From: an uncultured virus (IMG/VR IMGVR_UViG_3300032167_000100)
Lineage: Duplodnaviria; Heunggongvirae; Uroviricota; Caudoviricetes
Length of the DNA stretch: 64,000 nucleotides
Direction: 5' to 3' (one strand)
IMG/VR virus record: IMGVR_UViG_3300032167_000100
Of this stretch, positions 1 through 64,000 are shown in pieces (positions within the stretch are counted from its first letter, which is position 1; each line of letters opens with the position of its first letter). The notes beneath the pieces were generated by a model, which searched no databases, was not told the DNA's origin, and was given only the letters and a program-made list of their open reading frames with translations. Both the position numbers and the translations under genes were made by a program.

Positions 1-129
1 AATATTCTTGAACTTGTGATCACTTTTAAAGATCATGATATTTTCATCCGTACTAAAACCATGGATGAAATCATTGCGGAGATGCATGCTAAGAGATTGA
101 AAGAGAAAGGTATAAATCATGGTAATTAA
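1..129 (+). CDS. 3' end of a hypothetical protein (partial)
   Basis: Frame open from base 1 to TAA at 127-129, overlapping the next start. Confidence 0.5.
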   Translation, partial: NILELVITFKDHDIFIRTKTMDEIIAEMHAKRLKEKGINHGN

Positions 130-823
130 ACGAATCAATATTCAGTATGATCTCATAAAAGGTAATTGTACTTTTACACCGTTCTATCCTGATATGATTA
201 CTATTATGACAGAGGCTGAATTAAAGAGCTCTGAAAATTATTCGGCATTTCTCAGGATCCAAAAAGATCTTGAGAGGCTTATCACATCTAAGTATTTCTA
301 TAGAGAAATAAATAGACAGACACAAGCAGAGATTGAAAAAGATATTATACGTGTATTCAATGAATACAAATACGATGTATATGATCAATGCTCAGAAGCA
401 AACCATATCTATATAACTTTCACCTATACAGTAACCCCAAGTAAAAAAGGAAATAAGGAGAATCAGAAAATGGGATTTTTAGATGTATTACCAAAGGAAC
501 GTCATGATGTATTCAGAATCGAAGTTAAGATTAACGACAATTCACAACCTAGATCAGAGATCAAAATCTCTGCAACTGATATGGATGGTTTTAAGGTATA
601 TCCTGAGCGTTTGAATGCAGAATGTAGGGATTATATCCATGGTCGTATAAGAAGTACCGGCAAGATTACAACTCAGACTCTTGACAAATTGGCTGAGCTT
701 TATTTGACAAAGGTTTACAATCATACCTTTGTTATCATAAATAAGAGTGAGGTTACACCTGACGGTAAGCAAGGCTTCGTAGAATTCTCTCTTGTGAAAT
801 GGAAACACGGAAGGTCCTGGTAA
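119..823 (+). CDS. hypothetical protein
   Basis: 234-aa ORF in a tight operon; possible internal start (AAGGAG then ATG near 470). Confidence 0.7.
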   Translation: MVIKRINIQYDLIKGNCTFTPFYPDMITIMTEAELKSSENYSAFLRIQKDLERLITSKYFYREINRQTQAEIEKDIIRVFNEYKYDVYDQCSEANHIYITFTYTVTPSKKGNKENQKMGFLDVLPKERHDVFRIEVKINDNSQPRSEIKISATDMDGFKVYPERLNAECRDYIHGRIRSTGKITTQTLDKLAELYLTKVYNHTFVIINKSEVTPDGKQGFVEFSLVKWKHGRSW

Positions 824-824
824 T

Positions 825-2411
825 ATGGCAGAAAAAGTAATCTATAAATATCCAAGTTATTATCTGATCACTGGGGTATGGAAGGTTCCTTATACTATCG
901 TCAATGAACTATCTAAGTGGGATCCTGTTTATTTTAAACGAATCGAACTCGGTTACTTCTTTGACGAAGAAAAGAAAGAGCTTAGGATTCCAAGAGGATA
1001 TCCTGAAGAGAATCTTGCGAGTGCTTTTCCTGATCATTATTTCCGAGATGTTGATATCGAGCCGAATGATCAGATAAATATCAAGCTCGAAAATTCACCT
1101 CGAGATTATATCCAGGAACACGTTCTTGCATTCATGCTCGGTGTGGAACCTTATTCATTTACAAAGAAAAAGACCCAGTTGTATGTAGATCTTGACACAG
1201 GTCTCGGTAAGACATACATAATGATTGCAACCATGTGTTACTTTAAGTCTCGTATGGTTGTATTCACACCCGCAATCACAAAGATTGTAAACCAGTGGAT
1301 TGAAGCTGTATCAAACTTCACTTCTCTTAACCGAACTGAGTTCCTTCATGTTCAAGGAAGTGAAATGTGTGCAGACATCATCTCTGGTAAATATAAGCAT
1401 ATCAAAGTCTTCGTAGTTCCCAGATCAACAATACTTGCTTTCGTAAGAAAGTATGAGAATCGTTGGGACATGGTAACTAAGTTGGTAGATGCAATGAATG
1501 TTAATATCAAGGCTGTAGACGAGGCTCATATGGACTTTAACACAGTTGTCAATATTGACTGCTTTACCAATGTAGAGAAGACTTATTACATGAGTTCTTC
1601 TCCAAGCCGCTCGGAAAAGACCGAACGAATTATCTATAATCGCATCTTTAGAGATGTAATGAGATATGGTAAGAAACTCATATCCAAAGAACAGAAGCAT
1701 ATGAGACCTCTGATTCTACAGTTTAAATCTACTCCTACTGAGAAGCAACTGAAAGATATCAAGACAAGATATGGACCTTCTCTTGCTAAGTATGGAGAGT
1801 ATCTGTTAGATCCTGATGGAGCTCGAGAAGAGTTCCTTGAGGCTTACACATTTGCGCTATTCTATTTATTGAAGCTACGAAGGCGAGGAGGCAAAGTTCT
1901 CGTAATCTGTATAACGGTTGAGTTTGCAGAACAGCTTCAGAAATATACCAATAGTGTATTCCCTTATCTTACCACAGGTCTATTTGTTGGATCTGGTAAA
2001 GATAAGAATAAAGAACTGGATCGAGATATCGTTTTCTCGACTATCAAATCCATGGGTACTGGTTCTGAGTTTGAGAACCATCAGCTTACTATTAATACAA
2101 TTACCTATGCATCTGAAGTATTGGCAGATCAGATTTCTGGACGTATTCGTGCTCAGAAGAATCGCAAAGGTATTTATTGTGAGTTGGTTAATATTAACCA
2201 TAAAGTAGCCCGTGAGCATTATGAGAAGAGAGAGCCTTTTCTTATCAGAAAAGCAAAGGATGGAAAGATCCTGATTCATTTGATCTCCGATCAAGATTTG
2301 CATATGATGTATACCTTCTTCAAACAAGGTTTTCGCTATGACGCCGAGGGGCGAACCGTCAATAAAGATGGTTATATAGTGATGCATCGCAATAAGAATA
2401 AGGATAAATAA
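825..2411 (+). CDS. superfamily 2 (DEAH-type) helicase
   Basis: Walker A LDTGLGKT, motif II VDEAH, motif VI QISGRIR. Confidence 0.85.
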   Translation: MAEKVIYKYPSYYLITGVWKVPYTIVNELSKWDPVYFKRIELGYFFDEEKKELRIPRGYPEENLASAFPDHYFRDVDIEPNDQINIKLENSPRDYIQEHVLAFMLGVEPYSFTKKKTQLYVDLDTGLGKTYIMIATMCYFKSRMVVFTPAITKIVNQWIEAVSNFTSLNRTEFLHVQGSEMCADIISGKYKHIKVFVVPRSTILAFVRKYENRWDMVTKLVDAMNVNIKAVDEAHMDFNTVVNIDCFTNVEKTYYMSSSPSRSEKTERIIYNRIFRDVMRYGKKLISKEQKHMRPLILQFKSTPTEKQLKDIKTRYGPSLAKYGEYLLDPDGAREEFLEAYTFALFYLLKLRRRGGKVLVICITVEFAEQLQKYTNSVFPYLTTGLFVGSGKDKNKELDRDIVFSTIKSMGTGSEFENHQLTINTITYASEVLADQISGRIRAQKNRKGIYCELVNINHKVAREHYEKREPFLIRKAKDGKILIHLISDQDLHMMYTFFKQGFRYDAEGRTVNKDGYIVMHRNKNKDK

Positions 2412-2414
2412 ATT

Positions 2415-2425
2415 TATACATCATA
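2415..2425 (+). promoter_or_regulatory. TATACATYATA motif, putative phage promoter
   Basis: TATACATCATA upstream of an ORF; TATACATTATA recurs at 11653, 33734 and 33815(-). Confidence 0.45.
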
Positions 2426-2438
2426 CTTATGAGAATCT

Positions 2439-3224
2439 ATGAAAGGGGAGAGCAATATGCAAATGACACGAATTGATCGAGAAGATATTACTACGGTAAT
2501 TTACTCGATATTAACTCGTAAAGGTTTGTCTGTAAAGTTCAAGGTGAAATTGTACACCAAGGATAAAAACCAAGATGAGCAATTCTACCACCAAGAATTT
2601 ATCTTACAGAAAAACAAAATCTCGATTAACTTGGCACCGAGACCATATTTGGAATGGGTACTTTGTCATCCAAATTCAGAAGGTGCTAAAGTCGTTATAT
2701 ATGTAACCGAGGTATTCAAACAGAGAATTGTACGAAAGCTCACAAAGATAGCTCAGGCTTTTGAAGCATATGATGATGGAGAAATAGATATCCTGACAGT
2801 AAATGCTACTGGTACTCATATCAGAAGTGAACTGGCTGGTACTATCAAAGTCGTCGTTGGTGTTCAGACACTTTTGTTTACACCGATCTTCAATGAGTCT
2901 GACTCTTCGGTAAAGATGCAGATCATAGCTGAAGGATCTGAGGCTTACATTTCTGTACAAGATTTTCTCTGTTTATATTACCGACTCAGAGAACTTAACT
3001 TCACACAGTTCACGATGCAACTTGTGAACTATATCGGCACAGGTCCTCTTGGTCATAACCAGATTGACTTCCGCCGAGACAAAGTAAACCAGAATATCGA
3101 TATTGATGATACAGTTCGCTCACCTTCATTCAGCAAGATCAGCGTCATGGGTAGTCTAATCGATATAGAAAACCCGACCGAGATTATCAAGGTCGACAAT
3201 AAGAATAATAAACCTAAATGGTAA
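2439..3224 (+). CDS. hypothetical protein
   Basis: 261-aa ORF; the true start may be the ATG after GGGGAG. Confidence 0.75.
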   Translation: MKGESNMQMTRIDREDITTVIYSILTRKGLSVKFKVKLYTKDKNQDEQFYHQEFILQKNKISINLAPRPYLEWVLCHPNSEGAKVVIYVTEVFKQRIVRKLTKIAQAFEAYDDGEIDILTVNATGTHIRSELAGTIKVVVGVQTLLFTPIFNESDSSVKMQIIAEGSEAYISVQDFLCLYYRLRELNFTQFTMQLVNYIGTGPLGHNQIDFRRDKVNQNIDIDDTVRSPSFSKISVMGSLIDIENPTEIIKVDNKNNKPKW

Positions 3225-3233
3225 GGAGAAACA

Positions 3234-3935
3234 TTGATGGCTACGCCGATGATATTCAAACTTCGGGACGAAACCTACAGAGTAGTCCAAAAGAAGTTTT
3301 ATCAAGACAAGCTGAAACAAGGTTATGCCTACCTCCTTAGTCAATATAATGACTATGTCTATCCCTATCGTGGAGAGGTAGATAGCCTGGACGAAGCTGT
3401 CCAAGTAGGAATTTATCTCATCAAGGGTCGTGCATTCCCCGTTCGTCCCAGAAATGATGAAGAAAGAATGATCTTCCATAAAGATAGAATCATTCAGCTC
3501 ACACCTGACTGTATCTTCAGAAACCTGAATGATATGGTTATCGACCCTGTTATCGAGACAGAGGTTATTACAGACGGAGACGTTTTCAAACCTGCTCTTC
3601 GTCAGACTGATGATATTGCACTTGCAGCAATGAAGTATGCAATCGGTCAGAAGAATATCAACTTCAATCAGTACGGTCACAAGTTCAGTGATATGGCAAC
3701 TAAGAACAATGGTCGTCGTGCACTGACTCATGGTAATACATTGAAGATGGATATGCTCTCCAGATTCGCCGATGTATTCGATTTGAATGCAGGTATTATT
3801 ATCTGGGATAAGTATGGTTGTCCCAATCCGATGTCTCCTGATTATAGCACAGTTTACTGTGTATTCGATGATCAGGCTTTGGACTTTGATAACGCAGAGA
3901 AATATACTTTCAAAACCATCGAAAGAGAGGTATAA
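3234..3935 (+). CDS. hypothetical protein
   Basis: 233-aa ORF preceded by AAGGAG. Confidence 0.75.
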   Translation: MMATPMIFKLRDETYRVVQKKFYQDKLKQGYAYLLSQYNDYVYPYRGEVDSLDEAVQVGIYLIKGRAFPVRPRNDEERMIFHKDRIIQLTPDCIFRNLNDMVIDPVIETEVITDGDVFKPALRQTDDIALAAMKYAIGQKNINFNQYGHKFSDMATKNNGRRALTHGNTLKMDMLSRFADVFDLNAGIIIWDKYGCPNPMSPDYSTVYCVFDDQALDFDNAEKYTFKTIEREV

Positions 3936-3938
3936 CCC

Positions 3939-4334
3939 ATGCAGAAAGAAAAGTATGCAAATGGTGATTGTACACTTGAGAAAATTGACTGCACTGATGG
4001 ACTTACTGTTGGTGAACTCAAGAGTATTTTAAACTATCTCCCAAACGAGATGTCTGTCGTAGTTAACGGAGCATATCCGATAATCTATGTCAGCAATGTT
4101 CCTCACGAAAGTGCAGTTTGTTTCGAAGATGAAGATTGCATTGAGATTGAGGACTATATCTCCGAATTTGATATGAAAGATATAACCAATAATCCCGACC
4201 AGTTGTCACTATTCGATGACACTGAGAAGTGCACAGATTGCGATTTTAATCGTGACTGCGAAATGGATTGTCAAAATCCCCAGGGATGTTGTAAGAAACC
4301 TCCCGAACCCGAATTGAAACCTAGCGAGGACTAA
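3939..4334 (+). CDS. hypothetical acidic, Cys-rich protein
   Basis: 131-aa ORF with GAGG RBS, in operon. Confidence 0.7.
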   Translation: MQKEKYANGDCTLEKIDCTDGLTVGELKSILNYLPNEMSVVVNGAYPIIYVSNVPHESAVCFEDEDCIEIEDYISEFDMKDITNNPDQLSLFDDTEKCTDCDFNRDCEMDCQNPQGCCKKPPEPELKPSED

Positions 4335-4335
4335 T

Positions 4336-7068
4336 ATGGCATACAGCGTTCGATTAAGATCAATATACTTAAGAAACTTTATAGGTATTCAAACTGGTCT
4401 TGGTCGTAAAGAGTTGGAGGTCAACTTCAAGAAATTTAAGGATAAGAACATCGTCTTGATCATCGGAGACAATGCAACTGGTAAATCTACATTTATGAGT
4501 GTGCTTCATTGTCTTCCTGGTACAACTGATGGTCGTAATAAGTTTATCCTTGAAGGAAAGGAAGGAATCAAGAAGACTGTTTATGACAGATCTGACGGAT
4601 GCCGTTTCGAATGTAAGATAGTCTATTCACCTTCTAAGACAGGTCATAATACAAAAGGATTCGTGACAAAGATCGAACCTAATGGAGAAGAGACCGAACT
4701 TAATGAGAATGGTAATATTACATCTTACAAAGAAGTAGTTCAGGAAGAACTCGGAATATCTGATGCAATTCTTAAGCTCGCTAATCAGAACGATGTTTGT
4801 AAAGGTCATGTTGATATGACATCAACTGAAAGAAAGTTGAATATGTCTACTTTCTTACCGGATGATATCTACAGTGGTTACTATGCAATTGTCGATAAGC
4901 AATACAAAGAGTTAAAGATGAGAATCAATCTCCTAGTAGAGTCTATCGGTAAAATGCATGATGAAGAAACTCTAAACAGAGAGTTAAAGATCGTAACCGA
5001 GAAGATCAACAAGCTCGTAGCTAAACGAGATAAGTGCATGCAGAAAATATCTGAATATCGAACCAGAATCCAGGTTATTAAAGAAACTGGAATTGAGGAT
5101 AAGAATAAGGAACTTATGAAGGCAATTCGTAAGAACTACGACGATATTCAGAAGATTCAAGATAAGATCGAATCCATATTCGATGATTATAATCTTTCCA
5201 AGTTCCTTACAAGAGATTCAACAGCAGAGAAAATCAATACTCTGATTGCTGAGCTTGGTGAACAAGGAAAGGGATACGAAGTACAACTGATGTCTTTGAA
5301 TAACTCAGTTACTGAACTTCGTTTAAGAAGAAATCTCTTGACTCAACAAATTGAGTCTAAGAAGAATTCTATTGCGGACCTTGAGACTAGCCATTCACTT
5401 GGAGAGTTAATCGAGATTCGTAAAGGATACCAGAGACAGATTAAGAGTCTCCGAGAAAGTATGCAGGATATTGATCCTGGTCTGACTAAAGAGAATCTGT
5501 TATTGGGATATGAGATAGTCAAGAATGTAAGAACTTTTGTCGACTCTTTCGGCGGATACTATTATGACTTAGTCATGGTTGTATGTAATGATGAGTATCG
5601 TGATTATAAACACGATGAGTTACTTGTCAAGAGAAGAGAGTTAATGGATGAAAGATCTGATATTTATTCTAAGTTAGCTACAATCGATTCCGATACCGAC
5701 TCTGATAATATCCTCGGTAAGAGACCTGAGAATTGTAAGATTGATTCCTGTCCCTTTATCGCAACAGCATTCAGACTCAAGAAGTTCCAGGAGAAGATTC
5801 CTGAATATACTTCCAGACTGGATGAGATCGAAAAAGCATTGGTTCAGATAGAAGATAAGATTTCCAAAGCCGAACAGATCGAAGAGATCAAGAATCGTCT
5901 TGGACAGCTTATGCAGTATATCAATACCAATATCAGCGTAATTAAGAAGCTTCCCTATCATGAAAAGTATTCAACTCTTGAAGCTATAAAGAAAGCGATT
6001 TCCAAGAATGGTTCTAACCTTGACAATTGTGATGACTTTGATGAGTTTATTGCAATTCTTGAGTCAAAGGAAGAACTTGCAACTCTTGAGAATATCGAAC
6101 TTCCTAAAGTAAATCACGAGATTGAATTGCTTGAAACTAAGGGTAAGTTTATCGAAACTACAAAAGAAGATCTCTCGAGACTATCTGAAGAGAAAGATCT
6201 CGTTTCCTCTAACATCGAGTCGAAGGAGAGTGAAATTGAGTCTATTTCCGATAGGATAGACTTCGTTAAGGGTATTATTGATGCCTTGGGAGACTTCTAT
6301 AACAAACGATCTGAGTATGATTCGCTTTACGAACAGATCGTTAAACAAGATGAAGAGCTGAAAGCTATCAGTTCTCAAATGGAAGATATGAGAGAATTCC
6401 TTGAACTCATATCCGAGAAAGAAGAGAAACTCAAAGAGATTGATGATGAACTCGATCCGTTAACCAGAACCAGAGAGCTCTATAAAATGGAGCTTCTTAA
6501 GATTAAGGATAACAAGGTTGAGTTAGCATCTGTAGAAGCCGATATGGTTAACTGTGAAATCGTCCGTGCAGCATTGTCTGTTAAGGATGATGGTATTCCT
6601 GTTGGTGCTCTTGAGTTCTTCATGGATAGTGTCCGTACAAATGCAAATACTCTCTTGAGTAGTGCGTTTAATGGAAACCTCTATCTCGAAGAGTTTGTCA
6701 TCAACTCTAAGGACTTCATTATTCCATATAAGAAGAATGGAGACCGAGGACTTGATGTATCCTACAGTAGCTCTTCTGAGCGTTCATTCATTTCGCTTTG
6801 TCTAACCTTGGCTATTATCGAAGAGATCGTTAATAGTTATACAATCGTCTGCCTTGATGAGGTTGACCGTGGATTTGCACATCAAGCCAAGAGTAAGTTC
6901 ATTCAGATCTTGGCTACCCAGATTCGTCGTTCTGGTATCGAGCAGTTGTTTATGATCTCTCATAACTACGAGTTCTATTCCGGATATGATGTAGGTGTGA
7001 TTGCATTCCCTGGAGCTAATATCAATGGCGATGATAGCGATGTTATTTATATCGAGAGGTTAGAATGA
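4336..7068 (+). CDS. sbcC: SbcC/Rad50-like SMC ATPase
   Basis: Walker A GDNATGKST, long coiled coils, central Cys pair CKIDSC, signature SSSSE, Walker B LDEVD, ISH. Confidence 0.88.
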   Translation: MAYSVRLRSIYLRNFIGIQTGLGRKELEVNFKKFKDKNIVLIIGDNATGKSTFMSVLHCLPGTTDGRNKFILEGKEGIKKTVYDRSDGCRFECKIVYSPSKTGHNTKGFVTKIEPNGEETELNENGNITSYKEVVQEELGISDAILKLANQNDVCKGHVDMTSTERKLNMSTFLPDDIYSGYYAIVDKQYKELKMRINLLVESIGKMHDEETLNRELKIVTEKINKLVAKRDKCMQKISEYRTRIQVIKETGIEDKNKELMKAIRKNYDDIQKIQDKIESIFDDYNLSKFLTRDSTAEKINTLIAELGEQGKGYEVQLMSLNNSVTELRLRRNLLTQQIESKKNSIADLETSHSLGELIEIRKGYQRQIKSLRESMQDIDPGLTKENLLLGYEIVKNVRTFVDSFGGYYYDLVMVVCNDEYRDYKHDELLVKRRELMDERSDIYSKLATIDSDTDSDNILGKRPENCKIDSCPFIATAFRLKKFQEKIPEYTSRLDEIEKALVQIEDKISKAEQIEEIKNRLGQLMQYINTNISVIKKLPYHEKYSTLEAIKKAISKNGSNLDNCDDFDEFIAILESKEELATLENIELPKVNHEIELLETKGKFIETTKEDLSRLSEEKDLVSSNIESKESEIESISDRIDFVKGIIDALGDFYNKRSEYDSLYEQIVKQDEELKAISSQMEDMREFLELISEKEEKLKEIDDELDPLTRTRELYKMELLKIKDNKVELASVEADMVNCEIVRAALSVKDDGIPVGALEFFMDSVRTNANTLLSSAFNGNLYLEEFVINSKDFIIPYKKNGDRGLDVSYSSSSERSFISLCLTLAIIEEIVNSYTIVCLDEVDRGFAHQAKSKFIQILATQIRRSGIEQLFMISHNYEFYSGYDVGVIAFPGANINGDDSDVIYIERLE

Positions 7069-7382
7069 AAGTACCAAGAAGACCAAAAATGAATGCTCCA
7101 GGTGGAGTGAATAATACAATGATACTTGCAAAGGCTTCCACTGTTAAACCTTGTAGTTTATGCTGTGAGAAGCCTAAGGTATCTTGTTTCAATGAGGCTA
7201 ACAAACCTACTGTTAGTCGCATGTTCAACTACACTCTTAAATGCAAGTGTGGTAGACAAGTCACACATTCATCGATTGAAGAATGTGTTAGACTCTGGAA
7301 TCTCCGATATGGAATCCCATATAAAGAAGAGAACACTTCTGGATTTGTATCGGATGATGATAAAAATAATTATTTCAATTAA
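7065..7382 (+). CDS. small zinc-binding hypothetical protein
   Basis: PCSLC...CKC...WN pattern; overlaps the sbcC stop. Confidence 0.6.
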   Translation: MKVPRRPKMNAPGGVNNTMILAKASTVKPCSLCCEKPKVSCFNEANKPTVSRMFNYTLKCKCGRQVTHSSIEECVRLWNLRYGIPYKEENTSGFVSDDDKNNYFN

Positions 7383-7396
7383 GGAGTTTGAAAACT

Positions 7397-8716
7397 ATGA
7401 TCGAATCCATCTTTACTATTTGTGCCGCTAATAAGGTATACAAGAATCACCTTGGTAACGTAAAGCCTACGGATAACGCCGATGAATTGGAACTCGTTGA
7501 GACTGTTGATGTGATGGAGAAGGAACTTGCAACTATTCTCCGTGGTCATATCATTCGTTCTAATGAGAACATCAGTGCAGATGACATCGATGTATACGAG
7601 TATATGTGTCAGGCAATTCATGGCATTCTCAGTCCTGAATTCCTTACTGCTACTGGTGCTTTTCTCACTATCGATCCTCGACAGATGTTCCTTTCCAGAT
7701 TCAGTATTTGGGATACAATGCATGCAATCTATACCGGTTATCTTACCAAGAGCATCACCACCATTTACGATAACTACATCCACGGTCTCGAGCCTTGTAC
7801 CATGGCAAAGGAAGATGAGAACAAGAAGATCCCCAAGGATATCAGAAGACCTTCTGCGAAGAAGATCCATGATAATACCAACAATAAGAACGATCTCAAG
7901 GATAAACTTGCTAAGGATGACTTTAATAATAACATCGACAAGAAGAAGTATGCCGACAACATGAAGAATACTGATAAGAAGGCTAAGAAGAAACTCACCG
8001 AGACTACCGAGATTCATAAGCCTCATGACAAAATCAGATTCATCAAGTATGAACCCGATGAAGAGAACATTCTTTATTTCATCGATGTTGATACATATCT
8101 GAGCAGAGTGTATTGCAGACCTGATGGAACTGCATATCACTTCCTTGGTATTGTAAATACTCCGGCATCCGTTTGCGGTGATATTGAATACAACAACGAA
8201 TTTCCTCCTTGTTGTCTCGATAAACTTTGCTACCTTTGCGAAGTTGAGAATCCTCATATTCTTCACGTTCTCACACTTGCAGATATTGCAAAAGATTTCG
8301 TTACTACTCCCTGTACGAGGGTTATCGACGAAGAGACTCGTGATATTATGAGAACCAATATCAATATCCTCAAGGATAGATTCTACAGCGATCTCAACTG
8401 TGAGGAGAACCGTAGAATCATGAAGAGATTCCATTGTCAGTGGGCTTCTCACAGATCGCATCTCATTATTGATGAAAATCAGTTCGTTGAGTATGTATTG
8501 GCAACCATGGAAGCAACCGATGATCCTCTTATCGATACTGCTGTTGATTTCTGGAGCCATATTCATCCCGCAACCAAGAATGTATTTCTTGTTTGTCTCA
8601 ATGAGATCATTGAGTGTTATAAGGAAAAATTCGACCCTCAGTCTGATGAAGTAACCAATGAAATGGTTATTTACAAGGCTCTGGTGTCGTTTTATAATAG
8701 AGTGAAAGGAGAATGA
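7397..8716 (+). CDS. hypothetical protein with Lys/Asp/Asn-rich central segment
   Basis: Long ORF, AAGGAG upstream of the ATG at 7397. Confidence 0.8.
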   Translation: MIESIFTICAANKVYKNHLGNVKPTDNADELELVETVDVMEKELATILRGHIIRSNENISADDIDVYEYMCQAIHGILSPEFLTATGAFLTIDPRQMFLSRFSIWDTMHAIYTGYLTKSITTIYDNYIHGLEPCTMAKEDENKKIPKDIRRPSAKKIHDNTNNKNDLKDKLAKDDFNNNIDKKKYADNMKNTDKKAKKKLTETTEIHKPHDKIRFIKYEPDEENILYFIDVDTYLSRVYCRPDGTAYHFLGIVNTPASVCGDIEYNNEFPPCCLDKLCYLCEVENPHILHVLTLADIAKDFVTTPCTRVIDEETRDIMRTNINILKDRFYSDLNCEENRRIMKRFHCQWASHRSHLIIDENQFVEYVLATMEATDDPLIDTAVDFWSHIHPATKNVFLVCLNEIIECYKEKFDPQSDEVTNEMVIYKALVSFYNRVKGE

Positions 8717-8720
8717 CGCT

Positions 8721-9206
8721 ATGTCTATTAAATTTGAACTCGACGCTAAAGTAACTGTATCTGAAGGTGAAATGAGATTCGCTTACGAGGATCTCATCAG
8801 GGGTATTGACCTTACCGAGGATCAGTACATCAAGATCCACAAGCATGACAATGTTTGTATCAAACCCAAGATGGAATTCGTAAAGGATAAGGGAAGCATC
8901 TCCGATGGTGACCATACCTTCGACGAACTCTATCATCACAGAGCTATCCTGACGGCTCTCGTTTGTCAGGCACATAAGGATAAGTGCTGGAAGTCTAAGC
9001 TCCATTCCGATGGAACTATGTTTGATAACTACTTCATTGTAGGTATCAATACTCCCGAAGGACCGGCAACTTATCACTATCCCATCGCTCAGTACTGGAA
9101 TCTCTTCGACGTTCAGGAACTTGAAAGAGCACCTGAGTGGGATGGTTCTACTGCAGATGTCTGCATTGATCGTCTGAAGCATATGCTTACCGCAGTTAAG
9201 CTTTAA
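8721..9206 (+). CDS. phage protein with SDGxHTFDELY...WDG motif (WDGH-domain-like)
   Basis: ISDGDHTFDELYHHR and APEWDG motifs. Confidence 0.65.
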   Translation: MSIKFELDAKVTVSEGEMRFAYEDLIRGIDLTEDQYIKIHKHDNVCIKPKMEFVKDKGSISDGDHTFDELYHHRAILTALVCQAHKDKCWKSKLHSDGTMFDNYFIVGINTPEGPATYHYPIAQYWNLFDVQELERAPEWDGSTADVCIDRLKHMLTAVKL

Positions 9207-9221
9207 GGAGGATCACAACAC

Positions 9222-9992
9222 ATGAAGCCTTATATTATCTGTATTGAGGGTAGTGACAGTAGTGGAAAGCAGACTCATACCAAGATGCTTGCAGAGCGTC
9301 TTACTGAGTTAGGTTATAAAGTCCAGACTATCAGTTTCCCTCAATACGAAAACGAATCATCTGTATTCGTTAAGAAATATCTGGCTGGTGATTATGGACA
9401 TGATGCCATGCAGGTTAATCCCTACGTGGCATCCATGTTCTTTATCCAGGACAGAATGGTATCTTACCTCAATAGCTGGAAGTCTATTGTGGAGAATGAA
9501 GATCTTGATATCGTTATCATGGATCGTTATGTAACTTCCAATCTTCTTCATCAGGGATGTAAGATCGATGATGAACAAGAGCTTTTGAGATTCGTAATGT
9601 GGGAGAACGATCTTGAGTATAAAAAGCTCGGTCTTCCTGTTCCGAATAATGTGTACTATCTCGATATGCCGAGATGGGCAGCAAAGATTCTGTCAGCTAA
9701 CAGAGCCAATAAAGCAACTGGCGGAACTCAACAGGATATCCATGAAGCAGATGAAAACTACATGGAAGCTGTATATAAGAGATCTGCGGAGATTTGCAAA
9801 CTCTGTGGCTGGACACATGTCAAGTGTGCCACCATTGGGTTTGAAGCAGATCCAAAAACTCAGGAAACGGTATGCATGAATGATATCTTTCCTATTCAGG
9901 ATATCAATGATCGTCTTATGAGTGATATTATTGCATGCCATGATCTTTGGAGAAATAATATAAATGTAAGTGGAGGAAACAACAATGACTGA
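9222..9992 (+). CDS. tmk: thymidylate kinase
   Basis: IEGSDSSGKQT P-loop, ISFP, MDRY, QDIHE; adjacent to thyA. Confidence 0.9.
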   Translation: MKPYIICIEGSDSSGKQTHTKMLAERLTELGYKVQTISFPQYENESSVFVKKYLAGDYGHDAMQVNPYVASMFFIQDRMVSYLNSWKSIVENEDLDIVIMDRYVTSNLLHQGCKIDDEQELLRFVMWENDLEYKKLGLPVPNNVYYLDMPRWAAKILSANRANKATGGTQQDIHEADENYMEAVYKRSAEICKLCGWTHVKCATIGFEADPKTQETVCMNDIFPIQDINDRLMSDIIACHDLWRNNINVSGGNNND

Positions 9993-10902
9993 TTTTGACA
10001 GAAAGTTTATCGACATGTGTAAGAAGATTCTCGACGAGGGTGAGGTAGTTCCCTGTCGAGCTAAGTGGGACGACGGTACCCAGGCAAATACTATCCATAT
10101 CACAAACGTCGTTAACGAATACGACGTTGGTAAGGAATTCCCGATTATGACTATCCGTAAGCAGGGTATCAAAGGTCCTATCCGTGAGCTCCTTTGGATC
10201 TTCCAGCAGAAGTCCAACAATGTCGGAGATCTTGGTCTCAATATTTGGGACAGTTGGGCAGATGAGACCGGATCTATTGGTAAGGCATATGGATACCAGA
10301 TCGGTAAGAAGTATGTTCACCACTGGATCAATAAGCACAATGAACCCGATATCCAGACTCTTCTCAAGAAGGATTATCCCAGCTATGAAGAGATTGATTC
10401 CAATCAGTCTGACAAGGTATATGTGCTTCTGGACCAGATCGATGCAGTTATCTGGGATCTTCGTCATGAACCCACGTCTCGCAGAATCATGACCAATACA
10501 TACAACCTTGAGGAGCTCCATGAGATGGGTCTCTATCCTTGTGCATATTCCACCACCTGGAATGTATTCAATGGTAAGCTCAATCTTATCCTCAACCAGA
10601 GATCTCAGGATGTTCTTGCTGCTAACTACTGGAATGTCTGCCAGTATGCTGCACTTCTTGTAATGGTTGCTAAGGCAACTGGTCTCGAGATTGGTAAGCT
10701 CACTCATGTAATCTCTGACTGCCATATCTATGATCGTCATGTAGATATCATTAAGGATCTTATCACAAGAGAAGGTCATGCATATCCCAGTGCAGTTCTC
10801 TTCACAAATGAGTCGGTCAACTTCTATGACTACGATCCCAGCGATTTCGTAGTTGAAGGATATGAGGCAGATCCCTCTGAAAAATTCCCTGTTGCCGTAT
10901 AA
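9985..10902 (+). CDS. thyA: thymidylate synthase
   Basis: ELLW, GKAYGYQ, SRRI, catalytic LYPC, QRSQD...N, HIYDRH; GGAGG before ATG 9985. Confidence 0.95.
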   Translation: MTDFDRKFIDMCKKILDEGEVVPCRAKWDDGTQANTIHITNVVNEYDVGKEFPIMTIRKQGIKGPIRELLWIFQQKSNNVGDLGLNIWDSWADETGSIGKAYGYQIGKKYVHHWINKHNEPDIQTLLKKDYPSYEEIDSNQSDKVYVLLDQIDAVIWDLRHEPTSRRIMTNTYNLEELHEMGLYPCAYSTTWNVFNGKLNLILNQRSQDVLAANYWNVCQYAALLVMVAKATGLEIGKLTHVISDCHIYDRHVDIIKDLITREGHAYPSAVLFTNESVNFYDYDPSDFVVEGYEADPSEKFPVAV

Positions 10903-10914
10903 AGGAGATAAACC

Positions 10915-11583
10915 ATGAACGGTTTGAAACGACTTTTCTTAAAGCTTCGTTCCTGGGTGATTTGGTCGTTCAGTGATACTTTCCATGTCGAGAAAGATAA
11001 AATTGTAACAGCTGCTATTGCTGCTATGGATAAGTTCGGTGCTATCGGTTGCGATAATGAACTTATCTTCCATAACAAGCAAGATATGAAGTACTTCAAA
11101 GAAATCACTAAAGAGAGTATCGTAATCATGGGTCGAAAGACTTTTGATTCTCTCAAGAAACCTAATGGTCTTCCTGGAAGATTGAATCTCGTGGTTTCTA
11201 GAACTAAGCATCCTTGGTCTGATTCTGTATATTGGTTTACTTCATATGAGAAGGCTATGCAGTTTGCACTTGCTTATTCTTGGAAGACATCTCGTTGCGA
11301 GAAAAAGGTCTTTGTTATCGGAGGAGAGCAGATCTATCGTAAGGCTTTGGAATATGACCAGAGATATAGTATAGACTATATCTATGCAACTATATTCAAT
11401 GAAGCTGCAAAGATATCTGATGCACATTTCCCCATTCATTCCACTATCTATTGCCAGAGATATGTGAAGTGTGAGCAGAGATCAATCGACAATGAAAATG
11501 GAGTTGTTGTAGGCACAATTAGTATCTATGCACTTCCCGAGAAAGTATCTCTTGGAATCAAACTCAGATTGCCTAAAATGTAA
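10915..11583 (+). CDS. folA: dihydrofolate reductase
   Basis: AIG, DMKYFK, VIMGRKTF, LPGRLNLVVSR, VIGGEQIY, DAHFP. Confidence 0.93.
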   Translation: MNGLKRLFLKLRSWVIWSFSDTFHVEKDKIVTAAIAAMDKFGAIGCDNELIFHNKQDMKYFKEITKESIVIMGRKTFDSLKKPNGLPGRLNLVVSRTKHPWSDSVYWFTSYEKAMQFALAYSWKTSRCEKKVFVIGGEQIYRKALEYDQRYSIDYIYATIFNEAAKISDAHFPIHSTIYCQRYVKCEQRSIDNENGVVVGTISIYALPEKVSLGIKLRLPKM

Positions 11584-11590
11584 AATAAGA

Positions 11591-11632
11591 ACCCATGGGA
11601 GAAATCCCATGGGTATCTTTTTATTTTTTTTT
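11591..11632 (+). terminator. intrinsic terminator
   Basis: ACCCATGGGA-GAAA-TCCCATGGGT plus T tract. Confidence 0.85.
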
Positions 11633-11652
11633 GTGAAAGGTGAGTAATCAAG

Positions 11653-11663
11653 TATACATTATA
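11653..11663 (+). promoter_or_regulatory. TATACATTATA motif, putative early promoter
   Basis: Directly after a terminator, heading a run of accessory genes. Confidence 0.5.
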
Positions 11664-11702
11664 GTTATGAAGCCAAAGCAATAAGAAAGTGAGGATTTAA
11701 AA

Positions 11703-12776
11703 ATGAAAAAAGAAAACGCTAGGCTAAACTCAAAAGGATATGACTACAATACATGTCCTTATCCACCCCTGATGACTCTGAGAATGTTTTCAAAGAGCAT
11801 CGACTTCTCCAAGATCAATGTCACAAAAGAGAACAGCAGCATCTATATGTTGACTTTGGATGAAGGAAGAAACACATGGTTGGCTCTCAGATCAGTCTAT
11901 GAATGGTCAAAAACAAAAGAATCGTATAGATTCGATCCTGATGTTCTTGACGAATTTGTTCATCCTGTAAAACCGGGTGAATCTATGCATAGATATCTTG
12001 ACACAAATGCCGAGAAGCTTCTGTACGTTGAGCCCATTCCCTTAAACAGACTTCCATTCAAGTCTTTCGCAATCGACTTCGATAATATCAACTATGTTGT
12101 CGGTCAGAGAAAGATAACGCAGGGTAATGCATATGATGTCGATTCTATGAAAGTGACGAACGTATTCGTCTATGTAGATGATACATATTTCAAAGACTTC
12201 TACTACGTTATCGTATCTTGGATCGATGAAAAAGATGGAATGATTCCTTCTTGCTTCCTTATCCCGAAGACGGAGAAGAAGACGGTTAGAGATTGTGCTG
12301 CGACACTGTATGAGATGGCACTTAATGATATGCCGAAAAATCAAAGATATCCTAAGCTGATTGAATCACATAATGAATTCATGGCTAACTATATCGTCAA
12401 TGCTTGTCTCATTCACAAAGGATTGATCGATGTATTATCTTACCTCTGTGCAAAGAATGCCGAGATCTTGGAGAGACCTATCAAGAGAAGACCTCCGAGC
12501 AACAAGCATCATTTTGCAGAAGTAAGAACTTGGGATGTAGCACTTCGCTATGGGTCTCAATTGCGCGAGTATAAGAGACAGACTCAAGAAGCAAAGACCG
12601 ATCCTAGTAAACATGTAGGTCATAGAAGTCCCAGACCTCATATGAGAAGGGCACACTGGCACAGATATTGGACAGGTAAGGGTAGAACCGAACTGACCAT
12701 TCTCTGGATCGACAGTATTGCAGTAAATGCAAATGCATCAGGTGATCTTCCCGTTGAAGTTCACGATGTGAAATAA
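11703..12776 (+). CDS. hypothetical phage protein
   Basis: 357-aa ORF with C-terminal RPHMRRAHWHRYWTG motif. Confidence 0.8.
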   Translation: MKKENARLNSKGYDYNTCPYPPLMTLRMFSKSIDFSKINVTKENSSIYMLTLDEGRNTWLALRSVYEWSKTKESYRFDPDVLDEFVHPVKPGESMHRYLDTNAEKLLYVEPIPLNRLPFKSFAIDFDNINYVVGQRKITQGNAYDVDSMKVTNVFVYVDDTYFKDFYYVIVSWIDEKDGMIPSCFLIPKTEKKTVRDCAATLYEMALNDMPKNQRYPKLIESHNEFMANYIVNACLIHKGLIDVLSYLCAKNAEILERPIKRRPPSNKHHFAEVRTWDVALRYGSQLREYKRQTQEAKTDPSKHVGHRSPRPHMRRAHWHRYWTGKGRTELTILWIDSIAVNANASGDLPVEVHDVK

Positions 12777-12818
12777 GGAAATTTTTTGGAAATAAGGAAC
12801 TGAAAGGAAATTAAGGAA

Positions 12819-13550
12819 ATGATCGTAACTAGATTAACTCAATCAGAAGCAGAAGTGCTTGACAAAATAGCAACCATAACAAAGATGAATTGCTGGTTCC
12901 ATATCGGAGAATTCGGTGATGGATGTAACTATATCGAAGACCTTGAAGATGGAATTACATATGGTCTCCGTGAAGGAATCCAACTTCTCTACGAAGGAAT
13001 GGCTGCCATTAAATACGTATCTCTCACAAGTCATGACATCGATGTATTCGAGAATCTTCTTGAAAAGCTCGGAATTGAGCACAAGGTTAATCTCGAACCT
13101 ACTCATAGTGAGATATCCGATAATCATTATTTCATCAATATACCCACACCCGATATCGTTCACTCTCAGGCATGCAGAAGAGTCAGAACAAAGGCTTGTA
13201 ATATCTACTGTCCTGAAGACTCGTACTGGGTTGAATATGTAATCGATGACGATTACTATGACTGTAACAACTGTCGCAAGATACATCTCAGACCTCTTGA
13301 TGACAGATTCCCCAAACTGGTTTATAATCAGTCAAGATTTATCCATGATGTAAAGAATGGGTATATTATAAAGAAGACGAATCCCAATATCGATACTGCT
13401 ATTGTGAGATTCGACGCTGGACAAGATTACATAATTGTGACCTGTGTAGTTGCAGATGGAAAGAAAATCCTCACAAACAGAGAACTCGTACCCGAGTATG
13501 CAACAATCGTAACACGTGGTCGCAATGTGACAAAATACAAAATGTTCTAA
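12819..13550 (+). CDS. hypothetical protein
   Basis: 243-aa ORF with RBS. Confidence 0.75.
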   Translation: MIVTRLTQSEAEVLDKIATITKMNCWFHIGEFGDGCNYIEDLEDGITYGLREGIQLLYEGMAAIKYVSLTSHDIDVFENLLEKLGIEHKVNLEPTHSEISDNHYFINIPTPDIVHSQACRRVRTKACNIYCPEDSYWVEYVIDDDYYDCNNCRKIHLRPLDDRFPKLVYNQSRFIHDVKNGYIIKKTNPNIDTAIVRFDAGQDYIIVTCVVADGKKILTNRELVPEYATIVTRGRNVTKYKMF

Positions 13551-13566
13551 ATGAAAGGAAACTATT

Positions 13567-14076
13567 ATGAACACGAATAAGGTAAACGATACAATCATCA
13601 ATGATACCGATATTATGGATATCTGCAAAAAGATGATCGCATCCCCGCACCGATATGATATTCCTCACCCTCTTTATCAGAGTCAGAATATTAAGTTTAT
13701 CTCCGAAGGCACTATGTTCGTTCGTTTTAAGTGTCTCAAAGAGATCCTCACTTCTCTTGATGAATCGGGAGAAATCGATAAGGTCGACTGGGATTATGTG
13801 ATGAAGAATCTCATGTCCAACCAGGATCCCACCGACTTCAATATCATTCCCGAGAAGATTACAAGTCTTGAACAGGTAACCGAGATCTATACTCAGATCT
13901 TGAATGCTATGATCATGACTTCTAATCCTTGGAGAAAAGAAGTATGCAAAGATTGTGGAGAAGAGTTTACAATCTCTTCTTCTGAAATCGCATTCTATCG
14001 TCAGAAGAATCTCTGCATTCCGAAGCGTTGCCAGAAGTGTAGAGATACGAGGAAAGCCAACGCAGAGGAGGCATAA
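13567..14076 (+). CDS. zinc-ribbon domain protein (zf-trcl-like)
   Basis: CKDCGEEF...FY...PKRCQKCR. Confidence 0.8.
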   Translation: MNTNKVNDTIINDTDIMDICKKMIASPHRYDIPHPLYQSQNIKFISEGTMFVRFKCLKEILTSLDESGEIDKVDWDYVMKNLMSNQDPTDFNIIPEKITSLEQVTEIYTQILNAMIMTSNPWRKEVCKDCGEEFTISSSEIAFYRQKNLCIPKRCQKCRDTRKANAEEA

Positions 14077-14077
14077 G

Positions 14078-14929
14078 ATGTTCCCAATATTTTTTAAAAG
14101 TCTCCGTGTAAAAAAGAGACCTCCAACAGATGCATCTAACCTTGTGGAAGACCTTGGTGGAAAAATCGATCCCGAAGAACAGCGTAAGCTTCAGGAGATG
14201 AAAGCCGACTATATGCCTAGAGGAGATCATCACTCAAAGCCTTGTCCCGAATGTGGAGCTCGGACTGTGATGGATCCTACGGGTGTCTACTATTGTCCTG
14301 ATTGCGAGGAAGCTAATAAAGAGAAACTGAATGAAGAATGCAATAAGTTTCTCGATGAAGCATCAAACACTCAGAACAAGTGTGAAGCCTGTGGTGGTTA
14401 TGATGACACAGGAGGTAGTGGTCTCTGCTCAGCCTGTGTTGATAAGCTCGTTGATAAGGCTGCTAACGATGAAGAAGCAGCTCAAAAAGAGCTTGATGAA
14501 CTTCAGGAGAAGGCAGTCGTAATTCAGGAAGCCCTGTTCAACGATACCATGAAGAATGCGAAGATGTGGCTCAGAATTAGATACTTGATTGCTATAGTTT
14601 CCAAGTCTCTTAAGTCTGGCTACAAAGAATCGGATATCGACTGGGATAAGGTCGATAGATTGGTTCGAACCAATATCTCTCCCGATGATTACAATATCAT
14701 TCCGTATGAAAAGATCGATAGCTATGAGAAGCTTGATCATATTCATGGAAGTCTTTGTGCAGCCACAGTTATCGATAATCTTCCTTGGAGAGAAGAGATT
14801 TGCAAAGATTGTAAAAAGAAGTTTTACATTTCTTTGAATGACGTTCAGTTCTATGAAAGAAAGGGAATGTCACTACCCAAGCGTTGTTTAGATTGTAGAA
14901 AGAAAAGAAGAGAAACGAAAGGAAAATAA
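14078..14929 (+). CDS. multi zinc-ribbon protein, paralog of the upstream gene
   Basis: CKDCKKKF...FY...PKRCLDCR plus extra CxxC pairs; GGAGG before ATG 14078. Confidence 0.8.
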   Translation: MFPIFFKSLRVKKRPPTDASNLVEDLGGKIDPEEQRKLQEMKADYMPRGDHHSKPCPECGARTVMDPTGVYYCPDCEEANKEKLNEECNKFLDEASNTQNKCEACGGYDDTGGSGLCSACVDKLVDKAANDEEAAQKELDELQEKAVVIQEALFNDTMKNAKMWLRIRYLIAIVSKSLKSGYKESDIDWDKVDRLVRTNISPDDYNIIPYEKIDSYEKLDHIHGSLCAATVIDNLPWREEICKDCKKKFYISLNDVQFYERKGMSLPKRCLDCRKKRRETKGK

Positions 14930-14933
14930 GAAA

Positions 14934-16229
14934 ATGAAAACCAACATCTTTACTCGCACCATCAACAAAATCAAATACGGTGTATTAAACATCGTTAAGA
15001 AAATCAACCTGAAAAGGCTGAGAAAGGATCTCGATAATCTCAACGATGCTATATTCGAGGATCTCAAGAGTCTTGCCACTTTTGACACAAATCTGTTTTC
15101 TGTCAGAGACAACGATTTGTATTTGAGGAGTAACTTCCGTCATGATACCACTTCAAGTGCATATATCTATCACGAAGCAGATGCTAACACGGTTCTCAGA
15201 ACCTTGATCATTAAGCAGGACTATTCCGATTGGGAAGGTAAGATCGACTATGTCGAGATCGAGGCAGATGAAGTCAAGAGAGTTCTCAAGAGATTCACTG
15301 AATATCTTGCAACCACAGAAAATCTCCCCCAAGACAGAACTGAGGTTCTCTATGATAAGCCTCATATTCGTATCAATACCATTGCCGGTATATACGATGT
15401 CGCATTTGATCCGACATATCTTACCAAGTGCTTCATTTCAGAATTCCATTGTGTCCGCAATACTCATTTCGAGTATGCTATTACAGAGATCCGCGGCACG
15501 GTCAATGCTTATCACCAGTCCAAAAAGAAGGAATGGGATACAGCATTCACAAAGTGGTTTAACCGCATGAGAATGTTTTTCATCAACTTGCTCGATGATT
15601 GCGATACGACCATGAAACCCGAAGATTTTATCAAACATCTCGACAATGCACTTTGCAGTGACTGGATGCGCGAGTATGGGACTTTTGACGATAACAGTCT
15701 GAGTTTCATCCTCAATTACATGGTTCTTTCGTTCTGCCGCGAACAACCCGAGAAAGCTGCGAAAGTTATAGCATCTGATGATGCTATCCGTCCTGCAATT
15801 GCATGTATGTATAATAAAGCTCTTGAAGAGTACTTTAATTATGAATTGACTGTGGATGCTATGACCAGTCTTCTTAGAGACTTCAACATCACAAAGTACC
15901 GCCTCAGCAAGCTGTTTCCGAGAAATACATACGATGCATGGAAAGCAGCAAAGAGAGAACCTGGATATGGTCCTATTGGTTACCGTACGATCGGTGATAT
16001 CTTCCTTGAGAATTTCGAGGGATATGAAATGGAACGTATTACAAAACCTGCGTATCTCTTCAGAATCCGCAAGGATGCAAACTCTGAATGGGATGTGTAT
16101 GGACTGAATAATTTCACAGACACCGTTCGTACAATCCCTGCTCTCAAAGAGATTGCAAGTGTATATAACTATGATGCACTTATCTGGGCATATGGTTATG
16201 TATGCACCAAGATCAATAAGATCGTATGA
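14934..16229 (+). CDS. hypothetical protein
   Basis: 431-aa ORF. Confidence 0.8.
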   Translation: MKTNIFTRTINKIKYGVLNIVKKINLKRLRKDLDNLNDAIFEDLKSLATFDTNLFSVRDNDLYLRSNFRHDTTSSAYIYHEADANTVLRTLIIKQDYSDWEGKIDYVEIEADEVKRVLKRFTEYLATTENLPQDRTEVLYDKPHIRINTIAGIYDVAFDPTYLTKCFISEFHCVRNTHFEYAITEIRGTVNAYHQSKKKEWDTAFTKWFNRMRMFFINLLDDCDTTMKPEDFIKHLDNALCSDWMREYGTFDDNSLSFILNYMVLSFCREQPEKAAKVIASDDAIRPAIACMYNKALEEYFNYELTVDAMTSLLRDFNITKYRLSKLFPRNTYDAWKAAKREPGYGPIGYRTIGDIFLENFEGYEMERITKPAYLFRIRKDANSEWDVYGLNNFTDTVRTIPALKEIASVYNYDALIWAYGYVCTKINKIV

Positions 16230-16630
16230 GAATCAAGCGATTTAAACTCAAAGAAGGGACAACGCTTGACGAGATAAGAAACTATCCAGGTATCCAAGAT
16301 AATTATGGTACCTGGATATCCAAAGATACCATATTACATTTGACGATAGATTTATCAGTTATGGTTATCATAGCTGGTACCCGTCACCCTAGGAAGAATA
16401 AAGAGCATAGATTTGCACTTGATCTTGGAATAGGATTTCCTGAAGATCTTTCTAGGTGGGATGACTTTACTCACACTATCGTATTAGATATGGCATTTTG
16501 TCAACCGTATCAACCTTTCTATAACAAATTCAATACCGAGATTGAGGATCATGAACATGTCCTTAAGATGGTAGTTGAGAAGTATAATGCCGCAATGGCA
16601 TCTCTTCCATTTTTAGAAGAAATTCAATAA
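16226..16630 (+). CDS. hypothetical protein
   Basis: 134-aa ORF, ATGA overlap with the upstream gene. Confidence 0.7.
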   Translation: MRIKRFKLKEGTTLDEIRNYPGIQDNYGTWISKDTILHLTIDLSVMVIIAGTRHPRKNKEHRFALDLGIGFPEDLSRWDDFTHTIVLDMAFCQPYQPFYNKFNTEIEDHEHVLKMVVEKYNAAMASLPFLEEIQ

Positions 16631-16663
16631 GAAAATTTTAAGGAATTAAGGAGAAGTATAAAA

Positions 16664-17113
16664 ATGTGTAAACTTTTCAACCGTAAGAAATCCAAATCCG
16701 TTGAGTATATCCCTAACGAAATCAGACTCTGCACCAACAACGGTGTTCTCAGAATCACCGTCCGTGACAATGCAAGTCTTTCTCTTACCTACGTATCTGA
16801 ACCTGCTCGTGAGAAGCTTGGCTACAGATTTGTAAATGAAAATCCAAAAGAACTGATGCATATTCTTGGTTGTGCAATTGCAACCATTAAACAGTATTTT
16901 GGTACCGACCCCAAAGGAACTCTTGAAGAACTTCAGATTCTCATCGATCTCAATCTGATAGGAAAGGGAGATATCATCACTACAACTATCGGTGGAGCTC
17001 AAGCTAATCTCTCTGCAGTTCAGGCATTCGCAGATGCTAAGTATAATGCAGATCCCGAGCTTGTTGTTCCTCTTCCCTACACCGGCGATAAGCCCAATGT
17101 GGTAGCTCTCTAA
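16664..17113 (+). CDS. hypothetical protein
   Basis: 149-aa ORF, AAGGAG RBS. Confidence 0.75.
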   Translation: MCKLFNRKKSKSVEYIPNEIRLCTNNGVLRITVRDNASLSLTYVSEPAREKLGYRFVNENPKELMHILGCAIATIKQYFGTDPKGTLEELQILIDLNLIGKGDIITTTIGGAQANLSAVQAFADAKYNADPELVVPLPYTGDKPNVVAL

Positions 17114-17126
17114 GGAGGTATGAATC

Positions 17127-18350
17127 ATGGAAATCAATATCAGTGGAATCCGTGAAATCAATTGCAAGGAATTTGCAAATCGTGTAATCGATAAGACAAG
17201 AGAGATGATCGATCTTCTCAGAACAAGTGCTCATTTTGATTACCATAGCTGTGTCTATTCTCTCAGAGTTCCAACTCTTGCAATCATCCATGTCGAAACC
17301 GGAGATGAGAATACAGATGCACCTACCAGATCCTATCTCAGAAACAAACTGAGATGCTGTGAAAGAGCCGGCATGCTTTGTCAGGTTCATCGTTTTGTAT
17401 CTCAGTATGAGGGTAGACGATTTGATCCCGATCTTTACAATAAGATCAAAGACAAGATCGAAGTTCTCAACAATGATCCTTCTATTAACGGAATCATCCT
17501 TCAGCTTCCTTGCGGAAATGCTGATAATGGTCTTGGACGAGAGGAAGGTATCGATTGCGAGCCTCTTTACGAGTTTATCGCACCATACAAGGATGTGGAT
17601 TGTTTGAATCCTCAAAATGTGTTTAATGTCTGCATGGGCACCTCTACAGCATATGATTTTAGACCTTGTACACCTGCCGGAATCGTCAACCTTCTCATGT
17701 GGTCGGGTAACTCTGAGATTGAGAAGCTCGAGAATGCTGCAAAGCGAGTTGCAGTTATCGGTAGAAGTAACATCGTTGGTAAGCCTCTGTCTCTTCTTAT
17801 GACTGGACTTGATCACACAGTTACACTCTGCCATTCCCGTACAGACCCAGATGAACTCAAGAGAATCATCAATGAGTCGGATATCGTAATCTCGGCTACA
17901 GGTTACCCTGGTGTAGTCAATGCAGACATCCTGACCATGTATGATAAAGACTCTGAAAAGTATCCCAGGAAGATGCTTATTGATGTAGGTATCCACAGAA
18001 ATGAGGATACTGGTAAGCTTGAGGGTGATGTTGATATGAACAGTATCTTTGCTCGTGATCTTCTTCATCATGACATGGATATTCTCTATACACCTGTACC
18101 TGGAGGAGTCGGTCCTCTGACAACTGCAATGGTTGTGTTCAATACATATCTTGCTTGGTGTAAGATGTGGAAGAGACACGTTTGCTATCGTAATCTCTTC
18201 TGGGAATCTCTCTGGTGCAAGACATATATCACACCCAACGTAATTGATCATTCAAAAGCCCCTGCCGATATGGAGGATTTTGAGGTTCAATACGATATCA
18301 CTCACATCTATCCTGATGGATCCAAAATTACAGAAACGAGGTTGTATTGA
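17127..18350 (+). CDS. folD: bifunctional methylene-THF dehydrogenase/cyclohydrolase
   Basis: GIILQLP, KDVD, PCTPAG, VIGRSNIVGKP, IDVG, GDVD, TPVPGGVGPLT. Confidence 0.95.
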   Translation: MEINISGIREINCKEFANRVIDKTREMIDLLRTSAHFDYHSCVYSLRVPTLAIIHVETGDENTDAPTRSYLRNKLRCCERAGMLCQVHRFVSQYEGRRFDPDLYNKIKDKIEVLNNDPSINGIILQLPCGNADNGLGREEGIDCEPLYEFIAPYKDVDCLNPQNVFNVCMGTSTAYDFRPCTPAGIVNLLMWSGNSEIEKLENAAKRVAVIGRSNIVGKPLSLLMTGLDHTVTLCHSRTDPDELKRIINESDIVISATGYPGVVNADILTMYDKDSEKYPRKMLIDVGIHRNEDTGKLEGDVDMNSIFARDLLHHDMDILYTPVPGGVGPLTTAMVVFNTYLAWCKMWKRHVCYRNLFWESLWCKTYITPNVIDHSKAPADMEDFEVQYDITHIYPDGSKITETRLY

Positions 18351-18351
18351 T

Positions 18352-18576
18352 ATGAATGCACTTAAAGCTCGTAGAAAATGGGATGAAGAGCAGGCAGTAA
18401 AAGCCCGCATCGAAGAACAGCGTAGAGAGGAAGAGTACTTAATGTCTCTTCCTCCCGAAGAACAAAAGAAATACATCGAAGAAAAGAACGCAAAGAGACA
18501 AAGAGCAATGGGTAAACTTGCAGGAATCATGGCAATGAATTCCATGCTCAATGGACCTTACGGGAAAGGAAAATAA
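18352..18576 (+). CDS. small charged hypothetical protein
   Basis: ATG one base after the folD stop. Confidence 0.6.
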   Translation: MNALKARRKWDEEQAVKARIEEQRREEEYLMSLPPEEQKKYIEEKNAKRQRAMGKLAGIMAMNSMLNGPYGKGK

Positions 18577-18577
18577 C

Positions 18578-18796
18578 ATGGGATACATTCTTGGTGCCTT
18601 TTTTGGGCTTATCATCTGGGCTGGAGTAATTGCCTTTGAAGGATGGATCTTCATGCTTCTCTGGAACTGGTCTATTGCATCGATTTTCACTATGATTCCC
18701 GAGTTGACTTTCTGGCAAGCAGTCATTCTGCTTGCTTTGGTCAACTTCATCGTTGGATTCATCCAAGGTCTTCGAGAAAGGAAGAATAAGCAATGA
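18578..18796 (+). CDS. small membrane protein
   Basis: Two hydrophobic segments and a basic C-terminus. Confidence 0.7.
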   Translation: MGYILGAFFGLIIWAGVIAFEGWIFMLLWNWSIASIFTMIPELTFWQAVILLALVNFIVGFIQGLRERKNKQ

Positions 18797-19599
18797 TTTT
18801 CGAGATCGATAATAAATCCTATGATACCAATTCTCTGGCTGTCAAAGATGTGCAGGATGTGAATTTTTCTGAAGAAGTCCTTACTCTGGTAAGCACGGAA
18901 TTCGATGTAGAAAAACCTGTATTTGAACAGCCTCTTGGAATCATATTTAAAATTAAACGCGATGTTTATATGATGAAGTTGGCTGGAATCGAGACTGCTT
19001 TGAAAATAGCAAATAGTGAAGATCGGTGGGATACATTAACCGTTGGAAAATTCGTGCACATGGTTCAAGAGATGAAAGAAATAGATAAAAAGATTCAACC
19101 TTTCATAAACACCGCTAGAAAGGTAAAGTGTCTTGATCTTTATAATCTTTTCACAAGACTCAGGTATGAATGTGCATCTCTCACCAAACTCATTGAATTT
19201 GGTATAAAAACCAAATCAAAGCCGCCAGAATTTTCCATTCGCGTGAAGATCCCAGATCTTCCTTCGTTCGAAGTTTGGTTCACTGAGCATGGTTGTAAAT
19301 ATATTCTCAATCATGGAGATTATTATATTGCAATCGCTCAAACAGGTTGGTCTAAGAAAGATACAACATTCCACTTTGCAGTAGCAACAGCAGATAACCC
19401 GTTGAATATTTACTCATCCCCTATCTTTGACAAGGTCATTCGTGTCGATAATAATCACGATGATGACTGGTACAAAGAAGAGCTTGAGCAATGGTATGAA
19501 TCTACCGTGACTCAGTTCAATAAGTTCTGGGTGGATTATATCGAACGTACATATCTTAATGAAAGGAGCACTAATAATGCCGGAGATAAAAATACTTGA
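18793..19599 (+). CDS. hypothetical protein
   Basis: 268-aa ORF, ATGA overlap. Confidence 0.75.
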   Translation: MIFEIDNKSYDTNSLAVKDVQDVNFSEEVLTLVSTEFDVEKPVFEQPLGIIFKIKRDVYMMKLAGIETALKIANSEDRWDTLTVGKFVHMVQEMKEIDKKIQPFINTARKVKCLDLYNLFTRLRYECASLTKLIEFGIKTKSKPPEFSIRVKIPDLPSFEVWFTEHGCKYILNHGDYYIAIAQTGWSKKDTTFHFAVATADNPLNIYSSPIFDKVIRVDNNHDDDWYKEELEQWYESTVTQFNKFWVDYIERTYLNERSTNNAGDKNT

Positions 19600-20038
19600 C
19601 GACAAGTATATCAAGGAACATGAGTTCACTCGTGACGATTTGGATAAGTATGCAAGAGAGCATTCATTGATGAAGAATCACAATATGGAGACTTCTACGA
19701 ATCTCGAGAATATTATCCGAATCAAATGCAATCAACACAACGCTAATATGCACAAGATTATCGATATGATCTTGGCTACCAATGTACTCAAAATCAAAGT
19801 CACTCGTGATAAGGATACTCAACCCCAGTACCAGACGATGAATGATAGTCTTGAGAAAGCTTATGAGCAGTTCAATGCATATAACGAGAACTTCTTTATC
19901 TACGATGAATATGCAAACAAACTTGAGTTGAAAGACTTTGGTATGTGGGCATTTCTCGTGAAGCAAGTAACCTATATCCAGGATCTGTTCAATATGTCCT
20001 TTGATATCGTTCGTTATGCAATCAAATTGAATGACTAA
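19577..20038 (+). CDS. hypothetical protein
   Basis: AAGGAG before ATG 19577. Confidence 0.7.
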   Translation: MPEIKILDDKYIKEHEFTRDDLDKYAREHSLMKNHNMETSTNLENIIRIKCNQHNANMHKIIDMILATNVLKIKVTRDKDTQPQYQTMNDSLEKAYEQFNAYNENFFIYDEYANKLELKDFGMWAFLVKQVTYIQDLFNMSFDIVRYAIKLND

Positions 20039-20045
20039 CAAAGAA

Positions 20046-20090
20046 AGAGAGACGTCCACATCGGGCGTCTCTCTATTTTATTTTTTTTCT
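20046..20090 (+). terminator. intrinsic terminator
   Basis: AGAGAGACGTCC...GGGCGTCTCTCT plus T tract. Confidence 0.8.
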
Positions 20091-20105
20091 TTAAACTGGT
20101 TGGGA

Positions 20106-20117
20106 AACATTTATATA
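20106..20117 (+). promoter_or_regulatory. AACA-N6-TA late-type promoter
   Basis: AACATTTATATA; matches the AR9 non-virion RNAP consensus and recurs in intergenic DNA. Confidence 0.65.
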
Positions 20118-20175
20118 AGAAGCTGTACACGATTGAGATGTGCAGTTTACTTATAGTTTAAGGAATGGTGATTTA

Positions 20176-21378
20176 ATGAACTTAATCAAATGCTTTATGA
20201 CTAAGAGTACTTGGTATAAGGGTGCCATTAATGATAGTAAACCTATCGGCATCTTATGGCATGATACTGCGTCAGGTAACCCTAATCTTTGTAGATTCGT
20301 TCAGCCTTATAAGGGTGACGAAAACTATGATGAACTCATGCAAATTCTCGGTAAGAATAAGTACAACAATGACTGGAATCATATTGAACATGATGCTGGT
20401 TTGAATTGTTGGATTGGTAAACTTGCTGATGGATCTATTGCAACAGTTCAGACTGGTGAATGGACAAGGGCTCCTTGGGGTTGCGGTAGCGGTTCTAAAG
20501 GCTCACTCAATGGTTATCTCTTTTCGGATAGCTTGAAGTGGATGCAAGATCATAATATCAAGTATGTAAAGGTCAACACAAAATACTGGATTCGTCAGCA
20601 TTATATTCAGTTTGAGATCTGTGACGACGGTTATAAGAGTAAGGAATACTTTGAGCAAGTCTATAAAGAGGCTTGTGAAGTAACTGCTTATTTCTGTAAG
20701 CTGTTCAATATCGATCCTATGGGATATAATGATTTCGGTGGAATTCAGGTTCCTACTATTACTTGTCATGCTGAGAGCCATTCTCTGAATCTTGGTGGTA
20801 ACCATGGTGATGTATATGCATGGTTTAAAGCTATGGGTCTTCCGAGAAGTATGGATAAAGTAAGACAAGACGTAAAAAGCATTTTGACAAACGATGTATC
20901 TTCAGACGATACGCCGACTTTCCATGAAGGTGATGTTATCTCGTTAACGACAACCAAATACTCTAGTGGTAAATCTATTCCATCTTGGGTATTTAATAAT
21001 ACTCTCTATTATAGAGGAATGCGTGGAGATAACGAAGTAGTCTTTTCTACACAGAAGACTGGTGCAATAACCGGTGTTGTATTTAAGAGCGATGTTAAGC
21101 TCGTTAGTTGTTCTCATGAGCCTGATCCCGAGGAGAATGAAATTCCTCCGATAGTGGATAATAATACCGAGAACAAAGAACCCGAAGTTATTGACCCTCC
21201 TGTAGTAGAAGACGTCCCTGAATCTAGCGCACCTGAAGTGGAAGATAACGCACAGGATAAAGAAGTGCAGACTGAAAATACTGATACTTATATTGAGAAC
21301 AAAGAAGAAATGGATAATTTCTTGATCAAGCTTCTCAATAATATCATTAGTTTCATCATGAAATTTTTCAAAAAATAA
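20176..21378 (+). CDS. N-acetylmuramoyl-L-alanine amidase (Amidase_2-like endolysin)
   Basis: ILWHDTA, IQFEIC, CHAE...NHGD; Pro/Glu-rich linker and amphipathic C-terminus. Confidence 0.8.
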   Translation: MNLIKCFMTKSTWYKGAINDSKPIGILWHDTASGNPNLCRFVQPYKGDENYDELMQILGKNKYNNDWNHIEHDAGLNCWIGKLADGSIATVQTGEWTRAPWGCGSGSKGSLNGYLFSDSLKWMQDHNIKYVKVNTKYWIRQHYIQFEICDDGYKSKEYFEQVYKEACEVTAYFCKLFNIDPMGYNDFGGIQVPTITCHAESHSLNLGGNHGDVYAWFKAMGLPRSMDKVRQDVKSILTNDVSSDDTPTFHEGDVISLTTTKYSSGKSIPSWVFNNTLYYRGMRGDNEVVFSTQKTGAITGVVFKSDVKLVSCSHEPDPEENEIPPIVDNNTENKEPEVIDPPVVEDVPESSAPEVEDNAQDKEVQTENTDTYIENKEEMDNFLIKLLNNIISFIMKFFKK

Positions 21379-21396
21379 CTCAAAAAATAGATAGAA

Positions 21397-21422
21397 GGAG
21401 ATAGCCAATTACGGCTATCTCC
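21397..21422. terminator. bidirectional terminator between convergent genes
   Basis: GGAGATAGCC-AATTAC-GGCTATCTCC. Confidence 0.7.
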
Positions 21423-21448
21423 CTATCTTTGTTCAGTTGGATTTTACA

Positions 21449-21997
21449 TTACTTATTTTCAGTTTCAAGAAGAATATTAGCTGCCTCAACAAGAAGTTCA
21501 GCGAGCCTAGCTACCGACTCATGCTGAGTAGATTTCTTATCTGCAGGCGTATATTTTTCAGATCTCTTATTGATGCGGTCATGAAGAGCTGCATTTTTTG
21601 GCTCTGCACTTTTTCTTGATGATTCATTACCATCTTTACGAAGAGAATTCTTATTTCGAGGATTTAATATAGTATCACCCATAGAGTAAACATTTCCAGT
21701 ATATGTATCTAAAATATTATCTTTCCCCGCCGGTCGAATTTCAAAATGAGTTCCAGACCCCTGAACTTGCCCTTTTACTGCATGACTCTGTTCTATTCTC
21801 TTTTTGTCCTTCTCGAGCTGTCTAAGGGTTTTATCAGATTTACCAAACTCAGTTTTCTTTCTTTCTGAGTCAATCTTTTTGTCTATCTCATCAATCTTTT
21901 TATTTCCTTCAACAAGCTTCCTCTGTTGATGGCGTGCATAAGCATCTTCATTCAGAGCACTTGCAGTTTCAAGAAGTTTATCTATAATATTACTCAT
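21449..21997 (-). CDS. putative virion internal protein
   Basis: GGAGG RBS; LLE/ALNE/LLVE motifs at the termini; late-type promoter upstream. Confidence 0.6.
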   Translation of the reverse strand: MSNIIDKLLETASALNEDAYARHQQRKLVEGNKKIDEIDKKIDSERKKTEFGKSDKTLRQLEKDKKRIEQSHAVKGQVQGSGTHFEIRPAGKDNILDTYTGNVYSMGDTILNPRNKNSLRKDGNESSRKSAEPKNAALHDRINKRSEKYTPADKKSTQHESVARLAELLVEAANILLETENK

Positions 21998-22033
21998 AAT
22001 ATTATCCTCCAATTTCTAATAACAACGAAAGAA

Positions 22034-22081
22034 ACCTGAAGATGCTCAGCATCTTCAGGTCTTGCTCATTATATAAATGTT
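22034..22081 (-). promoter_or_regulatory. AACA-N6-TA promoter (22070-22081) followed by a 12-bp hairpin (22034-22060), copy 1
   Basis: Near-identical module at 25510-25559. Confidence 0.65.
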
Positions 22082-23750
22082 AGTTTGTTTTGTACATATG
22101 CATGTTGATAGTACCTGTATAGCGAAGTCCTTCCATGACGTTAAGCCAGAATACAGTCACCTTACAATTCTCAGATGCAATGTCTTTATTGATTTCCTTG
22201 ATGAGTTTATAAATGGCGGTTTTGACTTCTTTATACTTCTCGTCGTCACCCTTAGTATAGTCGATATCAATATCAGCTACAATGAGTGTCTGGTTCGACT
22301 TATAGTGGGCATAAAAATAGTCATTGATCTCGTTCGCTTTTAGATAATTATTAACAACGCCTTTAATGGATGCATCGGAAATATGCTTCTTGATCTTCTG
22401 ATATGCAATCTTGCGAATTTTGTAGCTTTCCTCAGAAACTTTTCGTTTTTGTTCCTCAGTCTTGCTTTCCTCAGGCAATCCAACACCATCGGCAGACTCA
22501 CAAGACACACAGGCTTCATTAGCTTTACAAGCCTCATTAATCGCACAGTACATATTATTCAGAAGATTTTCATACATAGCATCAGCTGTAGATTCAACGA
22601 AGATAGAATATACCTGGTAATCGATATCGATATCCTTCATGTTGAGGAGATCTTTTGCGATCTTATAATGACCAGGATTACAAGACATAATCTTAATCTT
22701 CTTATGACCTCTACGAACACACTCACGGCAGAATTCATTGACATCACGGAATACACCATAAGGTGTTTTAAGTGGCGATCCAAATCCCCACTGCTTACGT
22801 AAGTCACCACGAATTCTATCACGAATGTAAAGGAAGTCGTTATAATAATAGCGTTCAAGCTCACCACTTTGAACTTTGTAATATCTCATAAGTTTCTTAT
22901 CGCTGTACTTCTTAAGAATCGCTTTCTCGTCCTGAGTAAGAGAATCTTCAAGCTCCTGAACTGCTACAGAAACTTTCTTAGTTTCCTTAGTCTGCATCAT
23001 CTTATCAATCTTTTCGGCGAGAGAATACTCAGCTTCGGATAAATGATGACCAGGTGTAACGTTAGTTCCATGACAATATACGACAATATCGTAAGTTTGT
23101 GCCAGGTTGAACAGCGTTTCAACATTACGAGAATATTCCCAGATATTTTCATCAGGGTTCATAAACACAAGACCACCACCGAATGCTTTAAAATCGGCAC
23201 CCCAATTTCTCTTCCATTCTTTGGATCTGGCATTGAGTTTATTATAGATTCGTGAACTGATATGCGCAAACTTATCATTCTTGATGTCTTTCAAAAGCTT
23301 AATTGCTTCAGCTTTAGTAAGACCATACTTGGTATAGTTGTTATCAAGCTCATCCTTGTAACGATCAACAATACCTTTGAAAAGTTTAAGCTTATCGTTC
23401 ATGTAGTTTACGATTTCCTCAGCACCTTTAAGAACAGGGAAACCGTGTTCGGAGATGAATTTAATGAAAGTCGTCTCAGTATTACGATCCTTAAGATATT
23501 TCACATAAAGAACGGAAACAGAACAATTCCAGATTCTCTTAGCTGCACCTTTGCGGTATTCAGCCCAAGTAGACTCTTTATTGTCAGCATGGATAACTTT
23601 ATTAATTTCATCAAAGTTGATTACAGATAAGTCTTTATGTGCAGCAGAGTTCTCCATATCGGATTCGGAGACAACTGCTTCAGGCTTACCCATAAGATTT
23701 GTCATATGGGGCTCTTTAACCAAGAGCCCCGAGTTCTTATCAGAAGGCAT
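22080..23750 (-). CDS. hypothetical protein, possibly virion-associated
   Basis: 556-aa ORF with GGAGG RBS. Confidence 0.75.
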   Translation of the reverse strand: MPSDKNSGLLVKEPHMTNLMGKPEAVVSESDMENSAAHKDLSVINFDEINKVIHADNKESTWAEYRKGAAKRIWNCSVSVLYVKYLKDRNTETTFIKFISEHGFPVLKGAEEIVNYMNDKLKLFKGIVDRYKDELDNNYTKYGLTKAEAIKLLKDIKNDKFAHISSRIYNKLNARSKEWKRNWGADFKAFGGGLVFMNPDENIWEYSRNVETLFNLAQTYDIVVYCHGTNVTPGHHLSEAEYSLAEKIDKMMQTKETKKVSVAVQELEDSLTQDEKAILKKYSDKKLMRYYKVQSGELERYYYNDFLYIRDRIRGDLRKQWGFGSPLKTPYGVFRDVNEFCRECVRRGHKKIKIMSCNPGHYKIAKDLLNMKDIDIDYQVYSIFVESTADAMYENLLNNMYCAINEACKANEACVSCESADGVGLPEESKTEEQKRKVSEESYKIRKIAYQKIKKHISDASIKGVVNNYLKANEINDYFYAHYKSNQTLIVADIDIDYTKGDDEKYKEVKTAIYKLIKEINKDIASENCKVTVFWLNVMEGLRYTGTINMHMYKTN

Positions 23751-23765
23751 AGTGAACCTCCTTAA

Positions 23766-24464
23766 TTACTTTTTGAGATACTTCGAGTCACTAAAGACAA
23801 TAGATTTGTCAATCTGAGTACCGATATAAATAGTGCCCTGAGTACCGTTACCATCGATGAATACACAGAAGTGGTCACGAAGGATCGGATGAGCCTTCTT
23901 AGCTACTTCAAAGATACCAACGATGTGATCGATAATTGCGTCACCGATATTCTCGATCATAGTCTTAGCATTGTTGATCGAAGAGTTAAACTTAGCCTGC
24001 TCCTTAGAAGCAAGAGTCTTAACGATCTTCGAGTAGTTAATGTTAGCGATCGGAATATGATAAACAAGTGCATCATGTCTGTTAGATTTGTCGTTAGACT
24101 GGTCGACGGTCTTTGCGAGGATATCAGAAACGAACTCGATACCGTCAGCAGCAACATAAGCACCGAACTTAGCCTTGGTCTTATCCTTGAATTCGTCAAA
24201 CCAAGTCTTCTTCAGATACTCAATTGCAGCAGTAAACTCTTCACGATCCACAGCAGTAGCCTGACGAGCAGCGTTCTTTCTCGCAAGATGAGCACAAAGA
24301 GCAGAAGCACCGATGATGAGAGCAAGATAACCAACGTATACGCCGATGACAACCCATTCACCGACACCCTCGTTGAGAGAATCATCCTCCTGATCGAGCC
24401 CCCTAATGTCAGTGCACATCAGCTTGTATGCTTCATTGAGAAGATCCTTAGATGTTACTTTCAT
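23766..24464 (-). CDS. putative virion protein with one hydrophobic helix
   Basis: N-terminal LLNE...SLNE, then a hydrophobic segment. Confidence 0.7.
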   Translation of the reverse strand: MKVTSKDLLNEAYKLMCTDIRGLDQEDDSLNEGVGEWVVIGVYVGYLALIIGASALCAHLARKNAARQATAVDREEFTAAIEYLKKTWFDEFKDKTKAKFGAYVAADGIEFVSDILAKTVDQSNDKSNRHDALVYHIPIANINYSKIVKTLASKEQAKFNSSINNAKTMIENIGDAIIDHIVGIFEVAKKAHPILRDHFCVFIDGNGTQGTIYIGTQIDKSIVFSDSKYLKK

Positions 24465-24514
24465 ATATAAGCCTCTCTTTCAGAATTTCTAGTCAGATTT
24501 AAAGCCCCAACTAT

Positions 24515-24526
24515 TATTAAAATGTT
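24515..24526 (-). promoter_or_regulatory. AACA-N6-TA late-type promoter
   Basis: AACATTTTAATA on the minus strand, upstream of 24464. Confidence 0.6.
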
Positions 24527-24681
24527 TGAATTCCCCGATTATGATCAAAAAAAACACCTTATTTCACTCCAATGTTCACAAATCAGACTATATACGCATA
24601 TTACATAGTTAGGTTTAACACCATTAAGGAAGATGGAAGATCACATAATAAATATACTAATGAGACGTATGTGACAAAAAA

Positions 24682-24711
24682 ATAGAGATGCCCCGTTAAG
24701 AGCATCTCTAT
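24682..24711 (-). terminator. intrinsic terminator
   Basis: ATAGAGATGC...GCATCTCTAT; the A tract on + is a T tract on -. Confidence 0.75.
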
Positions 24712-24725
24712 CTTCATAAATCAAT

Positions 24726-25481
24726 TTATTTCTTATCAACTGACGAGATGCGGAAAGAAATTATTCCTTCATCTCCATCACCAGCACTTATGACTACTTT
24801 GTATCCAAACTTCTCACACTCTTTATATCTGTGATCGCAAATAAATTTAAGTCCATCAAGGAACGAGCTTAAATGTACATTTAAATCTTGTTCATGCCCA
24901 TCTATAATTGTGAGTGAGAGCTCATATACACCGTTGTATTCGTACTCTTCAAATACCTCGCAGGCAAATGTTTTAAATGATTTAGCATCTTTAACACCAT
25001 CAAGATACCATTTATTGGTTAAATCATCTTTATATTCTTCTTTGAGTTTATCGCAATATGATGCGATATTCTCTTTTATCCATGTTTTACCAACATCAGA
25101 TTTATTAAACTCCTGAATAAGTTTTCGTACATCAGTTTCGATAAATCTGGCTAATTCTTCCTTCGATGATATCTCTTTAGGTGTGAATGTACCAATTTTA
25201 TATTTTACAACAAATTCATTATATTTTTTCTCGTCATCACGACGAGCTTCTTCGTCTTTGATTCGCTTTTGTTGGTCACGTTCCTCTTGTTTCTTTTCAT
25301 CTTTCTTATCAGATAACCGAAACCAGATTAACCCGCCAACGGTAACTGCTACAAAGCTTAGTAATTTTACAATATCTCCAGTTGCAGACTCATTTAAAGT
25401 CTCGGTATCAGATGGGAGATATCTACTTGCCTCTACACGAAGTGCATTTGCTAATATTCCAGATTGCTTACTCATATCCAT
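24726..25481 (-). CDS. putative virion protein with one hydrophobic helix
   Basis: N-terminal TLNES, then a hydrophobic segment and a charged coil. Confidence 0.7.
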   Translation of the reverse strand: MDMSKQSGILANALRVEASRYLPSDTETLNESATGDIVKLLSFVAVTVGGLIWFRLSDKKDEKKQEERDQQKRIKDEEARRDDEKKYNEFVVKYKIGTFTPKEISSKEELARFIETDVRKLIQEFNKSDVGKTWIKENIASYCDKLKEEYKDDLTNKWYLDGVKDAKSFKTFACEVFEEYEYNGVYELSLTIIDGHEQDLNVHLSSFLDGLKFICDHRYKECEKFGYKVVISAGDGDEGIISFRISSVDKK

Positions 25482-25509
25482 ACCTCATTTATACAGATTA
25501 ACAAAAATA

Positions 25510-25559
25510 ACCTGAAGACGCTGAGCGTCTTCAGGTATCTTGCTCATTAATAATATGTT
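25510..25559 (-). promoter_or_regulatory. AACA-N6-TA promoter (25548-25559) followed by a 12-bp hairpin (25510-25536), copy 2
   Basis: Repeat of 22034-22081 with a compensatory stem change. Confidence 0.65.
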
Positions 25560-25625
25560 TTAATTATGGGGGGGGGGTAAATAAAAATAGATATTTTAAA
25601 TTACACCAATTCCCAACCAATAGTA

Positions 25626-26903
25626 TTACTTATTATTTTTGTGTTCTACATCTTTAATAATCTCTTGTTTAGTTCTAGCATCGGCTCTAGCCACATCAAG
25701 ATTATCATCTTTTGTTCCACTCATTGCAACTATCTGCATACATGCGAGACTATTTAAAAACCTCAAATCATATTTAACTGTAGATAATATAATTTTACAA
25801 TAGCTGTCAGAGTGATCGAACTTGCCATTGACTCTCATGGTCTCGAATTTTGAAATTGCTTTCTCCATCAATGATATGGCTCTATTAATTTCCTTAAGAT
25901 ACACAGTGGCATGATCTATAGCCGTATTAATATGACTCGCAACAAATACATTTTTATCATCTGGTGAGTCAACAAAGAACTTGTCGTTATAATTGCTAGC
26001 CTCTTCATATAGATCTTCTCGATCTAAATCACCAGTCGTTATTGCATTATATACAGGAAGGTATATATTATCGATTAGATCGGATAAATCATATTGACTA
26101 AGAAAATTTTCATTTACTTTTATATAGAATAAATGGTTGCTTGAATTTTCAAATTGATCTTTCAATTGCTTAAATTTTGCATTCGTAGCCGCTGCAGATA
26201 TGGCTCGTTTTATAGTGCTTATTAATCGCTTAATTGCATCTATGATCACTCGAATTGTGTTACTGATCTTGGAACCTACAGATTCATTTAATGTATTTTG
26301 CTCATTAGCTGAGTCTAAATCTTCGATAAGTAGATCTATTGTCTCTAATAATATTAATTGCATATTCATAAATTTATCCTCCGATAAGTATGACTCTGTT
26401 AGAGTATCGCTATTGCATGATATGCGAATTTCCGTTGAATGAGAATCAGCCAATTCTATCGTAAGATATTTATATAAATATCGAGAATATTTTGAGCGAA
26501 GGACACTAATTATTGGCTTGGTAATTTTAGTATTAACTAAGTTAACCAACTCACTATGACATTCAGTATTGTCATCCTTATCTGCAACAGAGATAACTAT
26601 AGTATTTGGTATATCTTGGGTTTTCTCAACACAAACATATCTTATCCGATATTTCGATCGCATTTTAACCAATGCATATCTAATTTCTTTATCGGACTTT
26701 TCTTGTTGTCTTAGAAATTGCTCTTCTTCACGAAGTTTATTATTGATATATTCAGTAATCTGAATAGTATATTCTGTAGGTACGCCTCTGACTGGACGAA
26801 CGTATTCGACTAAATTTTTTATATCTTTTTTAACCAATGTTAATAATTGAGATGCTGTTCTAGGTGTGTCATATGAAAATGATATTGCTTGTGATAATGA
26901 CAT
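25626..26903 (-). CDS. putative virion protein
   Basis: 425-aa ORF with central LTES/LLE/TLNES motifs; AACA-N6-TA at 26933-26944. Confidence 0.65.
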   Translation of the reverse strand: MSLSQAISFSYDTPRTASQLLTLVKKDIKNLVEYVRPVRGVPTEYTIQITEYINNKLREEEQFLRQQEKSDKEIRYALVKMRSKYRIRYVCVEKTQDIPNTIVISVADKDDNTECHSELVNLVNTKITKPIISVLRSKYSRYLYKYLTIELADSHSTEIRISCNSDTLTESYLSEDKFMNMQLILLETIDLLIEDLDSANEQNTLNESVGSKISNTIRVIIDAIKRLISTIKRAISAAATNAKFKQLKDQFENSSNHLFYIKVNENFLSQYDLSDLIDNIYLPVYNAITTGDLDREDLYEEASNYNDKFFVDSPDDKNVFVASHINTAIDHATVYLKEINRAISLMEKAISKFETMRVNGKFDHSDSYCKIILSTVKYDLRFLNSLACMQIVAMSGTKDDNLDVARADARTKQEIIKDVEHKNNK

Positions 26904-27132
26904 ATGCTAATATCTCACTTTCTATTATTTATTATATAATTGTTCACGTGTGATACTATCCGCTAATAAATGAATATGAGATATACTGCCAAGGTGCACC
27001 TAAACTATTATCAGCTATTTTGGAATATCTAATTTCAGTCAGTGTTGTTTCTCTCATAGAATCTGGAGTTGGCATCTGATTCAACACTTGAAACAATATA
27101 CTAATAAAGATTACATGAAGAGAGGTAATATT

Positions 27133-27846
27133 ATGGATATAAATTTCTTTATGAAGAAAGTTGTTACACAGCTCGGATTTCCGGCGTTATCTCTTGAAAA
27201 ATACTATCCTGCAATCAAAGAAATTTTGATTAACGATACACTTCCAGTTTTCAGTCAGTTCTTCCCTTATGAATATGTAATGGAAAAGAATCTTACTGAA
27301 ATGAAACATGAGAAGGGTGACGGTGGATCTGAGATATATTATATTCGTGATCAATTCCTCGAAGATAATAATCTTGAAATTATTTCTGTCAGAGATGTTA
27401 CTGGTACTTCTCACTTCGATGAGTGGAATGCACCTCTTCATAGTTTCAATGTAGAAGCTATGATTCTTGAAGGTGTTGCATCTGGTATCAGATCTGGTTT
27501 GAATATTTCCACGAAGTCTTTCCAGTTCTTACCTCCTAACCGTCTCAAACTCAGAGGTTACGGTGGTGCAGAGAAAGTCTATATCACCTTGAAGATTCCT
27601 TATCCTAACTTCGGCGCAGTTCCTCCTTCTGTTGGAATCGAACTTGAGAAGTTGGCTAAGTTGGATATCAAATGCTGGTTGTATCCTGAGCTTCGTATGT
27701 ATGACAAGCTCGAGACTGCAGATGGTGCTATCGATCTTAAGATTGATGACTGGGCAGATGCTCAGAAAGAAAGGGACGACTTGCTCTATGATTGGAGAAA
27801 CAAGGCATTCCCGAATTCTACCAAGAGACCTTACAACTACGAATAA
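27133..27846 (+). CDS. putative virion structural protein (possibly neck/head-completion)
   Basis: GAGG RBS and AACA-N6-TA at 27092-27103; the function is a weak guess from the C-terminal pattern. Confidence 0.5.
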   Translation: MDINFFMKKVVTQLGFPALSLEKYYPAIKEILINDTLPVFSQFFPYEYVMEKNLTEMKHEKGDGGSEIYYIRDQFLEDNNLEIISVRDVTGTSHFDEWNAPLHSFNVEAMILEGVASGIRSGLNISTKSFQFLPPNRLKLRGYGGAEKVYITLKIPYPNFGAVPPSVGIELEKLAKLDIKCWLYPELRMYDKLETADGAIDLKIDDWADAQKERDDLLYDWRNKAFPNSTKRPYNYE

Positions 27847-27853
27847 AAATAAT

Positions 27854-27888
27854 CCCCGAACACAAAAGCGTGTTCGGGGTTTTATTTG
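27854..27888 (+). terminator. intrinsic terminator immediately before the cassette array
   Basis: CCCCGAACAC-AAAAGC-GTGTTCGGGG plus TTTTATTT. Confidence 0.85.
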
Positions 27889-27889
27889 T

Positions 27890-30101
27890 ACTCCTTATTG
27901 GTATTATATATACACTGAGACTAGACTCTATTGGGTGTATAAAATCGTATCTCAAGGACTTGGATCTGAACATCATTACGGGTGCTCTGACCGTCTTGGT
28001 GTGATACTCCAGATGACCCAGCTCGTTTAAATGATTATTTCCTAATAATAATTAAAAGTGGAAAGGCTGACGCAACCTGGTACTCATTATATGGACCATA
28101 TCCTCAATCACATGGAATTGACTCCAGACAACCTAAATCAGTCATCTGGATATCATCTGATAATGATTGAGAATGGAAGCATTAGTCCAACGTGGTGGGA
28201 TTTATACGGAGATTACCCACAATCACATGGAATTGACTCCGGTATATATTTTATTTGGAGATATTCATAGTAACGATGGTTCAGTGATCGTAATGAGAGT
28301 GGATGGGTATCCATCATATATGTTTCCTGGTAATTACCTTGGTGAGTTATCACTCCGCATACAATACGAAGTAACTGGCATGGACAATTTCAATTTGTCA
28401 TAAACCTATCTGGAGGTATTAATGGCGATGGAATGTATTATCCAAAATCACAACATGGTACAACTCCTTATGTGATAGATCATTGGGATCTAAAATGGGC
28501 ACATGTATCAGGAATTTATACCTGTATTGATTTACCAATATCTGTATACTGCTATTCGTCAAATAATTCGTATGGCTACTCCAAGTGAGCTGTCGATATC
28601 AAACAGATATCATTTAGTAAGTACATATAGACAGCCTCAAGACTGGGTACCTGTGTATTACGAAGATGGTGGTATTAATATACTCCTAATTATCCATATA
28701 CAAATGGAGATAATGACGAATATACATTAACAGCACCAAGAATAATAGCTATATTTATGCGAGGAGACGTAACTTATGGATCAACAAATAAAGAGTATGG
28801 CTCTACTCCGCATTTGCAGGATATTAAACTTGGAAAATTTGGCGTAGTATATGAAAACGGTAAAGCATACATTGGAGATTATACACATAATTCATACGTA
28901 AAAAATGGTGCCACTCCTACAACTTTTTATTTGCCGCAATGGAAACCATTAGGATTCGTCACATTATATACCGATGGATCAGGTTCAATCAGTTCTTATA
29001 TCTATTCTTATGACATGTATGAATAAACACTCCGTCAGTTGTCGATTATTGGAAAGGTGAACTAATACCTGATGGTTATTGTCGTCTTGATGGACTTGAG
29101 GTATCGTGGACCATTTCCAGTACACGGTATGGTTCTACTCCAAATATAACAGAAGGAGATATCTGGAGAAAGAGATCTGGTATATTTGCAGTTCGTGATG
29201 TAGATTATACACATGTATATCCATATGGAACAGAATTCTCGTATGATCTACTCCTTGGTTTAATCAATCTAAAATATACCATATTCAATCAAATATACTA
29301 GCTAATGGATTAGGGAATTATGATCATATAAATTGGTATTGGGGTGTTTAGTAACTCCAAGATATAAACTTATTCCTGAGTCAGAGGCTAGATTTAATTT
29401 TATTGAAATGGAAGGCTATGGTAAAAATACTGGTCCTGGAAATATAAGTATAAATGGTATATAGACTCCTGATAACAGTGAGGATAATATAAATAATATT
29501 CTTTTAATAAATTATCTTGGGTATCGATCATATTCCCTTACCAGTCAATCGAGAGGTGTTACTCCAAATGCGTATCAAAATTATGACTGGGATCAAAATC
29601 ATATGGTTGCAGGAAATGGAGCTTTCGGTGCAAATCATGTTCAGTATTATAAGTATGGACTCCTACATTTATCGGTCTCGATTTCGCAGGCATGATTTTA
29701 TCTTCAGGGAACGGTCATTATTATTGGAATTCTGTAAGGCATCCGCAAGGTGTGCACTCCATGTAATCTAATCAACAATATTGATGAACCTTCCAGAGTT
29801 ACTATGTTTTGGATAAATAACCATTCGGGTTTTATTATATACCATTGGATAAGTAATGAAAGAGGTGTCTCACTCCAAGTAATGTAGCATATGCCGATAT
29901 AGATATATACTCAAGAGTAGCTATGCATTGGATTCTAAATGCTTCAGGTATAGTTACATATAACTGGACAACTGTTGACAGAGGTGTTGTACTCCAACTA
30001 TACGATTCGTTAACCAAGATTCAGCATTTGTTAATGTACTAGTTACTGCATCAGGTGGATCCAGTGTACATTTTCATTTCACCAATAATTCCGATGGTAT
30101 T
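27890..30101 (+). repeat. array of 20 start-less coding cassettes (Thr-Pro...Gly), candidate donors for the variable loop of the 51834-56996 protein
   Basis: ACTCC at 27890, 28006, 28121, 28236, 28352, 28463, 28578, 28682, 28805, 28913, 29029, 29137, 29250, 29354, 29465, 29561, 29659, 29756, 29872, 29991; every unit is stop-free in the ACT-CCN frame up to its end. Confidence 0.9.
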
Positions 30102-30112
30102 CAAATCGAAAC

Positions 30113-30151
30113 AAAAAAAAATAAAGAGATACACTTAGTCGTGTATCTCTT
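30113..30151 (-). terminator. intrinsic terminator closing the right side of the array
   Basis: AAGAGATACAC...GTGTATCTCTT with a poly-A run on + (T tract on -). Confidence 0.8.
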
Positions 30152-30485
30152 CGTTCTTTGTCTCAGTTTTAGGTTTGTTCTTCGATCCCTTCGGACGTCC
30201 TCTTTTCTTTGGAGGAGGTGGCATTTCCATATGATATCTGAATCTGTTTTTGAATAACGGATTCTGACTCTTGGATTTCACTTTGGTGACAATCGGGAGC
30301 TCACTCTTCTTATAACCACATCGTTTAAGAGCCTCGATTATTTCAGGTGGCTTGCAGAGATTAAGTTCACACAGAATCTTAACTTGTTCGATCTTATCAG
30401 AAGCTTCTCTATATAAACCGCCTATATCATCATCTGAATAAAATAAGCCGTTCGGTAATCGGGAACAAACAAGTTTCTTAGCCAT
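30135..30485 (-). CDS. small basic protein with AT-hook-like motif
   Basis: PPPKKRGRPKGSKNK; AGGAG RBS. Confidence 0.7.
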   Translation of the reverse strand: MAKKLVCSRLPNGLFYSDDDIGGLYREASDKIEQVKILCELNLCKPPEIIEALKRCGYKKSELPIVTKVKSKSQNPLFKNRFRYHMEMPPPPKKRGRPKGSKNKPKTETKNEEIHD

Positions 30486-30540
30486 GTTTATTCTCCTATA
30501 ATTTGATATTATCTCAATGTCAAGGAAAAAATAAAATCAT

Positions 30541-30570
30541 AGAGGGACCCTTTCGGATCCCTCTTTTTTT
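30541..30570. terminator. terminator-like hairpin after the RNAP gene
   Basis: AGAGGGA...TCCCTCT flanked by A and T tracts. Confidence 0.65.
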
Positions 30571-30577
30571 GATTTTA

Positions 30578-32701
30578 TTAGTCGTTAATAAACAATCTGT
30601 CGTAAGGAGATACACCGTTCTTTGTATAAGTAGAAGGTGTTCTCAACTGCTGATGAATTCTCTCAAAAGTGAATCCAGCAATAACAGAATTGTTTGTCAA
30701 GATGCTATTATGAATACTAATGAACATCGGTTCAATATTAGACTTAGAATAATCAGGAAGAGAAGTAGGATTATTCTTATCTCTTATGAGATTCCTTGCA
30801 ATAATCTCTACATGAACAGACTCAGTAAAGATACCACCCTCCCTCATGAGACGATTAAGTTTGTTGATAAGCTCAGAGATATCAGTTACTCCTTCAATCT
30901 CTTTACCCTTCTCAATCATAGACTTAAGTTCCTTCAGAGGACGGGTGATTTCATTGTTCGTCAACATAGCAAAGAACAAATCATCTTCAGGATCCCAATC
31001 CGACAGAGGAATTTCCATCCAACCATGTTCATCGTATCTCTTTCTGAGACGAAGATCATTAATCTTATCAAACATGGCATCTGCAAGATAGATCTTATCA
31101 CCGTTATTCTCAGCGATCTCAACAGTGGTTTCGTTCTCGGTATCGTAAAGCTCGAACTCGGTAATATATTCATTACGGTAGTTATTCATTTCTTCACGAT
31201 CCTTGCAAATCGTATTGAGATTGATTCGAAGAATGTAGTTACCTACAGTTTCTTCTTCCTCGTTAAGAGTAACTCTAAAACCATCCACAATACTAAAAGG
31301 TACGTAGAATTCATCATTAAATGCGAATGCTGCCGTACTAGTATTCAGTATGTGTTTTGCCGACATGGTATTCTGATAGAATCTTTCTGTAAGCTTTAGA
31401 CCACTGTTTATACCAACGTTAATACCAACGTTCTGGGAATAAAGGTGACCATAACAAACAGGACATATTCCATTCTTACCAACACAAGTCGCAGGTGTTC
31501 TGAATTTGAGAGTCTTTCCGATCAGTTCGAGATCTTTAGATAACAGCTGGGTGAGATGGTCGCCATCTACATACCATCTACCATTCATATTTTCAAGATC
31601 CTTCTTACTCTCGATAGTTCTCACATAATAATGACGAGAACCACAATCATAATCAGGATCAGGATTAAGAATGATATCTGCTGCAGACTTACAGAGTGTT
31701 CTCTGAAGATACCCAGAGTCATCGATCTGAAGTGCAAGGTTTGATGCCTTACGACCACCAGATGCATCAGTTACATAGTCAACAGGGTCACGAAGACCAT
31801 TTGATACAAAGTTAGTACTCGGATGAGTATTAAGCGTTCTACCTTCAAGGTCCGGCTTGTAACTGATATTAACGGCAAACTCTTTCAATTGCTTAGGGTT
31901 TGCCTGCCCAGCTTCGAGAAGAGGTCTGATCTGGTTATCGGGTTCCTCATTCATCATGATTTCCTGGAATCTCTTAGACTTGGCATTCAGCATTGCTTCA
32001 CCTTCAGCAATTGCCATATCTTGAGGAACTACCGTATGGTTGATTTCCTTCAACTCAGGATTATCATTCCATCTCTTAAGAAGATCATAAAGAGAGAATG
32101 ACAAACCAAAATAAAGTGCCGTCTTCTCGGAGATCAGAATGAAGAGATCATACATTCTTGCGAAGATATGAGACATCTCATTCATTGTGGTAAGATGCTT
32201 ATACGGTTCGATGATATGATCATTCACATAAGATACATAGCTCTTATTAGTGAATGACTTAGGCATGAATAACTTATCCGGTGTAACTGCAATGCCGAGA
32301 GTAAAGTAAGGCATCCACACAATCATATTAAAGAGAAAGTGGATACAACTCATTCTTGCAACTTCACCACTCGTATAGCGGTATTCATAGTACCCATCTG
32401 GGTTCTGCATATCATGCTTCATTCCACGGATGAGTGCCATGACATCGAAGTAGTATGCATCCGGATCATTGTAATAGAGCATAAGATCGAATATCTTATG
32501 TGAAGTTCCGATAATTGCAAAGCCGTCCTTATCTTCCTTAAACTTGAATTTCTTCTTGAGTTTCTCATAGGAGAATTTAGAGAATTCTTTGAGATCAAGA
32601 CGGTCGCGATAATTCTCATACGTGCTTACCCATCGGTCTATGTCCGCAGCATAGCTATCCTTGATAGGTAAAATGAATGTTCTGTTGACATCTTTAATCA
32701 T
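30578..32701 (-). CDS. multisubunit RNA polymerase beta-prime subunit, C-terminal half (non-virion RNAP type)
   Basis: Bridge-helix SGYLQR, DCGS, RTPATC...ICPVCYG zinc site, trigger-loop QNTMSAKH, VHVEIIAR; no NADFDGD, so split. Confidence 0.88.
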   Translation of the reverse strand: MIKDVNRTFILPIKDSYAADIDRWVSTYENYRDRLDLKEFSKFSYEKLKKKFKFKEDKDGFAIIGTSHKIFDLMLYYNDPDAYYFDVMALIRGMKHDMQNPDGYYEYRYTSGEVARMSCIHFLFNMIVWMPYFTLGIAVTPDKLFMPKSFTNKSYVSYVNDHIIEPYKHLTTMNEMSHIFARMYDLFILISEKTALYFGLSFSLYDLLKRWNDNPELKEINHTVVPQDMAIAEGEAMLNAKSKRFQEIMMNEEPDNQIRPLLEAGQANPKQLKEFAVNISYKPDLEGRTLNTHPSTNFVSNGLRDPVDYVTDASGGRKASNLALQIDDSGYLQRTLCKSAADIILNPDPDYDCGSRHYYVRTIESKKDLENMNGRWYVDGDHLTQLLSKDLELIGKTLKFRTPATCVGKNGICPVCYGHLYSQNVGINVGINSGLKLTERFYQNTMSAKHILNTSTAAFAFNDEFYVPFSIVDGFRVTLNEEEETVGNYILRINLNTICKDREEMNNYRNEYITEFELYDTENETTVEIAENNGDKIYLADAMFDKINDLRLRKRYDEHGWMEIPLSDWDPEDDLFFAMLTNNEITRPLKELKSMIEKGKEIEGVTDISELINKLNRLMREGGIFTESVHVEIIARNLIRDKNNPTSLPDYSKSNIEPMFISIHNSILTNNSVIAGFTFERIHQQLRTPSTYTKNGVSPYDRLFIND

Positions 32702-33686
32702 TGCCCTGTTTCCTTTCGTATTTCATATTTGCTCCATTACCTTTACGAAGATGTAAAAGTTGACGTGGGTCAGATGTCCTTCTACCCACATACATATTTG
32801 TGGTCTCTACATACTTGAATACATAAGTACCATAAATATTCTCATAAAATGAATTGGTGATTAACTTATGATCATTGATAGAAAGTACACCAATTCCTCC
32901 TTGTCCAGAATCATGGACTTGGAACTTTTCACACGCCGAAATAGATCCAATATCAACCGATAGAATCAACTGATCCTGTTGAGATCCGATAGATATATAA
33001 AGATCTTCCGGTGGCATTTGTGACGGATTTGTATCATCCTCTCCGAATTCATCATAAGGAACTCTCTTACGCTCCTTATAATACTCTGTAGCCGCATCTC
33101 TCTGAAACTCGAGGAGACTCTTCATATGGTTAACAAACTGCGCTGAGAATGCAGTGGCATCTTTATTGATTACCATCACCATATTATTCACATGAAGCAT
33201 TTTGATTCCAGCCTTCGGATCAACACCCTTAAGAGATACAGGATATGCATCTTTAATCTTATCAGAATTGGGTGTCTGTGCATCAATATTGTCGACCACA
33301 TTGTTCCAAATGGGTTCAACTTCCTCTCTACGTTTGTTAATTCCGGTGTTAATGGCTGCCACCATTTTATTGCGGAATTCCTCATCACTGTAGAAAATAT
33401 CGGGACCCATCTCTTTGATAAATTGGGTTCCTACCGATGCAATATCCACCGTTGCTACAGATAGATTCGTCACCAATACCAAGAACTGATTCTTCTCGTC
33501 GTGATTGAGTTTCTTGTACGATGACTTAATATTCTCCCACAATTTCCGATGATTTCTACTCAACGGATAATCATGTAGAATGCTTTCGAGTTCCTCAAGG
33601 AAGTCATGTTCATCCACATCTCCCTGGAACTCATTTTCACTGGTAACCTGTTCAACTTCGTTCATAGGTTCTTGCATTCCAGTCAT
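32694..33686 (-). CDS. hypothetical protein
   Basis: GGAGG before ATG 33686; overlaps the RNAP start. Confidence 0.75.
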   Translation of the reverse strand: MTGMQEPMNEVEQVTSENEFQGDVDEHDFLEELESILHDYPLSRNHRKLWENIKSSYKKLNHDEKNQFLVLVTNLSVATVDIASVGTQFIKEMGPDIFYSDEEFRNKMVAAINTGINKRREEVEPIWNNVVDNIDAQTPNSDKIKDAYPVSLKGVDPKAGIKMLHVNNMVMVINKDATAFSAQFVNHMKSLLEFQRDAATEYYKERKRVPYDEFGEDDTNPSQMPPEDLYISIGSQQDQLILSVDIGSISACEKFQVHDSGQGGIGVLSINDHKLITNSFYENIYGTYVFKYVETTNMYVGRRTSDPRQLLHLRKGNGANMKYERKQGND

Positions 33687-33773
33687 ATATTTACCTCCAT
33701 TCATTATGTACAATATTCAAACTCTTACTAATTTATACATTATAGTATTGATAAGTATTAGTAAGAGGACAAA

Positions 33774-33808
33774 ATAAACTCATACCCGAAACTTGGGTAT
33801 GAGTTATT
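33774..33808. terminator. 14-bp hairpin
   Basis: AATAACTCATACCC...GGGTATGAGTTATT. Confidence 0.7.
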
Positions 33809-33850
33809 CATATCTATAATGTATAGTTTTCAAAGTAAATAATATTTCGA

Positions 33851-34300
33851 TTATTTACAACAGCCTTCGGACTTAGCGTCCGTTGTCTGTGCAAGAGCAT
33901 CCTGGATTCTTGCATTGTCTGCGAGCTTAGCCTTCTGTGCTTCGACACGCTCTTTTGCTGTGTTGCCAAAGGTTGTCTGCATTCTCTTGTAATATGCTTT
34001 TTCTGCGAGCTTAGCCTTCATATACATCTCATAGTCTTTGCTTCCAGCTTCTTTAGCACATGCAAGTACTGCAGCGATCTCGGCATGATCACAGCTATTC
34101 GGAATGGTTGCACACTCATGGAGCAGCCCATCTCTCTGCCCATATGCACCAAGCTTCGAATAGAATTCGTTAAGAGCTCTCTCGCTTCCAACTGTATCTA
34201 AAATGATAGCTTCATTGATGGTCAGATCATGCTCAGCACACTGATCAACATGAATAGCTTTGGATTCGGGTTTAAAAAGCTTCTTCAAAAATTTATCCAT
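33851..34300 (-). CDS. hypothetical protein, possibly virion-associated
   Basis: 149-aa ORF with GAGGAGG RBS. Confidence 0.7.
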   Translation of the reverse strand: MDKFLKKLFKPESKAIHVDQCAEHDLTINEAIILDTVGSERALNEFYSKLGAYGQRDGLLHECATIPNSCDHAEIAAVLACAKEAGSKDYEMYMKAKLAEKAYYKRMQTTFGNTAKERVEAQKAKLADNARIQDALAQTTDAKSEGCCK

Positions 34301-34439
34301 GACCAGATAAACCTCCTCTTATATTCTTAGTGTATTTTCATAAAATAATATTTATCAAAGTCTTATTTATAGAATGTTCCAAAATCATTAGTATTTAAAC
34401 ATTCGAATACTCAAAAAATCTCTAAAGAAAGGAGTAAAT

Positions 34440-35864
34440 ATGTCCTTATTTAGAAGTCGTTGGGTTGATGAAATGGTTCAGAATCTTAAATTGGTAGATC
34501 CATTGCTTAATGAAAATGAAGCAAAAACATTTGCCGAGGAAGAGTATGATAAGCATTTCAAAGACCCAAAAGCAATCATCTATAATAACTATGAAAGGGA
34601 GCAGATAAATACTTCACTTTCAAAAGTATACGATTGGATCGAAACAAAGAAACCAATCGTTACTGAGTCTGGTTCACTGTTTAAACAGCATAGTCAGTGC
34701 TACAACCCTGATATTGTGATTCTTAGTAAGCTTCTTAGTGACCGTAAGATTGCAAAGAAAGCAATGTTTAAGTTCAAAGAAGCAGCGAAGGCAGCAGTAG
34801 ATCCGACTCAACGTCTGGAACTGTTAGATCAAAGTGCACGATCTAATCTGAAGCAGAAGCGACTCAAAGTAATCGCCAACTCAGAGTACGGTGTATCAGG
34901 TCTATCATCGTCCCAGCAGTTCAATATGGCTTGTGCATCAGCTACTACAGCTCGTGGACAGGCACTAATTTCATGTGCAGAAACTGCATTTGAAGACTTC
35001 TTGGCAGACAATGTACTCTTTAATAACATGGATGAATGTATGCGTTTTATTAAAGATATCATTGAAGAAAAGAGCGAGAGAAAGTTCAATGATGCAACTT
35101 GGGTAAGGTCAAAAACTGTCGACCAGGTAGTGGACAGATTAACCCATAAATTCATAGAGCCGGATACGGCGGACACTGAATTAATCAGAGAGATCCTATC
35201 TCACATTAACCAAGAAGACCTTAATCGAATTTACTACAAATCGAACCTTGAAGAGTTCTTTAGAAATTCGAATAAAGCCTCCAATCTACTTCGAACAGTA
35301 GTTGCTTCTCATAAAGAATATCTGGATCCTACAAAGCCTCCTAAAGACTTTGAACCAGAGCTTGCAAAAATGAAAGCAGCTGTGTTGGAGTACGTTCATT
35401 ACAATCATCCCACAACCGACAGAGTATATCGCTTGAAAGCTCACATGCGTAAGAGAGTAATCGTAATTGATACTGATAGTAACTTCCTTAACCTTGGAGT
35501 CTGGTATGACTTTGTAATGAATGAAATTCTTGGAGAGTATAAGAATATAAAGAAAGCTCGTAAAGGATATGTCAATATTGGTGCACGTAACTATAATGAT
35601 TCGTACGAACACGAAGTATCTCAGCAGAGAATATTCCGTATCGTTAACTCGATGATTTATATTATCACCGATATGATCGATCTGACTCTTCAGAAGTTTA
35701 TGGTACGATGCAATCTTGAAGATATGTCTCGTAACATGGCGAACATGAAGAATGAGTTCCTATATGATACAATTCTCATTACTGATGCTAAGAAGCACTA
35801 TCAGGGTGCTGTGCGTCTACAGGAGGGTCACTTGAATAAGGTACCTGAATTAGACGTAAAGGGT
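34440..35864 (+). CDS. family B DNA polymerase (split jumbo-phage type), exon 1
   Basis: KVIANSEYG, IDTDS, KKHY, ends DVKG; AACA-N6-TA at 34398-34409. Confidence 0.88.
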
Positions 35865-36149
35865 AGACTTATGCCCCTACATATGGTGACATATGTAGCA
35901 AATCTATTTAATTGCTGGAAGAGCTTAGCGGCTTAATCAGCAGCCAAGCCTCGAAAGAGGAAGGTTCAACGACTATCCCTTGGCGGTGGAATTCCGCAAT
36001 AGGAGTAGGACCCAAGTGGGTGGGTGAGAATCCCTTAAATCGAAATGGTAGACATCTAGAAATAGATGGTGATATAGTCTCAACTTCTGAGGTAACTCAG
36101 AGAAGTTCTTTAAGAACTGCATAGTCTAACGAACTATGTGAAGGTAATG
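35865..36149 (+). mobile_element. group I intron without ORF in the DNA polymerase gene
   Basis: Exon ends in U, P1 GGGU/GCCC; core AATTGCTGGAA, AATCAGCAG, TCAACGACTA, GATATAGTC; ends in G; removal gives in-frame DVKG-MEYTKAS. Confidence 0.9.
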
Positions 36150-36800
36150 ATGGAATATACTAAGGCATCAATGGCAGGTAAGCAAACACGTGATTACATT
36201 AAGAACCTTGTGTTTAATGATATCCTGTTGGCTAGAGATATGAAACCGGATATTTCGGTTATTATCAATAAACTGCGAGCATTTGAGAAGAGTATCAAAA
36301 AGTCAATTATGGATGGAGAATATACATACTTCAAAACCGCTAATATCAAGACGGGTGATGCGTATGATTCTCCGTTAACAATAGGTACCTATAAGGCTGC
36401 CTATGTCTGGAACTATCTGTGTCCAGACAATGAGATTGAGCTACCTGGTGTAGCTTATATCGCAAAGGTTGATATTAAGAAAGTTAAAGACGTTGCTCAC
36501 TTATCAACCACATTCCCTGTAATTTATCAGAGATTCCAAGATCTCTTCAATCTTGATATTCAGGTTGTTGATCGTAAGACTGGTGAAAAGAGAGTTAAGA
36601 AATTCGGAGATGCAGGAATTACTAATATAGCAATTCCTCTTGACTGTAAGGTCCCCGAGTGGCTTAAGCCTCTTATCGATACTACAGAGATTATCGAAAA
36701 TAATACCAGATTGATCTTGTCGAATCTAAATGCACTTGGTGTAAAAACAGTTTACAAGACCAAGGGCTCACAGTTCGTTTCGAACATTGTGGAAGTTTAA
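36150..36800 (+). CDS. family B DNA polymerase, exon 2 (thumb region)
   Basis: In-frame continuation after splicing; about 691 aa in total. Confidence 0.85.
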   Translation: MEYTKASMAGKQTRDYIKNLVFNDILLARDMKPDISVIINKLRAFEKSIKKSIMDGEYTYFKTANIKTGDAYDSPLTIGTYKAAYVWNYLCPDNEIELPGVAYIAKVDIKKVKDVAHLSTTFPVIYQRFQDLFNLDIQVVDRKTGEKRVKKFGDAGITNIAIPLDCKVPEWLKPLIDTTEIIENNTRLILSNLNALGVKTVYKTKGSQFVSNIVEV

Positions 36801-36857
36801 CTTTTATCATACTGGAGGAGAGTCAAATCTCCTCCAATAATTTCCTAAGGAGAAGAT

Positions 36858-37169
36858 ATGATACATTATGAAAAGGTAGTCTATATCTCACATCCTTATG
36901 GTGGTAGAGATTCTAATAAACAAGATATCGAGAATACAATCCTACGACTGAATAAACTATATCCTACTTATCTATTTCTGTCTCCGGTCAATACATTCGG
37001 GTTTGAATACTATGAATGTAGTTATGAAGATGGAATTAAGAAATGCCTCTGGCTTCTTGACAGATGTGATGAGATGTGGGTATTCGGTGATGATTATGAG
37101 CAATTACGAGGATGTATGACCGAAATTCAATATTGTCGTGACAACAATATTCCGTATGTTATCAAATGA
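36858..37169 (+). CDS. nucleoside 2-deoxyribosyltransferase-like small protein
   Basis: VYISHPYGG, LSP, LLDRCDEMWVFG, GCMTE. Confidence 0.65.
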   Translation: MIHYEKVVYISHPYGGRDSNKQDIENTILRLNKLYPTYLFLSPVNTFGFEYYECSYEDGIKKCLWLLDRCDEMWVFGDDYEQLRGCMTEIQYCRDNNIPYVIK

Positions 37170-37181
37170 GGTATTGCAATA

Positions 37182-37394
37182 ATGAAAATTAAAGTATATA
37201 CAATTGATTGCATTAAATGCAAAATCCTTGAAGACAAACTCAAGGCTAAGGGCATTGACTATGAGCGTGTAACTGACACTGCTCAGATGACTGCTGACGG
37301 CGTAGATATCGATGCTCCATTTCCGTTCATGAAAGTGGATGATGGAGAAATCCTCGGATATGGTGCAGCTGTAAAATTTGTAAATTCGCTTTGA
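37182..37394 (+). CDS. glutaredoxin/NrdH-like redoxin
   Basis: VYT..CIKC, 70 aa, directly upstream of nrdD. Confidence 0.8.
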   Translation: MKIKVYTIDCIKCKILEDKLKAKGIDYERVTDTAQMTADGVDIDAPFPFMKVDDGEILGYGAAVKFVNSL

Positions 37395-37409
37395 TAGGAG
37401 AATAAGAAT

Positions 37410-39146
37410 ATGTCAGATGTAGTCAACAGCGGAGTAGTTAAAACTCCCGATGCTATTTTAAAAGAAACCGCCGATTATCAGATCAACATTCCCTTTATGA
37501 AATCCTTCGTGGATACTTTCGTTGGTCTGAAAAAGAAATACGGCGAAAACCTTGCTACCCTTAACGGTCTTTCCGATAAGCAGCTTGGTTATACTCCTTT
37601 TATCGACAACTTCATCGATAAGAATACTACTGCAGATGCATCTATCGATGGTTCTGCAAACGTCTCGAATAAAGATATCGTAACTCTTGAAAGCGAGATG
37701 AGAAAGCCCCACAGTAAACTGATTGGCTTTAACAAAATCTACTACGAACTGGCTAAACAGTTCGGTTTAAAGGATGCTGATGCTTGGTTGCTCGGCGAGT
37801 GGATCGGTGACTATTATCTCCATGATGCTCACAACGCAACATTCAAATCCTACTGCTATAAGGGTGAGGAAATGCTGACCGTTAAATATAACGGAAAAGT
37901 TTATAATACAACATTTGCTGATCTTTATGAGCTTGTGGATGAAAAAGAAAGTTATGATGAAAGCATCAAGCAAAATGCTAAATTCCCAAGCGATCTGTAT
38001 GTATTGGATCTTGAGGATAAGAAAGAAGTATTCACAAAAGTTACACGTCTTGTAAAGCATACCAATAAACGTAAAATGCGTTTCATTAAGTATGCAAATG
38101 GTCTCAGCCAAATCGTAACTGACGACCATCCGATCATCACTAAAGATGGTGAAGTTCCGGCAAAGCATATAACAAAGGATCACAAGGTATACACAATCGC
38201 ACCTACGTATTTTACAAATACGATAAAAGAAATTGAGGTCGCTGATCGTCGATTCAAAATGTCGAGAAAATTTGGTTGGTTAGTCGGTCTCTGTCTCACT
38301 GAAGGAACTGCTATTCCCAGTAATATCTATGTGTCTCAGACATATAAGAGTCCGGTATGGCAGAAACTCGTAGATTTGCTCGACGAGTTCGATATTCCTT
38401 ATAAGCTGAAGTTTGTACATCCTGATGATGAATCGCCCAGAATTGTAAACCTGTTGGCTTCTCCGTTCCAGAAGTTCTTATCTAAGATTATGCTCGGTCA
38501 TACTTCGGAAGATTATCATCTTCCTCCCGAGTATATTCATTATAGTTATAAGTTCCTCGATGGTTTTGTTGCAGGTGTCATCGATGGTGATGGAACACTC
38601 GATGGTTATAAATCGAGACATTGTCAGATCAGAATTGCGTCTCAGCCGCTCGTTAACCAAATAACGAACTATCTCCGATTCCAAGGAATCTTTTGCTCGG
38701 CAAGAACGCCGCATAGATACTATTCAGAGAAGAGTTATGCTCAAAATCTTCTTTTGTATGGAGCATGCTTCACTCTTACAGATGAAGATTATTTCTCGAG
38801 CATTGGAAGCTATAAAATTGAAACGAAATATATTCCTAAAATTCGCAAAAAGGGAGATTTCAAAACCAAAGGTTATGAATACAAATATGGTTGGGTATCA
38901 ATCTTAGATAACTCTGAGTTTATTGATAAGTGTAATATTGTATATGATATTACTACCGAAACCGGTCATTTCCTCTGTAACAACATTTTGTCTCATAACT
39001 GTTTTGCTTACTCTCTTAAGCAGTTGGTAGAGAAAGGTCTTTATTGGATTAAGACTTTCAATAATCAGCCTCCTAAACATCTTTGTACTTTCACTGACTT
39101 CGTTGGTGAATTTATCTCTTATAACTGTAACAGAACTTCCGGAGCT
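37410..39146 (+). CDS. nrdD: anaerobic (class III) ribonucleotide reductase, exon 1, containing an intein
   Basis: YLHD, SY/CFAY around the intein, PKHL, ends NRTSGA. Confidence 0.9.
37854..38999 (+). mobile_element. intein (382 aa) with LAGLIDADG-type endonuclease
   Basis: Starts CYKGE; block B VTDDHP; LVGLCLTEG and FVAGVIDGDG; ends VYDITT...SHN before Cys. Confidence 0.93.
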
Positions 39147-39401
39147 AAACATTGACCGATGGCTCCTTTGGATGGTAACATCCTCAAAATAAACAATGTG
39201 AACCAGTACTTGCTGGGTGTCAGAAAAATCTGGCTAACGGTAGAAGCTCATATGTAATACCGTGCCAAGCTTACTATGTAAGAAGGTGTAACGACTATCC
39301 CGAAAGGGAGTAGGTTTTAGGTGAAATTCCTAATTCCCAAGTGCATTGCTCCTATGCAATCATAGGATGAAGATATAGTCTATTATATGCTATTAATATA
39401 G
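39147..39401 (+). mobile_element. group I intron 1 of nrdD, no ORF
   Basis: P1 GGAGCU/GGCUCC; AATACCGTG, TAACGACTA, GATATAGTC; ends in G; splicing gives RTSGA-VGLP. Confidence 0.9.
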
Positions 39402-39564
39402 GTCGGTCTCCCGAGCTTCTTGGTATATTCGTTCTATTTCTGGAAGAAAGACGTAGAAAATGGATACTACCTTGTAAGCCCCGAATATTACCGTGATCAA
39501 TCGTTCCAAGAAATCATCTATCGAATTAACGAGCCTTTCTTGAGAGACTCGATTCAAAGTGCGT
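39402..39564 (+). CDS. nrdD: nrdD exon 2 (163 nt, absent from the ORF track)
   Basis: VGLPSFLVYSFYFWKKD...INEPFLRDSIQSA. Confidence 0.9.
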
Positions 39565-39846
39565 AAACTTGTTGCGCCTATACACAGTGATGTGTATAGC
39601 AAACTAGGTTAATTGCTGGAAGGGTCAATGACCTAATCAGCAGCGAAGCTCCGTAAGGAGAACGTTCAACGACTATTCCTCGGACCTGAAATGGTCAATA
39701 GAAGTACGGCTCAAGTGAGTGGGTGAGATCCCCTTAAATGGAAATGCCTAGGATCTGGAAACAGATCGTGATATAGTCTCAACTTCTATAGTAATATAGA
39801 GCAGTCTAATGACGATGTAGATTAACGACCTACATGAAGATATTTG
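39565..39846 (+). mobile_element. group I intron 2 of nrdD, no ORF
   Basis: P1 GCGU/GCGC; same core motifs as the polymerase intron; ends in G; splicing gives QSAFTNF. Confidence 0.9.
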
Positions 39847-41120
39847 TTACAAATTTCACTATTTTCGATAGATACTACTTTGAGGCACTTTTCGGTGCAG
39901 ATCAGTATCCCGACGGAACTTACATCATTGACTACGAAGACGAGTTTATGGAATACCAGAAGAGATTTATGGAAGTCGTTTCTGCTATCCGTGAAGAGAA
40001 CATGATGACATATCCTGTTCTGTCTTACGCTCTTCTTAAGAAAAAGAATCCCAAGCATGCTCTCGATATGTTCGAAGATGCTGAGTTTGCAAGATGGTGT
40101 TCTGACCATAACTGCAACTGGACGGATTCCAACTTCTTCTCCGACACTGAAGTTACGAGTCTTTCTAATTGCTGCCGTCTGAAGAGTGACATTACTGATC
40201 CTTACTTCAACTCCATTGGCGGAACTGCACTTTCTGTTGGTTCCGTTAAGGTAAATACAATCAACCTCGCAAGAATTTCTTATGAGTGTGCTACTCCTGA
40301 AGAATATCTTGTTAAGCTTAAAGAAAAGACAATCATTTGTCTTAAGACCCTCCACGTGGTACGTCATATCATTCAGCGTAATGTAGATAAGGGACTTCTC
40401 CCGAACTACACTCTCAAGAATATTGATATTAAGAGCCAATACTCCACGATCGGCATTAATGGACTGTATGAAGCTATCCAGAAATACGGTTTCGTTGAGA
40501 AAGATGAATTTGGCTATTGTACCTATACGGAAGAAGGCATTAAGTTCGCTACAGATATCATGGAAGTACTTAAGAGCACTAAGGCAGAATTTGGTTCCGA
40601 TAAGGATTACATGATCAATATCGAGCAGATTCCTGGTGAGAAGGCTGCTTCTGTTCTCATGGCTAAGGACCAGATGTTCTTCCCCAACGAGAGATACGAA
40701 CTTCCTCTCTATGGAAACCAGTGGATTCCTCTTGGTGTTAAGACTACTATCGAAGAGAAGATCAGAGTATCTGCTATCCTCGACGAAGCTTGTTCCGGTG
40801 GATCCATTGCACATATCAATATCGAAGCACCTTTCGCAGATAAAGAGGAAGCATGGAAGGCACTTAACTATGTTGTAGGAAAGGGTGTAACCTACTTTGC
40901 ATTCACATCTAAGATCTGCACTTGTACTGACAACCATTCGTTCTTTGGAACTGTATGTCCTAAGTGTGGTGGTAAAGTTGCTACGAAGTGGCGTAGAATA
41001 GTTGGTTTCTATGTTCCTGAAATCACTTATTCAACTCCCCGTAAAGCTGAGGCTGATCTTCGTACAGACTTTGATCCCAAGGAATGGGAAGATGTCTTAG
41101 CTGGAGATGACTTCGTATGA
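39847..41120 (+). CDS. nrdD: nrdD exon 3
   Basis: TYPV, SNCCRL, TINL, EQIPGE, SGGSI, zinc ribbon, glycyl-radical loop RRIVGFY. Confidence 0.92.
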
Positions 41121-41608
41121 GTCAAAACTTTATAAACCTTGTCAACTTCATGGATGAGGATTTTGTGAACTATAAGAAATGCTCAATGTTCCTTGGCTTC
41201 TCAAAATGCAGCTTCAAATGCTGTATAGAAGCCGGTTGTAATATCTGTCAAAACTCAGAACTCGCAAATGCTCCAGTAATGCAAGTATCCATCTCAAACT
41301 TGTATGAACGATATAAAAAGAATGGTCTCAGTGAGGCTATAGTTTGTGGAGGTCTTGAACCTTTTGATACTTATGACGAACTTCTAGAACTTGTGAAGTA
41401 TTTCCGTTCACATGGTTGTAATGATGAATTTGTAATCTATACAGGTTACAACAAGGATGAGATAGCTTCCTACATCTCTGAACTATCTGACTATCCCAAT
41501 ATCATCATTAAGTTTGGTCGGTTTATTCCTGATCAAATGCCAAGAAAAGATTCAATCCTTGGGGTTGAGTTAGCATCCCCAAATCAATATGCTGAAGTAA
41601 TCTCTTGA
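41117..41608 (+). CDS. nrdG: anaerobic RNR activating enzyme (radical SAM)
   Basis: CSFKC...CQN, GGLEPF, IYTGY, KFGRF, ASPNQ. Confidence 0.88.
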   Translation: MSQNFINLVNFMDEDFVNYKKCSMFLGFSKCSFKCCIEAGCNICQNSELANAPVMQVSISNLYERYKKNGLSEAIVCGGLEPFDTYDELLELVKYFRSHGCNDEFVIYTGYNKDEIASYISELSDYPNIIIKFGRFIPDQMPRKDSILGVELASPNQYAEVIS

Positions 41609-41630
41609 GAGATTTCTAAGCAATAAGTTT

Positions 41631-41664
41631 TCTCCCGTAGGTGTAAGCCTACGGGAGATTTTTT
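41631..41664 (+). terminator. intrinsic terminator
   Basis: TCTCCCGTAGG...CCTACGGGAGA plus T tract. Confidence 0.85.
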
Positions 41665-41681
41665 GTTATTCAAGGAGAAAT

Positions 41682-42089
41682 ATGAGATTTAGAACGTGTA
41701 TCATCACACAAGATCAAAAAGCATTTGAAAGAGAGATTGAATTCATGAAACGATCACAACCTCAAACTTCAACAAAACCTCATAACGATAACGGTAAATC
41801 CAAAAAGCATTATTTCCCTAAAGATTCATCAATCAAACAGAAATATCGTGACACAATTGAATTGATTGAACTTATCGGAAATGATGATACATTATCCGGT
41901 GTAGAGAATATGCATGTTGTCACATATGCACCCAATATGGGATATCGTACATGGATATTCAAATATAAGAAGGCATATGTTGCCTTATTCGATGATGGTA
42001 ATGGTCATTATTCATACTTTACCATGGTATCAAGATTACAGGTAATCTGGGCAAAAAATTGTGTCGCATTTCAAACAAGAATTAGATAA
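41682..42089 (+). CDS. hypothetical protein
   Basis: AAGGAG RBS, 135 aa. Confidence 0.7.
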   Translation: MRFRTCIITQDQKAFEREIEFMKRSQPQTSTKPHNDNGKSKKHYFPKDSSIKQKYRDTIELIELIGNDDTLSGVENMHVVTYAPNMGYRTWIFKYKKAYVALFDDGNGHYSYFTMVSRLQVIWAKNCVAFQTRIR

Positions 42090-42102
42090 GGAGAATAAAA
42101 TC

Positions 42103-42507
42103 ATGATTACTCATTTCAAGCCGATTTATGAAAACGATGAACTCAAGTTCAGCCAGGGTACTCAATTCAATACCGAGAATGCTAAGAAGGTGTTCGAGAA
42201 GTATGGTCTCGTTGAATACAGTTATGCATCAACTGTAGATCACGTTGATGTTCCTCGCATTCTTAAGACCGGAAGCCACAGAACGCACACCAAGGAGAAG
42301 CCCGTAACTTGTTCCCACACATATTTCGACCATCCTATTTGGCTCAGAGATGCTAACAAGAAATCGTATCTCGTTTGTCATGCATATATTTCCGATAAGG
42401 ACTTGGAGACCGTAGTGGTGGAATGGGCTAAATTCTATGGTCTGAAGTGCGAGGCTATTGATAACTGGTACGGCTTTACTACTACTGCCTTTATTATCTA
42501 CGCTTAA
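42103..42507 (+). CDS. hypothetical protein
   Basis: AAGGAG before ATG 42103. Confidence 0.7.
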   Translation: MITHFKPIYENDELKFSQGTQFNTENAKKVFEKYGLVEYSYASTVDHVDVPRILKTGSHRTHTKEKPVTCSHTYFDHPIWLRDANKKSYLVCHAYISDKDLETVVVEWAKFYGLKCEAIDNWYGFTTTAFIIYA

Positions 42508-42561
42508 CAAAATATCCCACTAGAAACATTCATATATTATCATTAAGATAGAGGTGATATT

Positions 42562-42759
42562 ATGAAAATTCGAAAGACTAAAGATGAAGCAGTAAAGACT
42601 GAGATCGAGACTAAGCTTCGTGAGAACGGCGGATACTGTCCTTGCAGACTAAATAAGACACCGGACACTAAGTGTATGTGCAAAGAGTTCAGAGAACAGA
42701 TTTCCCGCGGTGAAGAAGGCGAATGTCATTGCGGTCTCTTTGTCGCTTATAAAGAGTAA
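42562..42759 (+). CDS. ferredoxin-thioredoxin reductase catalytic-subunit-like protein
   Basis: GYCPCR, CMC, CHCGLF; AACA-N6-TA at 42525-42536. Confidence 0.8.
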   Translation: MKIRKTKDEAVKTEIETKLRENGGYCPCRLNKTPDTKCMCKEFREQISRGEEGECHCGLFVAYKE

Positions 42760-42816
42760 TAAAATAACTCCCACAGGGTCAAACCTGTGGGATATTTCGT
42801 ACCAGGAGAAACACAT

Positions 42817-42981
42817 ATGTCAAAATTGTTTGCTCGTTTTATCGTAGTTCTTATGATCATCACAATGGTAGTTTACTCTACCGGTAGAGATAACTATGTA
42901 TGGAATCCTGATCTGATTCCTCATCTTGAGAATAACGAGATGGTTAATCGTGATCATAAGTCTAAGAACAAGAAGAAATAA
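42817..42981 (+). CDS. small membrane protein
   Basis: AGGAG RBS, N-terminal hydrophobic helix. Confidence 0.55.
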   Translation: MSKLFARFIVVLMIITMVVYSTGRDNYVWNPDLIPHLENNEMVNRDHKSKNKKK

Positions 42982-42999
42982 TTCAATTGGAGGACCATT

Positions 43000-43281
43000 A
43001 TGTTTGATGCAAACGCACCATTGGCAGACAATGAAATGATCCAGTCTTGGATTGATCAGCTCCTCGAGAGAACTGGTCATAAGTCTGTTGAAGAACTTAC
43101 TGAGATGGAGATAAGTGCTGAGATTCTTGAAATCGAAGGAACTATCTCTAACGAACGTTTATGGGAGAAGGGTGCAAATACTACCGAGCAGAGACTTCTG
43201 CATTCCGGTAATATCATCAACCTTACTACATATCTCGGATATCTTGAGAAGCTGATCGAGAAACCTCAGGATTCTGAATAA
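43000..43281 (+). CDS. hypothetical protein
   Basis: GGAGG RBS, 93 aa. Confidence 0.7.
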   Translation: MFDANAPLADNEMIQSWIDQLLERTGHKSVEELTEMEISAEILEIEGTISNERLWEKGANTTEQRLLHSGNIINLTTYLGYLEKLIEKPQDSE

Positions 43282-43359
43282 TCACAATAAGAAAATAGTA
43301 ACCCAGAAACATTTATATATCATAGGTGGATCTGGGTTATTACTCGACGGAGGAATAAC

Positions 43360-44334
43360 ATGAAAGTATTTCACCATGATGACATGGATGGAAGATCATC
43401 GGCAGCTATTGTTGCCGCTTCCAAGAGATTGCAGTTCTTGAGAGAGATTGCCGATAGCTATGGGGAATTGTCCCTCGCTGATACGGATCGCCAACTGCTT
43501 CGGGAATATGAGACAAAATCTATATTCATCGAGTGCGACTATGCGTCACGGCGCATCGATCCATCGTGTGTTAGTGAAGGCGAAGTCGTATTTATAGTCG
43601 ACTATTCTTTCAGTGAGAAGACAGTCTCTGTACTTGAGGAAATTTGTCGAAAGGCAAGCTCAGTCACTTGGATTGACCATCATCTTACATCCAAAAAGCT
43701 CATCGAAACAAAAGATATGTCGTATCTTGACAATCTCAAGATGGTAATTGATATGTCTAAATCTGGAGCTGCACTCTGTTGGGATTATCTCTTTGGAACG
43801 ACAGAACCACTCTTTGTACAGCATGTGAGTGATTATGACTGTTGGAAATACGAGTTGGGTGACAATACCACCTACATGAAGCTCGGAATTGACATGCAGT
43901 ATAATACCCCCGACTCAGAACTGTATAAGAAACTGATCGGTGATGCGTTCCTTGAACAGGGATATGACTTAGGTTATAACATCCCGATTGAGAATACCTA
44001 CACTATCTACTCGTTGATTCGGGAAGGACAGGTAGCTAAAAAATATATCGACTGTGAAAATCGTTCATACTTCAAACACTATAGTTTCGTCTCGGATGTA
44101 TTCGGAATGCCGTGCATCTGTGTTAACAGGAAAACGAATAGTTGGGTTTTTGGCAACGCGTACCATGAATACCCGTTATGTTGTGTGTTCGCATATAATG
44201 GAGATGTATGGAGCTACTCACTCTACTCGAGTAATGGCGAGGTTGACTGTTCGGAAATCGCCGCGAAATACGGCGGTGGAGGTCACAAAGGGGCAGCAGG
44301 ATTCTCCACGAAAGAGTGCATCCTTCAGAAGTAA
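43360..44334 (+). CDS. DHH/DHHA1 family phosphoesterase
   Basis: HHDDMDG, IVDYS, WIDHH, GGGGHKGAAGF; AACA-N6-TA at 43308-43319. Confidence 0.9.
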   Translation: MKVFHHDDMDGRSSAAIVAASKRLQFLREIADSYGELSLADTDRQLLREYETKSIFIECDYASRRIDPSCVSEGEVVFIVDYSFSEKTVSVLEEICRKASSVTWIDHHLTSKKLIETKDMSYLDNLKMVIDMSKSGAALCWDYLFGTTEPLFVQHVSDYDCWKYELGDNTTYMKLGIDMQYNTPDSELYKKLIGDAFLEQGYDLGYNIPIENTYTIYSLIREGQVAKKYIDCENRSYFKHYSFVSDVFGMPCICVNRKTNSWVFGNAYHEYPLCCVFAYNGDVWSYSLYSSNGEVDCSEIAAKYGGGGHKGAAGFSTKECILQK

Positions 44335-44353
44335 CGATGAGTATCCAACCATG

Positions 44354-44384
44354 GAGCATACCTCGAAAGGGGTATGCTCTTTTC
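44354..44384 (+). terminator. intrinsic terminator
   Basis: GAGCATACCTC-GAAA-GGGGTATGCTC plus T tract. Confidence 0.8.
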
Positions 44385-44460
44385 TTGTCCGTAAAAATAA
44401 CCCTTCTTTATGATTCTATTTAATAACATAAATATAATCTTTGAAAGGAGGATATAAAAT

Positions 44461-45066
44461 ATGCTTTTAAAGATCAAAAACTTTTGTAAACGATGGGGTG
44501 CCAAGGTGGTCGAACTCGCTAAGTCTTTTGCTAGTGGCTGTAAGATCATTGCGAAGCATGCATGTGAAATCGCTAAGGATGCATGGAAGAAAGTATCTCA
44601 GTTTGCAGAAAGAGTAATCATCAATGTCGAAACATGGGTAACCACAAAGGCTGGTGAAAGAACGATCACCACGCTATCATTCTCCTGGGGTCTACTTATG
44701 ACTGTCATTGGTGCAATCGTAGTCGGCATTTTTAAACTCGCCAAGAAGAAGATTGAAAAACATGGACCATGCTATATCGTGACCGTTGGTAAGTCTTGGG
44801 GAGGAATTAACCTTGGTTATTTCTCCATTGTGTCAGAGACTAGCGGTGTCCATACAAAGAACCATGAACTGGGTCATGCCCTTCAGAACTGCATCCTCGG
44901 TCCCTTTATGCCTATTATCGTTGGCATTCCGAGTTTGATTCGAGCAGGTTATCGTACGCTTCTGTACAAAATGGGTAAGCCAGTTAAGACCGAATATGAC
45001 GATATTTGGTTTGAAGGCTCTGCTACGCGGCTTGGAGATGCATATATGGAAAATCATCCCAAGTAA
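44461..45066 (+). CDS. membrane protein with HExxH zinc-peptidase-like motif
   Basis: HELGH, WFE, hydrophobic segments; AACA-N6-TA at 44425-44436. Confidence 0.7.
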   Translation: MLLKIKNFCKRWGAKVVELAKSFASGCKIIAKHACEIAKDAWKKVSQFAERVIINVETWVTTKAGERTITTLSFSWGLLMTVIGAIVVGIFKLAKKKIEKHGPCYIVTVGKSWGGINLGYFSIVSETSGVHTKNHELGHALQNCILGPFMPIIVGIPSLIRAGYRTLLYKMGKPVKTEYDDIWFEGSATRLGDAYMENHPK

Positions 45067-45081
45067 TATATATTTAAATAA

Positions 45082-45114
45082 GGTGATAGGAAGAAATTCC
45101 TATCACCGATTTTT
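45082..45114 (+). terminator. intrinsic terminator
   Basis: GGTGATAGGAA-GAAA-TTCCTATCACC plus T tract. Confidence 0.8.
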
Positions 45115-45247
45115 CATATCTTAAAAGACTTATATACTATATTAGTGAGTATCAAAATGTGTATCATTCCTTACATAAAAAATAGGAAATGATACATTTT
45201 TGAACAATCTAATACTCAATTATTATAATTTAAAGGAGTTAAACACT

Positions 45248-46021
45248 ATGGCAGGAAATCCTACTACTTCCAAAAAGCTCGTAGTAACAAACGGTGTCCA
45301 GTATTACGGTACTGGTCTGAAGGGTGTTCAGAAGGCAATGTCGACTCGTTATCTTGAGTCTTCTATCGTTGTCTCTATTCATAGCACTCTTCCCGAGAAC
45401 ATGCAGAGCACTGGCTCTAAGTATGACTACAAGAGTGGACTGGAGATCTATCTCAAGGCTAAGGCTGCTAAGACCCTGGCAAAGGTTCTTAAGAAGGCAC
45501 GCAACTATGTTCAGGAAGGCAATGAGTTTGAGCCTATGGCTATCTCTTCCGGTGCTAACCTGATCGAGGTTTCGGACGGTTCCGCATTCGGATTCAACGC
45601 AGGTATCACCATTACCATCTATTCCGACATCGGCGCTGATAAGAAGACTGAGACATACGATGTATTCCAGTTCTCCAACGATAAGGTTCTTCTTTCCTAT
45701 GACAGAAATGAAGGTACCTATAATGAATCTTTTGTCGATACTGATATTGAGTACTTTATCGACCAGCTTTCTGAATTTGCAAAGGCAACTTCCAATGCTT
45801 CTGCACATGTATACAAGAAGGAGATGGCATTCGACTTCAACCGTATGATGAGCCGTCAGCTCCAGATCATGGATAAGCTCGGCATTCAGAATGACAACTA
45901 TCGCTTCAATGGCAATGCAGGTTGGGCTAACAAGGGTGTATCTCCCACCAATCCTACCGGCGATGCAGGGACCAGAAGTGTCAACACTGATGATCTCATG
46001 AGCGAGCTTGACAATATGTAA
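45248..46021 (+). CDS. conserved-looking hypothetical protein, possibly ssDNA-binding
   Basis: AAGGAG RBS, own promoter (45203-45214) and terminator, flexible acidic tail; function is inference. Confidence 0.55.
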   Translation: MAGNPTTSKKLVVTNGVQYYGTGLKGVQKAMSTRYLESSIVVSIHSTLPENMQSTGSKYDYKSGLEIYLKAKAAKTLAKVLKKARNYVQEGNEFEPMAISSGANLIEVSDGSAFGFNAGITITIYSDIGADKKTETYDVFQFSNDKVLLSYDRNEGTYNESFVDTDIEYFIDQLSEFAKATSNASAHVYKKEMAFDFNRMMSRQLQIMDKLGIQNDNYRFNGNAGWANKGVSPTNPTGDAGTRSVNTDDLMSELDNM

Positions 46022-46031
46022 TTTACACACG

Positions 46032-46074
46032 AATGATATAAGGACGGAAATCGTCCTTATATCATTTATTTTTT
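46032..46074 (+). terminator. intrinsic terminator
   Basis: 15-bp stem AATGATATAAGGACG/CGTCCTTATATCATT plus T tract. Confidence 0.85.
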
Positions 46075-46087
46075 ATGAGAGGTAATT

Positions 46088-46804
46088 ATGTCAATCCCAA
46101 ATGCGAATACAACAGAGAGTACAATAATGCGTAATGAACGTGTTGTAGTACTTCCTCACAATACATTGAAATTTGTTGATATGCCTCTTGAGGCAGACAT
46201 TCTTGCTTCTATCGAACACTTTGATGGAGAAATTACTTTTCATGAACTTCTTTACGCACTTGCTGTAAGAGAGGAGAAAAGTTTAGCAGCACTTCATGAG
46301 ATCAGTGAGAATACTGTAGATGATATGCTCCGTGAAAACTATCCACTGTATTATGATGTGGCTCCTGAGACCGAGGTTTATACAATACTTGATGTATTAC
46401 ATAAACAAAGTTTCGGTCAGAATATCACAATCCTATATCCATTTGACTACACCAAGCTTCAGTATCCAGATCCAGCCCAATACAAAAAAGATTGGTATGA
46501 TGGATCTTATGAGGAGCTTGTTAAGAAGCTCATTGTATCGAAGTTTACTTGTCTTGTGATTGGAGATATTGATCTCCTTGATAAACTCACAAAAGACGGG
46601 CGAATTAACTTCGAGAATACGACAATCTTTGTATCCGTACTTGGGTACAATTACAAGTATGATGAAGAGCTTAATATGCATGTGATGCGTAAATATCGCA
46701 ATATCACAGGTCGAACAATGATTGATATTGGTGCAGTGAAGTTATTCAATTTCCAATCAGATGATTTTATAACCGAGGAGGAAGCAACCGATGACGGGGA
46801 ATGA
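46088..46804 (+). CDS. hypothetical protein
   Basis: 238-aa ORF, GAGG RBS. Confidence 0.75.
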   Translation: MSIPNANTTESTIMRNERVVVLPHNTLKFVDMPLEADILASIEHFDGEITFHELLYALAVREEKSLAALHEISENTVDDMLRENYPLYYDVAPETEVYTILDVLHKQSFGQNITILYPFDYTKLQYPDPAQYKKDWYDGSYEELVKKLIVSKFTCLVIGDIDLLDKLTKDGRINFENTTIFVSVLGYNYKYDEELNMHVMRKYRNITGRTMIDIGAVKLFNFQSDDFITEEEATDDGE

Positions 46805-48497
46805 TATCCAGTTATTCAGAGACAATATCGCCTCTGAGACATATCTTCATAATACTATCAAGATTGCTCTCAAAGAGATCTATAATATTATGAAAGAGTG
46901 TTATGGTCCTTATGGATCACACATTCTCATCGACAATCAGGTCCGTCCTGAAGCAACTAAGGACGGTAAAACTATCTTGTCGAGAATCAGCATCAGTGGG
47001 TCTATTGCATCTGCAGTACACAGATCCATTACTTCTGTTGCTGATAAACAGGTTGAAGAAGTTGGAGATGGTTCCACAACTACTATTCTCTTGCTTTGTA
47101 AACTCTATAATGCATTCCGTGAGATTATCAAGACTAAGAATGTGTCTCCTTCTGTATTTCAGAAAGAGCTCAAAGTTGTTATCGACGGAATCAATGCACT
47201 TCTTGAAGACAGTGCAGAACAGATCGTTACTTATGATGCGGAGAACAATCCCATCATTAACTTCAAGAAACTTCGCAGCGTAATCCATACATCTGTCGAT
47301 GGTGATGATGAGCTTACTGATATTCTTTGTAAGCTTTTCGAGGAACTCAACTGCGTAGATCCTCTTGTAATTATCGAGAATTCTACAACCGAGTCTCATA
47401 GCTATGACCTTGTAAAGGGTGCAGAGATTGATGGCACGGTTATTTGTTCCGACGTATTCTTCGAGGGATTTTCCAGACGTAACTATGATAATCCTAGAGT
47501 ACTGATTATCAATGGTCGTCTCGAACTCTCTCCTGAAAGATATATGGAGCTGTGTAATGAAGCAATGAGATCTGACACTTCGTTCATTATCATTGCAACC
47601 GGCATCTCTGAAATTCTTCAGAATACAATTATTCAGCTCAACTCTACAGCAATTCAGGGAACTATCAGTAGATGTCCTATCTTCCAGACAAGATTAACAT
47701 CTGCTGCTGATGAGTTCCTTGATCTTTGTGCTACTCTTGGTGCTACCCCCGTAGACAGTGATACTACCAAGAAGTGGTCTACCACTGCAATCATGATGAA
47801 AACTATTGATGCTTGTGCTGGCGGGTGTGATAAGGCTCTCTTGACAGAGTTCTGTGCAAGATTTAATAATCCTCACACCAATGAGCAAGCTCTTCAGGCT
47901 CGTCTTGATGATATCCTTGCAAAGATCGAAGACCTTAAGCAGGATAGCAGTGCTCACAACAATACAATTTCCGAACTTGAAGATAGAAAGGCATTCTTAT
48001 CGAGACACTATGCTAAGTTCTATGTAGGCGGTGCATCTCCTCAGAGAAAGAGCATCAACTATGAACTTGCAAACGACGGAATTCCTCAGGCTATCTCTTG
48101 TATGAAACACGGCATCGTCCCCGGCTGTAACACGATCGTTCCCAGAATCGTTACAGAACTTCTTAAGGACGAGAAGAATGATCTTCGTGCACTTATCCTT
48201 TGTGCAATCATTGACTCTTATGAGGATATGTTCATCCAGCTTGTAGCAAACAAGTGTGGTAGTGAAGATGAAGCAAGATGCCAAGTGCTTGAGCACTTTG
48301 AGAAAAACGGCTATGTTCCTATGAATATTCGTGAGAATGACACAACTGATGTCGTTAACTCGGCTCATACAGACATAGCAATTCTTACCTTTGCTACAGA
48401 TATGGCGGCTCTTCTTGCTACTTCTAAGGCATTCCTGTCCACAAGAGGTAACAATGAGTTTGATATCGTATCTAAGGGATATACTCTTAACGATTAA
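46791..48497 (+). CDS. phage chaperonin (GroEL/Cpn60-like)
   Basis: YGPYG, TKDG, VGDGSTT, IVPG; 568 aa. Confidence 0.9.
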   Translation: MTGNDIQLFRDNIASETYLHNTIKIALKEIYNIMKECYGPYGSHILIDNQVRPEATKDGKTILSRISISGSIASAVHRSITSVADKQVEEVGDGSTTTILLLCKLYNAFREIIKTKNVSPSVFQKELKVVIDGINALLEDSAEQIVTYDAENNPIINFKKLRSVIHTSVDGDDELTDILCKLFEELNCVDPLVIIENSTTESHSYDLVKGAEIDGTVICSDVFFEGFSRRNYDNPRVLIINGRLELSPERYMELCNEAMRSDTSFIIIATGISEILQNTIIQLNSTAIQGTISRCPIFQTRLTSAADEFLDLCATLGATPVDSDTTKKWSTTAIMMKTIDACAGGCDKALLTEFCARFNNPHTNEQALQARLDDILAKIEDLKQDSSAHNNTISELEDRKAFLSRHYAKFYVGGASPQRKSINYELANDGIPQAISCMKHGIVPGCNTIVPRIVTELLKDEKNDLRALILCAIIDSYEDMFIQLVANKCGSEDEARCQVLEHFEKNGYVPMNIRENDTTDVVNSAHTDIAILTFATDMAALLATSKAFLSTRGNNEFDIVSKGYTLND

Positions 48498-48511
48498 TAA
48501 CGAGGTGTAAT

Positions 48512-49273
48512 ATGGCATTCTTTATCCGTGAATTCTATAATAACCCTGCAGGTAAAGGTGCAACCTTCTTAAATATCAATGCTATCAAGGAAAAGTTTAT
48601 TCCTCGGTACAACGAGATTGCTAAGAGGGTACTTTGTTCATCATATTTGGCTCCTACTGGAGCTGTCTTTATTCATGTCAGAATCCCCTCCTCGGTAGAG
48701 GGGATTCACTATGACATTGTACTTACCTTTAAACCAAATGACAAATCAACTGGTGTTGGAGTTGAAGGTATGGATATGCAGATTTTCTCCAACTCTCCGT
48801 CCTTCTTATATACATACGCTTTTGCATATGATAAGTCTGGACTATTGGCTAAAGAGTTTAAAAAGAAGATCTCATCTCAGATGTTTGATGAGATTGCGGG
48901 TGCGAAAAACCCATATGCAATTCTATCTTACGATTTCTCAGTATTTGCAGCTCTCCACCATGTAATAACTAATGGATATACAAATCTTCTTAATCTCCAG
49001 CATATTGTTGGATATAAGAATTTCCCTGAGTTATACAAGGCGGTTCAACATGCTGAATCTCTGAGAAAGAATCGTAAGGCTCAGAAGGATCTTAATAAAC
49101 TCGCTAAGTTGCAGGAGATGCAGAGACGAAAGAATGCCATTAAGCATCCAAAAAATAAAGATAAAGGCGAAACCGATGAACCAGGTGTTAAACAAGCACC
49201 AACAACCAAAAATGTAAAAACAACAGCACGAACCAAAACCACGAAAACTACTAAGAAAGTGAAAAGGATCTAA
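48512..49273 (+). CDS. hypothetical jumbo-phage protein
   Basis: 253-aa ORF with a basic tail. Confidence 0.75.
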   Translation: MAFFIREFYNNPAGKGATFLNINAIKEKFIPRYNEIAKRVLCSSYLAPTGAVFIHVRIPSSVEGIHYDIVLTFKPNDKSTGVGVEGMDMQIFSNSPSFLYTYAFAYDKSGLLAKEFKKKISSQMFDEIAGAKNPYAILSYDFSVFAALHHVITNGYTNLLNLQHIVGYKNFPELYKAVQHAESLRKNRKAQKDLNKLAKLQEMQRRKNAIKHPKNKDKGETDEPGVKQAPTTKNVKTTARTKTTKTTKKVKRI

Positions 49274-49276
49274 ACT

Positions 49277-49933
49277 ATGGGAATCATCATTTCAGCTTTC
49301 CCAGGAATGGGTAAGACTCTTCACACCACAATGAAAACCTACGGACTTTCTTATTCAGACAGTGATAGTTCCAAGTTTAAATGGATTATCAATGATGCTG
49401 GAGAGAAAGTAGTCAATCCTGACTTTCCGAATAATTACGTAGCACATATTATGGAAGCCGTTAAGACTCATGATATTGTCTTCGTTTCTACACATCAAGA
49501 AGTAAGAGAAGCACTCAAGGATGTCTGCAAGATTATCATGTATCCTGCCAAGGATCTTAAGGCAGAGTATCTTGAAAAGTATCGTACGAGATTCTCCGGT
49601 CTTCATGATGAAAAGTTTGTGTCGATGATGGATTCCAATTGGGATTCTTTCATTGACTCTGTTATGCATCCTTCTTTCGATGAGAAGTCGATCCGAGTAA
49701 GATACGAGAAATCTCGCAATATTCATCCCGATGATATCTTTACCATTGGAGAGTTTATTGATGAAGAAGATATTATCAAACAAGGAGATCACCTCATCAT
49801 CAGAAAGAATTACATGTCCATTTCTACTCATAGTCATGGACCCGTAAACATCAGCAATATCGATGAGTTCTATCGTGAACTTAATGCGGTATGCTTAAAG
49901 ATTTTTGAATTCAGAACAAAAGTAAATCCTTAA
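49277..49933 (+). CDS. P-loop kinase/NTPase-like protein
   Basis: IISAFPGMGKT, DSDSS, FPNNY. Confidence 0.7.
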   Translation: MGIIISAFPGMGKTLHTTMKTYGLSYSDSDSSKFKWIINDAGEKVVNPDFPNNYVAHIMEAVKTHDIVFVSTHQEVREALKDVCKIIMYPAKDLKAEYLEKYRTRFSGLHDEKFVSMMDSNWDSFIDSVMHPSFDEKSIRVRYEKSRNIHPDDIFTIGEFIDEEDIIKQGDHLIIRKNYMSISTHSHGPVNISNIDEFYRELNAVCLKIFEFRTKVNP

Positions 49934-49949
49934 AGGCAGGTGACTAGGT

Positions 49950-51461
49950 ATGCATTTAGATGAATTACCAAACATCGATGCTGAAAATACCGAAGTGAAA
50001 CCTGCCATATATAAGAAGAACGGTAAGAATGTCATCGTTACATTTGATAAGTGTTTTGAGCAAGATTCTCCTGATCTGAATAACTTTATTATTACCAAGT
50101 CGGCATATAGTAAGAATTTGGATTCTGTGTGTAGATATGCTAACACTTTCTTCAAGTTATATGACCCTGACAAAGAATTCTTAACTGGACTTCTTTGCAT
50201 CAAGTATCAGATCGATAACCAAAATATTCACTACTCATATAAGACATTCCTCAGTGATATTGCTGAGTTGCTCTTAACTGATAGTGTGATCGAGAAGATA
50301 TTTGAGATGGTTGAAGATTACTATTCTATCGACCTCAGTCCTAGTGACGAGGTTAAGGATATTGACCTTCACGCACTTCAGTTCTTAAATGAACATGGAA
50401 AAGCATTGATGGCATTGTCCATAGCATATAAGTTGACTATCCCTGTGGTATGTCACTATTACTATGTGAATAATGAACGAATGGCAGAGCTTGCGAGAAT
50501 TCGTGGTGAAAATGAAACCACCATTAAGGATTATCTTTATCAAGTTTTTGCTAGCTACTTCCCGCTCTTCCAGGGAGATTCCGAGCTCTTTAATAAGTTG
50601 GCAGTTACAGTAAACAGTCATCTTACTGAGACTCGTACATCCGATAAGACTCTTTGGAACAGAGCACGAAACAAGAAACTCACCCCAACCATTTATACTG
50701 ATAGATTGATTGCTGCTGTCGTGGTTGATCTTCTTCCGAAGGCTATCTTCAAGAAGAACTTCATCTTCCTCATTCAGGTAGCAGTCCCCTATCAGATTCG
50801 TCAAACATTGTTAGCCAAGGATAAATATGACTATTGTGATATTTCCACTAGTTCGAAGACTGATGAACTTAGCGGTCTTGAGAAACTCGAGGCTAATAAT
50901 GCCCGCATAAGTGACCTTGATATTGTTATCTCCTCGGTAAACATCAAGGAGACAATTAAGAAGATTGAGCGACGCTTTAAAGTACACATCGAACCAGATG
51001 AGATTGCTTATTACAAAGAGCATTTGAAGAGTTTCACATTCAGTGATACAATCCTTCAGTTCTTTGCTAAGTACTTCGGTGGTTATTATGATCTCAAGAC
51101 AATCAGTAAGAAATACTATATTCGTCTCATGATTATCTTTAAGAAAATTATGAAGAATATGGGATTCATCTACATCAACCAGATTATGACTGGTAACTTG
51201 AGTAAGACTATTAAGCGACGCAAGATCTCCACAAAGCAATTGAAGAAGATCGAACAGTCACCTAAATTCCAGAAGCTCATGAAACAGTATTCTATGGGAA
51301 TGGAAACTGAGAATAATCCTGTATTGAGAAATATAGCGATGCTCATTAATACGCCTATCGAGTATTGTGACTATGAGAATCCAGAAATGTACGGAATGCC
51401 TATTCAGGTTGATATTGATATTGCTGTGTCTGAATATTTGAGGTTTCTAAGTTTAATGTAA
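49950..51461 (+). CDS. probable non-virion RNAP promoter-specificity (sigma-like) subunit, AR9 gp226/phiKZ gp68-like
   Basis: 503-aa helical-looking ORF just downstream of the chaperonin, as gp226 lies near gp228 in AR9; inferred from size and synteny only. Confidence 0.5.
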   Translation: MHLDELPNIDAENTEVKPAIYKKNGKNVIVTFDKCFEQDSPDLNNFIITKSAYSKNLDSVCRYANTFFKLYDPDKEFLTGLLCIKYQIDNQNIHYSYKTFLSDIAELLLTDSVIEKIFEMVEDYYSIDLSPSDEVKDIDLHALQFLNEHGKALMALSIAYKLTIPVVCHYYYVNNERMAELARIRGENETTIKDYLYQVFASYFPLFQGDSELFNKLAVTVNSHLTETRTSDKTLWNRARNKKLTPTIYTDRLIAAVVVDLLPKAIFKKNFIFLIQVAVPYQIRQTLLAKDKYDYCDISTSSKTDELSGLEKLEANNARISDLDIVISSVNIKETIKKIERRFKVHIEPDEIAYYKEHLKSFTFSDTILQFFAKYFGGYYDLKTISKKYYIRLMIIFKKIMKNMGFIYINQIMTGNLSKTIKRRKISTKQLKKIEQSPKFQKLMKQYSMGMETENNPVLRNIAMLINTPIEYCDYENPEMYGMPIQVDIDIAVSEYLRFLSLM

Positions 51462-51465
51462 GATT

Positions 51466-51603
51466 ATGATTGCTGATATTATTTGGTATATCTTGGGTGG
51501 TCTCGGACTTGCAGCAATGGTTGCAGCCAGAATCTACGAGGTTGAAGAACAGCGGAGAAATGATAGACCTCCTAAAGATAAAGATGATAATACTCGATCT
51601 TAA
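51466..51603 (+). CDS. 45-aa single-pass membrane peptide
   Basis: MIADIIWYILGGLGLAAMVAAR...; below the ORF-track cutoff. Confidence 0.55.
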   Translation: MIADIIWYILGGLGLAAMVAARIYEVEEQRRNDRPPKDKDDNTRS

Positions 51604-51615
51604 ACGACAAATAAA

Positions 51616-51641
51616 GGAGATAGGCAGAAATGCCTATCTCC
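51616..51641. terminator. bidirectional terminator
   Basis: GGAGATAGGCA-GAAA-TGCCTATCTCC between convergent genes. Confidence 0.85.
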
Positions 51642-51670
51642 ATATTTTTATTTTTTAGTAAATAACTTGT

Positions 51671-51823
51671 CTCCGTCTAATAGATTTTCTCATACATATT
51701 GCATACATACTATCCTATATGTTACCGGAGTCAAGAGGGACCGCATATCCAATATAATATCAACTATCGACGAATATCATCTAATAGATATGCGGAATAT
51801 GAACCATGTGATTGCTAATCACA
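51671..51823 (-). ncRNA. structured 3' UTR or cis-element with three stem-loops
   Basis: Inverted repeats 51807-13/51817-23, 51741-49/51787-95 and 51671-75/51726-30; inner stems use G-U pairs on the minus strand. Confidence 0.5.
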
Positions 51824-51833
51824 AACTCATGAT

Positions 51834-54800
51834 CTACCTCTCAGATTTCAGCGCAAGCGCCGCGTTGAAGTATCTTGTTTGGTTTCTTTGCTTGGTTGAA
51901 AGCCCGAAGCAAACACCATGAATATAGAAAGCCGCATATGCGTTGCTCCATGTTTTACCATCTTTATCTATAACTGGTACATTATTATGAGTTACTAAAC
52001 CTCCTTGATACCAATATGGAATATTATCCGGAGTGCGAAGCCACCAGTATGTATAGTTAGGTGAGTCGTTGATGAGGAACTTCTTACGGACGGCAGTTCT
52101 GCCGCCGTTTGACGCAACACTCGGCTGGTAGAACTGATAAGCATCACCTTCATACATATATGGATCTGTAGCGTTATACATACCAGCCTCAGATAAGCTG
52201 TAAAGGAACATCTTATCTTTGGTCTCATTAATGACTTTGTGCAAGCCACCAATGTTGGTATATTTCAGTACAGTTTCGGATACTTGCTTTACTTCATCGG
52301 GAAGTGCATTGAAGTGTGCACCGTTACCGTTAGTACGAGCAATACAATCTCTCCAACCAGTAAGGTTCCAAGAGTTGTAGTAAGATATATCGACAGTATT
52401 ACCAGCACTTACAGGAATACCGATTCTTGCTCCTCTTGTCAGACACAAACATTCAGAAGCTTCATCACGGACGATTTCACCCAGAGTTGCATCAAAGTAA
52501 AGAGCAGTCGACGGATCGGGTGTCTCGGCACCATCGAAATATCCAGTTACGAGAGAATCATTAACAGTTCCGTTATATTTTCTCTTCGCAATCTTACCAC
52601 CGTATTGGGTATTAACAGGAAGGTTTACATAGTTAGCTGTAGTAGAAGAGTTGAAGTTGAAACCTGTTACAGTTGCACCTCTGGTAACTTTGATCGAAGA
52701 GATACAAGTCGTACCATTTGCAACCAACCACAGAATATCAGCATCTGCACCAGCGGGATGAGTATAGGATGCGAGGTTGTTAGTTGCCTCACCGTAGTCA
52801 GAGAGACCAACATACATATCCTTCATTCCATGAGAAGCAGAATACAACTGCGATTTTTCAGGTAACAAATCCTTCATTCCGAATGTCATAGGACATACAC
52901 CCATGTCTTCGGATTTATCTGTGAAGAGACCGACCAATTCCCACCACATGTTGGGAAGACCAGTTCCTTCAGTAACTTCTGCACCACCGTTACAGTTCGA
53001 GTAAGAAGATCCGGTAGGATATTCAAGCTTGGTATGCTTACATTCACCAACCTGAATCCACTTCTCAGTAACAACACCTTCACCTCTATCAATATCGAGA
53101 GAAAGCTTAGCGTTATAAGGCGTAGAGGTAGTACAGTCAGATGTATCGAGATATCCTTCTCTACCAAGAGCAGCGAGCTCATACCAAGTAAGGTTACAGA
53201 GTCTGTCATCCATATTGTAAGCAGTACGGGTTACGTTCTCTGTATCAAGGTCGAGACGGATTCGATAAGTCTCATACTTCCATCTGGGAGGAAGTAGGAA
53301 GAGTCTGATACCGGTACCATCCTGGAGATAACCGAGCTTAGTATTCAGATGAGCCTGAAGGACTTCATCATTTGTAAGTGCGGCACCAGAAGGATAGCTT
53401 ACAGCATCATAGTATTTATAAGCTTTATTGTAGTACTCAAGCTTAGTGAGAACTACACCAGCTTCATCTACATTAAAGGAATCAAGACCGTAGCCGGTAG
53501 AATGCTTATAACCGAAATCGAAGCGATTAAACTCAACTCTATCCTCGATAAGAATGAGAGAGTTAGCAACGATTTCATCACTAGCAGTTCCACGGATTAT
53601 AATCGTATACTCTACGTTCGGTTGTACGTTTCTTGTGAGTACACAGTTTCCTGCGTAAAGAACGTTTTCCGAGATAAAGATCTTGAATCCATTTGTATGG
53701 TTAGAGGGAGAAGCATCGAGAACCATATACATACCAGATGCACCAGTATGTCTGAATCTACAGAGAAGTGTATATTCATCGTTTCTGGTTCTGAAAGTCT
53801 TCAGGTTATAACCATGGATAGGAAGAGAAACTTCCTGAATATGGTCAGACGAGGAGATATCGAGTTCCTGAAGCGAGTTACAAGAGTCGAGATAAAGTGC
53901 AGAAACGTTACTACACTCATCGAATGCACCTGCAGCGATAGACTCAATAGACGCCGGAATAACGCTGAAGTTAACCTTGTCACAGTTATAGAATGCCCTC
54001 TCACCGATTTCTTTAATTCCGGAAGGAAGCTCACTGATAGAGAGGTTGGAACAACCTTCGAAGCAGGACCTACCAATTACCTTAAGACTATCAGGAAGTC
54101 TGAAGTCTTTGATAACAGTATTACCTTTGAAGCAAGCTTCTTCAAATTCATCGATCGAACAACCATCCGTAAAGCTCATGTCTTCACAGTGACTGAAGAA
54201 ATATTGTGCATCAGCATTCGTGTCCATGTTAAAGACGTCAGGACCGATCGCAACAATGTGACCTTCGGTACCAGTACTATTGATATAAGTAGGACCGAAC
54301 ATGAAGATTTCCGGAGGCTGAAGACTTTTATTTTTGATAAGATTAGAGTAGTCGACGAGCTTAAATCCGATTTGACCTTCGCCAAGATCTACCTCGTCAA
54401 ATGTGAAGTATGTGTCATAGTCTCTACCTTTGGTAGGTTCATATGCCATAAGCTTCTGAATAGAGAACTGAAGTGCTCCCCAACCATTCTCATAACCATT
54501 AGAAGGTACATAGGCATTAGACAAGCCGCTGTAGAATCTAAAGTTAAGGATAGACGATGCACCGCAATCCTCAAACGCATCTACTGCGATAGATGTATTT
54601 CCAGCTACACCAGACAAACCGGTACCGTTAGCTGCAGAACCGAAAGAAAGGCTTCCAACAATTCCCACACAACCAGCGAATGCTCGTTTACCGATAGATG
54701 TTACCGATGCAGGGATATAGCTGAGTGTCATATTTGTACAGGTATCAAATGCATGATCAGGAATAGTTACAAGTCTATTTGAGATCGTTGCCATTCTCAT

Positions 54801-56996
54801 TGCAGTACAGCTCATGAATGCTTTCGCACCGATTTCAGTTACTGTATTAGGAAGAGCGGCAAAACGAACGTTGTAACAGCCTTCAAATGCAGATTCTCCG
54901 ATACGAACAATATTCTCAGGGAATGCAGAGAATGTGACATTGACACAAGACTTAAAGGTACCAGCATTAATAGCCTGAATATTCGGAGGGAATATCGAGA
55001 AGGTTACATTCAAACAAGAGTAGAATGCATACTCTCCAATCGATGTAATTCCATTAGGCAAGCTATCAAAAGAAACTTTCTTACACTCATAGAATGCGTT
55101 TGCCCCGATCTCAGTAAGAGTCGAAGGAAGTTCATCGAATTCTACGTTTGCACAGTTCTTAAATGCGTTGGCACCAATTTTGGTAGTACCAGTAATGAAG
55201 TTAGAGAATGTAACAAGAGTACATCCCTCATAGACTCCATCGGGGATAATTGTCATTCCGGAAGGAAGTTCACTAAATGTTACTTTAGCACATCCACTGA
55301 AGCATTCTGCAGGGAGAGTTGTCAAGCTTTCCGGAAGTTCAGAAAGGGTAATATTAGCACATCCCTTAAAACACGCATCTCCAAGAGATGCCAAAGTAGC
55401 AGGAAGACTAGCCAATTTAATAGCAGCACAGTTAGTGAAACCATGGCTACCGATTGTAGTCAGTCCTGAAGGAAGTGTGCTCAGACTGATCTTGTTACAC
55501 TCATTGAATGCATAATCGGGAATAGCTGTCAGTACAGAAGGAATTCTGGTAGCTTCCCAATTATTACATCCGTCGAAGCAGTGAGCTCCGATAGTTGTAA
55601 CAGTATCAGGAATATCAAAGTTTTCCAAGTTAGTACAACCATAGAAAGCATATGCACCGTAGGTAGTGATATCTTCGGTAATGATAATACTTTCAAGCTG
55701 TTCACAACCAGAGAATGCACCAGCTCCAATTTCACCGGACAGAATTGTTATATTTCTCAATCCTGCAGGCATATAGAAGCTGTGCACGTCGCCGTCTCCA
55801 TCGCCATATTTCTGATTAACTACGATAGTAGGCTTATCGCCTGTACCGTACTGATTGGTCGAGAAAATACGACCGAACAGAGCATCAGCAACAGTTGACG
55901 GGTCGATATGTCTTCCGACGAAAGGCAACTGCAAGCTTACAAGTGAATACAAACCACTGAGAAGATTCTCGGGAAGCTGAACGATACCTTTAGGAAGGCT
56001 GAGGCTTTCCATATTGATAGCACCAGTAAAGATAGCAGTATCAGCGATGGTATACTCAGGTTTAGCCTGAGAAGTTCCTCTGTCGTATGCAGCAAAGTAT
56101 TCATCAAAGTGAGCGTTGATCAGATATGCGTTCTTAGCAACGTTACCAAGCAAGAATGCACCATTGTTTAAGTTCCAAGGACCTCTTGCAATGAACGAAA
56201 TTGTATATTCGCCGGGGTTGTAAATATGAGTCAAAGATTCACCAACAATAGGACTTCCGTCTTCGGCAACACCACCACAAACCTGAGAAGTTCCATCACC
56301 CCAGATGACAGTCATGATACTATCATCGTACTTCTGTACATTGATGGTTACCTCAAATTCACCGGCTGTTGTCTTCTTAATGTCAAAGTGTGTGAATCCA
56401 GATCCAGTACTCATCTTCTCATACTCGGACTGAGTAATAATAAGGTGAGCATAATTTTGCCAGTTCGGTGCACTTGTATATGCAGTACGAACTGTGTTAC
56501 CTACCGAGTCAGGGACAACAAAGATACGGTCTGCACTATTCTCTTCGAATGTGTTCATACCGATCTCGGGAGGAGTAGTTCTTGTCATAAGGACGAATTT
56601 AATACCCTTACAACCATAGAAAGCGTAATCCTGAATGATTTCCACTGAATCGGGGATGGATACTCTTTGAATATCCGTATTCATGCTAAAAGCATGGGTT
56701 CCGATAACGGTAACAGGAAGATCGCCGTTATCGTAGTATTTAGGAATACCGAGCAAGGTCTGACCTTCGAATGCTGTCGTATATCCGTTTCCGGCACTAT
56801 TTGTACCTTTACCTACACGATAGCGGGAAATATCAGAACCAGAAGCAGCGGCATTGCTCGCATTCAGACCATCATACACAAGACCTTTTGAACCGGAGTA
56901 GTACAATCTATTTCTATATGTAGTTCCCCATGTATTGTGATCGAGGTAATCATAGTACTGAGAATACGGGACAAATATTTTTCCCTGATTCTTCAT
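51834..56996 (-). CDS. BspA-type LRR protein with C-terminal WWLRTP...GVCFG (DUF6273/C-type-lectin-like) domain; putative receptor-binding protein
   Basis: Many IGxxAFxxCxxL repeats, WGDG PKD-like motif, DKMFLYSLSE, WWLRTP, GVCFG; AGGAGG RBS. Confidence 0.85.
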   Translation of the reverse strand: MKNQGKIFVPYSQYYDYLDHNTWGTTYRNRLYYSGSKGLVYDGLNASNAAASGSDISRYRVGKGTNSAGNGYTTAFEGQTLLGIPKYYDNGDLPVTVIGTHAFSMNTDIQRVSIPDSVEIIQDYAFYGCKGIKFVLMTRTTPPEIGMNTFEENSADRIFVVPDSVGNTVRTAYTSAPNWQNYAHLIITQSEYEKMSTGSGFTHFDIKKTTAGEFEVTINVQKYDDSIMTVIWGDGTSQVCGGVAEDGSPIVGESLTHIYNPGEYTISFIARGPWNLNNGAFLLGNVAKNAYLINAHFDEYFAAYDRGTSQAKPEYTIADTAIFTGAINMESLSLPKGIVQLPENLLSGLYSLVSLQLPFVGRHIDPSTVADALFGRIFSTNQYGTGDKPTIVVNQKYGDGDGDVHSFYMPAGLRNITILSGEIGAGAFSGCEQLESIIITEDITTYGAYAFYGCTNLENFDIPDTVTTIGAHCFDGCNNWEATRIPSVLTAIPDYAFNECNKISLSTLPSGLTTIGSHGFTNCAAIKLASLPATLASLGDACFKGCANITLSELPESLTTLPAECFSGCAKVTFSELPSGMTIIPDGVYEGCTLVTFSNFITGTTKIGANAFKNCANVEFDELPSTLTEIGANAFYECKKVSFDSLPNGITSIGEYAFYSCLNVTFSIFPPNIQAINAGTFKSCVNVTFSAFPENIVRIGESAFEGCYNVRFAALPNTVTEIGAKAFMSCTAMRMATISNRLVTIPDHAFDTCTNMTLSYIPASVTSIGKRAFAGCVGIVGSLSFGSAANGTGLSGVAGNTSIAVDAFEDCGASSILNFRFYSGLSNAYVPSNGYENGWGALQFSIQKLMAYEPTKGRDYDTYFTFDEVDLGEGQIGFKLVDYSNLIKNKSLQPPEIFMFGPTYINSTGTEGHIVAIGPDVFNMDTNADAQYFFSHCEDMSFTDGCSIDEFEEACFKGNTVIKDFRLPDSLKVIGRSCFEGCSNLSISELPSGIKEIGERAFYNCDKVNFSVIPASIESIAAGAFDECSNVSALYLDSCNSLQELDISSSDHIQEVSLPIHGYNLKTFRTRNDEYTLLCRFRHTGASGMYMVLDASPSNHTNGFKIFISENVLYAGNCVLTRNVQPNVEYTIIIRGTASDEIVANSLILIEDRVEFNRFDFGYKHSTGYGLDSFNVDEAGVVLTKLEYYNKAYKYYDAVSYPSGAALTNDEVLQAHLNTKLGYLQDGTGIRLFLLPPRWKYETYRIRLDLDTENVTRTAYNMDDRLCNLTWYELAALGREGYLDTSDCTTSTPYNAKLSLDIDRGEGVVTEKWIQVGECKHTKLEYPTGSSYSNCNGGAEVTEGTGLPNMWWELVGLFTDKSEDMGVCPMTFGMKDLLPEKSQLYSASHGMKDMYVGLSDYGEATNNLASYTHPAGADADILWLVANGTTCISSIKVTRGATVTGFNFNSSTTANYVNLPVNTQYGGKIAKRKYNGTVNDSLVTGYFDGAETPDPSTALYFDATLGEIVRDEASECLCLTRGARIGIPVSAGNTVDISYYNSWNLTGWRDCIARTNGNGAHFNALPDEVKQVSETVLKYTNIGGLHKVINETKDKMFLYSLSEAGMYNATDPYMYEGDAYQFYQPSVASNGGRTAVRKKFLINDSPNYTYWWLRTPDNIPYWYQGGLVTHNNVPVIDKDGKTWSNAYAAFYIHGVCFGLSTKQRNQTRYFNAALALKSER
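51912..52034 (-). other. variable-loop (expression) site matching the cassette boundaries
   Basis: ACT CCG ... CAT GGT GTT, 41 codons: TPDNIPYWYQGGLVTHNNVPVIDKDGKTWSNAYAAFYIHGV. Confidence 0.75.
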
Positions 56997-57011
56997 GAGT
57001 TTCCTCCTGAA

Positions 57012-57051
57012 TAAAAAATTTCTCTAAGGGACCATATAGATCCCTTAGAGA
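57012..57051 (-). terminator. terminator-like hairpin between the two LRR genes
   Basis: TCTCTAAGGGA...TCCCTTAGAGA then AATTTTTTAT on the minus strand. Confidence 0.7.
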
Positions 57052-57068
57052 TTTGTAGTACTTAATTA

Positions 57069-60000
57069 TTAGAAAGTCGTGCTCGTTACGCTAGGTATTG
57101 CATCAGTATCCAGAATTACTCTATAGAGTTCATTACAGCTATTGAATGCATTTGCACCAAGCGATTGGATCTTTTCGAGCGTTACGTTAGGAAGCGAGCT
57201 ACATCCGGCAAATGCGCCACTCTGAATTTCTTCAACGTTGTTAAGGTTGATATATTCCAGATGTGAACAGTAAGCGAATGCATTCGAACCAATTACAGTA
57301 ACAGATTTAGGCAGGTTTACAGCAACCATTTCTGCATTACTACAGTTGGTCATGAAGTTATTACCCACCTTGGTATATTTGCTCAGATACATGCCAGGGA
57401 GAGAGATCGTCTTCATACCAGTAGCGCCATAGAACATATTTGCTCCGTAGTCTTCAATATGCTCATCAAGGATGGCAGAATTGATACGAGAGTTGTAGCT
57501 CTGGCTACCGAGAATATAAGTACCGCACTTCCAATTGCCTCTGTTGACAATCTTGATAGTAAAGGTATTCTTCTCACTAGTATCGTAAAGACAATGCTTA
57601 GGTTCTCCGACATATTCACCGTCAACAGTAGCTATAGTATAGTTATATCTCATCTCCTGCTTACCATCTGCATTTGTATATACCCAAGTATTATACTCTG
57701 CATTAGTAAGTACATAACGGTTATGATTATAATTCTTCTCATACTGATCGGAATGTGTACGGTTTGCTCTGTTGAACTGAACGCCAACACCGAGAATCTT
57801 GCCATTACCATCCACTGCCCTATCGACAGGAATGTTGCCTTCAGCATCGGGTTCGCCACAGTAAGAAGTCCACGAATAAGTTCCATCACCCCAAATGATC
57901 GTAGTCAATTCAGGTTTGTAGATGGTTTCTTCGTGACCAGTTGTATTATTAAATTTGGTAACCGGTGTCGGATACTTGGTAATTGAAATACCAAAGTTGT
58001 CATTCATATTAACAGTTACCTCAAGAGTAGTGATACCACTCTCAAAATCATCCTTATCAATGATAAAGATCTCATAAGTTGACCAGTTGGTAGCATTTAC
58101 GAAGTTAGGTGTTGCGTCCTTAGGAACGACAAAGAGTCTATCATAAGCATTATTTTCAAATGCATCGATATTAACCATAGCAACGTTGCTACCCATACTT
58201 GCACTCATATTAACTGTCGAAAGAGATGTACAACCGTAAAAGGCTTTGCTACCAATCGAATTGACACCAATACCGATATCTGCACTTGTAAGTCTTTCAG
58301 ATCCTTCAAATGCCGAAGTACCAATGGTCTCAACGGCTGCAGGAATCTTGATACTGGTAAGTCCACACTGATAGAATGCTTTATTACCAATAGACTTACA
58401 GGTCTCAGGGATTGCAAGAGTTTGAGTTCTTACTCCCGCAAATGCAGAAGGTCCGATACTCAAGAGGTTAGATCCCATCTCAAAGCTAATCGAGTAGGGA
58501 AGGTTATTTCCAGTAGGTGCTACGCCATAGAATGCATTAGGACCAATATAGTCCACACTTGCAGGAATTACGAATCCACCAGTTCCGGTATTATCCGTAA
58601 AGTTTACAAGGTTAGTACATCCATAGAAGCACTCTTCAGGAATAGATTCAATTGTATTAGCAAGACGAATACCAGAGAGGTTAGCACACATATAGAAGGA
58701 TCTCTCACCAAGTTCAGCAAGTTCACCCTCAAACTTAAGGTTAGCATTCGAGCATCTCCAGAACATATCGTCTGTTACCTGAACGATAACAAAGCTGATA
58801 GTTGCCGAAGCGAGTCCTGCCGCACCGTAGAATGCGTGGTCTCCGATACGAGTCAAAGCGGTGGTAAATGCAAACTTCGAATTCTTTACACCATAACAAG
58901 CATAAGGTCTTACGATAGTTGTGTTACCATTGATTATGATCTGGCTTGTGTTGGACTTACCCATAGGATATGCAACAAGTTCAGTGTAAGAATTAGCATA
59001 CAAGATACCATCTACACTATTGAACTTAGCATTACCTGTACAAGCGATAGAATTCAGCTTGGGAGGTGTTCCAATATAGTTACCATTTGCATCCAGCTCA
59101 GAGATCATGAATGCACGATCATAAATAGTTTTAACGTTCTGGGTAATAGCGATCTGTTCCATATTTACACAACCCTTGAAGCAGTCGTAGTAAATACCAA
59201 CAGTGGACTCAGCAAGAGTATTGTTCGCAACATCGGGATCAACCGTAGAGATAGCCCAGAGATACTGGTTTGTCGAGTTGCCGAGGTACTTGATATTACC
59301 AGAAGTATTATATTGAATTGCAGTATTTTTAAGAGCGTCTACACCGATTTCTTCAAGAGATGCAGGAACTGCAAGTGTGGCAAGGTTGGCACATCCGTTG
59401 AATACCGAATCACCAATAGATACAACACCGGCAGGAAGTTCTACACTAGTCAAGCTAGAGCATGCAGCGAATGCACCGGCTCCAACGTTACGAAGTGTAA
59501 TAGCAAAACTCAATCCATTAATGGTAGAAAGTCCAGTACAGTTAGCAAATGCACCAACACCAATATCAGAAATCGGGCAGTTGCCGTCGATTGTAAAGGT
59601 CTGGAGACTTGCAATGTTCTGGAATGCACCGAACGGAATGCGTTCTGTCTTAAGCAGATGAATCTCTCTGATCGAGCTAGGAATATAGTATTCCTCAAAC
59701 TCGGTCTCATTGAAGTATTGAGTTGTAGGTGCGATATTAGATTCCTTCATAAGATCAACGTAATCTCTGTTATAAACCATGATGTTGTCATCGTTCATAA
59801 TCGAAGTGATTACATAAGGTGTCGATCCATTCGGGAAGGTATAGTAAGTTTCTTTATAGGTAGCTCCCTCAGTGATTTCAACGATAGTGTCATAGCCCTG
59901 AGATGCAACAGAGTTACGGATGTAGATGCTACTTCCGCTAGGTCCTGCTACAAACTTGAGCATGTTTACCATTACAGGAACTTCAGGCGTTCCAGTGTTA

Positions 60001-63000
60001 ACATCGACAGACATAATAGTTGTCTCTGTACCATAAGAAATGGCTTTTTCTGTATCAAAGAAGATGGTCTTTCCAGTAAGATTATCACCAACCTTAACAG
60101 AGTCAGGGTTGATCTGATAACCGAAGAAGTATCCGAATACAGAGTCATATGTCTTATTAGAGTCTTTAGTTCTGCCGACATAGGGAACTTTCATGATTTG
60201 AATTGCGTTACATTTATTGAATACAAAGTCGCCGATATACTCTACCGATACAGGAAGAGCAACCGTTGTAATATTCTGGCAGTTATAGAATGCGTAGTCT
60301 TCGAGTCTCTTAAGTCCCTCATTAAAGGTAACCGTTCCAACACCGCAGTTAGCAAATGCATAAGACTGGATAATCTCTGCACCAGTGCCAAGTACCACAG
60401 TATTGACAGCACTACAGTTCTCAAAGACAGATTCCTCGATAACTTTTACGTTATTAGGAATAGTAACCGTACCAGCAATAGCTGTACCCTTGAAGGCTTT
60501 GCTATTGATATACTTTGTATTAGACGACGCTTCCATCGTCAAATTTGTAAGAGTTATAATGCCTTCACAAGCAGATTCTGCAATAAGCAGAGTGCTGCTG
60601 TCAACGGGAAGTCTGGTAGTTCCACTCTCAACACAGAGGAGATACTTACCATTGTTAGAATCAAGATAGAGTGCCTTACCGCCACCGGTGGATACCCAGT
60701 GTTTATCAGTAGTATGAGTAGCAGCCTCTTCATAAGTACCAGCAAATGCAGTACCATTAAAGACAGTCTTACCCGTACCGATATATTCAAGGTCAATACC
60801 GTTTGCAAGAGTTACCGTTGCAAGATTCCTACATCCGTTAAATGCACCAGCATTAATTCTCTTTGTAGATCTTGGAATAGTAATTTCGGTGAGATTTTCA
60901 CAACCGCCAAATGCACTCAAACCGATTTCACGGAGAGAGCCAGGAAGCGTGATATTTTCAGCTGTGCTAGACTGGAATGCATAGCTACCGATTACCTCAG
61001 TCTTAGAAACACTGCCCCAGTTGATATCCATCCTCGAGTTAGCAAATGCATGCTCTTCAATGGTTACCAAGCTATCAGGGATATTTCTTTCTCTGGGTTG
61101 GCAGTTAACTTTCATATATTCACTTGCACAGTTATTGAATGCGTACTTACCAATATTTGTAATAGTCGGGTTACCCGTCCACATGATAGTGGCAGTACAG
61201 TTGTTAAATACATTCTCACCAAGATGCTTTACAGAGTCAGGGATTTCAATTGTCTGCAGGTCGGTACATCCAGAGAATACTTCGTTTCCGATATATTCAA
61301 CTTCAGAACCGGTTTCAAAGTAGACAGCAGTTACACCTCTACCACCAGCAAACATCGAGCTGAAGAGTCTATCTCCCAGAGCCTTGATCGGAATACCATC
61401 AATAGCCTTAGGAATAACGAGCTCAGTATTTCCAGTCTCAGTAAATGCAGATTCGACTTTCGTCAATTTATAGGAAAGCGGGTTTCCATTACCGTCGCTC
61501 TCATAAGCCTCGTAACCATCCTTATAGAATGCAGGGTTCAGAGGAGCAGAGGTATAACCCGAGATAAAGTGTGAATAGATACATTCGTTCTTAGAAATGC
61601 TCGGAACCACAGGAGACCAGTGGGAGAACATAAGGTTACCATTAGTAGGATACTCAGGGTTGTTATATTCAGGCATATCACCTTCATCAACGAACTCTGT
61701 ATAGATATCCTCATAACCGATAATATGACAAGTGAAATTATCAGTAGAACAGATCTGGTTATTAACGATGATCTGTGCACCACTTGCGTCATACCAGTAA
61801 CCGGTAGATTGAGCGTCAGCAGGAGGCTGTGCTCTGATACCATCGGAAGAGGTATAAACGATGTTGCCATTGTTATCTTTAAGAACGACTTTGTGAGTTA
61901 CAGAAGAGTACATAGCAAGTGTATTATCCGCATTACGGATCCACATGTCATATGTAGCAATTCTCTTATAACGGTTATTTACACCGTCTGTCTGCACATA
62001 TCGGATATGACCTTGGTCATTATATTCCTCAAGTGCAAGATAGTAGTCAGAAGGCGAGTAAGAGGTGATAGCACCATCTACACACCAGTAACTAGAGACG
62101 AGAGATGCTTTAATCTCAACAGAGTCAGTAATTACAGGAGCATTGTCACCTTCAATAGGTTGGTTAGTGTTTGTAGCCAACAGAACAGGGCGGAACATCG
62201 ACTTGTTGATATTATTAGCTCCATTACCAAATGTATCGGTAAGAAGCTCGCAATACCAAGTAGCATCGCCTTCCTCAGCCACGGTACGAACTACTTCCTG
62301 GATATATCCATTGGCACCTGTGGTACCTTCAACCTGAACGTCGGTTGCATTTGTTTTATAGTAGGTTGCATAGAAGAAGTTTGCAGATTCACCAAAAGTA
62401 AATCTAAGAGAACCATCGGCAATGTAGCTTGCCCAGTAGTCAGTCCAAAGCTCTTGGTTAACCTTCGAGACATTATTAACGATGATACTACCAGTAAGTA
62501 CACACTTATCGATTTCTCCACCAGCTTCGGTCAAACCTCCACAAGCCATGAGTTTATTAAGAACATCCTTACCATCAAGTACCCAGTTGACATTAATCAG
62601 ACGAGCATACTTGAGGTTAGTTGCCTTCATTACCAGTTCAGGAATCTCAATACCTGCAACATCCTGGAGATACAGGTGAGTCAGGTTACTGTAATCCTCG
62701 AGACTCAAGTTCTCGATATACTTCTGGTTCTGAAGTTTGAGAGTTGTGATAGATCTAGGAAGCTTCATAACTCTAAGAGATCCGCCGTTAGGAACCAAGA
62801 TCGAAGGAACGTTGGTACCAACTGCATAGATTTCCTGAATATTTGTGCATCCGGTCATATCGATAGAACCTGTGAGTGCATCGCAGTTACTAATGTCAAA
62901 CTTCTGGAGAAGCGGCAGGTTAATAGTGGACATATACTCAGAGGTCAGGTAAGAGTTAGTGTATCCCTCACGAGAAGAACCGATGATAAGGTCCTTAAGC

Positions 63001-64000
63001 AAGGTTGCATAGCGGAAGTCAGGCTTACTAGGATAGAGATGAGAGATATCTCCGATAGAAGAGATATTATTAGATCCGAAGACCTTAAACACGATATCCT
63101 GCATGATACCTGCTGCACTAGGCTTGATAGTAATGGTTTCACCTGCTCTACACTTACCACCATAGTACGTACCAGCAGAGTTACCATATTCACAATATTG
63201 ATACTGGGTAGTGGAAGGTGTTACGTTAATAGCGATTTCATCGGGTGTAACGTAAACATTCGTACCCTTGTTGATACGGAAAGAAATATTGTTAGCAAGG
63301 TACTGAGGAGAGATGTATTTCGAATCCAAGAAACTAATACGCTTCTCAACGAACCAGAGCTTATGATACTTCTTAGAACCTTGACAGAGGTACTGATAAA
63401 TGGATGTAAAGATATCAGATTGAGTCGTAATATCATAGTATCCATCAGTAAAGATATCAAGGTATTTGAATCTTTGGTCTTCATTATATACGACAGGAGG
63501 AAGAGTTTCAACACCCTTAGTCATATACTCATTAAACATGATCTCAGGAGAGAGCAATGTCTTTGTAGAGTCACGAAGAGTATTCCAACGAGCCTTAATT
63601 TCAGCACCGAAAGCATCCTCAACCATGCACCAGAATACAGAACCTTCACCGTTGAAGCAGTAGGTAGGGTTACCATCTGCGTCGTAAGCATAGATATCAT
63701 GAATCTCGACGTCATAGTTATAGATGTTACGACCGTTGTTATCAACGCCTCCGCAAGAGTCCATATCGTAAAGCGAAGTATACCAAATCGGGAAAATCGA
63801 ATTCTCCCAGTCAATTAAGTTAAAGTTAAACTCGCCAGTGTCAGCATTAATACAGTCACGAACGGAAGAAATAGATCCGGAAGTAAACCTGATATTTACC
63901 TCACTGAGTGCTTTTGCTTCTGTAGTATCTTTGCCTTCTGTTCTATACTGTGCATATCTATTCGTGTCATGATATACATCATAGCAGGACATGAACATGT
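57069..64000 (-). CDS. giant BspA-type LRR protein with CotH-kinase-like N-proximal region (probably 5'-truncated by the window)
   Basis: At least 2309 aa; YDMDS.GG.DN.G and FLDSKY motifs, many IGxxAF repeats, WGDG motif. Confidence 0.8.
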   Translation of the reverse strand, partial: MFMSCYDVYHDTNRYAQYRTEGKDTTEAKALSEVNIRFTSGSISSVRDCINADTGEFNFNLIDWENSIFPIWYTSLYDMDSCGGVDNNGRNIYNYDVEIHDIYAYDADGNPTYCFNGEGSVFWCMVEDAFGAEIKARWNTLRDSTKTLLSPEIMFNEYMTKGVETLPPVVYNEDQRFKYLDIFTDGYYDITTQSDIFTSIYQYLCQGSKKYHKLWFVEKRISFLDSKYISPQYLANNISFRINKGTNVYVTPDEIAINVTPSTTQYQYCEYGNSAGTYYGGKCRAGETITIKPSAAGIMQDIVFKVFGSNNISSIGDISHLYPSKPDFRYATLLKDLIIGSSREGYTNSYLTSEYMSTINLPLLQKFDISNCDALTGSIDMTGCTNIQEIYAVGTNVPSILVPNGGSLRVMKLPRSITTLKLQNQKYIENLSLEDYSNLTHLYLQDVAGIEIPELVMKATNLKYARLINVNWVLDGKDVLNKLMACGGLTEAGGEIDKCVLTGSIIVNNVSKVNQELWTDYWASYIADGSLRFTFGESANFFYATYYKTNATDVQVEGTTGANGYIQEVVRTVAEEGDATWYCELLTDTFGNGANNINKSMFRPVLLATNTNQPIEGDNAPVITDSVEIKASLVSSYWCVDGAITSYSPSDYYLALEEYNDQGHIRYVQTDGVNNRYKRIATYDMWIRNADNTLAMYSSVTHKVVLKDNNGNIVYTSSDGIRAQPPADAQSTGYWYDASGAQIIVNNQICSTDNFTCHIIGYEDIYTEFVDEGDMPEYNNPEYPTNGNLMFSHWSPVVPSISKNECIYSHFISGYTSAPLNPAFYKDGYEAYESDGNGNPLSYKLTKVESAFTETGNTELVIPKAIDGIPIKALGDRLFSSMFAGGRGVTAVYFETGSEVEYIGNEVFSGCTDLQTIEIPDSVKHLGENVFNNCTATIMWTGNPTITNIGKYAFNNCASEYMKVNCQPRERNIPDSLVTIEEHAFANSRMDINWGSVSKTEVIGSYAFQSSTAENITLPGSLREIGLSAFGGCENLTEITIPRSTKRINAGAFNGCRNLATVTLANGIDLEYIGTGKTVFNGTAFAGTYEEAATHTTDKHWVSTGGGKALYLDSNNGKYLLCVESGTTRLPVDSSTLLIAESACEGIITLTNLTMEASSNTKYINSKAFKGTAIAGTVTIPNNVKVIEESVFENCSAVNTVVLGTGAEIIQSYAFANCGVGTVTFNEGLKRLEDYAFYNCQNITTVALPVSVEYIGDFVFNKCNAIQIMKVPYVGRTKDSNKTYDSVFGYFFGYQINPDSVKVGDNLTGKTIFFDTEKAISYGTETTIMSVDVNTGTPEVPVMVNMLKFVAGPSGSSIYIRNSVASQGYDTIVEITEGATYKETYYTFPNGSTPYVITSIMNDDNIMVYNRDYVDLMKESNIAPTTQYFNETEFEEYYIPSSIREIHLLKTERIPFGAFQNIASLQTFTIDGNCPISDIGVGAFANCTGLSTINGLSFAITLRNVGAGAFAACSSLTSVELPAGVVSIGDSVFNGCANLATLAVPASLEEIGVDALKNTAIQYNTSGNIKYLGNSTNQYLWAISTVDPDVANNTLAESTVGIYYDCFKGCVNMEQIAITQNVKTIYDRAFMISELDANGNYIGTPPKLNSIACTGNAKFNSVDGILYANSYTELVAYPMGKSNTSQIIINGNTTIVRPYACYGVKNSKFAFTTALTRIGDHAFYGAAGLASATISFVIVQVTDDMFWRCSNANLKFEGELAELGERSFYMCANLSGIRLANTIESIPEECFYGCTNLVNFTDNTGTGGFVIPASVDYIGPNAFYGVAPTGNNLPYSISFEMGSNLLSIGPSAFAGVRTQTLAIPETCKSIGNKAFYQCGLTSIKIPAAVETIGTSAFEGSERLTSADIGIGVNSIGSKAFYGCTSLSTVNMSASMGSNVAMVNIDAFENNAYDRLFVVPKDATPNFVNATNWSTYEIFIIDKDDFESGITTLEVTVNMNDNFGISITKYPTPVTKFNNTTGHEETIYKPELTTIIWGDGTYSWTSYCGEPDAEGNIPVDRAVDGNGKILGVGVQFNRANRTHSDQYEKNYNHNRYVLTNAEYNTWVYTNADGKQEMRYNYTIATVDGEYVGEPKHCLYDTSEKNTFTIKIVNRGNWKCGTYILGSQSYNSRINSAILDEHIEDYGANMFYGATGMKTISLPGMYLSKYTKVGNNFMTNCSNAEMVAVNLPKSVTVIGSNAFAYCSHLEYINLNNVEEIQSGAFAGCSSLPNVTLEKIQSLGANAFNSCNELYRVILDTDAIPSVTSTTF

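Follow-up and report, generated by a model that had tools for sequence, protein, structure and literature searches.

Target gene, variable loop and flanks

The window analysed here is a stretch of 64,000 nucleotides from an uncultured member of the Caudoviricetes. Its positions 1-32720 match the IMG/VR contig G001 at 99.98% identity, and G001 matches a second IMG/VR contig, G002, at 99.99% over 82 kb; the records represent one phage, a giant gut phage with a genome of at least 247 kb.

The target gene occupies positions 51834..56996 on the minus strand (stop codon at 51834-51836) and encodes a protein of 1720 aa (P0001), which is a BspA-type leucine-rich-repeat protein with a terminal DUF6273 domain. 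Pfam matches comprise LRR_5 (7.8e-123) and DUF6273 (PF19789; E 3.5e-9, residues 1544-1671), the latter being the domain that a preliminary description of this DNA had expected from a profile search of the C-terminal part. The BspA-repeat protein is presumed to be a receptor-binding tail protein, and its homologues P0124-P0126 are 84-94% identical to it. In passages of two sources, DUF6273 is described as a C-lectin-like domain and as a target of diversity-generating retroelements (DGRs) (PMC10743442; bioRxiv 10.1101/2024.10.15.618418).

The flagged loop, termed loop D, is the last loop of the DUF6273 domain and spans 41 codons (TP...GV) at 51912..52034 on the minus strand. Its 123 nt read ACTCC...CATGGTGTT, with the translation TPDNIPYWYQGGLVTHNNVPVIDKDGKTWSNAYAAFYIHGV. 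The start at ACTCC and the length, which equals the largest cassette spacing in array W (see below), had been described correctly, as had the coordinates; the end as then quoted, CATGGTGTTTG, overruns position 51912 by 2 nt. The replaceable segment proper (51920-52029, minus strand) is bounded by ACTCC and ATGG. The 5′ junction motif ACTCC (52030..52034, minus strand) encodes the Thr-Pro of WWLRTP and represents, in a sequence logo, the sole invariant letters of 109 cassettes. On the other side lies a 3′ boundary box, ATGGTGTTTGCTTCGGG (51903..51919, minus strand), which is IMH-like, codes for GVCFG, and is repeated exactly in the template slot discussed below. An inverted repeat (TTTGCTT-13 nt-AAGCAAA; 51887..51913, minus strand) is located just past the junction and is present at both of the sites described next, A and B, and absent from the template slot. 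Folding predicts a hairpin at this repeat that is statistically weak (z -1.6 and -1.4 at sites A and B), and no fold is predicted for the template-slot copy of the box. A target-side inverted repeat is likewise described for BPP-1 in a passage of PMC3240598.

Besides the target gene (site A), a second copy of the site (site B) occurs in G002 and G001. The upstream flank (52035..52090, minus strand) is identical between the two over 56 nt, and a 61-nt unitig covering 52030-52090 is common to both, from which branches lead either to the gene body or to the sequence upstream of site B. The downstream flank (51843..51902, minus strand) is also common to both, with mismatches at 51879, 51878, 51868, and 51855; beyond 51842 the sites diverge. 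Site B is probably an unexpressed copy of the site, and it carries loop D in G001 and another loop, Q, in G002. Since site B is also rewritten, targeting is set by the local flanks and not by selection on the protein. The relatives have, behind the gene body, downstream sequence of the site-B type, an arrangement that restores the classical order of target, avd, template repeat (TR), and reverse transcriptase (RT).

Arrays of silent cassettes

The window and the two IMG/VR contigs hold at least 8 arrays with at least 109 promoterless cassettes, a set obtained by whole-contig blast and a loose chain scan. Array W (27890..30115, plus strand), which is inverted relative to the target gene, consists of 20 silent cassettes of the form ACTCC...(A)TGG(TGT), each followed by 0-10 nt of filler. 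Its 20 ACTCC motifs lie at 27890-29991 and are spaced 96-123 nt apart. ACTCC occurs in the whole window 36 times on the plus strand and 19 times on the minus strand; 20 of the plus-strand copies fall within these 2.2 kb and 16 in the remaining 61.8 kb. Array W is 100% identical in G001, and the arrays in general are identical between records.

The 20 units of array W are all open in the frame set by ACTCC. Over the first 96 nt, 107 of the 109 cassettes are free of stop codons in this frame, compared with 16/109 and 3/109 in the other two, an openness that is far beyond chance; neighbouring units of an array are mutually out of frame. The 3′ ends of the cassettes match the target in register over runs of 3-10 nt when all arrays are considered, and the best match falls in the correct frame for 88 of 100 internal cassettes, as against 33% of 5000 shuffled tails. 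For array W, the short in-register matches to CATGGTGTTTGCTTCGGG that had been reported earlier are present, with a length of 4-7 nt by the present scoring instead of 3-7 nt. The sequence GCTTCGGG is found in no cassette, and hence a cassette alone lacks the 3′ homology of the target.

Apart from these borders the cassettes have little in common, only two pairs among 68 cassettes tested being alike by blastn. Tandem Repeats Finder reported nothing at array W, and the sole entry of a repeat search there was D8, a two-copy repeat; with no more than 5 nt in common between units, the array offers such programs little to detect. No leader or trailer common to the arrays was found, RT-2 scaffold RNA gave no match at the arrays at E <= 1, and a blastn search of the array region against a GenBank phage collection returned no match.

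Array W begins 0-1 nt after a terminator-like hairpin with a T-run (27854..27889, plus strand; read from the sequence), which belongs to the upstream virion-protein gene. Arrays b and c likewise begin just after a terminator-like hairpin. Three of the eight arrays (a, e, and h) follow a divergent gene that is not co-oriented with them, and read-through transcription therefore cannot serve all arrays.

Copying of cassettes into the site

Loop D corresponds to cassette a10 (G002 22,836-22,956) at 120/121 nt, and the similarity does not extend past ACTCC...CATGGTG. When it was compared by blastn with 68 cassettes, a10 was the sole match that covered the loop (121 of 123 nt), and the other six rows were of 10-14 nt, one of them to W20. 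As had been noted, the loop equals none of the 20 cassettes of array W; its match lies in another array. Loop Q corresponds to cassette e2 at 110/111 nt, the identity ending at ATGGT. Donor/site identity begins exactly at ACTCC and stops inside ATGGT(G).

Six distinct loops are known from the phage and its relatives, and each has one outstanding cassette match (scores of 113-228 against 34-61 for the next best); the counterparts are drawn from four different arrays. Among the relatives, the expressed loop of P0127 is the match of W1, and that of P0126 the match of W9. Relatives at 84-94% identity have retained orthologous cassettes (W1, W9, a9, and c6), and P0128 equals a10. All six loops, 34-40 residues long, lie between invariant WWLR and VCFGL flanks. 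The proposal of the preliminary description that whole loops are replaced with a change in length is directly borne out by these data. Its view that adenine mutagenesis does not account for the variation is likewise supported: of the 76 cassette adenines in the two donor/site pairs of the same lineage, one is changed, as is one other base.

Evidence from natural populations was taken from Logan contigs of four public runs, which consist of 31-mer unitigs and in which flank pairs are unphased. In these runs, the common flanks continue into loop D as well as into loop Q, with branches at 52030/52034 and 51914/51919, and the array copy of D is present in run contigs together with its array neighbours. 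In run X7, a 486-nt contig combines 53 nt of loop Q with 433 nt of gene body. Since D and Q occur on the same flanks and the donor is kept in the array, the transfer is a non-reciprocal copy. In run X3, the genome has a depth of about 10-11 and the two junctions have depths of 6.3 and about 10.8, contig depths being rough; these values are compatible with each genome carrying D once and Q once, and a constant concordance of sites A and B is no longer assumed.

The flagged stretch acts as the acceptor, or 'expression', site for a library of cassettes. Replacement is the copying of one cassette, which is precise at the 5′ ACTCC and resolves at the 3′ end within a 3-10-nt in-register match to ATGGTGTTTGC.

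It is improbable that the loops are instead old alleles passed between co-infecting phages by way of homologous flanks, the arrays being a decayed repeat-protein gene or fossils. The conserved flanks, of 56 nt and about 77 nt and with continued conservation in the gene body, would suffice for homologous exchange, and two loops do coexist in the same samples. However, near-complete identity of loop and cassette within the same record (a10 and e2), with a sharp end at the micro-motifs, and the presence of array counterparts for all six loops are not expected from allele exchange. Decay of the arrays is also difficult to reconcile with the openness of 107/109 cassettes in the junction frame, which, with neighbours out of frame with one another, points to selection as donors.

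The reverse direction of transfer, in which the arrays would be archives written from the site and not donors, is very improbable. Ragged cassette 3′ ends and filler letters do resemble template jumping or untemplated addition. Against this, records that differ at the site carry identical arrays, orthologous cassettes have been kept in the relatives, and the loops are too dissimilar to have originated in one mutagenised template.

A DGR-derived module as the candidate writer

Outside the window, the phage encodes an RT (P0002; RVT_1, 2.4e-20) with the motifs FGAPFSQ and RYVDD (YVDD). It belongs to the DGR clade: among its nearest relatives in IMG/VR, 66 of 80 loci carry a pair of TR and variable region (VR) in which at least 80% of the mismatches fall at TR adenines. 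P0002 is itself divergent, with 27-35% identity to these relatives and substitutions at 7 columns in which 35 relatives all agree, and close relatives in IMG/VR are limited to G001 and G002. An Avd homologue (P0003, 164 aa), encoded beside the RT, was recognised by HHalign against 22 Avd-position ORFs of classical relatives (98.2%, E 4.1e-14) and by a match to phrog_3206, 'Avd protein of DGR' (E 0.0021); it has no Pfam match. In addition, the RT-2 RNA of Rfam (RF03077) is present at full length at G002 105,308-105,508, between the slot and the RT, with 90.8 bits (gathering threshold 40). In 8 of 8 classical relatives checked, RT-2 likewise lies after the TR and before the RT start. It follows the TR match, as detected by blast, at a distance of 1-10 nt in seven of them (one having an overlap of 3 nt) and of 97 nt in the eighth.

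A copy of the boundary box (G002 105,248-105,264; 17/17 nt, E 1e-4 in a small comparison) is present in the template slot, which lies upstream of the RT. The box is orthologous to the ...GVCFGF end of VR and TR in classical relatives, and the slot copy shows the difference of VR-C and TR-A (GGGCTT vs GGGATT), as in five of seven classical relatives. Beyond this 17-nt box, blastn of the slot against the loops with word size 7 (G002 and window) yielded nothing more at E <= 1e-3. Neither the slot nor the RT-2 RNA contains an ACTCC or GGAGT that is able to pair with cassette ends. The preliminary description had considered that an RT with a classical template repeat elsewhere might explain the variation; the RT has been found, and a classical template repeat has not.

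Mutagenic retrohoming from a template repeat, as in a classical DGR, is extremely improbable as the source of the loop variation. The DGR-clade RT, Avd, and RT-2 RNA are all present, and DUF6273 is, in the passages cited above, a usual DGR target. A weak 'mini-TR' can also be read in the slot, where CGA ACT AAG stands against CGC ACT CCG of the site and the two differ at slot adenines only. This reading (CGA ACT AAG ... GGT GTT TGC) is not relied on here, the chance of such a match being about 0.04-0.1 by a rough estimate. The slot-loop match (G002, window) is limited to the 17-nt box, though, and the loops, 34-40 residues long, are mutually unalignable; in the two donor/site pairs, a single one of 76 adenines is changed.

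The copying is probably, with moderate confidence, performed by the DGR-derived module of the phage, and the system would then be a former DGR that now replaces loops faithfully from cassette templates. The 'dedicated enzyme or guide' that had been postulated earlier is most likely this module of RT, Avd, and RNA, and the system is more aptly regarded as a DGR derivative than as an alternative to DGRs. The module would comprise the DGR-clade RT, the Avd homologue, and a transcript spanning avd, template slot, and RT-2 RNA, whose slot would have lost its loop and keeps only the 17-nt box. First, cDNA would be primed on the scaffold RNA and the box copied. The RT may then switch onto a cassette transcript at the microhomology and copy the cassette faithfully up to ACUCC, without adenine mutagenesis. 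Finally, the cDNA would be resolved into the target at ACTCC, perhaps via a second switch onto target sequence. Receptor specificity would in this way be switched from a library and not diversified by mutagenesis.

For a more specific picture the balance is about even. According to it, the mutagenic DGR has become a faithful copy-choice assembler, in which the RT-Avd complex starts on a stub limited to the 3′ boundary of the target, jumps to any of at least 109 cassette RNAs at a register match of 3-10 nt, exits at ACUCC, and delivers a loop of new length into the receptor-binding protein and into any other DNA that bears the flanks. In a passage of PMC6182149, adenine infidelity is described as intrinsic to bRT-Avd, the processivity of which is restricted to the DGR RNA. 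Given that only 1 of 76 adenines differs here, either the properties of the RT have changed or the copier is another one. Also against the mechanism are the 5′ junction, which involves 5 nt only, and the lack of any scaffold RNA at the arrays themselves. The association of the array system with a DGR-type RT is seen in one phage lineage only. No arrays were found within 10 kb of the 80 related RT loci, which carries little weight since, in the phage itself, most arrays are farther than 10 kb from the RT; GC-rich array-like matches near related RTs proved to be Ala-rich coding sequence.

It is possible, if unlikely, that the RT takes no part and that loops are moved by microhomology-mediated gene conversion, in which a break or stalled fork is repaired by replication and recombination enzymes of the phage with the cassette as the DNA template, the DGR module being a relic or otherwise employed. 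Repair would proceed through synthesis-dependent annealing or template switching by a DNA polymerase at the microhomologies ACTCC and ATGGTG. The phage encodes suitable candidates (SbcC-like, RusA, and PD-(D/E)XK nucleases, helicases, and a ligase), the arrays are without RT-2 scaffold, and the donor is retained as conversion would predict. Transfer that is faithful at adenines (1 of 76 differs) also favours it and sets the system apart from the DGRs characterised so far (PMC6182149). On the other hand, the homologies available, 5 nt and 3-10 nt, fall far short of what recombination-dependent repair is known to use efficiently. Gene conversion also leaves unexplained why Avd, RT-2, and an RT with a slot holding the exact 3′ box of the site have been retained and why the cassette 3′ ends match this box in register. 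Furthermore, no dedicated nuclease or recombinase was recognised beside the site or the arrays, though many ORFs are without a family. Integrase, resolvase, and transposase families were found neither in 139 of the 146 G002 ORFs of at least 100 aa nor in 52 window ORFs (PHROGs, with Pfam also for 30). A MazF/PemK-like ORF adjoining array c was tried as an ACUCC-specific RNase and rejected, with weak HMM matches and a single-sequence AlphaFold pLDDT of 38.

The system shares with DGRs (BPP-1 mtd-avd-TR-brt and the gut-phage DGRs that target DUF6273) the DGR-clade RT, Avd, and RT-2. Also shared are a putative, IMH-like 3′ boundary element common to target and template slot, with its VR-C/TR-A difference, and, as far as the cited passages go, a C-lectin-like DUF6273 target whose variable part is at its end. 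It differs in that no template repeat spans the variable region and the information comes from at least 109 dispersed cassettes, that whole loops of differing length are exchanged with no adenine-specific change, and that cassette and target share homologies of only 5 nt and 3-10 nt.

In Neisseria pilE/pilS and Borrelia vlsE/vls, RecA- or RuvAB-dependent conversion proceeds via conserved blocks or 17-bp repeats and usually yields mosaics. These systems likewise have one expressed locus, promoterless in-frame cassettes that lack a start, and non-reciprocal copying, whereas the cassettes here are mutually unalignable and replace the whole loop instead of forming segmental mosaics, act through homologies of 5 nt and 3-10 nt, and reside in a lytic-type giant phage with an RT module attached. 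The inversion switches (Gin/G segment of Mu, Cin of P1, and the R64 shufflon) also store alternative receptor-binding ends, and array W is inverted with respect to the gene. However, no invertase or recombinase family was found here in the scanned ORFs of G002 and the window, no unit-border repeat exceeds 5 nt, copying takes the place of reciprocal inversion, and 109 alternatives compare with 2-7. In contrast to CRISPR arrays, each unit has 5 invariant nt and no direct repeats longer than 20 nt.

Template switching is known from RTs and viral polymerases, such as group II intron-type and non-LTR RTs, retroviral copy-choice, and the TRS-dependent discontinuous synthesis of coronaviruses. The likeness to these enzymes, which are mechanistic analogues only, lies in the short in-register microhomologies and in the joining of a leader-like stub to one of many bodies. 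A literature search found no programmed template switching that rewrites a DNA gene from a cassette bank and no description of a DGR as a faithful cassette-templated loop replacer.

The host range of phages is set by a few loops of their receptor-binding proteins. To our knowledge, programmed variation of such loops has consisted of adenine mutagenesis by DGRs and of inversion switches with a handful of alternatives. The present phage has a ready library of more than 100 unrelated loops of variable length, which are written singly into a fixed scaffold, and such writing can be seen in natural populations. Should the module be the writer, high fidelity and programmed template switching are within the evolutionary reach of DGR RTs, which would widen the known roles of retroelements. 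The system would then be without precedent both as a non-mutagenic DGR and as a case of RT-driven cassette switching, joining the bank logic of antigenic variation to retrohoming and giving viruses a new route to a changed binding target. The system also suggests a natural tool by which members of a defined library might be inserted at a site marked by short flanks.

Surveys of DGRs that are based on TR/VR pairs will miss such systems. An exact-anchor scan of metagenomes gave 6 loci, all in unrelated phages, which have short C-terminal ...AAAACEI*/...APVCNII* ends and resemble ordinary DGR targets. A scan of viral contigs with 15 nt of the box gave 49 loci; 3 belong to this phage and the other 46 match by chance.

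Target gene and genome records of the phage

The flagged loop (loop D; 51912-52034, minus strand) lies near the 3' end of a large ORF (51834-56996, minus strand) that encodes P0001, a protein of 1720 aa with BspA-type leucine-rich repeats (LRR_5, E 7.8e-123). Its C-terminal part matches DUF6273 (residues 1544-1671, E 3.5e-9), the domain that the preliminary description had named for it. DUF6273 is presented as a C-type-lectin-like domain and a target of diversity-generating retroelements (DGRs) (PMC10743442; bioRxiv 10.1101/2024.10.15.618418), with the variable region at its C-terminus (bioRxiv 10.1101/2024.10.15.618418). The flagged 123 nt comprise ACTCC...CATGGTGTT, coding for TPDNIPYWYQGGLVTHNNVPVIDKDGKTWSNAYAAFYIHGV, and are flanked in the protein by ...NYTYWWLR and CFGLSTKQ.... 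A second giant BspA-LRR gene (57069-63998, minus strand; longer than 2309 aa and cut by the window's edge) has neither a DUF6273 end nor a WWLR site.

The window belongs to a giant phage. Encoded on it are a multisubunit RNA polymerase with split genes, GroEL, NrdD, thymidylate synthase, and an SbcC-like protein. Two other IMG/VR contigs come from this phage: G001 (115,036 nt) is 99.98% identical to window 1-32720, and G002 (183,293 nt) shares 82 kb with G001 at 99.99% identity. The window and G002 together span at least 247 kb; between the window's end and the beginning of G002 lies a gap covered by neither record, which leaves room for further arrays. Group I introns in the window (35855-36102 and 39555-39801; Rfam RF00028, 86 and 89 bits) interrupt two coding regions, that of DNA polymerase (ORFs 34440-35936 / 36138-36800) and that of NrdD (ORFs 37410-39155 / 39834-41120), and at least 10 similar copies occur in G001/G002. 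In addition, two adjacent ORFs (13567-14076 and 13955-14929), each with a terminal treble-clef zinc-finger domain (PF13451), are accompanied by a related DNA repeat at 13926/14782.

A bank of loop cassettes

A chain scan of the window and G002 yielded 109 cassettes, grouped into 8 arrays. On the plus strand are arrays W (window 27890-29991; 20 cassettes), a (G002 21,780-23,316; 14), f (G002 30,276-30,621; 4), and c (G002 144,491-145,656; 11), and on the minus strand e (G002 115,988-113,963; 18), b (G002 89,621-87,146; 23), g (G002 71,626-70,298; 13), and h (G002 51,527-50,970; 6). Array W contains 20 ACTCC motifs spaced 96-123 nt, out of 36 on the plus strand of the whole window, and from each of them a stop-free frame extends to a Gly codon that lies where the unit matches the target's CATGGTGTTTG over 3-7 nt. 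ACTCC represents the sole invariant letters of the cassettes. Over the first 96 nt, its frame is stop-free in 107 of the 109 cassettes, compared with 16 and 3 for the other two frames; the in-frame stops are found in c6 (G002 145,055) and g8 (70,825). The best 3' match to CATGGTGTTTGCTTCGGG (runs of 3-10 nt) falls in the correct frame in 88/100 internal cassettes versus 33% of shuffled tails, and the distal part, GCTTCGGG, is carried by no cassette. Adjoining units are often out of frame with one another, and only two blastn-alignable pairs were found among 68 cassettes tested. The arrays are thus neither a gene nor a conventional repeat; the motif, frame, 3'-match, and blastn properties identify them as a bank of translatable loop variants that are unrelated to one another. 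At the level of abstracts, the literature on phage silent cassettes, DGR template repeats, and jumbo-phage tail fibres yielded no cassette bank feeding a DGR-type target.

Several minor features of the arrays were also observed. The unit after e2 in array e (~115,765) begins with AGTCC (Ser-Pro) where the others have ACTCC, which is why the motif scan did not pick it up. Position +5 after ACTCC is never C in all 109 cassettes (A 73, T 24, G 12), which is probably codon usage (CCC being avoided) and not a signal. Genes for multisubunit RNA polymerase subunits adjoin arrays W, a, and b (window 30578-32701; G002 19,626-20,993, 23,680-24,924, and 89,971-91,539); the proximity could be coincidental or relevant to array transcription. 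A 269-aa ORF immediately preceding array c (L020:3628-4437 = G002 143,628-144,437) shows weak MazF/PemK-like matches at its N-terminus (phrog_1936, 3.8e-4; PF02452, 0.0045) and might encode a sequence-specific RNase, a candidate for cleaving array RNA at ACUCC; its AlphaFold model is uninformative (pLDDT 38).

Cassettes are copied into the target site

Loop D equals cassette a10 of G002 over 120/121 nt, and the similarity is confined to the stretch from ACTCC to CATGGTG. Besides the acceptor site in the window's target gene (site A), a second copy (site B) is present in G002 (ACTCC at 100,819), whose upstream flank (56 nt) and downstream flank (about 77 nt) match those of the window's site with 4 mismatches. 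The loop there, Q, has 37 residues (TP...G), differs from D, and equals cassette e2 (G002 115,878-115,768) over 110/111 nt, the identity stopping at ATGGT. G001 begins within site B and has D at this position, so that site B is seen with both loops in otherwise 99.99% identical genomes. The arrays shared between records are unchanged in them (W is the same in the window and G001, and c in G001 and G002).

In database homologues of the target protein, the comparison called for by the preliminary description, the flanks are kept and the loops differ. Each of the six distinct loops has one outstanding cassette counterpart, drawn from four arrays: a10 for P0001 (loop D; score 228), e2 for P0129 (loop Q; 201), c6 for P0124 (113), a9 for P0125 (171), W9 for P0126 (122), and W1 for P0127 (129), with runner-up scores of 34-61. 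P0124-P0126 show 84-94% identity to P0001, and P0127 is a fragment.

Population data were taken from Logan contigs of four public runs on 51300-52700, three of them flagged as possible sources of the window and one from another study. The common 5' flank (52030-52090) and the 3' flank fork to D and Q precisely at 52030/52034 and 51914/51919. In these runs, the array copy of D is present with its array neighbours (loose ends matched by eye), and the one base that separates it from the site copy is that found in G002; the donor thus persists beside its copy, which makes the transfer non-reciprocal. A 486-nt contig of run X7 consists of 53 nt of loop Q and an adjoining 433 nt of gene body, and the expressed gene is thus seen with Q as well as D. 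Loops are replaced as a whole from the cassette bank, in a programmed and non-reciprocal manner, at any copy of the flanks.

With regard to adenine mutagenesis, the two same-lineage donor/site pairs differ by one C-to-T and one A-to-T change, i.e. at 1 of 76 cassette adenines, and the site loops are of unequal length and not alignable with one another, which rules out classical DGR mutagenesis. The earlier proposal of whole-loop replacement with length change, and not adenine mutagenesis, is borne out on both counts.

The site region (~255 nt) occurs in two inverted copies (window 51834-52090 versus G002 100,763-101,499; L018/L002). In the window, the gene body is joined to A-type downstream sequence, ending ALKSER*; in the relatives P0124-P0127, it runs on into B-type sequence with a 156-aa extension (...CRYLDKFA) whose reading frame remains open in G002. 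The inverted copies could flip the segment between them, the inversion being either fixed or flipping.

A DGR-derived module and a proposed copying mechanism

G002 encodes a DGR-clade reverse transcriptase (RT; 105,545-106,648; RVT_1, 2.4e-20) with the motifs FGAPFSQ and YVDD, whose closest database relatives show 27-35% identity. At 66 of 80 IMG/VR loci of RT relatives, the RT is preceded, at a distance of 220-370 nt, by a repeat that has a second copy, and at least 80% of the mismatches between the two fall at adenines of this repeat; these 66 loci are classical DGRs. The ORF just upstream of the RT, P0003, shows homology to the ORFs that occupy the Avd position in the classical relatives (HHalign 98.2%, E 4e-14). 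Between the two genes lies a full-length match to the Rfam RT-2 RNA (90.8 bits). RT-2 starts 1-10 nt from the end of the blast-detected template repeat (TR) match in 7/8 classical relatives (with a 3-nt overlap in one) and 97 nt behind it in the eighth, a position that makes it the counterpart of the Sp scaffold RNA described for BPP-1 (PMC6182149).

A template slot the size of a TR (G002 105,120-105,307) and the target have only ATGGTGTTTGCTTCGGG in common, followed by ATTCAAC in the slot versus CTTTCAAC in the target. The variable region (VR) and TR of the classical relatives end in the same GVCFGF-coding letters, and 5 of the 7 inspected have GGCTT in the VR versus GGATT in the TR, the same C/A difference as in this phage. 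After the box (the 17-nt 3' boundary common to site and slot), a statistically weak inverted repeat is found at sites A and B and is absent from the slot; it recalls the target hairpin of BPP-1 (PMC3240598). In the relatives of the target protein, the run-on into the site-B-type extension puts the target gene ~3 kb upstream of avd, an arrangement like that of ordinary DGRs.

These features suggest that the copying is rather likely carried out by the phage's DGR-derived module. The slot would supply the box, a homology that the cassettes lack; synthesis would switch template from slot RNA to cassette RNA at the ragged, in-register 3-10-nt cassette matches; the cassette would be copied faithfully, and ACUCC would mark the exit. 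Several observations speak against this reading: the characterised DGR enzyme is inherently prone to errors at adenines and has its processivity limited to its own RNA (PMC6182149), no scaffold RNA was found at the arrays, and a divergent gene precedes 3/8 of them. The main rival, a microhomology-mediated conversion independent of the RT, seems unlikely by comparison. No integrase, resolvase, or transposase family was detected in the window ORFs scanned or in 139 of the 146 ORFs of 100 aa or more in G002 (the seven left out comprise ORFs inside arrays, one overlapping ORF, and one that extends past the contig end); many ORFs have no family at all. As to the DGR-derived module itself, its RT has a different residue at 7 columns that do not vary among 35 relatives, two of the changes being S206A and Q207P in motif 4; such substitutions are consistent with changed properties but are not proof of them. 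The ORF directly after the RT (L018:6638-7387 = G002 106,638-107,387) matches a tail-fibre PHROG (phrog_1348, 4.7e-8), which places the module in a tail-gene neighbourhood.
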